Below, piece by piece: positions 1 to 64,000 of a DNA stretch of 64,000 nt. The notes under the pieces were generated by a model. The model ran no database searches. It was not told where the DNA came from and worked only from the letters and a program-made list of their open reading frames with translations. The stretch is from NCBI GenBank assembly GCA_000002445.1, contig CH464491.1, positions 480,001 through 544,000 on the forward strand, in the 5' to 3' direction. The DNA comes from Trypanosoma brucei. Its lineage: Eukaryota. Both the position numbers and the translations under genes were made by a program. Each line of letters opens with the position of its first letter. Positions within the stretch are counted from its first letter, which is position 1.

Positions 1-1139
1 CGCACGAAGTCGGAGGCGGCGATGAGGTCGTTTGCTTTCGCCTCCAACCCCGGGTCCGCATAAATTTCGAGCGATTTCACCACCTCCCCATGCAAGGAAA
101 CCACTACAATAGGAAATAGAGATAACCTGCTCGAAAGAGGAATCAATGTCATTTCAAGAGCCGAAAGAATCGGCGCTATCTTCTTCATACGATCCAAATA
201 GGCAACGCCCTGCGCAACAGGATTGGTGAACTCCGCCATCACGTCGTCCACCCACAACTTTTTTGCGCAAGCGGCGACAGCTTCGAATATTTTGGCCTCG
301 GTGATGAGCGGCTCCCCATCTGCAGAGTACAAGAAACCTTTATCCTCAGTTATCTCAACGGCGCACAACTGCACGCATTCCTCTAATTGCGTAAACTCGG
401 GTATGGACTGCACCACCGCCCCCATTCGCGGTGGATCCTTAAGCGCCTTTTGGATCGCAGCGGGCACTGAAGTTTCTCTAAAAAGTTTGTAGACACCTTC
501 AACAAACATCGTCTGCACTAACTCCAGCTTTTCAAAGTAGGGGTCAAACGAGTTTTGGTGTGCTTTGGGGTAGCTGTGCAATTCCTCTGTTACAGTCTGA
601 CGTATGAGCTGCAGCCGGCACAGCCGTTTGTACACGGCGGCGAACTGTCGCTGCTCCACAAGCCTGTACATGTCTGTGTAACGCAATTCGTTGAGTACTT
701 CAACCCATTCGATGACAGAAGTAACATTGCTTCGAAGATAATGCAGCTCACGTAGCTGTTTGTAGCTTCCCGAAGTCACATTCATCTGAGCAATGATACT
801 ACCCTGCTTGATAAAAAGCTCGCGGAGGTCCTGAATTCGCTCCCCACTTTCTTTCACAATCTGCACGGCTCTATGTCCCTCCAACATCTGTGAGGAGGCC
901 ATTGATTTAATTGCACGCCGGAGTTCCTGTGCTTCTGTCGTACAGGCACGTAGGAGTCGAGGTATAACTGCTTCCAAATCTTCCGCATGCGCCAACTCGT
1001 GGTTTATGGCTGTGTTGACCTCCTCCGCCAGGACCACGCGGTCAGTTTCGGAAAGATAAGGCCAAAGCTCCTCTGCAGTGTAAAATTGTGAAGAATCAAG
1101 CTCACCCAACGCAACATTAGACTGATGTGGGACCGGCAT
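1..1139 (-). CDS. Partial CDS with the N-terminal ~379 aa in window and the C-terminus beyond position 1. All-helical protein resembling CATCHR-family vesicle-tethering subunits (exocyst Sec6 / GARP Vps53-like).
   Basis: Reverse-strand reading frame open from the ATG at 1137-1139 to the window edge, translating to MPVPHQSNVALGELDSSQFYTAEELWPYLSETDRVV.... Coiled-coil N-terminus and helical-bundle character. Not in the ORF track because there is no stop inside the window. Family assignment is by pattern similarity only. Confidence 0.3.
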   Translation of the reverse strand, partial: MPVPHQSNVALGELDSSQFYTAEELWPYLSETDRVVLAEEVNTAINHELAHAEDLEAVIPRLLRACTTEAQELRRAIKSMASSQMLEGHRAVQIVKESGERIQDLRELFIKQGSIIAQMNVTSGSYKQLRELHYLRSNVTSVIEWVEVLNELRYTDMYRLVEQRQFAAVYKRLCRLQLIRQTVTEELHSYPKAHQNSFDPYFEKLELVQTMFVEGVYKLFRETSVPAAIQKALKDPPRMGAVVQSIPEFTQLEECVQLCAVEITEDKGFLYSADGEPLITEAKIFEAVAACAKKLWVDDVMAEFTNPVAQGVAYLDRMKKIAPILSALEMTLIPLSSRLSLFPIVVVSLHGEVVKSLEIYADPGLEAKANDLIAASDFV

Positions 1140-1705
1140 TAGTTCCTTACTTTATTTATTGGTTGCTCGGTTGGAAAAGTCCTACAAACCTGCAGCAACT
1201 GCGGCAGCCTTCACTACACGGAAAGGAAAAAAATAGGTGATATGTAGAAAACAAAAAGAAAAATACAGATACTATTTGATAGAACAGTTGCAAAGCTATG
1301 ATAATGATGCTATGGGACGTGAAGTTGCAAATACCTCCAATATAACGTGCACGTGCGAACGAACAAACCTGTACAGATTTCCGCAAAACAAAAAAAATGT
1401 TTTTTTTTTAAATACTGTAAACACAAATAATATGAAACGGAGGTAACGGGGAAAATGGTAGCCGCTTCTAAATGGGAAAAAATCCCTGCTGAAACATTTA
1501 CCACTCATCACAGACCCCCCCCCTCCACAATCTCGTTATCGACATATATCACTCACCCTCACGCTGAAATGGCCATGGGCCACACGTCAAACATCCAAAT
1601 CCTTTGAAATCACGGTACGAGGTCTTAGTACAACCCATGCACAATAAATGGAAAAAAAAAAGAAAATTCAAGCGCTTCATTCCCGGACACTACGCATCTC
1701 CGTGC

Positions 1706-2284
1706 TTATTCCTTCCCGACGGCTTGCCGGCGTTTTTCGTAGGCTTCCACGAGCGCATCCACCTTTTCATCCAGTGGCATATTATTTAGATCATTCTTTC
1801 GTGCCTCAATCGCCTCTGCCGAGGTTGGAAGAAGCTCAAACTTCCTGCGCTGGAGCGCCTCCACCTCGCGCGCATAGTCGGGGATTTTAAAGTTGTATTG
1901 CTCGTCCATCTTCCGCGTTTCCACAATGGCACTGTCAATGGTATTCACAACGTGACTTAAGTTACGAGCGTTGTGAATACCGAGCGCTGCTTTACCACCA
2001 AAATAGCCTCCTGCCAGCGAAATCCAACTCGCATAGCGCTGGAGCAGTGGCAAGCGCCCGCTCAGCGAAAGACAGATGGCCATCGTTGTTACCATGGAGC
2101 CACCCATATAACCGTAGTTCCAATACGCACTATCAGCAACAGCTTGGTATTGCTCCATAGACTTGAGCACACGCATCCGATTACCTTCAATGAACACATT
2201 AGCCGTGATAAGGGCTTGGGCATCTTTATCAGCGGGACTAATTTTTGTTGTCTGCTTCTGGAGACTAAGCTGTTGCGCCCACAT
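1706..2284 (-). CDS. Hypothetical small membrane protein (192 aa) with a glycine-zipper TM region (GGSMVTTMAICLSLSG / AGGYFGGKAALG) and a C-terminal coiled coil.
   Basis: ATG start verified at 2282-2284, same strand as neighbours, hydrophobic glycine-zipper segments. Confidence 0.45.
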   Translation of the reverse strand: MWAQQLSLQKQTTKISPADKDAQALITANVFIEGNRMRVLKSMEQYQAVADSAYWNYGYMGGSMVTTMAICLSLSGRLPLLQRYASWISLAGGYFGGKAALGIHNARNLSHVVNTIDSAIVETRKMDEQYNFKIPDYAREVEALQRRKFELLPTSAEAIEARKNDLNNMPLDEKVDALVEAYEKRRQAVGKE

Positions 2285-2828
2285 GTTTCTTTACTTCTTT
2301 AACCTGCACACCCTACAGGTGTTGTTGTTTACCACAGGGTGATAAGTATTTTATTGACGCTGGCGTGCACTGAAAAACAAAAGAGCTACAAGATGAGCCC
2401 CCGGTTGCGTGCTCACGTATCTTGCCTCCCCCCCCCCCTGCTGCTAGAAACGGTCACGCAGTCGTCCAGAGCTTACGTACGCACAGAACGTGATTAACGC
2501 TTATGGGCACACTGCAATGCTTCTTAAGTAGACAAATGAGGGCGCCCAACACACATTTAAAGTGTCAAAACAAAGGGAGGAAATATGGAAGTGAGGAAAA
2601 CAAAAAGGTGAGGCGACAAGGTTTGAAACGGCGAAACACAAATACAAGTGGACGCAATAGAGCGGATATTCGTTGCAGAATGTACAGCAGCGGCATGAGA
2701 CCCTTACGTGCAGAGGATGTGTGAAGTAATGAATCAAACTAAACCGGATTCTCCAAAACAACACCTTCGCTCAACCAACTCCCCTCCTCTGCGGTTCCTT
2801 GTGAAGGAACCAGATCAAGAAAACGATA

Positions 2829-5324
2829 CTACTCTGCCTCAACGGTTGTTTCACCCAGCATCCACGTTTGAAGCGGGTGATACGGCACTTGCGGGTGGTC
2901 GGGAGTATACACGCCAAGTGCACGCCAGTCATGTTTGAGTGCACCGCGACTAAATCCGGGAGCAAGATTTCGCGCGGTAACATGATACTTGTCAAAGAGT
3001 GGTTTGTCCCTTCGATACACGAAACGGGCACGTATGGGATTGTAGTACTGTAGGGTGCACTTACGGTCGCGTACCGGTGTCCTGAGTCGAACGTTATGAG
3101 TCACCAACCTCAGTTCCTTGCTGTGAAGTGAACTCAGTAAAGGCGCACCCTTGTCATAGAGGGAGCGGGATGAAACTAGTAGATTATGTCCACCTTTGAG
3201 AAAACGATAAGGGGTGCGCGCAGTGCAGTTACTGTGCATCAACGTATGAACCTTCACTAACGGCAACTCACGGGCCAAGAACGCGGCAACTGTCCAAAGC
3301 ATAAGGTCTTCATCACAATATGCACCGGCATCATGTAAAAGTATCTCCTCGCTAAACGGAAGGAGAACAGCGCGACCCTTCTCCAACTCGTAGCTGACTA
3401 TCTCGAGGGCGCGGGCGCATGCAATACGTTCCTTCATGCTGGGGCTCGTAAGGGATTTCACTGAAAGTGCTCGCAGGCACGACATGGTGACAATCAAACT
3501 GTCCTTCCCGCTAGGCAGGCGCCGCACGGCGGACACGAGCTGATCGGTCGATGTTGCCATTAGGGACGAGTGTAAAATAAACACAGAGTCAATGCTATTC
3601 AAATACTCTAGCTGAGAGAGCATTGTCATGAGCGGGCGCTTCAGTTTAGGAGCGGTGGCAATCGCTCCACTGTTCCCGGGGAGCGATGAGGTCAAAGGGT
3701 TCAAAGCATTTCTCTCGTTGCTCATAAGCATCTGTACCTGCACATCACGTAACGACGAAGGAATGCGCGAGGTAATCACAGACTGTTCCACACGCAGGCG
3801 ATCGGCCACAAGAGAGCAGTGAAGAAAGGAATTCAAAATGCGGTAGTCAAACAAATTCTGTGTGGCAAACGTATGAGCCACCCCTTTGTCAACCAACGAA
3901 AGGAGAAACTCAGAGCCACTCTCTAGTAGGCCTAAAAGGGTAACTTTATCAGCCTTCACAGAAGCATTGTCAATGGCCTCCTGCAACAAACAGAGCGCTC
4001 TCTTCTTTGTGGGAGTATCCTTAGTGCGGGAAACAGCGGCAAAGAAGTCTGGACCACGGGGAGACGCTGTATCCGACAAAAGGAGCTGCAGAATTTCGTT
4101 GTTACCCGCGTCGCACAACACAGTTACGAGATACATGCGCTCCACGATGGCCCAGTCATGCGCACCCCACGACCCCGAAATGTCATTGCGCACGCGGCGA
4201 AGAAAGGCGTCTGTTATGGTCTTAAAAACATCACCAACAGCCTTTCCGCCGGGCATCACCCCACAAAACCCACTGAGGAGGTCAACCATTTGCTCCCTAG
4301 TACACAAATCAAGCATTGTAGGGATCCGGCCGTCATCCTCCACTCGCAATAGTTCCACCATGAAATCATAAAGCTCCTCCCCGGTTCCCCAGAACGCTGT
4401 GGAGTGGTTAACCCCTATCGCATGTCTGTAATCAGCCCGATTGGAAGGGGCATGATCGGAAAACGTGAACCATTTATTTGGTTCAAACACTTTAATAAGT
4501 GCCATGAACTGAAGTACCTGGATGAACAATGCTGGACTAGCAGACAGTCGCCACGGTTGCTCCCGCACCAACGCTATTGTTGTCGCGTCCACCAGGTTGA
4601 CGTAGGCAGGAAGTAGAGAATTGGGGACGTAGTACGGCCTGCCAAACTTGGAAACCTTCACGGTTAGGAAATTAAGTCCCCGTCCGTCCACAGAAAAAGG
4701 GGCACTAATGGCTGTGAACATCCGTAACAGCTCCTCATCGCTGCGGAAGGACACAGTGGAAGCCATGTCCGCTAGAGCCGCCACCCGCGATTCTATTTGC
4801 GGACGATCTTCAAACTGGGCCACAAGCTCCTCAATAGAACGCGTGCAATGCAGACGATCTATCAAAGGGTAATCTCTTGATACTACGTAGCCCCTCATCT
4901 CCTCCTCATGAGAACATGGACTCATCGTTTGTGATGGAAACCTTGAATCCGCTGCCGGGGTTGTAACATCCTCGGTGTGTCTCTCTGTGATAGCTATTGC
5001 CATGTTACCGTCCCCTTTGCCACTGGTGGCAAATTGATTCTCTTCTTGTAAGGTTTCCTGCAGCAAAACCTCAGTAGCGGCCAACCTACTCCCACGCCGC
5101 CGCTCCTTCGCCGCCTCAATGTCGGGAATGTTCCGCAACCTTACGGGCCCGTACTCCAAGCTTTCGTCGAACTTCGGCAGAGGAAAGGGAGTAAAGTTGT
5201 CTTCCAGATGTTTGGGCTGCATGCTCTCCGGTATTGGTCTATAGCGCACGGTGTTGTGTCCTGAGTCCCGCTCGAACCGCAAACGCAGCGCCACGCTCGA
5301 CGTGAGGGCAAAGCGTCGTAACAT
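2829..5324 (-). CDS. Large conserved hypothetical protein (831 aa). The N-terminus MLRRFALTSSVALRLRF resembles a mitochondrial presequence and the body is helical-repeat-like.
   Basis: Long uninterrupted ORF with ATG at 5322-5324 and an arginine-rich amphipathic N-terminus. No recognisable catalytic motif. Confidence 0.6.
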   Translation of the reverse strand: MLRRFALTSSVALRLRFERDSGHNTVRYRPIPESMQPKHLEDNFTPFPLPKFDESLEYGPVRLRNIPDIEAAKERRRGSRLAATEVLLQETLQEENQFATSGKGDGNMAIAITERHTEDVTTPAADSRFPSQTMSPCSHEEEMRGYVVSRDYPLIDRLHCTRSIEELVAQFEDRPQIESRVAALADMASTVSFRSDEELLRMFTAISAPFSVDGRGLNFLTVKVSKFGRPYYVPNSLLPAYVNLVDATTIALVREQPWRLSASPALFIQVLQFMALIKVFEPNKWFTFSDHAPSNRADYRHAIGVNHSTAFWGTGEELYDFMVELLRVEDDGRIPTMLDLCTREQMVDLLSGFCGVMPGGKAVGDVFKTITDAFLRRVRNDISGSWGAHDWAIVERMYLVTVLCDAGNNEILQLLLSDTASPRGPDFFAAVSRTKDTPTKKRALCLLQEAIDNASVKADKVTLLGLLESGSEFLLSLVDKGVAHTFATQNLFDYRILNSFLHCSLVADRLRVEQSVITSRIPSSLRDVQVQMLMSNERNALNPLTSSLPGNSGAIATAPKLKRPLMTMLSQLEYLNSIDSVFILHSSLMATSTDQLVSAVRRLPSGKDSLIVTMSCLRALSVKSLTSPSMKERIACARALEIVSYELEKGRAVLLPFSEEILLHDAGAYCDEDLMLWTVAAFLARELPLVKVHTLMHSNCTARTPYRFLKGGHNLLVSSRSLYDKGAPLLSSLHSKELRLVTHNVRLRTPVRDRKCTLQYYNPIRARFVYRRDKPLFDKYHVTARNLAPGFSRGALKHDWRALGVYTPDHPQVPYHPLQTWMLGETTVEAE

Positions 5325-5982
5325 CGTTCTTCTCCTACTTTCCTTTTTATCGCTTTACTTCTCACCTTCTTCTTCACCCCTTCTCACCAGCCACACACTC
5401 TTTCACCTGTAAATAGAGAAAAAAATGTTTGGCCGCCTTCACTTAAGGAATCGCAGTCCCCACCAAAACGCACAAACAAGGTTTGAAGAGGCAACAACAG
5501 CAGTAAATGCAACAGCAACAGCAACAGCTCGTACATATTGAAACGAAGACATATAAAGCTTAGGCAAAGAAGAAGCGATAAGCGAAACTAGGAATAGGAA
5601 CGCAGAAACGAGAACACGCGAATCGTACCGCGACTGCCTTCTTATACAGGCTTTTTTTTTTTGAATACAATCCCTCCGGGTGGGAAAGGGAAGGGAATAT
5701 GGAATATGGGCAAGCACACGCGTCATCCACCCCTTTGGGAACCTTTTACCTTCTCATTCCCAACACGCATAGGCACTCGTAGCGGAGCCCGAGGGTGAAA
5801 CGTGTGCACCCTCTAACTCAGTGCAAACACCCTGCACACACCTCAAAAAAGGTCCGCCATTTTAAAAAAACAAAAGCAAACAGAAGCGTCAACGACAACG
5901 ACAACACGAATTCGCATAAACTCAAATGGCCATAAATGAACACACCGCGGCGGTGGCACTGGGAAAGTGCGGTGCAGTGCGC

Positions 5983-7122
5983 CTACGACAACCTGCGGTA
6001 TAATACAACAAGGGCAAGTAATGCAACAGCAACAATCACCCGGTTCCCCAGCAAGCCGCCAAGGAACACTCTGAAAAACGGTAGCAAATCTTTTGAGTTC
6101 GCTTCCGGACCGTCCCCCGCACCCAAATAAAACCCTGTCTTCGTGAGGGTAAATTTTTGACCCTGACGATGCTTTGGTGTCCGCTCCTTTTTTTTGCTAC
6201 TGGCATTCCCGACTCCAGTTTGAGGGCCAGTAGTCACCTTCTTGTGATCATGCACATGTCGCTCAAACCATTCAACCTCCTCCTTAATTAAACGCACTAA
6301 ATTTGCCTCATACGCCACATGCTCCTCCAAAAGGAATTTGATGTCCTCCACTGGCCCGGGGTACAAAATTCGACTGTGCAGCTGCTTTATACTTCCATCG
6401 CACAACTCAGCTAACTCCTCCACATGCAATTTAGCCTCCTTCAAGGCAGCGGCAGACCGCTGGCTGTCGGATCCCATGAGTTTTCGTGCTTCGTTTGCCG
6501 CCATGAGGTGCTGGTCCACGAGAGAGGCAGTGAATAACAGACTTTGTCGGTTGTCGTGTTCAATCACCTTAGCCGCATACTGCGCCTGCTTTGCAGACAG
6601 CATGAGAAAAAACATAAAGCACAAAAAAAAGAACAGGAATATCAGTATGCCCGTAACATGCCACTTCTGACAAACACCAAACACTGTTCCAGGTATGGAA
6701 TTTGCAACCCGCAGAAATGCATCACCACAAGCCGCTAGTTTACCCATAAAACTCGATGAGTCCTCCTCCTCGCCCACATCGCTATCACCTTCAGGCTGTT
6801 CAGCAGCCGTAACAAGCTGCCTCATTCCGTTTCTTCCATCAGAAGAGCCTTCCTTCTCGCTTTCGCTATCGTCTGTACGCACGTATAGTGTCTTCGTACC
6901 ACCACCACGTCTGCGCCGCTGCACACGTGGGGGACTTTGGTACTGTTGGTTGTACCCCGATTGCGGCAGAACCCGGGGGGTTGGATCCGTAAACGTTAGC
7001 GGGGCCTTGACGTACAATACCTCACGCTCGCCCTGGTTATTGTCAACGATATCATTTGTTCGGGGTCGCCTGGAAACCGCCTCTACGGGGGCATCACGCA
7101 AAGAGTTGCGCTGTCCACTCAT
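5983..7122 (-). CDS. Hypothetical protein with one central TM helix (ILIFLFFFLCFMFFLML), a coiled-coil N-terminal half and an acidic Ser-rich segment.
   Basis: The ORF-track start at 7131 is a GTG. The first ATG is at 7120-7122 (MSGQRNSLRD...). Confidence 0.5.
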   Translation of the reverse strand: MSGQRNSLRDAPVEAVSRRPRTNDIVDNNQGEREVLYVKAPLTFTDPTPRVLPQSGYNQQYQSPPRVQRRRRGGGTKTLYVRTDDSESEKEGSSDGRNGMRQLVTAAEQPEGDSDVGEEEDSSSFMGKLAACGDAFLRVANSIPGTVFGVCQKWHVTGILIFLFFFLCFMFFLMLSAKQAQYAAKVIEHDNRQSLLFTASLVDQHLMAANEARKLMGSDSQRSAAALKEAKLHVEELAELCDGSIKQLHSRILYPGPVEDIKFLLEEHVAYEANLVRLIKEEVEWFERHVHDHKKVTTGPQTGVGNASSKKKERTPKHRQGQKFTLTKTGFYLGAGDGPEANSKDLLPFFRVFLGGLLGNRVIVAVALLALVVLYRRLS

Positions 7123-7900
7123 TTCTAACACGCTGCACCTTTGCTCTCGACCCCTTTACGTCACCTTGCGTTCACACGCTCTTGAGTGACTTCTTCTCCG
7201 CTTTACCCTTTTCCCTACAATTCTTATCCCTTCTTCTGTCCGTTTCGTACCGGCCGTGCCGGCAACCTCACTGCCGCAAAACGTACGACACCGTACGTGC
7301 ACCGTTACAACTGGTGCGGTCCAGTCGGACTGCGGACACTTAACAGGAAAAAAAAAGGAAACAAAAGAAAAAAGGGAGAGTTGAGGGAACATTCACTTTA
7401 CTTACGTGAAGAAACAAGTTTAGACAAAAGAATATATATATGCATATACGTGCATACGCCAAGGTATTATTGAACTTCCACTTAACACCAAACAGATGAA
7501 GGGGCCAAGCGTGCCTTTACACGAAATCATAAAAAGCTTATTTCAGAAGCCGATACGACTATGAAATGATAAAAAGCTTATGAATGTAAGGACGGCAAGC
7601 ACTTCGCCGAGGTGGTCCAAAACAATTCGAAGTGGCCATATTATTTGTATTCCCGTCCGTGCGTTATATGTATGTCTCCTCCCATGTTCCATTACAACTA
7701 ACGGAGTATCAATAGCGGAAGGTACTCATTCCTTAACAACACACCCCCAGACGCCTGAATTCCCACTTGTGCGATACAAAATATAAACTACGTTCATCAG
7801 GCAACAAAAAAAGAAAAGGAACAAAGGATCCGAGACGCGTGTGGTGGAGGGCCCACAACGTGCAATGTACCAACAACGACGTGCAGTGAACGCCCCGCTG

Positions 7901-8308
7901 TCATTCCTCACACTCTTCCTCTAAAAGACGCTGCGCGCGACGCCGAGCACGGTGAGCAGCGTCAATAAGCGGCTTGTAGCCGATGTCGACAACTTGGCCA
8001 TGTTCATTCCGCACGTACGTATATTGCGCGGCCCTTTGTGCGATATCTGAGTCCGAGTCGCGAAAATACATTACGTAAACCAAATAACTTGAAAAGGAGA
8101 GAGCACTACCAAGCCATATGCCCTGCAGCAACTTCCAGCGCCAGCCATACTGCCAGGCTGGGGGAAGATATGGTCGGAGTTGACGGAAAAAATAACCCCC
8201 TGCACTTTTCGGCAGATCAGGCATGCGTGAACGAGTCATTTGTTGCCCTTTTCGCCGGCGTCGCTCAACCTTCGGCAGTGCTGCCCAAAAAGTCGAACAC
8301 CGGAGCAT
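7901..8308 (-). CDS. Small hypothetical protein (~135 aa) with one predicted TM segment.
   Basis: The ORF-track start at 8317 is TTG. The first ATG is at 8306-8308. Orientation matches the PTU, but there is no family signature. Confidence 0.3.
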   Translation of the reverse strand: MLRCSTFWAALPKVERRRRKGQQMTRSRMPDLPKSAGGYFFRQLRPYLPPAWQYGWRWKLLQGIWLGSALSFSSYLVYVMYFRDSDSDIAQRAAQYTYVRNEHGQVVDIGYKPLIDAAHRARRRAQRLLEEECEE

Positions 8309-8995
8309 GGTGTGCAACTCCGATAGAGAAATATACGCGTGAATTCTCAGATGCCTGAAGAAAAAACGGAGGTGTGTTCCCCTCCTACAGTCTTAACAGA
8401 GTACCACGGGGAGTAGAGGAACAGAAACCAAGGTGTACGCAAGTTTTCTCTTTCGGCAAAACGGTACCTCTCACCTAATCCCCCATGCATTAACAGACGG
8501 CAAAGAGGGGCAAGATATGTTACCTCCTCTCACAGCGCCTTCTCAACTAACGGCGAGACAGGGAAACAATCAACGGATGAAAAGGGGTCGGGAAAAATTG
8601 ATGGTGCAGAAATTCTTGGAAACCCTGGTTGTGTTGGCACAGCGTCGAAGATCAACAGTGCTAGATGGAACGACAAAGGAGCAAGCAATCAACGCCCTCT
8701 TTAATATACTTAACCCTAACACGTAATGCGGAAAGGGGTGATTCCAGCGAGAGTGAATGGATACGCGGCACTTTCCCCCACCTCCCCCCCCCCTCTTCCC
8801 CTGACCAGCGTTTGTAAAAAATGGAATGGTAACTTTAGCGGAACTTGTGATTTGCAACTCTCTGGGGCATAAGAGGATGAGATAACTACCGGGGGACACG
8901 CCACCCACTTCATAAACCAGAGCTACCGCCTAATCTTCCCCATCCGGTCTCTTCGTTAAACCATCATGAGGAAGAATAGCGCCTTCTCATAATTT

Positions 8996-10984
8996 TCAGC
9001 AAGGGCCCTTCGCATCTCGGGCCAGCTGCTTGTGCAGTATTTCATAATCCATTCTGTCCTTTGCTGAAACAGATGGCTTGACTTTAGACATGCTGACTTC
9101 GAAGTCCTCCATGGTAACGGAGGGCAGCTGCGCATTCGCCACTGCCTCACCACTGGCGTCTCGTTCCATTTGCTCCAGCATCTCCTCGGTGGCGCCACGG
9201 TAGATATTCTTTAGCGCATGCAAGGAGGCCTCCCGCATAAGTGCGGCCAAGTCGGCACCACTAAACCCCTGGAGGCGCTCATCGCGGGCAATACTCGGGA
9301 GATCCACCGACGCGTCAATTGGATAACGGCGTGCATGTGTTTCTAGAATAGAGGCACGCTGCTCCACGGAGGGAAGTGGAACATACAGCATTTTGTCCAG
9401 GCGCCCAGGACGAAGCATAGCCGGATCAATCATATCTGGACGGTTAGTAGCCCCAATGACATACACACTTTCACGTCCCTCCACACCATCCATTTCTGTC
9501 AGCAACTGGTTTACAACGCGCTCACTGCTTGGGTTTGCCCGATCGGAGCCGCGCCGTGGAGCGAGGGCATCCAGCTCATCAAAGAAGAGAACACAAGGAG
9601 CACTTGCACGACCACGAGCAAAAACCATGCGCACACTCCGCTCACTCTCACCAACAAATTTATTCAGCAACTCAGGTCCTTTAATGGATATAAAATTGGC
9701 GCCTGACTGGTTGGCTATAGCCTTTGCCACCAGTGTTTTGCCACAACCTGGCGGGCCGTAGAGCAGCACACCAACTGGATGATCCAACCCAAACCGTCGG
9801 TGAAGCTTTGGCGACCGAATTGGCTGGAGAATGCTGGTGATAAGCTCTTCGCGAACATCCTCAAGAGCACCAATATCATCCCATGTTACGTTGGGGATCG
9901 TCGTGAAGCCCTCCCTCATTGCGCTTGGCTGCACGCGCTTGACGGCCTCCTTCATATTGTCACGTGTCACGACAAAAGACACGAGTTCCTCGGCGTTGGG
10001 ATCGTCCAGTTTATTCTTTTCCTCCAGTTCGTTGTGCTTCTGCCGGATTGCAAGAATGCATGCCTCTTTGACCAGCAGGTGAAGATCTGCACCAACGTAA
10101 CCGGGTGTCATGTTCGCCAGTTCGAAAAAGTCCACGTCCTCTGCCAAATGAAGCTTCTGACAAATTATTTTTAAGATACTGTGCCGTTCGTCGATGGTGG
10201 GGATGCCAAGAGAGATTTCACGATCGAAACGTCCCGCACGGCGCAAGGCGGTATCAAGTGCCTCTGGACGATTCGTAGCCCCCATTACACAAACAACTTT
10301 GTTATGTTGCCGCCACGCCTGGGCAACCTGATCCATGCATGTCAGAAGTTGTCCGACGATGCGGCTTTCCATACCCCGCTGCGCTTGATCGCGACGACCT
10401 GCAATGGTGTCAACCTCATCAATGAATACAATGCTTGGAGCCGCGCTTATGGCATCTAGAAAAAGGTTACGCAGTTTGGCCTCGCTATCACCGCTGATGC
10501 CAGAGACAATTTCGGGAGCGGACACGAAAAAGAGTGGGACTTGCAGGGACCCTGAAATGGCATGCACAAGCTTCGTTTTCCCGCACCCCGGTGGTCCATG
10601 GAGCAGCACACCGCAGGGCGGATCGGCGCCTAAGCGGCTGAATAAATGGGGAGAGCGGATGGGCAATTCAATTAGTTCTTTAATTATTGGAATTTCTCTT
10701 GCAAGCCCGCCCATGTCATCGAGGGTAATACCCGGGATGACGCCGAGCCTTTCGGGTGTGTCTTCCTCACCTCCATCATCGTCTTGTTTGGTTTCCGCAC
10801 GTTTCCGTTTCCTGGAACCCTCCAATCCGTTATCGTCACCACCATTTCTTCGACTACGTTCTGTGAAGTTGCTCTTTTCCCCGCGATCCCTTTCATGGAT
10901 GCCATTTCCCCGTTGAGAAGAGCCATGGAAATACCGGTCGCTTTGCCGTCTCTTCTGCCTGAGCCGCCGCATCTGGTCAGACAT
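8996..10984 (-). CDS. Type II AAA+ ATPase with two complete AAA domains and a short basic N-terminus. It looks like a nuclear VCP-like (NVL/Rix7-like) ribosome-biogenesis ATPase.
   Basis: Two Walker A motifs (GVLLHGPPGCGKT and GVLLYGPPGCGKT), Walker B DE boxes and second-region-of-homology arginines. The N-terminal KR-rich, NLS-like stretch lacks a CDC48-type N domain. Start chosen at the internal ATG (MSDQMRRLRQKRRQ) because the upstream part of the ORF is hydrophobic junk. Confidence 0.65.
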   Translation of the reverse strand: MSDQMRRLRQKRRQSDRYFHGSSQRGNGIHERDRGEKSNFTERSRRNGGDDNGLEGSRKRKRAETKQDDDGGEEDTPERLGVIPGITLDDMGGLAREIPIIKELIELPIRSPHLFSRLGADPPCGVLLHGPPGCGKTKLVHAISGSLQVPLFFVSAPEIVSGISGDSEAKLRNLFLDAISAAPSIVFIDEVDTIAGRRDQAQRGMESRIVGQLLTCMDQVAQAWRQHNKVVCVMGATNRPEALDTALRRAGRFDREISLGIPTIDERHSILKIICQKLHLAEDVDFFELANMTPGYVGADLHLLVKEACILAIRQKHNELEEKNKLDDPNAEELVSFVVTRDNMKEAVKRVQPSAMREGFTTIPNVTWDDIGALEDVREELITSILQPIRSPKLHRRFGLDHPVGVLLYGPPGCGKTLVAKAIANQSGANFISIKGPELLNKFVGESERSVRMVFARGRASAPCVLFFDELDALAPRRGSDRANPSSERVVNQLLTEMDGVEGRESVYVIGATNRPDMIDPAMLRPGRLDKMLYVPLPSVEQRASILETHARRYPIDASVDLPSIARDERLQGFSGADLAALMREASLHALKNIYRGATEEMLEQMERDASGEAVANAQLPSVTMEDFEVSMSKVKPSVSAKDRMDYEILHKQLARDAKGPC

Positions 10985-12110
10985 ATCCCACAGCGGGAAA
11001 TATTTTCTAACAGTCACCGTAACAGTGACCAGCGGTAAATTAAAAATAAGTAAATAAATGTGATATACGGTAAAGGCATATAACCACAACAAAGAGGTAG
11101 ATGAAAGGCCCTCCATCGCGGCGATGGAGGGGTTCGCCAGACGCAAAAATGGGTAAAACAGCTGCGCGACTGGGAATCTCTTCCACTCGAAGTAATAAGT
11201 TATAACTGAAGAAAAATATTACGACTGGGGGCACAAACGTTTCACAAGATTGCTCTCAGCAATAGTGGTGTGTGCATGAAAACGTGCACATGTAAAAAGA
11301 AAAAAGAGTTGGGTTACAAACCCTCGCTTACAACGTAAGGAGTGTCTTGGCCCGAAACGATGTCTTGGTTGGAAAGGTACAACCCAATTTTCTTTTCCTT
11401 TTTTTTTTCCGATCGCTGAGAAAACTAACACCTCTTACAGTCCACCTCGTGACTTAACCAAACAGACGAAAAAAAAAAGAAAAATGTCGTAACCCCTAGA
11501 ACACTGGGGGCAACGGAATCATCGCTATTCAAAACTTGAAGCGCACAAAACTGCAGAAAGTAAAGAAAACAGCCGAAAGGCATGTGTACTACACTCCCGT
11601 AAGAAAGACCTCCATTACAGGAGTAGGAAATTTTAAAACAGTGATAACACAAATGTGCGAGGAGCAATAACCCGCACCTCACCTTCCCTTTTGCACATGC
11701 ACCCGAGAAATGAGGAGCCAGACATACTACACAGCTATGAAGCGGTGACATGAACTCGGAAGTTAAAAGATTTCCCTACCCGTGTCCTCCACACCAAAAA
11801 ATGGAGGAAAGAAAAAAAAACACGACGAACACGTATCAGCACTTCTCCTACGCTTACTTCTCCTCCTCTTCACAGTCCACTGGTCGTTAGTCGCCTCATC
11901 GGTATCCTTTCCCTGTATCATACAAATTTAACTTCCATCACTACAACAGAAAAAATGATGAGAAGCAAAACCCTAAAAAAAAAAAAACAGACATGTCACT
12001 GTCCGTTTGCGCTTCCCTTGTTGTACTGTTTTTAATAACAGTGGTTTTAACAATGGTATGAAATGATTCAACACCAGCGCTCTCTCATCACTCCTTTGAG
12101 AACCAGAAGA

Positions 12111-13424
12111 CTACCGCCACTCCACGTCTTTAAGGCTCTTTCCTTCCATCAGCAAGTCCCACAGTGGCGACATTTCACGCAACCTTTCCACAGTGCGGGC
12201 ACACTCCTCAACCGTAACATCCACCTCTCGCTCAGTAGTGAAGCGACCGATACCAAATCGAATGGAGGTGTGTGCATTCTCAGCATCAATACCGAGTGCA
12301 CGCAAAACATAACTTGGCTCTAGAGAGGCGCTTGTGCATGCACTTCCACTCGAGACCGCTACCTTCTTCATGCCCATTAGTAAACTCTCACCTTCCACAC
12401 AGGCAAAGCTAATGTTAAGGTTTCCGTGAAATCGGCGCTCAACATCACCATTGAGTGTGATGTGTGTTAAGCGCTTCTGCAAACCCTCCCATAATCGCTT
12501 ACTAAGTTGGGCGATGCGCTCTGAATCACGCTTCATCTCTACCTTTGCTAGCTCACACGCTGCACCCAATCCCACTGCAAGTGGTGTGGCTATAGTGCCG
12601 CTACGCACACCACGCTCCTGTCCACCACCACTCACTGGTGATCGCACACGGACGCGCGGACGGCGTCGCATGTAGAGGGCACCGCAGCCCTTCGGTCCGT
12701 ATATTTTGTGCGAGGATACTGACATGAGGTCAATGTTATCCCGATCCACATCAATATCCAACTTTCCCACCGCCTGCGCGGCGTCAGTATGAAAGAGGAC
12801 CTTCTTTTTCCTGCATATCTTCCCGATTTCGCCAATGGGTTGAATCACACCAATTTCATTGTTCACATACATGCAAGAAACGAGCGCTGTTGTGGGACGG
12901 ATAGCTTCCTCAAGTTTCTGTAGGTTCACAATCCCATTTTTTTCAACGGGAAGGTACGTTACCTCGAAACCCTCCATTTCCAAGTAGCGGCAGGAGTCCA
13001 AAACACACTTGTGTTCTGTTTGAAGGGTTATGAGGTGGTTTTTCTTTTCTTTGTTGTAGTTGGCTACACCTTTTATGGCAATATTGTTGGACTCCGTTGC
13101 GCCGCTAGTAAAAAAAACACCCTTGGGACTCGCTCGAATTAAATCTGCCACTTGCGTCCGCGCCTTCTCAACGGCCTCCTCAGCAGTCCAACCATAACTG
13201 TGTGTACGGCTGTGTGGGTTGCCATACATTTCAGTCATGTAAGGCAGCATCTTATCGAGTACCCGTGGATCTAACGGAGTTGTTGACTGCAGATCCAAAT
13301 ATAGCGGTCGTGGATCCCTTTTAAAAGGCCTTCCAGCGGAGCCTCCAACCGACGAGACTCCCTGACTGATGGCTGATGCGGAGCCACAAGCCGCGCAAAG
13401 AAGTACGCGAACACCACTAAACAT
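12111..13424 (-). CDS. NFS1: Cysteine desulfurase (NifS/IscS family, mitochondrial Nfs1-type).
   Basis: Strong IscS-like motifs (LDLQSTTPLDPRVLDKM, GNPHSRTHSYGW, HTDAAQAVGK, SSHKIYGPKGCGALY and the PLP lysine region). N-terminal extension consistent with organelle targeting. Confidence 0.9.
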   Translation of the reverse strand: MFSGVRVLLCAACGSASAISQGVSSVGGSAGRPFKRDPRPLYLDLQSTTPLDPRVLDKMLPYMTEMYGNPHSRTHSYGWTAEEAVEKARTQVADLIRASPKGVFFTSGATESNNIAIKGVANYNKEKKNHLITLQTEHKCVLDSCRYLEMEGFEVTYLPVEKNGIVNLQKLEEAIRPTTALVSCMYVNNEIGVIQPIGEIGKICRKKKVLFHTDAAQAVGKLDIDVDRDNIDLMSVSSHKIYGPKGCGALYMRRRPRVRVRSPVSGGGQERGVRSGTIATPLAVGLGAACELAKVEMKRDSERIAQLSKRLWEGLQKRLTHITLNGDVERRFHGNLNISFACVEGESLLMGMKKVAVSSGSACTSASLEPSYVLRALGIDAENAHTSIRFGIGRFTTEREVDVTVEECARTVERLREMSPLWDLLMEGKSLKDVEWR

Positions 13425-13987
13425 TTCTTTTTAGACGATGCTTTTGGTTCTTTATATATTTTTTTTATTTTTATTTTTATTTTTTAAGGATGGAGGAAAA
13501 ATTGTTGCGGGCAAGGTGAGAGGTTGCGAAGACTGTATCAAGTAAAAAAAAACCATAAAGAAATTATGGTCACTAGGGAAGGACACAACAACAGAGACAC
13601 AAATAAAAACCGCAGAGAGGGGGAAGCATACGAGAAAAAAAAATAGAAATCAGAGTGGAACACGAGGGGGCGGCCAGCAAGCTCCCACGCAAAAAAAAAA
13701 AATTATGTTGAATACACCGAACCCGCCTCCATAGCGGCGCACAAAGCGGGGAAGCCATCGCCTTAAAAACTGCGAATAGGGCGGCATGTGAACGATACTT
13801 CGCTAACGACACGAAGAAACAACGGGGAAATAACGCGGGTGAAAACAACAATAACAACGCATTATGTTGCTGGGTCAACTGATCCATCGAACACGCCACC
13901 TTCACGCACGCCCCAACGCACCTTTCCCTCTTTCCTCCTCCTTCTACTCTCCCTAATCTATCATGCAGATATTCCCACTAAACTGCC

Positions 13988-16654
13988 TCAGTACATTTCC
14001 TCCCCGTGAATGGAACCATCGGCGTTCAAAACACCATCGAAAGCGTCTGATATGCCCATTTCCGATGCAACGTCCCTAATCGCGGCAGCCAACTCCGCCT
14101 GTTGACTCTCCGTGAGAACCGGGGGTGAGTGATGATCTCCCCCACTTCGCTGCGGTCCTCCTTTGGTGAAAAGCTCGTTAAGTGAAGAATACAAAGAGGT
14201 TTCCAAACTCTCAGCCTCACCCGTTGAGGTGGTTTCGGCAGTGCGATGATGCTCTTCATGCGCCCTCCACAAGGCAAGATCAGTGATGCGTAGGAATTGA
14301 CGATAAGTTAGTGATGTGGGGTACGCACGAACCACTTCATTCGGCAGTTTAGCCGTCTGAGGAAGGATACCATAGTGATGAAGCAACTTAAGGACGCCCT
14401 CGCGGCGAATAGGCTGAAGGTTGAGCCTTACATCGTACTCCACTGAACCCAGAGCACCCTGAAGAACCTCTTCCTCAGCTGTAGTAATGATCAACAATCG
14501 CTTCCTTCGAGGCTGAGACACATCCCACTCACTGTGAGGGAACAACCCGGAACTCGACACCGACTTGAACTCGTTAATAGCAGACCTCAATGCATCCGCT
14601 GCACCCGAGTCACCACTGCGAACGTACCGTTCAACATTGTCAACAACTAAACAGTAATCCCCTTTAAAGGCACCGGCGTCACGGAGTGCATCGATGACCT
14701 CCTGGATGTCCCTCGCGGCTCGCCCGCTGAGCTCGCGCCCTGTGAGAAACTTCGTCACGCTAAAGCGAATGCTGCTCACCACATTTCTTGCAAACACAGT
14801 CTTTCCTGAGCCGCTGGAGCCATGAATAACAACTACAGCCGCATTTGTAATTTGGCTGTGCTGAATACTACGCATCAACCGCCGAACTACACCCATCCCG
14901 CGAGATATCGTTCCGTCAAAATCCACAAGCTTATCAACAGCGTTATCCAGTCCCTTACCGTCGCCGGCGAGATCTTGACCACCGTTTACCTGCGCCTTTG
15001 AGTCCCATACATCCCTCAACGCAAGTTGAAAGTCGCTATTGGTAACTTTAAAATGCTCAGTCGCTGCGCCAGAGAGTTCATCCTCAATACCAATATCCCC
15101 GGTGGGGATGCTTGTGTTGAGAGAACTATCGCGGAACCGTAACAATGCGTGACTGACCGCCGCACGAACCGTGCCAGCAACATCGGCACCAGAAAATCCA
15201 CCTGTTCGCTCTGCCAGTATATCCAAGCTGACATCTTCTGCAAGAAAATCCTTATCCCGTAGTTCCCGTGTGTGGATAAAAAACATCTCTCTTCGACCCT
15301 TAACGTCAGGTAGGGGAACCTCAATGACAACTTCAAACCGACCTGGGCGGAGAAGTGCACGGTCAATAGCATGTAACCTGTTCGTCAATCCAATAATAAG
15401 TATATTCCTTGCTTTATTCACGCCGTCCATGATGGTTAGAAATTGGTTAGTTAGTCCATCATACACAGCTTTCGTGGAGCTTTCCTCCCCCAAATCTGCA
15501 CGCCGTTTAAAGAGTGCATCGAGTTCATCCATAATGACAATGTGCAAGCTCTTGCTGTTTGCAGTTTCTTCATCAGCACCAGAAGCATGTCGCGTTCCCC
15601 CGTGCTCATCCTCATCATCATCATCGCCCCACATGTTGTTAGCGTCAAATAGCCTCCGAAGGTTCTTTTCGGAGTCACCAACGTACTTGGAAATAATGTC
15701 AGCCGCGTTGACAATAGTTACCCTCGTCCCTTTACCTTCCAGCTTGGCAATCATACGAGCAATAAGAGTCTTACCGGTTCCCGGCGGCCCATGGAGGAGT
15801 ACTCCACGTACAGGCGGAATATTAAGTGATTCCACCACCCCACGGAGTTGCCGCGTCCTACTCAAGAAAACGCGACGGAAAAGCTCATGTAGTTGCTCAC
15901 TTAATCCTCCAATACCAAGAGAAACCCACTCATCATTCATTGCAGAGTGTCGGACTCTACGGAACATATATTCTAAGGGGTCTTCGGCATCCTCCTCTTC
16001 ATCCTCCTCACCGCCCGAGTGCGATCCATTGCCATACGGCGTGAGGTCCAACTCCACTGCACGGGGGACGGAGGCAAGCGTAACAATTGTAGTCTTGTTA
16101 GAGTTGTCACTCGTTACAGTTTGAAGCAATTTCAGGTTCATCCAAGTGCTCCGTGTGGTCAGCCGTTCCAACCACAGCGGTTTATGCCTCAAACTATCCA
16201 TGGGATTAAGAAGGGTACACGACAAGATCTGCCGCGGGAACAGACTAGAGGGCCTCACATGAAGACACGGCATGGAAATTAAATCAAGATCCTCCTCACC
16301 TCCATGATGTGGTATTGGTGTGTGTTCCTCCAGAACTATGCTTAAGTTCCCCAGCTGTGGGAAACCGCGCCCCCGAACGGTGAGTTGTACCGGATGATAT
16401 GAATTCAAGTCAGAGAAGCACGAAATCGTCTGGCGACCCCTTTCCGTTAGCACAGGCCTAGTGCAGCCGGTAATCCACAATATCTCTAATCTTTGATAAT
16501 TGCTATATTTTGCAGGACCGCCGGGATGATATGAAGCCGCACCCAGATTAACGCTGTAGAGACACGCCACGCACGCGCAAAGAAGAAACAGTGATGAAAG
16601 CGGATTTAGCGTGCGAAACGCTTGCCTTTTGCTAACTGTGGTCTTGACTATCAT
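13988..16654 (-). CDS. NSF: Vesicle-fusing ATPase NSF homolog with an active D1 AAA domain and a degenerate D2.
   Basis: D1 aligns with NSF (GVLLHGPPGTGKTLIARMI, KYVGDSEKNLRRLF, LHIVIMDELDALFKRR, NILIIGLTNRLHAIDRALLRPGRFEVVIEVPLPDVKGRREMFFIHT). D2 is degenerate (VVIHGSSGSGKT ... VVDNVERY), as in NSF. It has a lineage-specific acidic insertion and a long N-terminus. Confidence 0.8.
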   Translation of the reverse strand: MIVKTTVSKRQAFRTLNPLSSLFLLCACVACLYSVNLGAASYHPGGPAKYSNYQRLEILWITGCTRPVLTERGRQTISCFSDLNSYHPVQLTVRGRGFPQLGNLSIVLEEHTPIPHHGGEEDLDLISMPCLHVRPSSLFPRQILSCTLLNPMDSLRHKPLWLERLTTRSTWMNLKLLQTVTSDNSNKTTIVTLASVPRAVELDLTPYGNGSHSGGEEDEEEDAEDPLEYMFRRVRHSAMNDEWVSLGIGGLSEQLHELFRRVFLSRTRQLRGVVESLNIPPVRGVLLHGPPGTGKTLIARMIAKLEGKGTRVTIVNAADIISKYVGDSEKNLRRLFDANNMWGDDDDEDEHGGTRHASGADEETANSKSLHIVIMDELDALFKRRADLGEESSTKAVYDGLTNQFLTIMDGVNKARNILIIGLTNRLHAIDRALLRPGRFEVVIEVPLPDVKGRREMFFIHTRELRDKDFLAEDVSLDILAERTGGFSGADVAGTVRAAVSHALLRFRDSSLNTSIPTGDIGIEDELSGAATEHFKVTNSDFQLALRDVWDSKAQVNGGQDLAGDGKGLDNAVDKLVDFDGTISRGMGVVRRLMRSIQHSQITNAAVVVIHGSSGSGKTVFARNVVSSIRFSVTKFLTGRELSGRAARDIQEVIDALRDAGAFKGDYCLVVDNVERYVRSGDSGAADALRSAINEFKSVSSSGLFPHSEWDVSQPRRKRLLIITTAEEEVLQGALGSVEYDVRLNLQPIRREGVLKLLHHYGILPQTAKLPNEVVRAYPTSLTYRQFLRITDLALWRAHEEHHRTAETTSTGEAESLETSLYSSLNELFTKGGPQRSGGDHHSPPVLTESQQAELAAAIRDVASEMGISDAFDGVLNADGSIHGEEMY

Positions 16655-17016
16655 CCTACCAACAATCCCGCCCCTTTGTTGAACTCTAGGTGGGTTGGAG
16701 TACGAAGGAAAGGGAGGGGGAAAAACAATACCTCAGCGCAAGCGGCAAAGGATCAAAGAACAACATGTGCGTGCGTATTCACATAAATTTTCCTAACCAA
16801 GTGCTATCACAAGATGTGAGCTCGTGAAAGACCCAATATCAGAGCGCGATCCCGAGCAAAGTATTCTCATTTTCACCCCCGAATAAGATTTGAAAAAAAA
16901 AATGTCAAAAATAACGATAGTGGAAATTGAAAGAAATGACAAAGCCTGCGTCACAGCATAAAAAATAATAATGATTATGATGATAACGATCATATTCCAA
17001 GTCGAAACCAATCATG

Positions 17017-17568
17017 TTATTTATTTTTTCTCTTTTTTGGCGAGTTGTCTCCCGAACCAGGGGAGCCTGCCTGGGAAAGGGATTGTAAACATCGGATCGC
17101 AGTGAAAAATGGCGCAATTATCCACACCGAGCTCGGCAAAAGAACCATCAGTAACTTATCCAAATAGCCGATATGCCTCGTGTATTCCCCACCCTCCACG
17201 AAATCCATCACGAAGTACAGCAGAGTTTTACTGAAAGTCATAACGCTAACGACCGCTGCCAACTTGATAGCCGACTTCCAGTACCCGCTAAAGGAAAGAA
17301 GGAGGGCAAGTAAGCCAAGAGTGACTTCCAACAAATTCATCCAACTCTGCGCCACAACGAAGGCATCTTCATTCGGGGCGTAACGTCGGTCGTAAGTGGC
17401 GTAAACCGTCCACGGCTGAAATAAAACTAATTCGCCTAAAGGGTGTGGTGTATCAGGTGTTTTAGGGCGGTTAAGGACAAAAACAGCATCAAGCAACACA
17501 ACAGGTGCTGTCAAAAGCAACCAAGCCGTTGCGACCGTAGGGAGGCGCGGTTTCTCCATCGTCGTCAT
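17017..17568 (-). CDS. Four-TM membrane protein resembling the TMEM97 / sigma-2 receptor (EXPERA domain) family.
   Basis: The ORF-track start is TTG and the first ATG is at 17566-17568. Four hydrophobic helices, a basic KKRKNK C-terminus, and a colinear pattern match to TMEM97 by eye. Confidence 0.45.
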   Translation of the reverse strand: MTTMEKPRLPTVATAWLLLTAPVVLLDAVFVLNRPKTPDTPHPLGELVLFQPWTVYATYDRRYAPNEDAFVVAQSWMNLLEVTLGLLALLLSFSGYWKSAIKLAAVVSVMTFSKTLLYFVMDFVEGGEYTRHIGYLDKLLMVLLPSSVWIIAPFFTAIRCLQSLSQAGSPGSGDNSPKKRKNK

Positions 17569-18137
17569 CTCCCCCTCGACCAATTCCTCACAACTTACCT
17601 AATACAAACTGTTACAATGACCAAAGACTACTGCAACCGGGAGTAACCTGAAAAGGAAAGTGACTAGCAGAATGAGTAAACGGCATATTAAAAAAGAAAA
17701 AATAGCCGAGAGACTAGAAACGAATTCACCGGGAGGCAGAAGTCCAGTATGAACACTTTTATTGTAGAATGGTCAGGTATGTGAATGGGCCCCAGAAGGC
17801 TGCATTTTCCCCCATAATTTTTTCAAAGGGAATGAAAAAAAATGCGCAACTGGGCGGGGGTTCCCGCATCCCGCTTCCGCTGCATTACCTCCATTTCACA
17901 TTATCTCTAAAATCTCTCAAGTTACCTCCATCTGAATGCCTCAACTCGCGTCTTGTTAACGTCGTTATCTTGCCCTCCTCTTCACCTCCAAGTTAGCACA
18001 CGAAATTTTCTAAACAACCCATGTATTTATAATGGAGTAGCCCCTTGCAGCGGCTAACGAATTGTAGCCTTCCTCCAACAACGAAAGCGCCTCGCGTCCC
18101 TCCGCCACCACCGAGCCACCTCGGTTCATTACTACCG

Positions 18138-18700
18138 TTAGTTATGTTCATCATCATCATCGTCGTCGTCATCATCATCATCATCGTCATCGTCATCCCC
18201 AGTGTCGTCATCAGCGTAGTTTCCTGTGTCGTCATCATCATCCCCAGTGTCGTCGCTGCTAAGGGTGGTGTGATCATCATCACTCTCACGGTCATCCCCC
18301 CTACGACCGTACATGGTAGAGCTCTCGCTGTCGCATTCATCTTCGCTGTCCTCACCCTCGCCATCTTTATCGCTGTTATCATCTTCATCGTTGTCATCAT
18401 CGACAGGATCGTGATCGTATATGGAAACCTCGTCACTGCTGTCGTCGCCATCGCTGCTGTCTTCTTCACTGCCGTCACTGTTATCATTACTGTCACCGTC
18501 ACTGTCACCGTCACTCTCGTCATCAACAGGATCATCATCACGCGTAGAGGGTTCGTCGTCACTGCTGCCATCATCGTCCGAATCGTCGGTTTCGCTATCG
18601 TCACTGTAGGACGAGCTGTAAGACCCACTGCCATCATCAGATGAGGCAGCCGAAGAGCTTTCGTCGTCATCTTTCGCATGTCCTGAGGTTGCTTCGAAAG
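18138..18700. repeat. Imperfect trinucleotide (GAT/GAC/AGT-type) coding repeat that encodes the poly-Asp/Ser acidic tail.
   Basis: Runs of catcatcatcgtcgtcatc on the plus strand. This also creates spurious long I/V/T-rich ORFs in other frames (17993-18679, 18045-18644). Confidence 0.8.
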
Positions 18701-19850
18701 CGTCTGCTCTGGTTTCGACCTCCATATCGCTGCTCGACCTACCAGAATTCATTCTGAAAGTACTGGCCGCGGCGGAGGCAACCGCGGCGTGAGCGATAGC
18801 CGAGCCCACGGCGCTTGCCCCGGCGGTAGATCCTACAAATCGTTTAGGCGGGGTACGAGTGAGGGATGAAGCACGAACTGGAGCAGCGACCGTACGTTCT
18901 CCCCTCACCATCAACATTTTTGACACCCCTTCCCCACGCGCTTTCCTTGAGAAAGAGTCACCACAACTATCCTCCACGGCAACCGTCTCATCCACCTCCT
19001 CCATACTTCTATAGCGGTGCTCCTTTTTAGTGGTCACCTTTTTCTTTTGTTGAAGGGCATATATAGCCATCTCCCGCTTCACAAGTAGCTCATTCGTTAT
19101 ACGGGCATGGTATTGATGCTGGATACCGAACATATCCCCTAATACCGCGTCCAGGTATTTCATCACAAAAACGAGATTTTCCTCCTCGATGGTGGCGTTG
19201 AAACTTCGCCGATCATCCAAGTTGTACTTCGTCGCTGCCCCTCCCGCGTTCGCAGCATCATCATCCTCATCCTCATCGTCCAGTAGATTGGATCCATCCT
19301 CTGTGTTCTTCGGGCCTGCGGTCACCACTTTTGCAGTTACTTCACCTGCAAGCGCAAAAGCCGATGGTAGTGCAGGGAAGGACTTGCCTTCACGTGCACC
19401 AAAGCCTCCACCCTCCCCTCCTTGCCATCTAGGTATTGGCTTCAAATGTAGCGAAGAGTGTTGTTTTTCCATCGACACGTGCCGCATCTTACCCTCGAAC
19501 GCAGCCAGGAGTGATGCAACATCATAAGGCCGGAGAAAAATACGACCAAAAAAGTAGTCCCCCGTGATATCAGTACTCACTTTACCTCCATTTGGGGCTG
19601 TCCTGTCTTCAGAAATCATCTTCGCTGCCGCCTCCGGTGCCATTCCCACATGACTGTCGGGAGACTGCACACTTAGTACAAGGTGCCGCTGACGGTTGCT
19701 CTTCCACCGCCACAGCAACACAGCCGGGTACTCGACCTCTCCCTTCGCAATGCTTACGGGAGTGCGCAGATCCCGCACAAAAACACTGCGACCACCCGCC
19801 TTGAGAAAGACGGCAGAAGCAAAAGTTACGGCGGAGATGCGGCGCCACAT
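18138..19850 (-). CDS. Hypothetical protein (570 aa) with an extremely acidic, low-complexity Ser/Asp-rich C-terminal half ending in a poly-Asp run of about 17 residues.
   Basis: ATG at 19848-19850. The C-terminal ~230 aa are encoded by GAT/GAC/AGT-type trinucleotide repeats at 18138-18700. Confidence 0.6.
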   Translation of the reverse strand: MWRRISAVTFASAVFLKAGGRSVFVRDLRTPVSIAKGEVEYPAVLLWRWKSNRQRHLVLSVQSPDSHVGMAPEAAAKMISEDRTAPNGGKVSTDITGDYFFGRIFLRPYDVASLLAAFEGKMRHVSMEKQHSSLHLKPIPRWQGGEGGGFGAREGKSFPALPSAFALAGEVTAKVVTAGPKNTEDGSNLLDDEDEDDDAANAGGAATKYNLDDRRSFNATIEEENLVFVMKYLDAVLGDMFGIQHQYHARITNELLVKREMAIYALQQKKKVTTKKEHRYRSMEEVDETVAVEDSCGDSFSRKARGEGVSKMLMVRGERTVAAPVRASSLTRTPPKRFVGSTAGASAVGSAIAHAAVASAAASTFRMNSGRSSSDMEVETRADAFEATSGHAKDDDESSSAASSDDGSGSYSSSYSDDSETDDSDDDGSSDDEPSTRDDDPVDDESDGDSDGDSNDNSDGSEEDSSDGDDSSDEVSIYDHDPVDDDNDEDDNSDKDGEGEDSEDECDSESSTMYGRRGDDRESDDDHTTLSSDDTGDDDDDTGNYADDDTGDDDDDDDDDDDDDDDDEHN

Positions 19851-20614
19851 TATTCTCTATGACGTACAATTAGAGCACTATGCACGCTTTTAATGTTGTT
19901 CTTCCCTCACTCCCCGCTTGTTTCGTTCCTCCTTCCAATGAACAACGATGATGAGAATAAACTCAAACGATATATGTCTATATATGCGTGTGTATGTTGG
20001 TGTCACTCGCGACAGAAGGATAAATGTCCAAAAAGATCTCCTACGAAGAAAAATACCCACAACCGGTCAATGAAAAGTAATCAAAAAAAGATTTAGGATG
20101 TGTGGTGGTGCAGCCCCAGGGATTAATGAACCAATGGGCCACAGTACCAGTCGATTACTGTCGGACGGTAGAGAAAAAACGAAGGCGGAAAGAGAAAGAG
20201 AAGTATCCAGCAATGTGTACATAAAAAGAAACAAGAGGTTCTTCAAACCTTGATAGGGCCAGGTAAACACGTAATAGCCTGGAGGCAGTGAAAGGAAGGG
20301 ATTTTTCTTTCTTGAAGGAGATTAAAGGGTTGGGGGGAAAAGTCGGATGCGGAAGGAAGACGCAAGAAGTTCCAAAGCGGGTTCAACCCAACACCACTAA
20401 ACCAAACAAATAGACGGTAGGTGCTCACTTGCATTGCACCAAACATCTTGGTACTCAATTCCTTCCAACAACACATCTGTTGTCTATCCTACACAAAAAT
20501 ACAAACACATACGTACGACCTCATCCCTCAACCTTTCCCTTTTCTTCTTTCTTCTTTCTGTTCCCTTCCTTTCCTTTTCATTCGTTCATTTACACACCCA
20601 CTTCCTTCATATCG

Positions 20615-21235
20615 TTAATGGTATCGCGATGTGTCACTTACAGATCGCTTCCGCCTTGCGCCTCCCTCCGCTGAAGATGTCGCTGCAATTTTCTCCCCTC
20701 CCTCTGCGGCCCGCGTGGCATAGTGCTGACGAAACCCGAAGCTCTCGTCCAATGCACTCTCCAAAAAGTGCTCCAACGTCACGGCGAAATGGTTATCAAA
20801 TTTAACAGACCAGTCCTCCATCCGCTGCGAGGCCACGCGATGCACCTTCCCGTGAAGGTGATACCCCTGTGCAGACTTCTCAAAATCGAGCGTATACGCC
20901 TTTGTTTCCATGCGATGACGTGGCACCCGCTCCTTACATACGCCGACAAGATACGCAAGGTCTACATGACGCAGCCTTACGGAAATGCGACGGTCCGCAT
21001 CAAACTGAGGACTTAAATCATTTGGATCCACTTTGCGTGGGCCCAGTTGTGGGTACTGAGAAATGAGAAGCAGCTTCCCATCAACGGCAACACGCGTCAT
21101 TGTTCCGAGCGCAGGGTCATCCCGCACGTCGTGAATTTCAAATTTAGGCAGTGACTGAACGCCGGAAAAAGTAGAAGCGCCACGGGACCAGGCTGAGCGC
21201 ATGGCCGGTCCACGCAGGCATGCGAGTCGAATCAT
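20615..21235 (-). CDS. MRP1: Mitochondrial RNA-binding protein, MRP1/gBP21-like (guide-RNA-binding, Whirly-fold family).
   Basis: 206 aa, arginine-rich, with a presequence-like N-terminus (MIRLACLRGPAMRSAWSRGAS). The size and character match T. brucei gBP21. The neighbourhood (IFT88 and H1 genes downstream) fits the known chromosomal context. Identity is recalled from memory, not searched. Confidence 0.5.
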   Translation of the reverse strand: MIRLACLRGPAMRSAWSRGASTFSGVQSLPKFEIHDVRDDPALGTMTRVAVDGKLLLISQYPQLGPRKVDPNDLSPQFDADRRISVRLRHVDLAYLVGVCKERVPRHRMETKAYTLDFEKSAQGYHLHGKVHRVASQRMEDWSVKFDNHFAVTLEHFLESALDESFGFRQHYATRAAEGGEKIAATSSAEGGARRKRSVSDTSRYH

Positions 21236-22226
21236 GGCTTTTCTGTGTCAGAATAAAAAAACAAGGGAAAATCACAAGAAAGACAAAAAAGGAAACAAAA
21301 ACGCACCTCGCACCCTATATGGACGGTTCCCTTAGCTTACTGTATCCCCCTTCTTCCCCTCTCTTACGCAGTGAAGAGTGGTTCTTCTGTGAAACTCATA
21401 TAGAGTGTGTGTAAAAATGGGGGAAAATGAGATGAGCAAATATAATATATTTATTTATATTTATACCAAGTATTTAATTCCGGTTAGAAGTAGTGCTACA
21501 TCACAATATCAATGCAGCACCTCGCTTATCATTCCCCCCCCGCCGTACAAACTCATTTCCTTTTGTTGCGACTGTTAACGTGATCCATTCTTGTGGATGT
21601 CAACTACTCAAAGTGGCTCAGCACAATAATAAGCATTCAAAAAGGTGGCATGGGTCTCAGATTTGCTTTCTTTTTTCCCTTTCTTTTCTTATAAATGTCC
21701 TTCCTCTGTTCCTTACGCCCCCTCCCTGTTGTTATAACGACCTCTTGCTGCTAAGAAACAAAAGCAAACAAAAACAAATAAGGAGGAGTACGGACATAAA
21801 GAAGGGTCAAGAAAATAAAACGATTTAAACGTTACAAAGCGAAGAAAAAAAAAGAAAATAAAGCCACGACAGTCCACAATGAATTATTGCCGTACAGTCC
21901 ACACACACACACACACACACTAAACACGTGAGTGGAGGTAATGGGATCTGATGAAGACGTGCAAGCAGCAAAACCAGTTCGTAAAATTGGGGTGAAGTGG
22001 CAGAAACAACTGTGTGACGAAACCAACACCACTAAATTCACAGAAACGTGAGCACACCGCCGTCGTCACCTATTTATTGCATGCTTCAGAGAGTAAGGGG
22101 AAAGGGAAAGGTAAGAAAATCAGTCAAATAACAAGGAACAGCTTACCTTGAGATACCGTTTAATCGAAGCTATTATTTGTTACTATTATTACTATTATTG
22201 TGTTGTGGTTCCCCACGACGCCACAT

Positions 22227-22871
22227 TCAATTCCGCACAACACACCACCCATCGGCATCCCGTTCGTACGCGTTCTTTCTTTTCTTACTCCTCCGTTTCT
22301 TCCGTTGCTCACTTTCCTCCACCTCATCCTTCATATCTAATCCGTCGCCCATTGTCTCCATTTCCTCTTCTTCATTCCCAACTACACCATCGTAAGTGTT
22401 GCTCATGGCTCCAGCACCAGCGAGTTCGTCCTCATCGTCCGCGCCGCCAACATTCATGGAGAGTTGCACGGGATTTACACGACGGTAAACCTCGAGACTC
22501 GCTACGTACCGCTCAACGGTGCTAAAGTCATTTTGGCAACATCTGCAGTACATGTCATGTAAGACGTCACCGACTTCCTTCATACTGTCATCCTCTACAA
22601 TAACCGAGCGAGCTTCACCAAAAAAGTTTTCAAAGAATATCTCCAAATCATCCGAGTACACTTCACCATCCTTCTGAAACCATGACACCAGCTCACGATA
22701 CATTGACGTAAGTGCTGAGAGATCGCAGTGCTGCGAAACAAGATGTAACGCCGTCCATTGATTTAGCACCGCATCCAAACCGACAATAAACCGTTGAAAC
22801 TGCTCCGCTGTGGCGCGATACGGCTGCCGCATTAACTGGAGTCCTACTGGTACTTGTTGTTGCTGCTGCAT
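22227..22871 (-). CDS. TSR2: Pre-rRNA-processing protein TSR2 homolog.
   Basis: Colinear similarity to yeast Tsr2 (GV...L..W..L block, the EDDSM...DMY...NDF...E region) and an acidic C-terminal tail followed by KKRRSKKRK. Confidence 0.55.
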   Translation of the reverse strand: MQQQQQVPVGLQLMRQPYRATAEQFQRFIVGLDAVLNQWTALHLVSQHCDLSALTSMYRELVSWFQKDGEVYSDDLEIFFENFFGEARSVIVEDDSMKEVGDVLHDMYCRCCQNDFSTVERYVASLEVYRRVNPVQLSMNVGGADDEDELAGAGAMSNTYDGVVGNEEEEMETMGDGLDMKDEVEESEQRKKRRSKKRKNAYERDADGWCVVRN

Positions 22872-23287
22872 GAAGTGCTGTAAGGTGAAACCAAACGATG
22901 AAAAAGCAAAAAAAGGGGGAAAACTGGCCTTTTCAACGTTTTTCGGTCAAATGTAGTCCAAAGAAAACGGTAAGTTGTCCTCTTTATTACTTTTGTTGTT
23001 GTGTTTCCCCTTCGTTTGTTTCTTTCCTTCTCAAGTTTACACTCCCTCTCCCCCTTTACCTGAAGGAGTAAATGAAGGAGGAGAAAATGAAGTTGATGCT
23101 CCTTACCACTCTTCACACATATAATGATAATAGTGACAACAACAAACAAAAGTCAGTACAAGGAAAAGCAGTCACCACAGCGGCAGAGAAGACCTTTCAT
23201 CGTATGATTAAGAAAAGAAAATTATACTCCTCCCTCTCCCCAGCGCTGGATCCCCTTGTTGCCACCCGAGAAACAAACACAAGCACA

Positions 23288-23307
23288 CATACATACACAC
23301 ACATACA

Positions 23308-23342
<35 letters not shown>
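23288..23342. repeat. (ACAT)n / (CATA)n microsatellite in an intergenic region.
   Basis: acatacatacatacatacatacatacatacatatatat. Confidence 0.9.
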
Positions 23343-24239
23343 GTGTGCATTCCTTTCTCCTTCATAACGCCAATAAATGAAGATTTTAACAACAATAATA
23401 ATAACGGCTGCAATGCGAGCCACGCCATTTCTGATCGTTTTAGTTTCTGTACGCCGTAGGCGTGGGGACAGTGCAAAATGTCAATGAGGAACAATAGCAT
23501 TAGGAACGCATTTCATAGGAACCAAAGTAACAGCAAAAAGGGGGAATAAAAGGCACTCTCTTAACGCTGCTATCGCTGCCGCACGCGCATCATCGGATCT
23601 TTTTCTTTTTTCTGTTGGAGGGAAGGGGGGTTCCATTTGCTGCAGTATGAGGGAATTCCACCACAACTTCTCTTGTCACTTTATTGGTGATCTCCCCATC
23701 TCCCCTCACCCGTGCCCGCGCCCGTATTGTACGTGTTGGATTTTTTTCTGTTGCTTATTCATTTATTACTCGACATGCTAGAGGAACACAAGCAAGTAAA
23801 AGAAGAAGCAAAATAAAGATTCTTACTTGTTTAATTATTGAACTCATTTGGATTGGCTGTCGGCTCCCTTCTCTCCCTTCGCCAACTTTCGTATACCCTT
23901 TTATCAGTTCATCCAAGTTCTGTTTTCCTGTGTGTAACGTCCTGCCTGCGTAAGCACAAAGACTTACGGGAACGGGGGAAAACGAAAAAGACATGAGGAA
24001 ATGGATTGTATGAAGTTGTGTGGGTAAGTTCATAATTTAAAACATAAAAAACTACCTCGCAAGCATGTGCTTGCACCTACACACACAGGTTCCTTCCTTC
24101 TCTGTAATTAAACGGCATGATCCATTACCAGCACCATAATTGTAAAGATTTAAAAAAACGAGTGAAATAAAACAAAAAAGCGAATGAAGTCGAGACAATT
24201 CTTAGAAATACCACGACACCACGCCACATGTTCACACAA

Positions 24240-25112
24240 TCAATCGCTCTCATCACTTTCACAATCCACAAAAGGTTGCAGTGGATACACGACTTCAGGT
24301 TCGTCCCCTGCAACGAGGCTACTGATGTAATCGCCTAAACGCTCTGCCACGCGACGAAGTATTCCTGTCTCTGCGCGGCAGCACCTGTACAAATTGCCAG
24401 GTTGATTGCGACGATCCGAATGTATAGGACAGCGTTCTTCCATATTTGGGCTGGCTCGCTCTTCCGCGTCAACAAGCGGGCTACACGCGGGAATTATGTC
24501 CTCAATCGCTTGCACGGTGTACAACATGGAGTCATCAGGTTGTTGGCTTAACAACCAATGAATAGAAACGCGCGCCATGTTCAACGTATCGCGTGTCGTT
24601 AGAAAAACAACAGCGCCAGTGCGGAGGGGAGTTGCATGTCTGTATCTAAAACTTTGGACAGCATCCATAGCTTCGAATAATTGTTCCACAAGTCTATCTG
24701 GATTGCCCCTGCACGGCAACCAGTTCTTGTCACCCTTCTGCTGAGCCTCCAGGAAATTTGTCTGCGCCTTCTTTATTCCACTAAAATCTTTTAACTTTGA
24801 TATATCCTCTTTCCCTATGTTTGGCGCAATGCCGTGAATATATTTCACCCTCCGCATCCAATCCTCCACAGACTTCTTCTGGCAGCAGAAATCACGGCAG
24901 GAAGGCATGTAAGCAAACCCACCATCGTAAAGAATTTCATTTTGATTTGGTGGTCCCCATGGATGACCGATAGCAAGGTAATGGCCCTCGACGGGGACGT
25001 GGCTTCGTACATTGTCTATGAAACCCACACATTCCTGCGATAAAAGTGTTTGAAATGAGACAAATATCACCGCCGCCTCCGCATCTTCGTCATGAAACTG
25101 GAATTCGCACAT
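24240..25112 (-). CDS. Hypothetical protein (290 aa). No family recognised.
   Basis: Clean ORF with ATG at 25110-25112, same orientation as the PTU. Confidence 0.5.
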   Translation of the reverse strand: MCEFQFHDEDAEAAVIFVSFQTLLSQECVGFIDNVRSHVPVEGHYLAIGHPWGPPNQNEILYDGGFAYMPSCRDFCCQKKSVEDWMRRVKYIHGIAPNIGKEDISKLKDFSGIKKAQTNFLEAQQKGDKNWLPCRGNPDRLVEQLFEAMDAVQSFRYRHATPLRTGAVVFLTTRDTLNMARVSIHWLLSQQPDDSMLYTVQAIEDIIPACSPLVDAEERASPNMEERCPIHSDRRNQPGNLYRCCRAETGILRRVAERLGDYISSLVAGDEPEVVYPLQPFVDCESDESD

Positions 25113-26338
25113 GAAGCGATTGTCTCACGACGCAGGCTCAGCAAATTTGGCTATAGCCTACAAACAGAGAAGTGGACACTACACGTAAACAAGAAGAAAA
25201 GGGAAAGAAAAAGAAAAGATTCAAAAAAAAGAGAAGAAGGGGAAGTAATCATAACTAAAAATGCTAACGAGAGAGAAATAAAAACAGTGGAAGAATCCAA
25301 ACATCACACAACCTGTCGTTTATGGTTTGCTAATGTTGCCGCGTGTATGTACTTTCTTGCCCTCGCCACTGAAGAGCTAAACACCATCTTGCAAACGGAA
25401 GTTTTCTCTAAACAAAGATTGATTTATTGGCAAATGTATCATATGCCCTGTTCACATATTTCTTGTATGTCTGCTCGTATTCCTCCTCTTCCTCCGTTCA
25501 GGCTCTATGTGACACTCAAACCCAAAATGCGCGGCAGTATATTTGCGAACATAAGTGTGGGTCGCATGGTTGGATATGAAGCAGCTTGGAGTTCCACATA
25601 CTCAAAGAGAAAAAGATAACTGCATCTGCTTCATATCCAACCATGCGCCTTTTTCTTTCTCTCTCAGTCCTGTCAGACACATACACAGCTCCGTCGGGTG
25701 TGGAGGAGTTTCCCGGGCACACGGCACTGCGTCAAACCCACAGCGGCAACAAAAAGAGAAGGAAAAGCAGACTGTGAGTGAAAAAAAAAAAAGCGGCACG
25801 GCGCATTTGCTCAGCAAAACCAAAGGGAAAGGGGGACCTTTGTTTATCTTATTCACTACGTATGTATACGCATATATATATATATATATATATATAATGA
25901 ATAAAATGAAAGGGAGGAGAATTCAGACAAAATTTAAATGCACCAGCACCAACCCACTGTACGATCAGCAACAACACAAAACACTACCAAACGCTGGTAT
26001 GCCGGAGGGACAAGCGAAGCAAGTATGACCACGATTTTCTCCTGGAAGTTTTCAAGTCCTTGATCGTGATTCTTTTCTTCATTAATTCTAAAGAAATGAT
26101 GACCATAACTATTTTTTTTTCTCCAGTAACACTATTCTTTTTTTTTCTTTTCCTTTGCCCTCCTCCACTAAAGCGAGCACACGTATCATTGTCGTCTATA
26201 TATATATATATATATATATTTACATATATATGTACAGGCGTATATGCAAACACTTCAATAAATCCCCCCTTGGCCAACGCAGGCACCAGTTCGTATGTGT
26301 TTCCAACCCCTTTTTGTTCCTCTACGAGCATATCCTTT

Positions 26339-28741
26339 CTATATTCCCGGGAGGTCAATTTCATCTCCACTGCTTTGCACCGCCTTTTTTCGGGCCACCG
26401 AGGACTGCGACTCACCCACGATGTCGTCCTCATCGGCACCTGACAAGGTCGACTTATCGCCCAGCCCAACTGTTGCGCGTCGTCCGGCGGTGGCTGCACC
26501 GGGGGCCGCGCTAGTGGGTGAAACCGTCTTTGCACCGTCATCGTCGTCAGCGCCGCCACTCACGGCACTGTCTTCCACCTGGCGGCGCTCTTCTAATTTC
26601 TTTACTTTCATGAACCACTCATTTGCTTCATCGATCAAACCAGCATCCTTACATAGGTGAACCAGATACCGCAAGCACTCAAGGTTCTCCGGGTACTTAC
26701 GGTGAAGCGCCTCGTAGAGTCGCTTGGCCTGCACGTAATCTCCGCGGCGGCGATGACACGAGGCGACCATGAGTTGCCACTTCACCTCCTGTGGTTGAAT
26801 TTGTGAGGCACGCTCAAAGAATTGAATGGCCTTGTCGTACACCTCATTCTTCACAAAGTAAGCACCAAGCCAAGAGATAACATCCATATTCACCTGGAAG
26901 TAGCGATAAGCCTCCAAATAATAATGGAACGCTTGACTGTCGTCCCCTTCGCGAGCGTAGAGGGAACCCATACGTGCCAAAATATTAGGATCGGTCGGAA
27001 CACGGCCAACAAGCCTATTAAACCACTCAGAGGTGGCAGGACTGCTCACTAGATCGCTGATATCAGCAATCTGATATACAATTTCATGGCTATCAACTAG
27101 CGACTGGCCCCGCTTGAACATCTTCAAGGCTTCCTCGTACAAGCCAAGCCGCTTCGCTGTGAGTCCGAGGTTATATATAGCTTCAATGTTGTCGGCCTCA
27201 ACGGCAAGCGCATCATTGTAGTAAGTTCGTGCCTTTTCATAATCAGCTTTGATGAAGAAGAAATTTCCCTTGTTAACAAGCGCTCTTGCATTGTAACGGT
27301 TTGCTTCAAGACTCATATCGCTATACCTCTCGCCACTTTCATAATCCCCTTCCAGGAAGTACAAGTATGCTAAATTCGTTGCCGCTCGCGCCCGCAGTAA
27401 CTTATCCTTCTTCTCGAAAGCCTTCAGTCCCTCGGTAGCTTCCTTGTAACTGTTATGCTTCAGGTAGTAGAGGCATTTGCACATCTCCAATTCACTTGCC
27501 AAATGCGACGAGGAGTCACGCATCTCGTAATGGCGGAGACGTTCAATTAAGTAATCATACCCAGCACGCCAATCCTTTTCGATGACGGGGGCAATCAACC
27601 GAGCAGCCGTCATAATACAGTAAAGAAAGTGTGTACGTTCCTCCTTAATCTTCTCCCGCAAAGAGTCGTCTACGAGAACATCCTTTTCCCCCTCCTCGAT
27701 TTCGTCTTCCCCTTCCGCACCGAGTGTTTTAAATGTTAACATCTTCTGGAATGTCCGCTTCATCCGCTCGGTTTCACCCAATGCATAGTAACACAAAAGG
27801 AGGTTAAAGGCCGCGTCGATGTCACCGTTCCCTTCCATAATGGCTTCGTAACTGCTCACCGCATCGCGATACTGCCCAAGTTTCACAAACGCATTGCCAA
27901 CGTTTCTCATAAGTTTATAGCGCAGTTCCTTGGAAGCCGACGGAGTCTCGTCCAACGTCATTCGGTACATTTTAATGGCAAGCAAATACTTATTTTGTGC
28001 GGCGTAAATATTTCCCATATTTACCCGAAGCCGTGAAGCATATGGAAACTGCAGATTGCGGATAATTAAATTATATGTGTTCAGTGCCTCGGTATACATT
28101 TGGTGGTTCTGGTACTGAACCGCTAGGTTAAAGTGCACGGCGTAAGTGAGGTCAGAGTTGATTTGATCCGCAAGGCCCAAGTTCTCACGCTGCTTGCAGA
28201 GGAAGCGCTCCTTCTTACCGGCTTCTTTCGCCTTCTCTAATGCGCCTCCGTAGTCTTTGCGCAGTGCCAATACAGCGCTCTCCTCAATGAGTTTGTGCGT
28301 CATTTTTTCAATTTCCACGCACTGCTCCTCGGGGCTGTTCTCCCCCCGCTTCTTGAGTGGTGGTGCCGGCCCCATTGCCATTGCCGTACGGCCCTGTCCT
28401 GTTGGGTCAAACACTGCACCATTAACATTGCGTCCCTTCGCTGCATTAAAGCCAACTCCGCGGTTGGACGTCATGGGTCGGGCCGCAGCTCCGCCAAAGT
28501 TTTCTAAGCGGCTACCGGGAACGCCCCACGCTGAGCCACCGCTCTCTCCACCCCACTTTGACGGAGGCGCCTGCATGAGCGGGTTCTTCACTCCTCCAGG
28601 ACCTCCATTGGCACCAGCTGGCATGCCTCGTGGGAAGCCCTGAGTCCCGCCCTGCGCCATGTCACCGAACGCATCTTGCATCTCCGGTTCAAATGAAGCA
28701 TAAATATCTTCCTCCATGCCGTCACCCTGTTGTAAGTCCAT
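26339..28741 (-). CDS. IFT88: Intraflagellar transport protein 88 (IFT88/Polaris), a TPR-repeat IFT-B subunit.
   Basis: 800 aa TPR protein colinear with human IFT88 over most of its length (e.g. NLAVQYQNHQMYTEALNTYNLIIRN, NMGNIY, KWQLMVASCHRRRGDYVQAKRLYEALHRKYPENLECLRYLVHLCKD). Confidence 0.9.
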   Translation of the reverse strand: MDLQQGDGMEEDIYASFEPEMQDAFGDMAQGGTQGFPRGMPAGANGGPGGVKNPLMQAPPSKWGGESGGSAWGVPGSRLENFGGAAARPMTSNRGVGFNAAKGRNVNGAVFDPTGQGRTAMAMGPAPPLKKRGENSPEEQCVEIEKMTHKLIEESAVLALRKDYGGALEKAKEAGKKERFLCKQRENLGLADQINSDLTYAVHFNLAVQYQNHQMYTEALNTYNLIIRNLQFPYASRLRVNMGNIYAAQNKYLLAIKMYRMTLDETPSASKELRYKLMRNVGNAFVKLGQYRDAVSSYEAIMEGNGDIDAAFNLLLCYYALGETERMKRTFQKMLTFKTLGAEGEDEIEEGEKDVLVDDSLREKIKEERTHFLYCIMTAARLIAPVIEKDWRAGYDYLIERLRHYEMRDSSSHLASELEMCKCLYYLKHNSYKEATEGLKAFEKKDKLLRARAATNLAYLYFLEGDYESGERYSDMSLEANRYNARALVNKGNFFFIKADYEKARTYYNDALAVEADNIEAIYNLGLTAKRLGLYEEALKMFKRGQSLVDSHEIVYQIADISDLVSSPATSEWFNRLVGRVPTDPNILARMGSLYAREGDDSQAFHYYLEAYRYFQVNMDVISWLGAYFVKNEVYDKAIQFFERASQIQPQEVKWQLMVASCHRRRGDYVQAKRLYEALHRKYPENLECLRYLVHLCKDAGLIDEANEWFMKVKKLEERRQVEDSAVSGGADDDDGAKTVSPTSAAPGAATAGRRATVGLGDKSTLSGADEDDIVGESQSSVARKKAVQSSGDEIDLPGI

Positions 28742-29372
28742 CTGCAGTAACTCACCACGAACTTACTCGAATAAATGTATAATATATGATGATGAATAGG
28801 CCTGTCCTCTCTTACCTTGTACCCTCCACTTCAAGCAGTAAAGAACCCCTCTCTGATATTGCTGTCGGTGACGGCGTTGCAACAAATGATAATAAAAAAT
28901 ATTCTTTTCTTTATTTCGACTCAAATTCCTCCAACTTACCCTCTCAGCTAACTGGCTCTCTCCTACTTTTTGCGTTGTTCTTCAAATTCCCACTTGGAAT
29001 CTACCAACGTGGAAAAAAAAAGACGAAAAACAAGGAAGAAATAGGGGGAAATGCTAAAGTGAAGTTAGGTAGCTCCGCCAAAATGAGTAAACGTAACAAC
29101 AAAAAATTGATTCAAACCCCACCTCAACCCATACACTTGAGGAGGACTCGGGAAAAGTGGTTGTTCGTACATGTCGGAAACGAAAAGCACCATCATAAAA
29201 ATTCTCAGAGAGCAAAAAAAAAAGACACGTATAACCTGACAAACACGTATCGACATATTTTATCGGCGTAATGTTCCTCCAGCAACCCCCACACTCAACA
29301 GCACTACTTTCCCCGCATATCTTAATTTCCCTGTCTCCGAACACTCCCTCGCTCCCCACACAAACGCAAACC

Positions 29373-29397
29373 CACACACACACACACACACACACAC
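29373..29397. repeat. (CA)n microsatellite (intergenic).
   Basis: cacacacacacacacacacacacac. Similar (CA)n at 21899-21920 and (TA)n at 25873-25897, 26197-26219 and 34783-34797. Confidence 0.9.
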
Positions 29398-29424
29398 TTA
29401 ATTTAAGGTTGGTCTTTTAATGTA

Positions 29425-30408
29425 TTAGAAGGTTGGGGGCGGCAGCTGCCATTGAGTTTGGTTGCTATCGGGGTTCAATGGCATATGGTTCCCACCACTT
29501 GCCACACTTGCTATAGGATGATGAATTGCTGAAGGTTGCTGAGATTGATAACTAAATTGTTGTTGGTATGTGTGTTGCGGTGATAATGGTGGTTGTTGCA
29601 CTGTTGGTGGATGCGGTACACTTTGCGGGTACATCTGCTGGGGAAACGGACTACATCCTAAATTAGTTGTATTCACCATGTCTGAACCATAAGGTGGCTG
29701 CTGCGGACCACTGGAAAAATGTTGTTGAGCAACCTGAGAGTAAGATTCGGGACCCGGCGTCGGTGCTGAAGTCGTAGCGAAGTAGTCCGGAAGGGCGTAC
29801 TGCGGCCGGTGAGGAATATTCCCAGTAGATCGCTGCGTACCAAATGGACCATGACCATACGAACCCGGTTGCTGCGACAGACCAGAAACAAATGGCTGAC
29901 CACCTTGGTTCACACGGGACAGTGGCGCCCCCACAAAAGACGATGACCCGCGTTGCATTGGTGGCGGTGGCGGCAGCGGAACGGCCTTTTCCCCTGAACG
30001 CTCAAGTTCCTCCTCCTGCAAGCGCTGCTGGAACTCAGCCTTTATACTCTCCGGTGCATCGGGGCTCACGTTCCAGCGATTTAGCTCCTTATCAAAGTAG
30101 TACCAGTTCTTCGACACGGGGAGACCGTTTTCGTCCAACTCTACCTTATCACTGTTACACGCACTGTGGGCACCACTGTTGCATGCCCCACTGAAAGGAG
30201 CGTCCAAACCGAGGTTTCCCACACCCCCGTGGCTGTTATCACCGGAACCAAAAACAACATCCGTCAATTTGTGCAAGCATGTGTCTATCCTTGACGCACC
30301 AGCGGATCCTGGACGAGATTCTAACGTGGAACCATCTCCAGAGGCTCCGCGGCCGCCAATGTTAATGCCAAGTTTTGTGCTCAGCCAGCCAACAGCTTGC
30401 AGAGACAT
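29425..30408 (-). CDS. Hypothetical Gln/Pro-rich protein (~327 aa) with a short W..YYFD...W..P motif (WW-like).
   Basis: Start placed at the internal ATG (MSLQAVGW...). The upstream part of the track ORF is low-complexity hydrophobic sequence typical of UTR. The C-terminal half is P/Q-rich. Confidence 0.45.
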   Translation of the reverse strand: MSLQAVGWLSTKLGINIGGRGASGDGSTLESRPGSAGASRIDTCLHKLTDVVFGSGDNSHGGVGNLGLDAPFSGACNSGAHSACNSDKVELDENGLPVSKNWYYFDKELNRWNVSPDAPESIKAEFQQRLQEEELERSGEKAVPLPPPPPMQRGSSSFVGAPLSRVNQGGQPFVSGLSQQPGSYGHGPFGTQRSTGNIPHRPQYALPDYFATTSAPTPGPESYSQVAQQHFSSGPQQPPYGSDMVNTTNLGCSPFPQQMYPQSVPHPPTVQQPPLSPQHTYQQQFSYQSQQPSAIHHPIASVASGGNHMPLNPDSNQTQWQLPPPTF

Positions 30409-31709
30409 ACGCTTAGAGTCGGTAGTTTCTATTCCAATCTTGCTACATGTGGGGTACAAAAAAAAAGTGTAAGGAAGGGAGGGAGGGAGGGGTGATAAAA
30501 ATAAATAATTCGGCTGGTTAGCCAACCCAGCAGTAATGATATTCCCGAGAAAGAAAATATAAGAAAAAATGTCCAAAAACAAATAACAATACTTTATGTG
30601 AAATAATAGGAACTCTGCAGACTGCAGTAAATAGTTCAGTACACTACACAATCCACTGCTCACGCACATGCACACAGACAACAGTGCAAGATTAGTTTCA
30701 ACAAACCGCGTGACATACAAAATTCGCCCTCAGGCAAGAACTGTTAGGGAAACTTTAATTATGCTGGCCTCTAGCCTTCACCACTGCGCGAAACCATTGT
30801 CTTTAGTGCGTCAACCCCATTCATCTCACCCCCTTGTCTTTCATGAAAGGGGAGTAAACTTAAGAAAAAAAAATAGTTTTAAAAAAAGGGAAATAAAAAC
30901 CTTCCACACAGGCTCCTCGTACCAAAAAAAGGCTACGCCCATAGCAACGGTCACGCATAGGCACGAAACAGCAAAAAAAAAACGGCACCTGCACACCCGA
31001 ACAAAAATACAGCGATCACACGAGCATATGGGGGGAAAAAAAAAGCATTCATATCAAAAGGACTCATTTAATCAACACCAACACGCAGGTCCAGGCACAT
31101 GCGAGGTAGCTCATATGGGGCCGCATCTGCGCCATGACAACCGCTGCATGCTACCCAGTTAACGGTATTTCACTCGTAAACTCACTATGTGTTCAAACAA
31201 ACAAAACTGATCCCAAAATATCAAAATAAAAATGAACAGAGAACAGGAAAAGGTCACCCCTCAGCTGTGTCAACGCATGTGAAGACCTTGTAAAACATAA
31301 ACATCGACAGAAAGTAAATAAGTGGAACAAAAAACGCCCCAACTCCCGCAAATACATCACTGGGGTGCACATACACAAAAAATCACCAGGAGTTCCAAAG
31401 AACAGCGGACAAGCGCCAGCAAATGTGAGGGCTGAGGAGGGAAAAAGACAAAGAAATGCGCGTGTGGTCATAAAATAGCTAGTGGTGGTGTCAACCCAAC
31501 CATCCAATACGATGAATGTAAGGAAAAAAAGAAAACGCAGCAAAGAGACCTCGTTTTTTGCAGATAGCGCCAATCCACACAAAGAGGGAAGCTGTGAGAA
31601 CACAGCAAAGCAGCGAGTCTTTACACAGAGTCACGTTTGTAGTTTGATAGTGGCTGACATCAAACCATTACCCAATAGACAATCGTCTTTTCGCATCGTA
31701 AAAGATGTG

Positions 31710-33062
31710 TCACCCCCTCACGCAGTGAGCAACACGCATTTCCGTTTCGTTCACTTTTCCTAAGCACAACTCGATAAGTCGCCGTACATTATCTCCTTCA
31801 GCGGTGGTTGGGCCCGACGACCGGAGTACCTGCAGCCGATATACTAGAAAACTACGAATGCACCCGAAGTTCCAGTTTGTCCCACCCATTAGTAAGTTCT
31901 CCACATGGTCGTGCCACGCACCAACATCATCACCAAATAACGTCAAACGCACCTCATCTCCCAGAAGCATCCAAAGTCGATTTGCGTCCCTACAGAAGGC
32001 GTCCACCATCCTCTCCACGCACCACTCGTTACACCAGTTATGATTGATGGAAATAACCAAGTCCACTACACTTTCGTTGGGAGTAGAAACGGATTCTATC
32101 CCCTCACAGCTAGTAGCCGCAACGTTCGCAGTCTCTCTAGTTTGTGGTAAAGTGAAACATGACCCTTTTACGTTATGCACTTGATGCAAATAGCAGCTTG
32201 GTACAAATACAAGATCACCTGGATACTGCGTGACTGTCCATAACTCGGCACCAGCGGTTGTGCGGATGTCTGGCGCAAGAGCGACTCCATGAAGTCCACC
32301 CCGCAGCAACGTTTGGTTGCCCTCAGGGGTGGGGAAAAACCACAACTTCTCACCGCAGACGTTCAACGACCATGAATAAGTTCCAAAAACATCAAAATGT
32401 AACGGTGTCCAGCTTCTGGGCGGTCCAATGTAAGCAAAACGATAATCACTCTCCTCCTCGCCAAAGTAGCGGTATTTTGAATCACCATGTTGCGAAAACC
32501 TGCAAAACTCATCCATCCAATCTGGGCCTAGATAACATGGAACGCAGTAGAGATTGCCGCCATGCACAACCGCGCGGCGACCGTTACACACTGCCGCATT
32601 CCCTTCTTCAGCATCAGAGGCAACAACAGATGAAACACCCCGCAGGTCGGGCGCACCCACACAAGACGACACCGCCTCGAGATCAGACTGCATGTGCCAG
32701 TCTTTTACATACACCAAAGTTGGGCTGCCCCTCCAGCGTTCAATGACTTCAAATAATCTCAGCTTGCTACATTTCATGTGACCTTCGCTTATGCCGTCCT
32801 TCAGAGAATCGGAAGCCACAGTAGCGGGGCTCTCAGTCGCAGGAACCACATGATCCCCACCGAAAAGGTTTACTACACCAATTGGCGAAAGGTGCGACTG
32901 CATGTCGCCCAGAGGTGAAAAGTACGGAGACGGACCGGAGCCTCCAACAGAGTTAGTAGTACTGTCTACTGCAGCATGGCGAATGATGGCAGGGAGATTG
33001 GGTTTGAGACAACATTCACGAAACTGCTCGAAAGTTAGCGTGCGTCCGTCCAGTTCCAGCAT
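31710..33062 (-). CDS. JmjC-domain (cupin) protein, a putative 2-oxoglutarate/Fe(II)-dependent hydroxylase or demethylase.
   Basis: JmjC core (PLHFDVFGTYSWSLNVCGEKLWFFPTP ... YPGDLVFVPSCYLHQVHNV). The track start at 33155 is TTG and the first ATG is at 33060-33062. Confidence 0.6.
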   Translation of the reverse strand: MLELDGRTLTFEQFRECCLKPNLPAIIRHAAVDSTTNSVGGSGPSPYFSPLGDMQSHLSPIGVVNLFGGDHVVPATESPATVASDSLKDGISEGHMKCSKLRLFEVIERWRGSPTLVYVKDWHMQSDLEAVSSCVGAPDLRGVSSVVASDAEEGNAAVCNGRRAVVHGGNLYCVPCYLGPDWMDEFCRFSQHGDSKYRYFGEEESDYRFAYIGPPRSWTPLHFDVFGTYSWSLNVCGEKLWFFPTPEGNQTLLRGGLHGVALAPDIRTTAGAELWTVTQYPGDLVFVPSCYLHQVHNVKGSCFTLPQTRETANVAATSCEGIESVSTPNESVVDLVISINHNWCNEWCVERMVDAFCRDANRLWMLLGDEVRLTLFGDDVGAWHDHVENLLMGGTNWNFGCIRSFLVYRLQVLRSSGPTTAEGDNVRRLIELCLGKVNETEMRVAHCVRG

Positions 33063-33874
33063 AGCCAACAGAAACTTGCAAAAATATATACCCGTCCTTC
33101 CTTTCCTTTCGTGGTGCAAGCGCGCTCCCACAGGTTCCACACAACTGGGGCACAAAAGTGGTAAAACAACCTCCGACTGATTTTTCTACTAAACATTCAT
33201 TTTTAATATGGACACGAAAAAAACAATGCAAAACGTATTAAAGGTAAGAAAATACATACACAACTCAAAGGTCGTTAAGCGCAACGAGTGGACATGATAT
33301 AGCCGTATGGCAGCATTACACGCTAGGGGCTACACGGTAAGAAATAATATAAACCGATCCCAATGCTGGTCATTCAAGGTCGTACCAACAAGCATATGTA
33401 TCCATACGCACCACACATATCGTATTTGCATGCCCTGCAATATAGACAGGTGGCGGACTAACAGCTCCTCGTTGGTGCAAAGTGCCATCTTGTAGAGGAA
33501 AGTCCATCCTTTTTGACGCGTTTCGTATTACTACCCATGTCGAAAATGACACCACGGGAACTCTTTGGCGCACGGCTATCACAGATTCCCTCTCCATGCA
33601 CCTCCGGTTACACACACAAAAAAAATGAGCACATCCAAGAAATAAGCAGGCCTTTCCTCACACGTGCCGAGTTTCATGTATGTCGATTCCATGCAGCTCT
33701 CTGAGAAAATACGATAACATTGTGAATTCATAATAAAGTCCGATGACTCACACAGCAGCAGAGAAACAGACATATTGAGCCGCACCTCATCCCCAGCACC
33801 AAGTGAATTTAGAACTAAAACGGAGAACTAAAAGGGAAAAAAGTGACGCACCAGGTCATGCTTGTGGATGAATC

Positions 33875-34555
33875 CTACTCAATACCAGTTTCCTCATCAC
33901 TTCCCTCCTCCTCCCCTCCTTCTTCCTCCTCCTCCTCTTCACCAAAGAAAAATGGCACCTTGTGTCGTATGTTATTCCTGTTAGGGTTCATATGCTCCAA
34001 CTCGCCGATATCGCTGCTACCCTCCACACTTGACTGATACCCCTCACATGAAGGCAGAGGGTACGCCACTTTGGGAAGAGTCGACGTCGTGGTATGCGCC
34101 GTTTTGGCGTACTGCGGCTGCTGTTCCATCTCTCGTCTATTCCTTTCCACGTAGTCCTGGACAGCACCTACTAGTCTCTTCCACTCGGGCTGCTCACGGA
34201 AGAAATGCTTTAGTTGGTCCGGCGACGGTTTAGAGGCAACCGTCGAGCGATCCGCCACAACAACAATGTCGCGCACCGCGAGCCAAATGACCTTTCGAAA
34301 CTTTCCGGGGATAAACACGAGATGCTCTTCCGCCTTGTCTGCGCTAGGGCTCGCTCCGTTATGTTTTTCTACAGTAGCAGCGTCCGTGCCCGCGGAGAGT
34401 GGTGGCTCCACAAAGATGACACGCACATGTTGACCTTGAGGCGCCTCCGTACAGACCGCTAAAACTTCTCCTTCCCCAAGTCCACACCACGCGGATGCAT
34501 CGAGGAACTGTCGCGTAAGATGCTTTGCACGGTGCTTCCTGCCACAACCGCTCAT
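33875..34555 (-). CDS. eIF1A-domain-containing protein (eIF1AD/haponin-like), S1-type OB fold with an acidic tail.
   Basis: Colinear with eIF1AD (HLVFIPGKFRKVIWLAVRDIVVVAD vs [25 protein letters not shown]) and a poly-Glu C-terminus. Confidence 0.55.
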   Translation of the reverse strand: MSGCGRKHRAKHLTRQFLDASAWCGLGEGEVLAVCTEAPQGQHVRVIFVEPPLSAGTDAATVEKHNGASPSADKAEEHLVFIPGKFRKVIWLAVRDIVVVADRSTVASKPSPDQLKHFFREQPEWKRLVGAVQDYVERNRREMEQQPQYAKTAHTTTSTLPKVAYPLPSCEGYQSSVEGSSDIGELEHMNPNRNNIRHKVPFFFGEEEEEEEGGEEEGSDEETGIE

Positions 34556-35695
34556 ACGTTGTTGTTTTTTTTTTTTGCTGAAGAGGCCGCAACTGGCAAC
34601 GATTACAGAAGCAGATGGCTTCCCTCTCTACTCCCCCTCACACCGTAACTGGACCACCATCCCACAACCCCACCAGAACCCAGAGAGCAAAAAGTGCAGA
34701 AAGAAACGGGATAACGTAACGAAACAAATACAGCATAAAAAGGGGTGGTGCGGGAGTGGACTCCCAGGTGAGGACTGCAAAATATATATATATATATGCC
34801 AACATCCATCAGAAGTCGAAGACATTTTTTTTTCTTTCATAATGCAAAATGTAAACACTCACGCCCCTTTTTCTACAGCTTCAGGACACCCCTTATTTCC
34901 AAAGGGAAATAAGTCACACGCATCAGATATGATACGACGCATACGGCTAGGAACGTGGGCGCCGGAGGGGGGGGTCGACCTGAAGGAAAGCGAATAGAAG
35001 AAAAGCGAGAAACGACGAAAAAATAAATAATAAAGAAGGAGCATCGCGCAATAACAATATCTTTCGTCGAGGCTACTCTCAATTCCACACAAACATACGC
35101 GACACATCGAAAACAAAGAAGGTGCAGAGCAACAACATAAAAAAAATGTAAAAGAACGAAAAACCATAACAGCAACGTAACTTATGTTTCTGCTGGTCCG
35201 AAACAAATATGACGAGAAAGATTGATTTAATGGCACCGGGAGGTACAGAAGAATCACTACACCAACTTAAAACAGCGCATATGAAGGGATCAGAGATGGG
35301 GAAAAGTAGCAACCCTAACAGCGTGCGAACAGCACACCTGTAACAGAAAGCACCAACCACAACGTTACTGGTACCGCGTGATTACTATGTTCAGGATGGT
35401 AACGGAAGCGAAAGCGTGGGCTAGTTACCATATCATCATGAAGATAAAAATAAACTCAAACCAGTGAAACGAAAGAGGAGCATCCCCTTAGTGGCGGTCC
35501 ACCGTACATCGAAGGAGACAGCCCCTACCCCCATAGTGGGTACGACCTCATGTGGGTAGGCGAGACAGGTACAACGCAAATGAATGTTGCCGGCATTGGT
35601 TACACAACCAAAGAACAATTCACACCGCAGCAACACAAAACGGGCCTCCAAACTCCGGAGAAGTGCGAAAAAATAAAAGCACCACAAAAAGGATT

Positions 35696-36700
35696 TCAAG
35701 GCCAATCCCTGTAAGGGGTAGGGAGCAATACTCCGCTTTCAGCGAGTTGCACACTTCTGTCCAGGTCAAACTTCTCATCAATGATCGATCCGAGCAATGT
35801 CATATCATCAAGCCTTCCACCTCGGTAGTTGGCACCATTCTCAATTGCTTTATTAGAGTATGGCGTATTGCACTTGACATCACGCGCATTTGCACTAGCC
35901 ACCCGCACAACTTCATCCACCCCAGCGGAAAGGGCCCTCAGGACGTCATCAGGTGGGATTATTTTAGTTGCAACATCATATTGAGATGGCCGATCAAAAT
36001 CTAACGCATACCTCCCACACACAGGACCTACAAATTTCCACACCAGCTCCGCGATATCATGTTTAAAAACGTTATCAAAGATCCCATCGCTGCCCAAAAG
36101 TAGCACGTCCCCGGGCCGCACAACAACACGATATTGCAGCGAATGCACAGGAATGTCGGCACTACCCTGCCCTAGCTGAAAAGGATAATCAAAAGAATGC
36201 ATCTGTTCATCGGACACAAAAACGATCCTACCATCACGAATTATCATCGACGTACAATCACCAATACTGCACACATCCAACATACAATTACTAAATTTCG
36301 CACTAACGGAACAAGACGCATCGGCGGCACAACAAGGGCGCTGCAACGTAGCCACAAGAGCAGTCGAAGTACCGTGAATCTCATCCGACAAGCAGGCGTC
36401 ATAGGCACGCTGCAACAGTTCACACGAGGATAACGGCAACGAACCCAATGCATCATCTTCCACAAAAGAATACATGAACTTCGCCAACGCAGCACTATAA
36501 AGACCGGAATCAACACCAGCATATTCCTTCCACCAGCTCACACCATCAAAAACACACTGTACTTCCGACATTGAAAGAAACGCGTCTTCACCGCCACATG
36601 TCGAACGTTTGGGATGAGAAACAAGGTTCACCGCACGCAGATCAAACGCAAGGCTTCTTCCTCCCACATTGTGTCTCAACAACAACTTTACCACATGCAT
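35696..36700 (-). CDS. PP2C-family (PPM) protein phosphatase, PTC7-like.
   Basis: GGEDAF...DGVSWW motif near the N-terminus and the LLLGSDGIFDNV metal-binding motif near the C-terminus. Confidence 0.65.
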   Translation of the reverse strand: MHVVKLLLRHNVGGRSLAFDLRAVNLVSHPKRSTCGGEDAFLSMSEVQCVFDGVSWWKEYAGVDSGLYSAALAKFMYSFVEDDALGSLPLSSCELLQRAYDACLSDEIHGTSTALVATLQRPCCAADASCSVSAKFSNCMLDVCSIGDCTSMIIRDGRIVFVSDEQMHSFDYPFQLGQGSADIPVHSLQYRVVVRPGDVLLLGSDGIFDNVFKHDIAELVWKFVGPVCGRYALDFDRPSQYDVATKIIPPDDVLRALSAGVDEVVRVASANARDVKCNTPYSNKAIENGANYRGGRLDDMTLLGSIIDEKFDLDRSVQLAESGVLLPTPYRDWP

Positions 36701-36994
36701 ATAAGTCAGAATACTTTATACAAAGGGAAAAATGAAACTAAAAACAGTAACATCAAGAAGAATACACGCTCTCTGCAACGCTACGACACCAACACCGCAT
36801 GGCGGTACATAAGACGCAACCCACAAATGAAAATATCCAATAAAAACGGTAGAAGGGAACTAAACAAAAAAGATAGGAAAAATCTAACTCCGTCCTGGAG
36901 GGACGCACGAGGACGTCCTGAAACGTGTGACAGCTTTCTCCCACACTCAGGTAAACCTCATAGCGTGTCTAATAGCGGGCAGCAGCGGATGCGC

Positions 36995-37225
36995 TCACGC
37001 CTTCTTAGCGGCGGCCTTCTTGCCGGCAACCTTCTTGGGGGCAACCTTTTTGGGAGCGGCCTTCTTGGCTAAAGGTTTCTTGGCAACAGCCTTTTTGGGA
37101 GCAGCCTTCTTAGCGACAGCCTTCTTTGGAGCAGCCTTCTTAGCGACAGCCTTCTTTGGAGCAGCCTTTTTGGGGGCTGCCTTCTTGGCCACAGCTTTCT
37201 TGGGAGCAGCAGATGCCTTCGCCAT
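36995..37225 (-). CDS. H1: Histone H1 (kinetoplastid short form, AKKAAPKK repeats, 76 aa), copy 1.
   Basis: [20 protein letters not shown].... Lysine/alanine/proline repeats and no globular domain. It sits inside a longer track ORF whose N-terminus is 5' UTR. Confidence 0.85.
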   Translation of the reverse strand: MAKASAAPKKAVAKKAAPKKAAPKKAVAKKAAPKKAVAKKAAPKKAVAKKPLAKKAAPKKVAPKKVAGKKAAAKKA

Positions 37226-37651
37226 ACTTCCGAGTGTTGATAAGATTGCGACTTCTTCCACAGGGAGAAAGAGAAAAATGAAAGCAAAATAAAATGAATG
37301 TGAAAGAACATGAGAATACAATGAGTTTGGAGGAAATAAGCGGAAAGGAAAAAGACCTACAGCAATACTATTGGACCACAACCATACACAGGCAGTTAAA
37401 ATAGCCACACATCAGGATGATATGCTCTTTGCAACGCTACGACACCAACACCGCATGGCGGTACATAAGACGCAACCCACAAACGAAACATATCCAATAA
37501 AAACGGTAGAAGGGAACTAAACAAAAAAGATAGGAAAAATCTAACTCCGTCCTGGAGAGACGCACGAGGACGTCCTGAAACGTGTGACAGCTTTCTCCCA
37601 CACTCAGGTAAACCTCATAGCGTGTCTAATAGCGGGCAGCAGCGGATGCGC

Positions 37652-37894
37652 TCACGCCTTCTTAGCGGCGGCCTTCTTGCCGGCAACCTTCTTCGGGGCA
37701 ACTTTTTTGGGAGCGGCCTTCTTGGCGACAGCTTTCTTGGGAGCAGCCTTCTTAGCGACAACCTTCTTAGCTAAAGGTTTCTTGGCAACAGCCTTCTTTG
37801 GAGCAGCCTTTTTGGCCACAGTTTTCTTTGGAGCGGCCTTTTTGGCTGCAACCTTCTTTGGGGTGGCCTTCACAGTAGCGGTTGTGTTGTTCAT
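37652..37894 (-). CDS. H1: Histone H1 variant (80 aa) with a divergent N-terminus [14 protein letters not shown], copy 2.
   Basis: Same AKK/PKK repeat body and C-terminus (GKKAAAKKA) as the other copies, with a unique N-terminus and 5' flank. Confidence 0.8.
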
Positions 37895-39051
37895 TCTTGT
37901 GGGGAGTCGATAAAGAGCTTTCTATGCAAATAAACAGGAGAGGAAAAACTGCGAAAGGGGAGCGAGCTGACCGAGGAACAAAACAATGAATCTGCAGTAA
38001 GTTGCCGCCCAGGCAAGGCGACGAGCTAGTGGCACGGTGTAAAGGAGAATAACAGCATGTTCGGGTGAAGAGTCTGAATTTGGAGCACCTAACCTTGTTA
38101 TAACCACCTACTCACATCTCCTTCCACAGGACCTAGGGGAAACATTAGTGGGGGACACAGAAGAATATATTTATATATGAAACGGAAGGAACCCAAAGTT
38201 TCCTGCGAAACTTCTTGATGGGTTCCCACAGGAGTTAAAGGGTTCTAAGACAACAGACGGTAAGGGAGGCGAGCCCCCCACCCGGGTGTACAATAGACGC
38301 AATATGACATTGAGGAAGTAATTTTCGTGGAAAAACTGGATAGCAACACACTGCTAATGGTGAATACATCCTTTTCTGGACGCAAAAAAATGCAAAACAG
38401 TTGAAGTCAAAGGAATGATCTAACCTTTTCCACCCACGCACACCCACGTATATGCTCATATTTTGCCGCTTCACAAAAAAAAAGGTGTTCCTTTACCCAC
38501 GCACAAGCACCTGATGTACATTGAATTTGTATACATGCATCGACAGCGCTGATGCGGATGGAAGGGTAAAAGCAGGAAAGAGGTGTGAGAGAACGCGAAA
38601 AATAACAACTGCAAACGTGTCAAATAATATGGCGGAAGTTATGGCCCGACTTAGTGGTTGCCACCTAATACTTTGCTTGCTCCCGCTTCATGTCGCCCCC
38701 ACACCTCCATAGCGAAAAGCAACCAAAAAACTTACAATAAGGGCCAGTGGTAAACGAGGTGTCGATATGCCGATGTCTCCAAAACAACAAGGGTATGCAC
38801 AAAGTAATAAGAACAAAACACCCGCAGAAGGGAAGCATGAAAACAGACGCTGAAGGAATCAAGTCAAGAAAAAAATTAAGGAAACGTTCCTCTCCTTTAC
38901 GCGTACACACAATTTTATGTGACCCCCAGAACAATACTGAATAATAACCATTCCATGTTGCGTACATCAAAGGCCACATCAATCCAACCGCGACCGCTAC
39001 GTGAAAACAAAGTGACGCGCAAAGATAATAAGGTCCCATCCCTTCAATCAC

Positions 39052-40008
39052 TTACCGTTTAAAACAGCAAAATACCCTACTGAAAAATGAACGTTTAGGC
39101 TTGCTTGCGACCTGGCCATTCTGCGCGGGGGACACTTGTCGGTTAACCTTCGCCGTCGCTGCCCTGCCGCCGTTACCGGTGCTGCCTACACTACGATGGC
39201 CCGAGTCACCCGACACACCACCAAGAGGGTGATTTGTGGGGCGTGCGCCGCTGCCTGGCTGCCTTCCCTGAAGGGGACGACCGGGATGGCCACGGACTCC
39301 CGGGTTCTTGGGAATGCGCGGCTCGCGCCTACTATACCGTTGATGCGCTGTGGGCGAAAGGTGATCATCCAAAGAGGTAGGTGACGTTCTCCGAGGGGGG
39401 GGCTCCTGGTCATCCGCAACGCCTCTCAGGGTCTCCGAATCGCACATGGGGCAAACATTACTACGCTGCTTCCAAGCCATCAGGCAGGGCATGTGAAAGT
39501 GGTGTTTGCATTCACCATAGAGAATAGGATTTTCTTCATTGTATCCTTCTAAGCAAATGCAACACACTAACTCATCTTCGTCACAGCTCTTCGGATTCGT
39601 TGCTACAACAATTTCATCACCGCTTTTACTGCAAGATCCATTCTTGTGCTGTTGCGCACATAACGAGTCATTTTCGCCTCCACAAGAAGACCCCCCTCCT
39701 AACGTTGGATTTGGGTTCGAAAACTGGGTCCAGGACGGCCTCCTCTTTACAACAGACCTTTTAATTTCACCATCTGTAGTGCCACAATTACCCGCTTCCG
39801 GAGGCATTTGATCTGCAGACGCCTGGTCGCCATTACTTCCTCCGCCATCCGCGATCCGTGGACCATCACCCATGTTCGAATGAGCATCCCTAGAGCCCGT
39901 TGGCGGCACCCTTTGAACGATTCCGATGCCTTCACTAGGTACAACAGGCCCAGCACCGACTAAAGCATCATTCTGTGACAACTGTTTGCCACACTTATCG
40001 GCGATCAT
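39052..40008 (-). CDS. RING-H2 zinc-finger protein, a putative E3 ubiquitin ligase.
   Basis: CCICLEGYNEENPILYGECKHHFHMPCLMAWKQRSNVCPMCD (C3H2C3). The track start at 40029 is GTG and the first ATG is at 40006-40008. The ORF ends in a single TAA followed in frame by a 128-codon hydrophobic ORF (see findings). Confidence 0.65.
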   Translation of the reverse strand: MIADKCGKQLSQNDALVGAGPVVPSEGIGIVQRVPPTGSRDAHSNMGDGPRIADGGGSNGDQASADQMPPEAGNCGTTDGEIKRSVVKRRPSWTQFSNPNPTLGGGSSCGGENDSLCAQQHKNGSCSKSGDEIVVATNPKSCDEDELVCCICLEGYNEENPILYGECKHHFHMPCLMAWKQRSNVCPMCDSETLRGVADDQEPPPRRTSPTSLDDHLSPTAHQRYSRREPRIPKNPGVRGHPGRPLQGRQPGSGARPTNHPLGGVSGDSGHRSVGSTGNGGRAATAKVNRQVSPAQNGQVASKPKRSFFSRVFCCFKR

Positions 40009-40578
40009 CGTACGGTACACGACACGCACAAGCAGCGTGAAACGCTACAAGTTAGAGTCCAGATCTCTAGATACGCACCACAAATTTGTAAAGCAAAAGG
40101 GGAGAAATAATTCCAAAAAGAAAAAAGCAGCTCTAACGCAAGTGAAACAGCTTAGGAAAGGTAGACCTTGCTCAAAACACCACTAACGCATCTGGGACTG
40201 AGCGGCCTACCGTAGGTCACCGGCCGAAAAGCCAGATACCTTAGTTAAATGGCTAAAATTAATGGGTCCATCCACACGGACACACAGAGGGGCACAAGAG
40301 GGGGGGAACAAATAAAGGAAACGGGAAAAAACAGAGCGGAAAGAGCAGCGCTGGTAGTGGTGTCATGATTGACATCCAACCGAAACGAAAACCAAACTCC
40401 ACCGTACGTCGTGGAAAGTGCGAACGTGAGAAAACACTCAAGAATTATTCCTTTCTTCGTGTTTTTTGAGTGACGTTTAGTGGGGTATATACACATGTAT
40501 GCGCATACATATGCATACGTCACCAGACACGTGCCGAATATAAAACTTTGTCGGAAACATTAGTAACGCCGGTATTCC

Positions 40579-42465
40579 TCACGTAGCCGACATCAAATAA
40601 AGATCTCTGTCCTCACGATCACGCAGCGCTGCAAGAATCGCCGAAGTGTGCAAGCACCCCATCTCACAGATGATCATGTCAATGTAAGCGGCTGGCGTAA
40701 GGTCATAGAGGTAACCGGAGCTGGGTGGGGCATCCGTCTGCAGCAACCGGGACGGCTCTTCGTTCGTACCTCGGCCGGAGAGACCACCGGAATTGCACTG
40801 ACCCCAGCCCTTCTTGACATCCATTAATTCACGGCTACCGTGCGATAAGGGGCTCCAGTTGCCTGGACTTCGGATTCGGAGCTCGCCGCGGTGAGGCTGC
40901 CGCATGTCGGTCAGCCTGGTATTTTGTCCAAGATTACCGAGCCACACCTCTGGGACAAACTTAATGCTCTCACTGAAGCACAGAACGGGTTTGCGAAATT
41001 GCTTCGCGCTTGAGACCACGACAGCCGTGCCACAGCGGCTAAACACATCACCGTTCTGAAGAACGGCGGCTGCCCCAATAAAAACGCGAGTGCATCTGGG
41101 CATGAGTGTGCAACACGTCGTAATAAGCCCGTATGTGACGTCAAGGCCGCTGCACGAAAGCCTCGTTGCAAGGGCACGACCTTCGTAAAGTGGAGCTGAA
41201 TCAACGACGATAACCTTCGGCTTACTTGCAAGGCGCGGGTTATTCGCTGCAGCAAGGAGAATGAGCTCGACGGTACTACTCCTACCAAACACAAGAATTG
41301 TGTCGTTAGAGGAAAGATGGGGTTCTGCGCGATCCTCGACGATGCTCTTTATAGAGAGTTGAAGCTCCCGCTCGATGGCGCCTAAAACTTTCAGTGCCAA
41401 ATCACGAGGGCTGATGTCAAGGAAGCATGTTTCATTCCTATCCCGCCCGACGGCAGTAGATTGAACACACATTGAACTCTCTAGTCGCGCGGATCTTAGT
41501 GAGGCAAACAAATCGTCCGCGGAAAACCGCGCCTTCTCTCTCTGTGACAGCAATGCAACTACACGACGCACTAAAGAATCCTTAGCGTTGGTCATACCTG
41601 CAGACGGTGCGCGACTTCGGCATAGAAAGTCGAAATTAACCTTGATCAGACTTTCAAACTCTTTTGAAGGAAAGTGGTTAACAGTGGAACCAGACAACGT
41701 TGGAGACGATTTCAGTAACGCTTTGAAGGCTTCAATCATCGCGAAGGTACGGGCATTTCCTCCAACAACCATCATGGACTCCATCATCAGCGCCAACTCC
41801 GCAACCTGATAGTGCACTCCCTCACAGTCGATATCGTTCCGAGGGGAAACGATGGCGCACGGTGAGCCTGTCACGGAGCGGTCAATGTGCTCCTGAACAA
41901 CAGCCTGCACGTCCACAAAGAGTTGCTCATCACGCATCTGTGATCCCGCCGTCCCAGCACTCACAGTAACAGCCACTCTCTCGCCCAGGTCATCTGTCAC
42001 ATAACCCGCCCGTCTCTCCTCCTTGCTCACGGCCTTCTGTCGGGATGTGTGCGCACTGGGGGCCAGATCCCGCCTTATGCGCGGTGTTGACAACGCTTTC
42101 GGAGTCTTCACTCCTGCACCCCTCGGTGTCAAGGACTTGAGGGGGTCCTTTCTGGGAGATCCAACTAGGCGGGGAGCCGCCGAGGTCCCGCGACGCGGTG
42201 ATTTCGATTCAACACTACTCTTCTTTTCTTCCTGCTGCGAGGCGACGCCTTTCTCCAGTTGGTCCACCTCGTTCTTAAGTTTCTCCATTTCCTCCATAGT
42301 CACCTGGAAGACAGTGTCGGAAGGCTTAAGGGCCTTCATCTTCTTCTCAAGTTTTCGTAGAGCGTCCTTTCTGCGCTTCAGCTCCCGCTGCAGCCTTACC
42401 GCCGCTCTTGCCTCATCACTATCCTGTCCAATAAGGGACATTGCGGCTCCCACTGCGGAGGACAT
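40579..42465 (-). CDS. Translation initiation factor eIF2B delta-like subunit (IF-2B family).
   Basis: The C-terminal IF-2B domain is colinear with eIF2B-delta (ILVFGRSSTVELILLAAANN, KVIVVDSAPLYEGRALATRLSCSGLDVTY, AVLQNGDVFSRCGTAVVVSSAKQFRKPVLCFSESIKF). The N-terminal extension is basic and coiled-coil. Start set at the internal ATG (MSSAVGAAMSL). Confidence 0.7.
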   Translation of the reverse strand: MSSAVGAAMSLIGQDSDEARAAVRLQRELKRRKDALRKLEKKMKALKPSDTVFQVTMEEMEKLKNEVDQLEKGVASQQEEKKSSVESKSPRRGTSAAPRLVGSPRKDPLKSLTPRGAGVKTPKALSTPRIRRDLAPSAHTSRQKAVSKEERRAGYVTDDLGERVAVTVSAGTAGSQMRDEQLFVDVQAVVQEHIDRSVTGSPCAIVSPRNDIDCEGVHYQVAELALMMESMMVVGGNARTFAMIEAFKALLKSSPTLSGSTVNHFPSKEFESLIKVNFDFLCRSRAPSAGMTNAKDSLVRRVVALLSQREKARFSADDLFASLRSARLESSMCVQSTAVGRDRNETCFLDISPRDLALKVLGAIERELQLSIKSIVEDRAEPHLSSNDTILVFGRSSTVELILLAAANNPRLASKPKVIVVDSAPLYEGRALATRLSCSGLDVTYGLITTCCTLMPRCTRVFIGAAAVLQNGDVFSRCGTAVVVSSAKQFRKPVLCFSESIKFVPEVWLGNLGQNTRLTDMRQPHRGELRIRSPGNWSPLSHGSRELMDVKKGWGQCNSGGLSGRGTNEEPSRLLQTDAPPSSGYLYDLTPAAYIDMIICEMGCLHTSAILAALRDREDRDLYLMSAT

Positions 42466-44031
42466 CAGCAAGGGCAGCGCACGAAAAATAGGAAAGAGTA
42501 AAACTCGCCTGAGTGGGAAACTACTGATCAAGTGAATGAAAGCAAGCAAAAAATATATAGGGAAGCGAGTGAGTAAATGAGTGGGTTCTCGAACAGCTGT
42601 TAACACTGCACATCATGAGAAACGGAGTGACTTGAAAGCACAAGATGGACCCCTTCCCCTGCAATGCACAGTTAATTGCGGTGCTCAATTGACCGTTCAC
42701 GTTAACAAACATTCGAGCAAACATCAGTGCCCTTGACGAAGCACAAGTGGTCGTTGGCTGCATTTATTTTGGATCCTACTTATCCGCGTCACTCGCTACC
42801 CCTCTCCTAACCCCTGCTGCTCATCGCAACAAGAAAATCCGTCTTTCAATTGTTCGACGGCCTCCACCAAATTAAACATATTTCTTTCCATTTATTATGC
42901 GGGTGTGGAAGAAAAAGCGCACGGAGCACAACCGTAGCAATCTCTCATACATGTTTCACCTCACCAGTAATGAGAGATGTGGACAACTCCACAATCCACC
43001 AACCGTTTGTTTTCTTTTCTTTTTTGCCTCCCGATAACTTTTGACGGCACCAAACGTAAATGCTACGCGCAAAAGAGGTGTTGAGAACATATGTGACTGT
43101 ATATGTGCGTGCAAGGGTCCTGGCATACTGCCACCTTTACACTCTACCTTTTCTCTTCCGTACCCCATTAAATTGTTCGCTGAATTACCAATAATATTTA
43201 AAAAATAAACGCCAAACCCGAACAACAAAAACAAAAAATACGCATAAACATAAATAAATATATACAAACATGTGCGATATTGCATAATGGTTTACGAAGA
43301 ATATCCCTAATGTTGGATACACTCGCGCCGACTTATCTCCTCAATACACTCCCACACCCCCTCCCTTTCCCACGCGTTCATGCGCATGTGGGAAAACGGA
43401 AAAAAAAACGATCGGAAAATTGTGTCAGGAAAGAGAGATCAGAAAAATATAACGCCAACAAAAACACTAACAAGATCAGAATGCAACAAATACAGGAGAC
43501 AAGTGCCGTTCAAAAGAAAAAAATTAAGATAACGTTCGACCGAGCGGTACTGATTCACCCGGTAGAGAAGTGGGGAGGAAGACCCAACGCTTATTCACGA
43601 GATAAATAGGGGGACGGCCTCCTCCTCCGCTAGATCAGTTAAATGAAGGGACCACAACAAAAATACTAAAAAGAGTAAGAGGGATGAGAAAGAACTAAAT
43701 GATTGTCAAACGATACACAACCCGTCCCATTAAGGCGCGTCACAACGAAAGCGAAAGGAACAAGAAGAGGGCCAATTTACATACTGTCACATGTATAAAC
43801 GACACTGAGGGGAAAAGAAAAAAAGGTACAATTTTTGTAATGTTTCTCTTTTCACTCATTTCCCTCCATTCCCCACTCCTCATTGTCATCTATCCCACAA
43901 TATTGTGTGCATTATAAATCTGATGTAAGGAGAATAAACGATTCAGTCTAGTGGAAAGACAAAACAGAAATAGATAAGTAAATGAAGAACTCAATTAATT
44001 GACGAAAAGGGAAGCGAGGCGCCCTGTGACT

Positions 44032-45744
44032 CTACGAAGCTTTCGCATCCCTAGTGAACATCGGTATCTCACCCCATACGCAAGCACCACGGAGCATAAT
44101 ATATATACCGAGGCCAAACACAATTGCACCAATGAAAAAACCTGCACCCAACACCATCGTTCCTGCCGTGATGTCCCCGCATGCTTCTAGAGACTCTACA
44201 ATCTTGTCGATTACGAAGTTGCACTCAAGTAGCGGCCTGGCATACGACCACGCGATGGTTACGTTCTGCACTCTCTCAATCTGACTTGTTGCGCGAACCG
44301 CAAGCTCCTGTAATTGATCGTTTTCACAACGCGCGGCACACTCCGTAAGGTTGCACGCCTTTCCGGCCTCTCCACATGGGTTTAAGGAACCTTTAACTTC
44401 CGCCGTCAACACAAGTGCGGACATCGCATCAAACGTCGTACACTGCGAGGCGTCTGTAAATCCTTCTTGACAGTTTAGCACAGGGACCGCGGGAAGATCC
44501 GGAAAATTCGGCCCCTCGGAAATTCCAGGCAGACCCGAGTGGTCACGCACAGGTGTTGGATGCGGTGGACCCCCCGCCCTATCGCTTGCAGGAGGAACAT
44601 TTCCGTGTTTGTGGCTTGTGTTCTCCAAGGCCTTTTCATTTGGATATTCGCCACCGGGTGGCAGCAACCTGTTTCTCTCACCAGGGTGAGGATCAGCACG
44701 ATCCACTACGCCACCGGGGCCCCGAAGCTTACGTCTGTCACAGAACGGTAGAACTGCCTTGCAGACACCCTGAGACAGCTGCAACTCAGCGGCCATAATG
44801 CCCTTGTTTAACTGTTGGAAATTAAAAAACTCTTTACAAACAGGGACGCCATACCACTGAATCAGCCCTGGATCCCGCCCATGGTGTCGCTCCACTTCGC
44901 CGCAGGTAAGGGTGGCGAAGTACGCCAGAATCGTCAACAGAAGTCCGAGCACGGCGAAGGCAAGACCAAAAATCCAATAGACGAACGAGATACATATTGG
45001 AAACCCCGGAATGCAGCACTTGAACATGGCAAAAGGGAGAATAACAAGTACCATAACGAAACCAAGGCTTCCGACAACGTAGGACGCGATGGAGACCTTG
45101 TCAAAGTGTACAAAGACTGTTGCACGGACTGCGGACACGCCTTCCATTACCTTCTTCTGCATGCTGGAAAACTCGGAGAAGTCAATCGTAAAGTCACCTG
45201 GTTCCCTCCGCTCACCCGAGCTCCAGTCATATGTGTAATCCATTACACTTTCTGCTGTTTGATTAAAGTACGACAAGGGTCCAGAGACTGCGTCGTCGAC
45301 GAACGTTGGAACAGCCTTCGTCACCGTCCGAGTCCCGTATACGATAAGAAAAAAAACCATAACGCTCCAAAGTAGGGCATACACGATGTACAACCACAAA
45401 CAGCAACGGGCCTGATTCCTGCTCTTCTTCGTTTCCGGTTTACAGCAGTTTGCACCACAACAGCCGCAACAGTTACAGCATATGGAGCAAATGAATACAA
45501 GAGGGAAGCTTACCAACAGTACTGCAAGAAGTACAGCACTTAGAAACGGCAAAACAAAGAGCTTCCACTGAGACCGCATGCGCTCTGCATTGAGTATACA
45601 CGCCTGAACGTCATTACTGGTACTCGGGCCATCCCACACATTCTCGCATTGAAACGAACCCTCTCTAGTTGCGGATGCTGGCGTGGCGGCAAACAGTAAC
45701 ACCAACCCCACTGCCAGAGCTGCTGACCTCAGGGCATTATACAT
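44032..45744 (-). CDS. Polytopic membrane protein (570 aa) with a signal peptide, a cysteine cluster (CSICCNCCGCCGANCC) and several TM helices. Hypothetical.
   Basis: ATG at 45742-45744. The N-terminal hydrophobic signal, multiple long hydrophobic helices and N-glycosylation sequons suggest a secretory-pathway protein. Confidence 0.55.
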   Translation of the reverse strand: MYNALRSAALAVGLVLLFAATPASATREGSFQCENVWDGPSTSNDVQACILNAERMRSQWKLFVLPFLSAVLLAVLLVSFPLVFICSICCNCCGCCGANCCKPETKKSRNQARCCLWLYIVYALLWSVMVFFLIVYGTRTVTKAVPTFVDDAVSGPLSYFNQTAESVMDYTYDWSSGERREPGDFTIDFSEFSSMQKKVMEGVSAVRATVFVHFDKVSIASYVVGSLGFVMVLVILPFAMFKCCIPGFPICISFVYWIFGLAFAVLGLLLTILAYFATLTCGEVERHHGRDPGLIQWYGVPVCKEFFNFQQLNKGIMAAELQLSQGVCKAVLPFCDRRKLRGPGGVVDRADPHPGERNRLLPPGGEYPNEKALENTSHKHGNVPPASDRAGGPPHPTPVRDHSGLPGISEGPNFPDLPAVPVLNCQEGFTDASQCTTFDAMSALVLTAEVKGSLNPCGEAGKACNLTECAARCENDQLQELAVRATSQIERVQNVTIAWSYARPLLECNFVIDKIVESLEACGDITAGTMVLGAGFFIGAIVFGLGIYIMLRGACVWGEIPMFTRDAKAS

Positions 45745-47865
45745 GGTATAGAACGCTCAGTGCCAATATCGGTCTCCGCAGTTGAAAAAAGGGGGTGTGC
45801 TGGCAGCCAAACCCGATAGAGGAATGAGAAACTAACGATTAGGTATATCGGCAGGTTGATAAACAACAAAGTGGGTGCTTACCGTCAGTGTTCTTGGGCC
45901 AAGCTACGAATGCAAAGAGAGGTTACGGCAACAAAGGGGAGAACAAGAGGAACGCCGTTGAAAACAGTGGAAAGGCAGACAAACATACCAGTGTGTAAAC
46001 GAAGACCTGCAATAAAAGAATGATCAGCTGTGCTGCCCCAAGGAAAAGAGTAATATAACTCCGATTCGTGCCCCACAGTATTACAGAGTAATAGCTTGAG
46101 AGTAATTAGTTGCCCCGGTCGGGCCTCCGTCACTGTTTTGGTACAACAAACTGACCACAAAGAAGCATGTGAAGAACACCCAGCAAATCGGTTGCCACAC
46201 CCCGTGGGCATAGCATCAGGCGATGACAGAGGCGAAGCATCGATATTAGTATTACAAACTTGCGGAAACGGCAACTGACACGAGGGTAGTAGCGTTAACT
46301 GCAGACGAACCTGTGTTTCAGCGCGAGCAGAAAAAGATAAAATTGGGTGCTATTTTAGTCCGGAAATGTGCCGGCGGTTACAAAAACGAAGTTAACGGTA
46401 ACATAACAGCGGGGATGCGAGGAACTACACACGCCTAAATCTCCGCGACCACAATCTAAGCGGCAAAGCAGAATTTAAGGAAGCCACGCCACATTCCTTC
46501 GTTTGACAACATTACATGCAGTCGGGTATCATTGTGCCTGCAGCCAATGTTCAGAGTAAAGAAGACCCCATCCCCACAGTGCCACAGCGCACCACCGCTA
46601 AGTGGAGTAATCTAAAAGAACCAAAGGCATCTAGAACTTTTCGTCGAGCCCAAGTTCTGCTGACTCGATCTTTGAAGAAGCAAGGGAGTGTAGTACCTAA
46701 ACTGTCAGCTTGTAAAAATAGGGAAGGACGTGAAACAGGAAAATAGGGGGAAAACGGCAGCTTTATATGTATATTGTCTCCGTTCCAACATTACTGGTGG
46801 GAGGGAAGTTAAAGTGGCGTGTCCATGCGGAGTGAGAGGCAAGGACAGAGACGGGTAAACATAGGAGAACAATTAAATAGAGGACTAGGAGCTGATAAGC
46901 AATTCTCATGTAATATATATAACAAAAGTCCTTGAGTACAAATTGAAAATGAATGAAAATGGGGGAAATGACGGAAAATTGTGATTCGCCTTCAGGAAAA
47001 AGGGGGTCCCGTACATGTCAAAGATTTTTGTGGTCGGTGCTCTTGGCCCCGTTTCTCTTCCCCCACCATCACTCATTCCCCTCCACACCTTTCCCTTTCC
47101 TCATCTTGGTAGGTATACAAATGAAATATTCGCATCTGTTTACTTGGTTCCTTACCTTCCCCTCCGATTCCTCAACACCTAAGATCACATTTTACCTCCG
47201 ACATCCCTTTACAGTCAGAGCAGTGCAATTCATAGGGGCTGTGGAGGAAACGAAAATTCGAACAAACGTTGCTTAATAATACATCACAAACAGACACTGT
47301 AGGGGTAGTTTTTCTCCCTCTTGACCTCCACTTCTTCTTCCACGTGATCATTTTCGTGAGTACTTCCGGAGCCGTTATCGCATTACTTTCCTGCTATTAC
47401 CTTATACAAGCGGCCACACAAAAAAAACACTTTTTGACCCATCAAAACCCTTCCCTCTGAGTCACAACATCCACGGCACGACACCCCCCCCCCATGCGCA
47501 ACGAAGATTGAACCACATCAGGGGGGGGGGGGGTAGATGAACCGACAAAAAGCAGGAAGGAGGGAAAATATAGTGTTGGCTTGGAAGGCAACGTACATCA
47601 AGGGTATTTCCTGCAGTCGGCTACACGAAATTTTTATAACCTTTTTCTACTTCTATCTGCAGCAACCACTCACAAAAAACCCTGCGCGGCTATTAACCAT
47701 TAATAACGCAACGTCACCCCTCTTCATTTTTGTATTTGGTGTCAGCACCTCAAAAAAAAAAGTCACGATGGCATCTACACTTTCTCTCCCTTCCGGACAA
47801 CCAGCGCCCAACCGAGAAAAAAAAGTATACTAAGTGAGATGGATTGCAGATACCCTTTCCCATCC

Positions 47866-49065
47866 CTACTGGCTTAGCTTTGAGCGGCCGTTGCGGGCGC
47901 TCATCTGGCGGAGTGCCTCTACTTCCTTCTCAATCTGCTTAATCTCCTGCTCTGTGGCCTCCTGCTCCACCTCCAGTTCCTTCCTCTGTGCGTTGGTATA
48001 CTTCTTGTGCTCCTTTCCGATCCGCTTCATCTCCTTCCGCACGTTCGCTGTCGTCCGGATGAGACCAGCAGCCCGTCTGTCCAGGTCGGAGATGTCCGAA
48101 TCGAGTAACTCCAAATGCGCGGAGCCATCAAAGTGGAGGCGTGAGAGAGAAATGATCTCTTTGCGCAACTGCTCGACAAGGTCTGCATCGACACGCTCCT
48201 CTTCCAGGCTCTCATCGCCCCCAACTGCATCACCTATCATCTCAATACGTCGTTCCAGTCTGGCGATCTGCGCTGCTCGGTGGCAAACAGACAAATCATT
48301 GACACGAACAGCCTCACGTTCCTTGTCAAGCTTGTAGAGTGCCACCGTACGGTCCGTCTCGGCGCTCTTGATGAGGGCCAACTCATCAACAGGTTTCTCC
48401 TTCTCCAGCAAGGCCTCCTTCCGACGCAGGAGGCGCCGCATCGCCGCCACCTCATCACGGATACTCTTCAATTCTGCCTGCTTCTCAGAAAGCTGGTTAA
48501 GTGCATTAGCGCGATCACTCTCTATGTTATCGGTTGTCGACAATTCGCTTACCATACTCGAGAGATAGTTGTTCTGCTTCTTGAGGGTCTCCTGAATAAC
48601 TTCGCGGTCCTGTAGTGCGTTCACGATATCGAGCCTCAGTTTGTTCTTCAGGGCAACCGCATCCGTCATCTCCCTTATGGTTGCCATAGTCTCGCCGCCA
48701 GTTAGCCCAATGATCCTTTTGAACTCGTTGTTCTCCTCTTCCGCTTGGGTCGTACGCACAGTGGCATCTTGAAGGGCGGCCTCGAGGTGACTCCGTTCGC
48801 GTAGGAGGCGCTCGCGCTCCTTCACCAACAAGTGAAGTTCCCCCGCTTTGTTATTCACTTCACCGACAGCCTCGATAGGGATGAAAATCGTGCGTCCCTT
48901 AAAATTCTTCGACAAAATCTTTCCCTGCTCGGATGAAAGAGTTAAAGACGAAAGCTCCTCGTTCTGATAGCGCCTGGCCCTCTCGAGGATTGCAACTTCA
49001 GAGCGCAACCTCCGGCATTCCTCTTCCACATTGACAAACGCTCTTGCTAACTCTGCTGTTTCCAT
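47866..49065 (-). CDS. Coiled-coil protein (399 aa), hypothetical.
   Basis: Heptad-rich sequence throughout, ATG at 49063-49065. Confidence 0.55.
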   Translation of the reverse strand: METAELARAFVNVEEECRRLRSEVAILERARRYQNEELSSLTLSSEQGKILSKNFKGRTIFIPIEAVGEVNNKAGELHLLVKERERLLRERSHLEAALQDATVRTTQAEEENNEFKRIIGLTGGETMATIREMTDAVALKNKLRLDIVNALQDREVIQETLKKQNNYLSSMVSELSTTDNIESDRANALNQLSEKQAELKSIRDEVAAMRRLLRRKEALLEKEKPVDELALIKSAETDRTVALYKLDKEREAVRVNDLSVCHRAAQIARLERRIEMIGDAVGGDESLEEERVDADLVEQLRKEIISLSRLHFDGSAHLELLDSDISDLDRRAAGLIRTTANVRKEMKRIGKEHKKYTNAQRKELEVEQEATEQEIKQIEKEVEALRQMSARNGRSKLSQ

Positions 49066-49688
49066 CTCCTTTTGTTAACCTTAGCCTTATTGTTACTTTC
49101 CCTAAGCACTTTAATTACAGTTTCTTTCCCTTTATAATCTTGTCCCTTCGCAGTTTTTTTTCTTTTTTGTTCCTCTTCTGTTAGACTCCGTGAACCGTTT
49201 GTGTTGTGTAAAATTGTACGTATAATATTTTATTCCCTATTTTTCCACCAAGCATTTGTCAAGAAAGAAAAATATAAACATACGTGTGTGCAACTTTTCA
49301 TTGTGTCCGAGTTCAATTTTCTTCGGATAGCAACCAGGAAAATGGGAATGGCAGTAGATATCGCCTTAAAACGTGCTAATTACTACCTTCTCCATTTGAA
49401 CCATAGCTGAAGCGCGCAGCGGCGCATGCAATGTTCGAATGCAGTGAAAAAACACCTGTAACGCTTCTGCAGACACAATGGTGAGAAGAATACTGCCAAA
49501 CAACAAAAAGGAGCTTCCCTCAACTTATCAACAGCCATGCCAAGACACACATGGCTGTACATCCTTACGCCCATAAGGGCAAAGCAACTCGATCGCATCA
49601 AAGGAAAACAAGCGAGGGAAGTCAAAAATGGTAACTAATTCAATACGGGGTTTACGCAGACACACATGTACTCACTAACTAGCCCGTG

Positions 49689-51176
49689 CTAGCCTGATTT
49701 AGGTGGATCCTCACACGATGGCGGAGGTTGCTTATCTGTCGCTCTCTCTCCCGATTCCTCAGGCTTGACCACCCCAGTGACATGCTGCCTAAAAACCTCC
49801 CTGGCTGCGCGCACTCCCCGCTTAAGGGATTCCCGCGCGTCGTCGTCATCGTGCAACTTGTGGATATCAACACAGACCCGTTCGGTACCCTCCCCCTTGT
49901 CAGAAAATCTCTTGGGTGGGGGTTTGGGGCCGTGGCCCGCTGTATGGGGAAACCTATAAATATCGTTCTCGAGTACGCCGTCCTCATGCACCTCAACACG
50001 ACTATCGTCGTTCAGTCCCTTGTTGTCACGAAGAACCGATGTGAATTGCTCATAATGACCCCGCGGATCTGTAAAACCTTTAGCGCCTTGCGCTCGAGAA
50101 AGAGAGAAGTTAAACTCTGCGGCCTCGCGCATTTGCTTTCGCGTTTGCTCTTCGTTGGCCGAAAGCCGTTCGTTGTACACAGGAACACCATGAATAGTGT
50201 CCACGGCACGCTTTATCCGTCGCGTCCGATCGAGCCACCATTGGAATTTAACCTGATTGACCCCATCTTTCCCGATGTCTGCTGCGTATATGTGACGATA
50301 TACCTGCTTTCTCGTACCATAGGGTTTCGGTTTGAGACATAGCTCTTCTGGCCTCTCAACGAGTTCCTCGTCAGTGAACACTGCTTCACCAGCCTCCAAC
50401 TGCTGCACACGACGCTCTTCCAGCAAGTCCTCCATCTCGTTGACAGTTGCTGCACGCTCCTTTCGCTTTCTCTCACGCAGGCTGGCACCCAACTCATCCA
50501 ACGTCTTTACCCCTCGTGTCCTGTTGGTGAGATACTGCTCCTCTTTCATAATCTCCTCCTCGCTATAGCCAATCTTGCGTAAAATTTCCGTTTCACGCGC
50601 CTTTTCAATCTGCTGTTTTCTTGCAGCGAGATGCGTGTTCGCATCATCAATGGACTTATGAAGTTTACCCTTGTAGTTACGATATTGTGTGCGTGGCAAC
50701 TCCACGGTGTCAAGCACGTCCTGTAGCGTGCTCTTCTCCAGCTTCGTGAACTCCACGAGTGCGTCAACGCCTTTGCTCCGCTGCTCTGGGGCCAGTACCC
50801 ACTTGAGATCCTCATCGTCAATACGACCACGCACAAGAGCATATGGTTCAAACTTATCACGCTCCCACGAGAGGGGAAGATTACCTGTGATGATGACCTG
50901 ATCAGTCCGCTGATTGTCCACCATTTCCATGTACGTGTTGAGGTACCACCGGGGAGCGGTGTGGTCGGTGAGCTCCGTGCTGCTGGCGTCCTTTGACGTC
51001 TCAACGTACATCAGAGGTTCAGTGTTGACATCATCAAGGCGTTTGTTGATACCCTTCGCCGTAAATTCCGGTTTCTGAAACTGTCGCTCAACCGGTGTGG
51101 AGTCGACACGAGGAAGCTGCTTAGCCACATACCTTACCGGGGCCTCGCGAGCGGGTTTACTCCGCGCAGCGCCCAT
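49689..51176 (-). CDS. Hypothetical protein (495 aa) with the N-terminus MGAARSK, which matches the N-myristoylation consensus.
   Basis: ATG at 51174-51176. A C13 tract lies about 70 nt upstream on the coding strand (polypyrimidine tract), with AG dinucleotides before the ATG. Confidence 0.55.
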   Translation of the reverse strand: MGAARSKPAREAPVRYVAKQLPRVDSTPVERQFQKPEFTAKGINKRLDDVNTEPLMYVETSKDASSTELTDHTAPRWYLNTYMEMVDNQRTDQVIITGNLPLSWERDKFEPYALVRGRIDDEDLKWVLAPEQRSKGVDALVEFTKLEKSTLQDVLDTVELPRTQYRNYKGKLHKSIDDANTHLAARKQQIEKARETEILRKIGYSEEEIMKEEQYLTNRTRGVKTLDELGASLRERKRKERAATVNEMEDLLEERRVQQLEAGEAVFTDEELVERPEELCLKPKPYGTRKQVYRHIYAADIGKDGVNQVKFQWWLDRTRRIKRAVDTIHGVPVYNERLSANEEQTRKQMREAAEFNFSLSRAQGAKGFTDPRGHYEQFTSVLRDNKGLNDDSRVEVHEDGVLENDIYRFPHTAGHGPKPPPKRFSDKGEGTERVCVDIHKLHDDDDARESLKRGVRAAREVFRQHVTGVVKPEESGERATDKQPPPSCEDPPKSG

Positions 51177-51246
51177 TCAGCTCTTCCCCGACAGCGATAC
51201 ACGGCTGCGCGAACCTACACAAAGCCACACCACAAATTTGATGATC

Positions 51247-51259
51247 GGGGGGGGGGGGG
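51247..51259. promoter_or_regulatory. G13 homopolymer (C13 on the coding strand): a polypyrimidine tract about 70 nt upstream of the ATG of the 49689-51176 gene, and a likely trans-splice acceptor signal.
   Basis: Directly visible. Downstream AG dinucleotides precede the ATG. Interpretation relies on established kinetoplastid mRNA-processing signals. Confidence 0.4.
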
Positions 51260-52602
51260 AAGTGCGAGATATGCTCAAAACGAAAAACAGTTTTACAATA
51301 TGTTAATGTTTAAGTTGTTGCTAATGTCAACGATCGAAACGGCATCCACTCCACCGTGAACCCTAGGAGAGGCGGCAACTAACGGATTTTGGACGCCCAA
51401 TGTACCAAAGCTATTGCCGAAAAGATGAACCACACTTCCACATCTGGCAACTCGTCAAGAATGTTTTGGCGCCCTGAAATCCATTTACCGCTCTTCACCA
51501 CAACCGACCAAGCCGCCTCACCCCATTACCCTCAGCAGCTCGCCCGGTAACGCACAGAAAGATTAGTAATAATCGCATGCGGACATCACTCACACCAGTC
51601 AACTACGAGATTCAGAGTACCTGCAAACGCCCACTTCCCCACAGAGATACGTCCCAGATTCATGTGCATACGCGCTAACACACAAAAACCAAGACACATT
51701 AACAGTCAGCGCTTCCTACTTTTCCGAACGCAACAAAAGAACCGAAAATAATTCGAATGGTCCATGGTGCGACAACGAAAGGAAGTAACATCTAAATAAA
51801 AAACAGAAAACAGTGACAACGGACCGATGCCGCAACAAATGCAAAGACACAAAACACGATCCCTTCATAGTGCAATAATTAGTTCATGCAACACAGGACG
51901 CCCAAAAATAAAAACTACGTGCGCTCATTCATCGTATCTGCAAGTGACAATAAGTAGCAAATAAATTTTCCTAAACTACAGATCACAATCCTAAATAATT
52001 ATATCGAAAAGACACAATTAAACACTACTCCAAATTCGACCAGCACGAAGAGTCTATCGCAAATGAACTACCGCGATGATACAATCCACGAGACAGCTAT
52101 CCACCGCAGTGCAGTCACCACTCCACTAAAAACGTTACACAATAACAAAAAACACCGCGCTACTGATACCTTCCCCTGGCACAAGGGAAGTGAAAGATGT
52201 CAGGCATCGAAGCACAACCTCATAACACAACACTTATTCCTATCCCTTGACAAGAAAAAAAAAAGAAAATGGGCATTACACAAAACTAGATCAGCAACAG
52301 AAAGAACATACAGTAATCCCATTGGACCAAAACCATACACAGGCAGTTAATATAGCCACACATCAGGATGATATGCTCTTTGCAACGCTACGACACCAAC
52401 ACCGCATGGCGGTACATAAGACGCAACCCACAAACGAAACATATCCAATAAAAACGGTAGAAGGGAACTAAACAAGTAAGATAGGAAAAATCTAACTCCG
52501 TCCTTGACGGGCGCACAAGTACCTTCTGAAACGTGTGACAGCTTTCTCCCACACTCAGGTAAACCTCATAGCGTGTCTAATAGCGGGCAGCAGCGGATGC
52601 GC

Positions 52603-52833
52603 TCACGCCTTCTTAGCGGCGGCCTTCTTGCCGGCAACCTTCTTCGGGGCAACCTTTTTGGCGACAACCTTCTTGGCTAAAGGTTTCTTGGCAACAGCCT
52701 TTTTGGGAGCAGCCTTCTTAGCGACAGCCTTCTTTGGAGCACCCTTCTTAGCGACAGCCTTCTTTGGAGCAGCCTTTTTGGGGGCTGCCTTCTTGGCCAC
52801 AGCTTTCTTGGGAGCAGCAGATGCCTTCGCCAT
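52603..52833 (-). CDS. H1: Histone H1, copy 3 (76 aa).
   Basis: [15 protein letters not shown].... Almost identical to copy 1, including the flanks. Confidence 0.85.
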   Translation of the reverse strand: MAKASAAPKKAVAKKAAPKKAAPKKAVAKKGAPKKAVAKKAAPKKAVAKKPLAKKVVAKKVAPKKVAGKKAAAKKA

Positions 52834-53258
52834 ACTTCCGAGTGTTGATAAGATTGCGACTTCTTCCACAGGGAGAAAGAGAAAAATGAAAGCAAAATAA
52901 AATGAATGTGAAAGAACATGAGAATACAATGAGTTTGGAGGAAATAAGCGGAAAGGGAAAAGACCTACAGTAATACTATTGGACCACAACCATACACAGG
53001 CAGTTAGTATAGCCACACATCAGGATGATATGCTCTTTGCAACGCTACGACACCAACACCGCATGGCGGTACATAAGACGCAACCCACAAACGAAACATA
53101 TCCAATAAAAAAATGAAAAAGAAATAAAAAAGTAAGATAGGAAAAATCTAACTCCGTCCTGGAGAGACGCACGAGGACGTCCTGAAACGTGTGACAGCTT
53201 TCTCCCACACTCAGGTAAACCTCATAGCGTGTCTAATAGCGGGCAGCAGCGGATGCGC

Positions 53259-53474
53259 TCACGCCTTCTTAGCGGCGGCCTTCTTGCCGGCAACCTTCTT
53301 CGGGGCAACCTTTTTGGGAGCGGCCTTCTTGGCGACAGCTTTCTTGGGAGCAGCCTTCTTAGCGACAGCCTTCTTTGGAGCACCCTTCTTAGCGACAGCC
53401 TTCTTTGGAGCAGCCTTTTTGGGGGCTGCCTTCTTGGCCACAGCTTTCTTGGGAGCAGCAGATGCCTTCGCCAT
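53259..53474 (-). CDS. H1: Histone H1, copy 4 (71 aa; one AKKAA unit shorter).
   Basis: Same N- and C-termini. The repeat number differs by 15 nt. Confidence 0.8.
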   Translation of the reverse strand: MAKASAAPKKAVAKKAAPKKAAPKKAVAKKGAPKKAVAKKAAPKKAVAKKAAPKKVAPKKVAGKKAAAKKA

Positions 53475-53899
53475 ACTTCCGAGTGTTGATAAGATTGCGA
53501 CTTCTTCCACAGGGAGAAAGAGAAAAATGAAAGCAAAATAAAATGAATGTGAAAGAACATGAGAATACAATGAGTTTAGAGTAAATAAGCGGAAAGGAAA
53601 AAGACCTACAGTAATACTATTGGACCAAAACCATACACAGGCAGTTAAAATAGCCACACATCAGGATGATATGCTCTTTGCAACGCTACGACACCAACAC
53701 CGCATGGCGGTACATAAGACGCAACCCACAAATGAAAATATCCAATAAAAACGGTAGAAGGGAACTAAATAAGTAAGATAGGAAAAATCTAACTCCGTCC
53801 TGGAGGGACGCACGAGGACGTCCTGAAACGTGTGACAGCTTTCTCCCACACTCAGGTAAACCTCATAGCGTGTCTAATAGCGGGCAGCAGCGGATGCGC

Positions 53900-54130
53900 T
53901 CACGCCTTCTTAGCGGCGGCCTTCTTGCCGGCAACCTTCTTCGGGGCAACCTTTTTGGGAGCGGCCTTCTTGGCTAAAGGTTTCTTGGCAACAGCCTTTT
54001 TGGGAGCAGCCTTCTTAGCGACAGCCTTCTTTGGAGCAGCCTTCTTAGCGACAGCCTTCTTAGGAGCAGCCTTTTTGGGGGCTGCCTTCTTAGCCACAGC
54101 TTTCTTGGGGGCAGCAGTTGTCTTCGCCAT
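53900..54130 (-). CDS. H1: Histone H1, copy 5 (76 aa; N-terminus MAKTTAAPKK, unique 5' flank).
   Basis: Listed directly in the ORF track. Same repeat body as the others. Confidence 0.85.
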   Translation of the reverse strand: MAKTTAAPKKAVAKKAAPKKAAPKKAVAKKAAPKKAVAKKAAPKKAVAKKPLAKKAAPKKVAPKKVAGKKAAAKKA

Positions 54131-54371
54131 ATTTTATTTTCCTTTCTACTTTCCTATGAAATGTTTTGGTCGAGAAAATAGTTTGAATTAATTTAATTAG
54201 GGTAATGGAGTGTTGTTTATACACATATATCTCCTTCTCTATTTTTTTTCCTTCATTACAGCATTTGGGTTAAGTTTTTTTTGGTAGTGATCTTCCGGGA
54301 CAATCAGGTGAGGTGCCTAAATTTGTGGTCGACGGAAAATTACCAAAAGTGTCCTCTGACTGTTGCTTTGT

Positions 54372-55352
54372 TTAGTTCTCGTTATCGTATGTCTCGATTA
54401 TGTCGTGAGACGGCCAAATACGAGCCATACCATCTTCTGCGCCGGAGGTAAATGATTTACCGTCTGGTGCCCAGCGTATATGAAAAATAGGACCATGGTG
54501 GCCCCTGTGGGACTCCAACTCAGTCCCGTCAACAGTGAACTCTTTTGCCTTTAGCTTTGATCCCGCAGCCACGTTTTGCCCGTTGGGAGAAAGCGATGCG
54601 CATTCGATATCGTCACTCGTTGTAAAGGAGCTCTTGATTTCTAGCGACGTAGTGTCTATGAAAGATATGCTCTTCTCATGGGCCGCCACAATGCTGTTGG
54701 AATGGGTGTACTCGAGGAAATTGAGGCCGGGAATCTCTTTCCTTAAGTATGGCAACGAAGTATCCCGAAGATCCCACTTCATAATAGTATTTTCGCATGC
54801 TGTAACCATTGTTGTGTGATCAATGAAGTACGTCGCCTTCACTTGATTAACCTTCTCGGTGCTGTCGAAACAAACAGGATTGGCATCGTAGGCTTGAGCG
54901 TCAAAAATGCGGACCAAGCCATCAACGCACCCCGTTGCGATTTTGTTGCCACACCAATCGCAGGACTTAATATACTTTGGATGGCTCCATGTATGTAGCT
55001 TATCCCCGGTCACGGCATTCCACACCATCGAGGAATAATCACCGCTTCCGGTAACCAATCTTGTGGCGTCCTCATTGAAGACCGAACAGTACACAGCACC
55101 CTTGTGCCCTTCGAATGTCCCAACCCAATCTCCAGTTTCTCCGTTACGCAACATAGGCTTAGCGTCGTGACATGACGTCACAAGCCAGAAGGTCCCGTCG
55201 ATGATGTTGCTATAGTTAATATGACATATTGGCCTCGTGTGCCCAGAGCAGATTTTCACCTTGGTTATATCGGCATTGGTGGCTGAAGGTGCCAACGAGT
55301 CTTTTTTCTGTGTTGCTGGTGTTTTTTCGGATCCCGAATGTCTGTTGTTCAT
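54372..55352 (-). CDS. STRAP: WD40-repeat protein, serine-threonine kinase receptor-associated protein (STRAP/UNRIP) homolog.
   Basis: Colinear with human STRAP (CSGHTRP, ...SCHDAKPMLRNGETGDWVGTFEGHKGAVY, ESHRGHHGPIFHIRWAPDG...SGAEDG). Confidence 0.75.
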   Translation of the reverse strand: MNNRHSGSEKTPATQKKDSLAPSATNADITKVKICSGHTRPICHINYSNIIDGTFWLVTSCHDAKPMLRNGETGDWVGTFEGHKGAVYCSVFNEDATRLVTGSGDYSSMVWNAVTGDKLHTWSHPKYIKSCDWCGNKIATGCVDGLVRIFDAQAYDANPVCFDSTEKVNQVKATYFIDHTTMVTACENTIMKWDLRDTSLPYLRKEIPGLNFLEYTHSNSIVAAHEKSISFIDTTSLEIKSSFTTSDDIECASLSPNGQNVAAGSKLKAKEFTVDGTELESHRGHHGPIFHIRWAPDGKSFTSGAEDGMARIWPSHDIIETYDNEN

Positions 55353-55948
55353 TTTCCTTCCTATTCCAGGATACTTACGAGCACTGTTTTTTTTTCCTGT
55401 TGCAAGTGATAGACAACTACACTGTCCCCTCTGGGTAATAGTATCTTGTGTGAGAAGAAGCCTTTAGTGAGACAGAAATTGTTTTCCCCTTTACTCGGAG
55501 GTAAGAAAGGAAGAAACTGACGACACCCTACAAAAACACGCAGTGCTGTTGTAACCGTTGTTGAAAAGACGTGAGAAACAAATATTTTCACTAAACGTGT
55601 AAAGAAAAAACCTTTTAACAACAAAAAATCGACTCCGCTGGTTCTGTTTCCCTCTCTTATATTGGCTTCCCTCACACTTAAGTTTCAATATCTCTCCTAC
55701 CATTAAGCTTCCCCCATCTATAATTATGTGTTAAAGTTACGTTCTCAAAATGACGGGACGGAAATGTACAGCTCCACTTTTCACGGTAAAACGCGATGGG
55801 TTGGTGAGTCCTCCCGCGGTTTCCAACACACATTTCGCATTCGCATACCTTTGACCCCCCGTCTTCTACCTATGAATGCTTCGCCGACAAATGCTAGTAA
55901 CGATTAATAAATAAAATCTTTTTCATTTGGCAACACTGCTCATTTGCT

Positions 55949-57538
55949 TCATTGAGTCCGTTTGCGTGGCACAGCCCGAAGGATGTCATCAACGCGAAGT
56001 ATCATTTCAGCAGCCTCAGCAGCGTAGCCCAAGACAGAACTTTTAACCTTGAACGACTCAGTGATCCCAAGGGCCTTGACGTCAGCAACATCGCCCTTTA
56101 CAACATCGATCCCAAATGTATTACGACCTTGATAGTGCTCCGCCTGCAAGCGAGTGATCAGATCATTACTGTCAAGCCCCGCATTATCGGCGATGATGGA
56201 TGGGATCATCCGGAGTGCGTTAGCAAAGGCAATCATCGCGAGCTGCTTCTTTCCTGGTGTTGTTTTGGCCCTTTCCTCAACAGCGCGTGCCATGACAAAT
56301 TCAGAGCACCCAGCGCCCAGCACCGTCCTCGTTTCACCGATGGTTTGTGAAATAACACAGAGTGCATCGTGGATGGAACGCTCAGCTTCATCTAAAATGT
56401 GCTGCGACATTCCGCGAACCACAATCGTACATGCTTCGCCCTTGGGGAGACCAGAGAACCGTATAACGGTGCTCTCACCGATCATAATTTCGTCAATCCT
56501 CTTTGCAAAGCCATACTTGACATTCTGAGACTCGTCAAACTGTGAAAGCACGTCGGCACCCAGTGCCTTGGCAAGTCGTTCAATCCCCTCAAAATCAGCG
56601 TGTTCAATTGCCATAATTCCGTGCTGGGCAAAGATTTCTTCGGGATAATTGTAGATAAGTTGGCGGTTAATGAAGCAGTTGATATTGTGCTTTATTATCT
56701 TCATACACTTGTTTTTCATCTTTTCCTTCTCTGAAGCTTCAACTTCCGCCAACTGCGACACACTTTCCACTCGAACTTTGGCTCCAAAAATCTTGATTTT
56801 GTCGGTGTCCATGGGAGTGTTCGCTACCAGAATCTTAGCGTCCTCTAGGAAACGCGGTTGGCCGACACCAATTTTTTTATCGAGTAAGAAACCAGGTTCA
56901 AGGTAGCTGTCACGGAGGGTTCCCCCCAATTTTTTCATTATATTAATCATTTCAAGGTTACCACTTCCCTTTAAGCGAAGAACAGCGTCTACACAAAGCT
57001 TGGCGAAGTGCTCCTTTTCCACAGTAATAATTTTAGAACTCAGAGTCGTTTTGGCAATCCTGATCAAGTCGTCATAGAACAACTTCTCGTCACTACCGTG
57101 GTCTTCAGCGGAGGCAACCAGTGCCTCACGTGCAACTTGCGTAGCTAGACGGTATCCTTCGATGATCGTTTGAGGGTGAATCGATTGGTCTAGCAGTTTC
57201 TCAGCGTTTCGAAGAAGTTCACCGGCGAGAACGGTCACACTCGTGGTTCCATCACCAACTTCGTCATCCTGGGTCTTACTCATGTCAATGAGAATTTTTC
57301 CTGCTGGGTTATCCATGAAGAGGGACTTGAGTATAGTAGCACCATCATTGGTCACACGTACTCCCTGAGACCGATCCATGCCTTGAAGAATCTTGTCCAT
57401 TCCCTTTGGTCCAAGGGTCGTTTTCACAATATCGGCAACCGATACGGCACCCATAATATTCATGAGGCGGGCACGCTCACCCTTCTCCTCTGAAGCTCCG
57501 TCACGGAGCACCTGCTGAGCTTGGTTAGCGAAAAGCAT
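55949..57538 (-). CDS. CCT2: T-complex protein 1 (CCT/TRiC chaperonin) beta subunit.
   Basis: Near-full-length colinearity with CCT-beta ([70 protein letters not shown]). The track start is TTG and the first ATG is at 57536-57538. Confidence 0.9.
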
Positions 57539-58075
57539 TATTGTTTTCTCTTGTATCAACTATTCTACATATAGTGGATCGAAGCATGAATGTTTAGTGT
57601 GACTTCAAATGCACAAGGATGTGTCCCCCGTTTTCCAATACGGTGGCGAAGACCCTTCCAGGAAAAAAGGAAATGATTTACATAACCACTTAGTCCAATA
57701 TGCTACAAGCACCGCACCCAGTGGCATGTTCCCCTGTCAAGCAGCATAGTCGCAACAATCGTTTCGGACCGCCACTAGCATTGCGGTCCTTCAACTTCAT
57801 TTTCACAGAGAGAATAAAAGACAAAGAATGGTCACCACTTGACAAAATAATCTCTCGTTTGCAGAGTGGCAAATACACTCAAAACGCAACACCTCGGTAA
57901 ATAGTTTTAGCCAGATGATGTTGACACTTAAATATGTCGAGACACTCATTCGTGTTCTATTTCACACAGTTGTTCATGAGCAAATACAACCGACTGTAGG
58001 ACCAAAATGATCCACCTCAACTAGATTTATTAGCTTCTATCAATCTAACTGTCGCGGTAGATTTTGTAGAGCCAA

Positions 58076-59044
58076 TTATTCTACATGAACAATAATTCCG
58101 GTATTCCGTACCCCAGTTGCGGAGGTAATGAAGCTCCTTATAGATCCCTTAACGAGGCCGCGCACGGAGCTCTGATCAGCCGAATCGTGCTTCAGAAGTT
58201 TAACTGCACAAAGTGAAGAGTCCCTGGGTGAAGTTGAATGTGTCCACGCACAAAGACAGAGAACTCTTTTAACACCAACAACACTGCATATCTCGGAAAT
58301 TAGGGTCTGGAAAAACGACAGCTCTCCATAAGGCTGATTTGACAACAGCAAAACTTTACCTGTTTCCTCTAAGAGGGGAAACGCCGATGCAGCTATGAAA
58401 AACGAACACAGAATGCTACAAATTGGGTCAGAAATCCTCGCCCCCGTCAGTGTAATTATGATACTTGATGTCATCACGCTTATGCTCCCTAGAAGATCAG
58501 CCAGTATGTGCAAGTAAACCCCTCTAATATTGTGATCAACCGAGCCCGAGCAACCACCATGAGCATGTGAGTGACCGTGCATACCATGAAAAAAAATGAT
58601 TCCTAGAATATTTACAATTAACCCGATAAGTGAAACTTGTATCAAATATCCAGCTTCAATTTCCGGCGGTTTAATTATCCGTTCAATTGATTCCAGGGTA
58701 ACATACCATGCAATAAATAGTAGAAGAACAGCGTTTACAAAGCCTCCCAAAACTTCATATCTCGCATACCCAAACGGATACCTCCTTTCATCAGATGGAA
58801 AGGATGCAACAACGGCAGCGCACAAGCCGATGGCAATAGAAGCGGAGTCGAGCATCATGTGAAAGGCATCAGAGATAAGCCCCAGCGAATTAACCGCAAT
58901 TCCATATACTAATTCAAGCACCATCACCCCAGTCGTCAGCAACAGAAACATCGCTAAATTCCTCTCCCGTCGGCTGGAAAATAATTGACTGATAGCATTT
59001 GCAACAGAAATATCGTTCCCCTTGTAGGGAAACCCGGGAAGCAT
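58076..59044 (-). CDS. Cation diffusion facilitator (CDF/ZnT-like) metal transporter.
   Basis: SLGLISDAFHMMLD motif in TM2, HGHSHAHG His-rich loop, six TM helices and a C-terminal cytoplasmic domain. Confidence 0.75.
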   Translation of the reverse strand: MLPGFPYKGNDISVANAISQLFSSRRERNLAMFLLLTTGVMVLELVYGIAVNSLGLISDAFHMMLDSASIAIGLCAAVVASFPSDERRYPFGYARYEVLGGFVNAVLLLFIAWYVTLESIERIIKPPEIEAGYLIQVSLIGLIVNILGIIFFHGMHGHSHAHGGCSGSVDHNIRGVYLHILADLLGSISVMTSSIIITLTGARISDPICSILCSFFIAASAFPLLEETGKVLLLSNQPYGELSFFQTLISEICSVVGVKRVLCLCAWTHSTSPRDSSLCAVKLLKHDSADQSSVRGLVKGSIRSFITSATGVRNTGIIVHVE

Positions 59045-62000
59045 TAGTCACTTATTTGAACACACATAACGATAACAATACAACCATAAGCATTCGTAAA
59101 AAAAAAACGAAAAATGTATAATGTAAGTGTGAAAACTGCGAAACAGACACAGCTCAGTGCCAGAAACAATAGCAAATACAAATTTGAGGCGGGGAGAGTA
59201 CCAACCTGTTCCTTGGACATGGCGAAACGGCCTCACATTACGAGACCAACTCCTTCCCTAAAATAAGAAAAGGAGGTAAATTTGTAAAAAGGAGATCGCC
59301 TATTTATTTTACATCTGGCGGACGTTTCAGACTACCCATCAAAACTACAAGCAAAAATCATATTCCTTCCTCAAAAAGGGGGGGATTAACCGCCCACCAA
59401 CCACCCTCCAGAGGTAAGGGGCAAGAGAATACCAAAAATAAAAGACATTAGGTAACTACGTGTAACACCAGATGGGTCAATAGCAATATCCCACAGCATT
59501 CATTCTTACCAGGATAAATGCACATACGCAGTCGCCTCCCTGTGTACAATTAAGGTAATTCAACAAAGAAAAAATGTTGAACCACAAAGACTGTCTTCAT
59601 CCATCAAGGTTTCTTCTGTTACCGCGGAAAAACGGTTTGAACAACTCCATCCCGATCCTCTAATACTTATGCATGCCTAGTAGAGGAGTCCTTCTCCTTC
59701 AAGTCCATTAAGACAAACCATACGTCCACAGAAGACCAGATATTGGAAACTGCAAAGGAGTAATTAGTGAACAGAGAAAACGGTCGTATATTCCTCAATT
59801 GTCAGTATGATCTCCAAAACAAATCACCGAAAACACCAGACAACCGTCAACAATGAGAAAAACAGGGGGAAAAATACACTGCGTAGTGGAGCCTCCCATT
59901 GCATTGACCAGTCCTTCGTTCACATCTATATTTCAAATGGTCCAACGCCAATTATACCTCATACCTAAACTAATGATGTACCCAACAATAAAGATGCGTA
60001 TTAATATTAAAGCTGGTTGTTGTTTTCATACGTTAAGCACGATAAAAGAAATATTAGTAACAATAGAAATAATAGATTCCATCAACAAATCAACTCACCT
60101 CTCACCACCAAAAAAAAAAAGTAGTAAGGAATGTAAGGCGAAGCTAATTGGTCGCAGTAAAAAAAACTCGGAGCAGTATTTTAAAAAAGGGGGGCAAGGA
60201 CAACGGAGGCAGTTGAGCACCAAGTATTCAGAGCTTTATCTCCCACTAACAACGGTAGGCTCCCACTAACACCGACGCCGTTTCCACCTGTTACGCCTAC
60301 GTGCAATATCCCCCTACCTGATGGGTGGCAGCAAATCCTACAGTGAATATGTTGAATTGACCGGGTGTAAAAACACTCAATATAGCAATTCGTAACCCGA
60401 CAACTTGGTTAAGGAGAAAAGTTTCTTTGAGGTACTTTTGGTTCAATGTCAAAACAAAAGCGAGGGGCAAAATAAAGAGTAGATTGCACAGGAATTTAAT
60501 TAACTTTTGCAAATAGAAAATACAATAGCTTCAAGTATTCTGAGTCCCTCTGATTGTCGACCTCTGAATATTTAAGGTAGTGGTCCATGCAACTGCACGA
60601 TACTATTTAGCACTCAATTAAACGATTGCTTTTTTTAAGTTTCTAACAATAGTATTATTTCAAGGATGATCCAGAGACGGAAACTTCTCTTGAAGCGGGT
60701 GTAATAATACTTAAAAGAGAGAAAAGGCACACTTTCACAGTAATAAAGTACGTTACATGTCGAAGGAGCTAGAAAAGAGCGATGAGCAAACATCAAGATA
60801 GGCAGCCCAGTACCCTGGCTCAACAACGTTTAAACAAAAAACAACAAAAACTGGTGATTCACAAAACATAATAACAATATATATGTCTAAATTTTGCGTT
60901 GTTACGGGAAAATAATGGCATCAGAGGTGACGTTGATGAAGTGTCACCCAAACAAGAACGCCGCCAGTGAATGCAGTACCTGCAAGGATTCGCAAGTGGC
61001 TCCAGGCGCCACAAAGCTAGCAGGTGAGAGAGACAGAAAATAAAACATCAATCCCCTGCGACCGCAACGGAGCGGCACAGCACCAAAAGGCCCAACATCG
61101 TCATGGTGGAAGAGACACTAAGCATCAGCACCCTTGTCGGAAGAATGAAACTACATTACCGGGCCAACCATCAGCGGCCCGCTTTAAAGCGCAGCGCACC
61201 AACGAGCTTCTGGGAGAGAGAAACACCGCGGGCTATATGGGTGACGGCACCAAAGTGTCACGACAAGCGGGGGGCGTCGACTTTCCAGATGGGCAGCGAC
61301 AGCATCGACCCGAGCCGGACAACACCATTCGCGAGGTGGTGCGGAACATGGGAAGCCCTCCCCATCTCCACCGAGGAGCCTTGCCCTGGAGGAGACACTC
61401 AGACAAGGTAAGACACACCTCTCCCCAGAAAGCCTTCTCTTAATATATTTAAATACCATGTAGCCGACACGTCCGACCCGAGAGGCAATTCGGGCCGTCC
61501 TCTCACATCCGCAACGGCGCGAGGGCACGTGAGGGGCTAACAGCCCTACACACATTGGGAAGAGTGGCGGCCTCTCTCGTGCTTGCACCGGGTGTTCACC
61601 ATGCCATGACACCAGTCTCCTTTTCCCAACACACCTCAACATGGGAAGAGGAGGGCCGGAGACTCTGAGCGACGCGTACTGACGTCCAGTTCCTAGAATG
61701 GCCAACAACGTACGCAATCCCGTTCGGCGTACCCACATCCAATGTCGTCCACGCCAAATGGTATCAACCAAAGGGTCGGCGAGGTATCGAACTGGGCCCC
61801 ATCCGCGAGCCCAGCAACCACAACACTTTGAAAGTGCTTGATACCACCGCTGGCGCCACAGAAGTGAGGACAGCTCTATTGACATAATGAAGATCATCAT
61901 TCTCACGGGAAAAAATCAGGTTGGCCGCGCGTATCAGCAAAGAGACAATCCGAAAGTTTTCTAAGGAAGGTGGGCAACGCGAATGGCAACACATACCCAG

Positions 62001-64000
62001 TCGTGCGTGGTGCCGGATAGGGTGGAAAAAAAAAAAGAACCCCCCCCCCGGGAGTCGAGAGGTCGCCCCTGACGACAGACGAGAAACATTTCTTATGCCC
62101 GGCTGGCACCACCGAAGGACCCAGGGGGGAAAGAAGGATGGTCGCCCCGGCGGTGCCAGCACAGGGTAGCCACTCGGGACAACAAAGCAAACCTCGGTAA
62201 ACAGAACAATAGGGTATCGAAACTGGTCGTGGCAGAAGAGCGTTTTAAACGCTGCGACAACTGCTCGCAACCCACTAGGCGGCGTCAACCCCCAGCGCTC
62301 GTTACTCTCGGGCTTCCGCGGGCCGAGGGGCGACAAGGACGAGCTGCGGCCGGAAGGTAACAAACAATGCCAACGAAACAGCGCGACGCATGGAAGATGA
62401 AAGTACTGGAGGTCAAGGGTTGCTTACTCGGGGCGTTTTATGGGCCCAACGGAAAGGCTACAATATGGGCGCTGCTTGGTGAATCGGAGATTTGTGGGGG
62501 CAGCACGTACTCGAGTAGCTGAAATATACGAACTGCAGCGAGAAGTAATATGTATTTAACCCGTTCAATTGAACCCTGTAATGCAGAAAAACACTGCGCT
62601 ACTGAAAGCAGAGCTCCATCACAACGTTACCGGTGGAAACAAACTGGATATCGACATTTCACCATTTTCAAAGTTATCGGAACGGATGGTCGCCAGTAGG
62701 TTCTGTGGTACCGTGGACCAACCGTCATGGGCGTAACAAGCCGAGTTAACACGAACGCCTCGAACAGTAGGCAGCATAGCGCAACTTTTTCGGACCTGAG
62801 TTTCTCTAGAAATATCACCAGGCGCCGCTGCTGTATTCACGCACCGTCCCCGAGCACTTGTATCAGTGAATCAAAGCCGCGCCATCCACGCATCGGAAAG
62901 ACTCCCCGTGGACTCATAGTCACTCGATGGATTAGCAATTCTCCAAGCAGAGTGGTGTGAGCCAGAGTGTGCACACTTCCGGGGGCTACCGCTAATACTG
63001 GGACCGCCGCAGGGACCAACGTTGGGCCTCATTCTGTTCAACCCTTGGAACAGTGGTAAATGTCTCGTCCCAGGGTTCAGCACCATGAGGGGACTCTGTT
63101 CCACTACATGACTTACCCTAGTGATGCAGAATACTTCAACGTAGTACCAGAGACCTCTGACACGTTTTTTCGCGTGAGACCAATAATCTTAAGGGGTGCA
63201 GACCTGTGGAACACTGTTTTGGCCGATCCGCTCGGTCGACCATACGGCATGGGGTCCGCCAACCCCGTTGCGGGATATCGCTTCTCTACGTTGTTCCCCT
63301 GACAGGTGCTAGTATTCCGGCAAAAGCATAACTTCAAGTAAGACAGCGGTCTTATTACACAGCATCCTGCAGTGTTGTTTCCTAGTTGCCCCGGTTTTTC
63401 GTATTTCTCACGAAGGTAAAAAGAAAATCTCTAACTTTTTTTTTGTTAATCAAAACGGCAGACGAAGTGAACATGGCACTTAACAGCGTGCAAGGGACCT
63501 GGCGCCACTTCGTTGTCGGTGATCTAAGTCTGGAGGTGATGGAGAAACAATAAGTACGGTGAAGCTGCAGCGTGGGCCACAAAAGGGTGGAAACAGTGAT
63601 GTAACCGTTGGCAGGGCGGTTGTAGGTCCTGCGCTGAATGAGATTTTGTTTGCTTCAAGCGTGGTGAAACATTCAAACCCAAAACACATAGGAGTCACAA
63701 ATGTCAGGTACCAGAAGTCTTCAAGAACTAATAGCGGTTTTAAACCAGGTAAGTAGGGTTATTGCTATTAGGCGTCAAGTAATGTAGGAGATGCCCACTA
63801 CCAGGGCACAAAAGAGAAAGAGCATCCGGAACACATTCCCAGCGCGACGACAACAAACGCAAATAAGCACTAGGGCAAAGAATTGCACCACTGGGTCTGA
63901 AAAGAAGCAGAGGACATGATGATAGGATGCGCACCGGCGACCCGAGCGCCAGAGTGCTTGTAAAAGGAATGTCACGCTTACCGAAAAGGTAAATTGCACA
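59045..64000. other. Gene-free region of about 5 kb upstream of the minus-strand PTU. The distal part (about 61.0-63.3 kb) is GC-rich with C10/A11 homopolymers and overlapping short ORFs on both strands.
   Basis: No ORF with protein-like composition. The translations are R/W/C/P-rich in all frames, as expected for non-coding GC-rich DNA. The position corresponds to the start of the unidirectional gene array. Confidence 0.5.

Follow-up and report, generated by a model that had tools for sequence, protein, structure and literature searches.

[quoted passage not shown] 2009; Kolev et al. 2010; Wedel et al. 2017). Enrichment of 5'-triphosphate reads has been reported for every divergent transcription unit (Kolev et al. 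2010, PMC2936537), and start-region marks (H2A.Z/H2B.V, H4K10ac, BDF3, and RPB1 or SET27/CRD1) are described for all such regions, as a general statement rather than for individual loci (Kolev et al. 2010; Wedel et al. 2017). On the coding strand of the ~10-kb start regions, G/T-stretch 10-mers were found to be enriched at least six-fold, and long G or T stretches were reported as enriched there too (Wedel et al. 2017, where a G-run observation of Siegel et al. 2009 is cited). G-tracts are known from the initiation regions of L. major (Thomas et al. 2009), and oligo-dT runs cluster, according to the literature, just upstream of splice-acceptor sites. The promoter peaks share no common motif (Staneva et al. 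2022) and therefore a sequence test cannot prove promoter function.

The DNA under study, a stretch of 64,000 nucleotides that will be called the window, represents positions 480001-544000 of chromosome 11 of T. brucei TREU927 (Tb927_11_01_v4), and window coordinates equal Tb927_11_01_v4 coordinates minus 480000. The offset of 480000 was verified by the acceptor of the published transcript Tb11.NT.25: an AG at 60014-60013 (-), with pyrimidine tracts upstream, directly precedes the published 5' end at 60012. The TREU927 proteins EAN79163 and EAN79164 are exact matches to window proteins, and the window shares 99.6% identity with a T. equiperdum contig and 98.4% with chromosome 11 of T. b. gambiense (locus sequence L005, in which position 7890 corresponds to window position 64000). 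As had been claimed from the letters alone, the supported genes of 1-59044 are all found on the minus strand, the last one at 58076-59044 (-), when ORFs of at least 150 aa are counted and shadows of longer opposite-strand ORFs are excluded. The part that follows, 59045-64000, is the largest ORF-poor gap of the window; its features are collected in Table 1.

Table 1. Features in and next to the ORF-poor gap (window coordinates).
Feature	Position	Strand	Description
Tb11.42.0002 = Tb927.11.1910	58076-59044	-	First conserved gene of the minus-strand unit; ZnT5/7-like Golgi zinc transporter, cation-efflux family
T10 polypyrimidine tract (plus strand A10)	59098-59107	-	54-63 nt upstream of the transporter ATG
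Tb11.NT.25	59186-60012	-	Novel trans-spliced polyadenylated transcript (Kolev et al. 2010, PMC2936537)
T11 tract (plus strand A11)	60110-60120	-	~100 nt upstream of the Tb11.NT.25 splice acceptor
GC-rich block	61000-63300		55% GC, up to 60% in 300-nt windows; sense strand A-poor
Tb11.42.0001	61184-61900	-	238 aa, 'T. brucei spp.-specific protein' (GenBank/GeneDB annotation)
Second long open frame	61767-62423	-	219 codons; overlaps Tb11.42.0001 in another frame
Sense-strand G10, TTC, T11 (plus strand C10, A11)	62026-62049	-	From the sequence; length varies between strains

We read 59045-64000 (-) as the transporter-side arm, ~5/8 of the whole, of a divergent strand-switch region and Pol II transcription start region of ~8 kb that is flanked by Tb927.11.1910 and by the ubiquitin C-terminal hydrolase (UCH) gene Tb11.46.0014, the first gene of the opposite polycistron (probability roughly 85%). 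T. b. gambiense synteny shows that the full strand-switch region extends ~3 kb past the window end: in L005 the UCH gene (3213-4877, -) and the transporter gene (12834-13802, +) have only short unsupported ORFs between them, and 7956 bp separate the first conserved gene from the UCH-headed opposite-strand array upstream of it. The flanking arrays occur on opposite strands and point apart in T. b. gambiense, in Leptomonas pyrrhocoris and in Phytomonas sp. EM1, and also in Table S14 of Kolev et al. (2010), in which Tb11.42.0002 to Tb11.55.0027 (-) and Tb11.46.0014 to Tb11.02.0010 (+) are both given as 'Divergent' putative Pol II transcription units. The original prediction, which took the region for the boundary of a polycistronic unit and a Pol II start or strand-switch region, was thus right in kind, as synteny, the conserved junction and Table S14 indicate.

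The junction was recovered with the same gene order in both distant relatives, in which one strand carries the genes for an LRR protein, (an RNase III-like protein), a hypothetical protein and UCH, and the other strand those for cation efflux, TCP1-beta and WD40/STRAP. The divergent junction is ancestral to the trypanosomatids; the contigs available from T. grayi and T. vivax are not long enough to span it. The interval measures 7.96 kb in T. b. gambiense versus 2.35 kb in Leptomonas pyrrhocoris and 1.5 kb in Phytomonas sp. EM1, so that the T. brucei junction exceeds the other two three- to fivefold in size, and the extra 5-6 kb is absent from the representatives of the Leishmaniinae and of Phytomonas. 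Comparison of the T. b. gambiense region with the T. vivax, Leptomonas and Phytomonas regions (blastn, tblastx) yielded chance-level matches only.

The strand polarity (T>A and G>C on the coding strand) flips within the strand-switch region, yet outside the window. The cumulative A-T curve has its maximum at L005 6558 and the cumulative AC-GT curve at L005 6135, both 6.3-6.7 kb upstream of the transporter ATG, and the AT skew changes sign at ~L005 6450. As judged from these curves, the switch would be located at the window equivalent of ~65.3-65.7 kb, ~1.3-1.7 kb past the window end. The minus-strand polarity, both in skew and in GT-rich 10-mers, is kept across the entire 59-64 kb. A simple count of all-G/T 10-mers, which differs from the 10-mer list used by Wedel et al. 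(2017), gave 64 on the sense strand versus 6 on the other strand for L005 7001-13000 and 0 versus 14 for L005 5001-6000 on the UCH side, and the coding-strand enrichment thus amounts to at least the six-fold of that study. The minus-strand unit has a sense bias of 3.7:1 throughout and therefore the GT bias of the start region is a matter of degree. Polarity alone puts the switch ~1.5 kb outside the window, and the end of the ORFs is therefore not the end of the transcription unit. The array had been taken to stop at 59044, which proved incorrect in view of the same-strand transcript at 59186-60012 and of the sense skew and GT-rich 10-mers that run through 59-64 kb. Continuation of the unit on the same strand through the region, an observation that had been named beforehand as speaking against a boundary, was thereby found in part (Tb11.NT.25, and a polarity that reaches past the window end).

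Tb11.NT.25 is listed by Kolev et al. (2010) as a minus-strand transcript of 826 nt that runs from 540012 to 539186 (Table S7), with a poly(A) site at 539186/539189 (Table S13) and an abundance of about 2 RNAs per cell. Its longest ATG ORF counts 37 aa and we therefore consider it lncRNA-like; it displays no 3-base periodicity, diverges faster than coding sequence, and combines the traits of a trans-spliced long non-coding RNA: an AG preceded by a polypyrimidine tract, a poly(A) site and the lack of any substantial ORF. Additional pyrimidine-rich sequence is found upstream of it at 60040-60075. The T10 tract ahead of the transporter gene is presumed, from its position, to be the splice-acceptor signal of that gene, and the first AG downstream of it occurs 7-8 nt before the ATG. 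The sole outlier of an RNA-structure scan was the segment 60020-60169 (-), which folds into a hairpin around the T11 tract. Its z-score was -5.56 in the scan with 40 shuffles and -3.75 after refolding against 200 shuffles; strain comparison does not support it as a conserved structure, as the substitutions are uncompensated.

The most likely function of the region is that of a dispersed start region from which Pol II transcribes in both directions. Following the published model, the sense (minus) strand, which is GT-rich and A-poor throughout 59045-64000, would favour deposition of H2A.Z/H2B.V and directional initiation over a broad zone, and Pol II would initiate at one or more positions upstream of 60012. 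The 5' part of the primary transcript, probably including the GC-rich block, would then give no stable processed RNA (a transcript of Tb11.42.0001 went undetected in published data), and the first trans-splice acceptor, at 60012, would yield the short, noncoding-looking Tb11.NT.25 that has been published. The poly(A) site of the latter, at ~59186, is situated ~80 nt upstream of the T10 tract of the transporter gene, to which it may be coupled. At ~65.3-65.7 kb equivalent the skew suggests a switch to the opposite unit.

G-runs have reportedly been observed at start regions. The runs pointed out in the original prediction, a C10 at 62040-62049 and an A11 at 62026-62036, are indeed present, but they turned out to be ordinary intergenic features and not distinctive signs. 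Of G/C runs that reach 10 nt or more the window has six, five of which are located within the gene array, and plus-strand A runs of at least 10 nt number 13, versus 4 T runs; these A runs are the usual polypyrimidine tracts of the sense strand. G tracts are scattered across the genome and the unit and are therefore not diagnostic.

The GC-rich block is the part of the region that is least in line with the above: the start-region model accounts neither for it nor for its two long open frames. The region had been called partly GC-rich, and so it is: GC rises from 39-41% in 59-61 kb to 54-56% in 61-63 kb, the bin 61001-62000 has the highest GC of the 64 one-kb bins, and 61-63.3 kb is richer in GC than any other part of the window. 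The CpG observed/expected ratios and G-quadruplex motifs are unremarkable, no coding or repeat identity was detected for the block, and the junction sequences available from T. vivax, Leptomonas and Phytomonas show no similarity to it. The block might be a lineage-specific promoter module, i.e. a CpG-island-like core that would nucleate the H2A.Z domain and give initiation its asymmetric position, or it might host a de novo orphan gene, the latter being conceivable because two overlapping open frames exceed chance length. We regard either as unlikely; if true, the block would not be inert filler.

That the region holds a real lineage-specific gene of the polycistron (Tb11.42.0001), or a recently frameshifted one of ~410 codons (62423 to 61187, minus strand), we consider quite improbable. 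The two minus-strand open frames (243 and 219 codons) overlap and are longer than expected from local dinucleotide shuffles, with p = 0.003-0.013 for the longest frame and p <= 0.001 when the top two are summed. A T11 tract with AG dinucleotides after it is found 130 nt upstream of the Tb11.42.0001 ATG, and the ORF is annotated in TREU927, T. b. gambiense and T. equiperdum and intact in two more strains. The latter has no evidential weight, however, because the strains diverge by 1.3% or less, and what differences they have within the ORF are mostly non-synonymous (~7 versus 2 synonymous). An exhaustive HMMER scan of 1.84 billion representatives returned no homologue of Tb11.42.0001 outside its own cluster, and the 219-codon frame had no protein match. 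Both lack the 3-base periodicity of coding sequence (chi-square 8.1 and 4.4; the median for coding sequence is 34), and 59045-64000 as a whole is likewise non-coding-like in its periodicity (2-17 against the same median) and in its codon-usage scores. The codon log-likelihood of Tb11.42.0001 is at non-coding level, and its predicted protein has the high Arg, Trp and Cys content that junk frames typically have. Table S2 of Kolev et al. (2010) gives it as an ORF without detectable transcript, and neither as Tb11.42.0001 nor as Tb927.11.1920 (its presumable new ID, as judged from the neighbouring IDs) was it mentioned in the main texts or in the supplements of the SPARC paper. Homologues, codon periodicity and usage, and a processed mRNA thus all fail to identify it as coding, ORF length alone exceeding chance, and the annotation is probably spurious. 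The description of the region as gene-free consequently stands as far as conserved protein genes, tRNAs, Rfam RNAs and Pfam domains are concerned, and falls short in that it passed over an annotated ORF (Tb11.42.0001) and a transcript (Tb11.NT.25).

Retroelements are reported to accumulate at strand-switch regions in the TriTryp genomes, and this was counted in favour of reading the 61-63.3 kb block as degenerate retroposon debris (DIRE, ingi, RIME or SIDER), in which the A11 would be the remnant of a plus-strand poly(A) tail. Like such elements, the block combines an A-rich plus strand and an A11 run with a location in a lineage-specific expansion of a strand-switch region, given that the T. 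brucei junction is 5-6 kb larger than that of Leptomonas and Phytomonas and that the block lacks a counterpart in the sequences available there and in T. vivax. Unlike them, it has no remnant of a reverse transcriptase or AP-endonuclease, no RIME or ingi terminal sequence, no poly(A) with target-site duplication and no protein match. Pfam searches with six X-masked frames (E <= 10) returned no reverse-transcriptase, endonuclease or other domain, and those with 10 stop-free segments no match; at E <= 10 there was no protein match to a 382-aa plus-strand frame, nor to 9 further stop-free segments of both strands. Eight RIME LAMP primer segments (PMC6324077), used rather than the 79-nt 5' signature itself, were compared, allowing up to 4 mismatches, with the window, the full T. 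b. gambiense region and the T. equiperdum extension and had 0 matches. The A11 run is without a flanking direct repeat (a target-site duplication of ~12 bp would be expected) and can be read just as well as a polypyrimidine tract (T11) of the sense strand, like 12 further runs in the window. A second copy of the block was found neither within the window nor at the syntenic loci examined. A very old DIRE could escape all these tests; the debris reading, which had been offered earlier as an alternative, is left without support by the empty Pfam, protein and RIME-segment searches and we rate it as very unlikely.

A large non-coding interval of unusual composition might also represent a different kind of chromosomal site (the flank of a centromere, a cluster of Pol III or snRNA/snoRNA genes, a relic of rDNA, or a place where head-to-tail units terminate and re-initiate), but this we consider extremely improbable. 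Tandem arrays are absent, save for a 35-nt microsatellite, and the flanking units diverge and are not arranged head-to-tail. The check for RNA genes that had been proposed at the outset came back negative for 59045-64000: ARAGORN predicted no tRNA in the window or in L005, the Rfam covariance models gave no family at gathering threshold in the window and, at E <= 1 in the full T. b. gambiense region, one chance-level match only, and the structure scan gave the single hairpin outlier described above. Without arrays or RNA genes, the centromere, rDNA and Pol III-cluster readings were rejected.

We therefore return to the divergent Pol II start region, and as such the locus is ordinary and already catalogued (Kolev et al. 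2010). In comparison with the described start regions of T. brucei (Siegel et al. 2009; Kolev et al. 2010; Wedel et al. 2017) nothing essential differs: two polycistrons diverge, the T>A and G>C skew flips inside, long G/T stretches are enriched ~10:1 on each coding strand, tRNAs and a defined motif are missing, and a low-abundance, short, noncoding-looking RNA precedes the first conserved gene. The locus behaves as the dispersed-promoter model predicts and its significance goes little beyond confirmation of that model. As with the G/C tracts of L. major (Thomas et al. 2009), a sense-strand G10 (62049-62040) occurs inside the start region, and, again as in L. major, these tracts also occur scattered elsewhere in the genome, with five more inside the minus-strand unit. 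Particular to this locus are the asymmetry of the arms, of which the UCH-side one spans ~1.3-1.7 kb and the transporter-side one 6.3-6.7 kb, and the 2.3-kb block in the long arm, the GC content of which is above that of any gene in the window.

The region upstream of the minus-strand gene array (59045-64000) is an ordinary divergent strand-switch and transcription start region that has already been catalogued. Table S14 of Kolev et al. 2010 (PMC2936537) lists, both as 'Divergent' putative Pol II units, Tb11.42.0002 to Tb11.55.0027 (minus strand) and Tb11.46.0014 to Tb11.02.0010 (plus strand), and both-strand enrichment of 5'-triphosphate reads was reported there for every divergent unit. Tb11.42.0002 (Tb927.11.1910) encodes a ZnT5/7-like Golgi zinc transporter (the transporter), and Tb11.46.0014 encodes a ubiquitin C-terminal hydrolase (UCH), as its Table S8 protein sequence is the UCH N-terminus. 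Window coordinates are obtained by subtracting 480000 from the chromosome coordinate, because the placement of Tb11.42.0001 in the same supplementary tables (Tb927_11_01_v4 541900..541184, minus strand) matches the window ORF 61900..61184; the offset was confirmed independently by the published 5' end of the novel transcript Tb11.NT.25 (540012, window 60012), which lies immediately after a minus-strand AG. The window is 99.6% identical to the T. equiperdum contig CZPT02001686.1 and 98.4% (7 kb compared) to T. b. gambiense chromosome 11 (FN554974.1).

Features of the strand-switch region and its flanks (L005, syntenic T. b. gambiense locus in opposite orientation to the window)
Feature	Position	Strand	Remark
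Cation-efflux protein (transporter)	58076-59044	-	final long ORF of the array; identical to TREU927 EAN79163/XP_828275
T10 tract	59107-59098	-	precedes transporter ATG
Processed RNA Tb11.NT.25	59186-60012	-	published mapping
238-aa 'T. brucei spp.-specific protein'	61184-61900	-	database annotation
A11 run	62026-62036		plus-strand reading
C10 run	62040-62049		plus-strand reading
UCH	L005 3213-4877	-	then further minus-strand genes
Orphan ORF Tb11.42.0001	L005 10001-10717	+	gambiense locus
Transporter	L005 12834-13802	+	gambiense locus

The entire interval between the transporter and UCH is visible in L005, where the arrangement of the two genes is divergent; this makes the interval a strand-switch region, 7956 bp long. 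L005 7890 is the equivalent of the last window position (64000), so about five-eighths of the interval lies within the window. Between the orphan ORF and UCH there are a few short, unsupported ORFs. A divergent UCH/transporter junction with matching neighbours also exists in two other genera, spanning 2.35 kb in Leptomonas pyrrhocoris and 1.5 kb in Phytomonas EM1, and is thus ancestral to trypanosomatids. The T. brucei junction is 5-6 kb larger than these two, and its interval had no sequence similarity to the sequences compared from Leptomonas, Phytomonas and T. vivax (in the last of these, 2.5 kb of transporter-upstream sequence).

Skew and G/T bias were measured along L005. The cumulative A-T and AC-GT maxima are at 6558 and 6135, respectively, and the AT skew changes sign at ~6450. 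G/T-only 10-mers number 64 on the transporter-sense strand versus 6 on the other at 7001-13000, and 0 versus 14 at 5001-6000 (ratio within the unit 3.7:1). The whole of 59045-64000 therefore has the polarity of the minus-strand unit, and the switch falls at window-equivalent 65.3-65.7 kb, ~1.3-1.7 kb past the window end. The original prediction of a polycistronic-unit boundary was right in kind, as the junction is divergent and listed in Table S14, but the unit continues past 59044, given NT.25 and the polarity. The T. equiperdum contig ends (position 1) at L005 6117 (window-equivalent ~65.77 kb), within 20 nt of the AC-GT maximum; the assembly may have broken there at an insertion or repeat peculiar to the strain, or the proximity may be chance.

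The first processed RNA of the unit is NT.25, with mapped splice and poly(A) sites (minus strand, 826 nt, ~2 RNAs per cell; Kolev et al. 2010, Table S7, PMC2936537), in which the longest ATG ORF is 37 aa. From this arrangement we infer that Pol II would start minus-strand transcription across a broad zone, from 60013 to ~65.5 kb, that the unspliced 5' leader, including the GC-rich block (61000-63300), would be discarded, and that NT.25 polyadenylation at ~59186 would couple to trans-splicing at the T10 tract. A predicted RNA hairpin (60020-60169, minus strand; z = -3.75, 0/200 shuffles equally stable) surrounds a T11 tract ~100 nt upstream of the NT.25 splice acceptor and carries several uncompensated substitutions in gambiense. 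Two further novel transcripts of Table S7, Tb11.NT.23 (46004-46708) and Tb11.NT.24 (51326-52245), both minus-strand, sit in ORF-poor gaps of the transporter-side polycistron.

The ORF survey bore out that all supported genes up to 59044 are on the minus strand (ORFs ≥ 150 aa, shadows of longer opposite-strand ORFs excluded), and 59045-64000 is the largest ORF-poor gap of the window. Within the array, a ~650-bp repeat forms two arrays (36693-37970 and 52300-54218; 2-3 copies each, 87-99% identical), which are the histone H1 genes Tb11.55.0001/Tb11.39.0008 and Tb11.42.0005-0007 (Povelones et al. 2012), and intergenic 25857-26242 holds a (TA)n-rich inverted-repeat pair (arms 40-50 nt, 76-80% complementary, ~280-300 nt apart). 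The GC-rich part of the gap is real: GC rises from 39-41% at 59-61 kb to 54-56% at 61-63 kb, and bin 61001-62000 is the highest of 64 one-kb bins. The suggested search for RNA genes recovered no tRNA and no Rfam family in the window. The region had been called gene-free, which holds as to tRNA, Rfam and Pfam matches (no domain in six X-masked frames) and codon usage (log-likelihood no higher than 6.6 per 80-100 codons, against a mean of ~12 for true gene frames, or 10-25 per 1-kb bin), but not as to the annotated 238-aa ORF and the mapped processed RNA. Three-base periodicity was not found in the region (chi-square 2-17 versus a coding median of 34), and it differs from gambiense by 6.8 substitutions per 500 nt, about twice the 3.3 of neighbouring coding sequence.

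A real or frameshifted protein gene could be sought in two overlapping open frames on the minus strand (61187-62423), one of 243 and the other of 219 codons, which exceed the lengths in local dinucleotide shuffles (p = 0.003-0.013; top-two sum p ≤ 0.001). However, the 238-aa ORF Tb11.42.0001 has no homologue beyond its own cluster among 1.84 billion representatives, the 219-codon frame gave no protein match, and both frames lack three-base periodicity and coding-like codon usage. Tb11.42.0001 is also junk-like in composition, differs between strains by ~7 non-synonymous versus 2 synonymous changes and is among the annotated ORFs without detectable transcript (Kolev et al. 2010, Table S2, PMC2936537), all of which argues against a protein. 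The start-region reading does not account for the excess length of these frames or for the GC-rich block that holds them, which had no counterpart in the outgroup sequences compared. The alternative that the region is degenerate retroelement debris found no support: there was no RT or endonuclease domain (Pfam, six X-masked frames), none of ten long stop-free segments from the two strands matched a protein, eight primer segments of the RIME terminal sequence (PMC6324077; up to 4 mismatches allowed) gave no match, and there was no target-site duplication, although a very old DIRE may have gone undetected by these searches. Interpretation as a centromere, a Pol III cluster or rDNA was excluded, as there are neither arrays nor RNA genes.

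The C10 and A11 runs are both present as noted but are not special, similar runs occurring elsewhere in the window. G/C runs of 10 nt or longer number six across the window, five of them within the gene array, and plus-strand A runs of that length outnumber T runs by 13 to 4, which is the usual sense-strand polypyrimidine signal, as in the published pattern. Within the gene array, intergenic 47484-47533 has a C10 run followed 27 nt on by a G13 run, and the two might fold into a long G-C hairpin; a further G13 run is at 51247-51259. The C run at 62040 varies by strain (C10, C12, C12-T-C6), and a 20-nt tandem duplication (CTCCCACTAAC...) at 60240-60279 is shared by TREU927 and T. equiperdum and missing from T. 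b. gambiense. Each strand-switch arm also carries one copy of a 26-nt inverted repeat (GGGT..GTGG-A(11-13)-ACA, 85% complementary; L005 5668-5693 and 9861-9886, the second being window ~62020-62045), which reads T-run-CCAC on either sense strand; it is mostly homopolymer and may have arisen by chance.

G-tracts of at least 10 nt are the sole motif at L. major initiation regions, yet are not specific to them (Thomas et al. 2009). Start regions have been described as H2A.Z domains of ~10 kb in which initiation is dispersed and at which coding-strand 10-mers with long G or T stretches are at least six-fold enriched (Wedel et al. 2017), and the sense strand at 62049-62026, which reads G10-TTC-T11, is such a G/T stretch.
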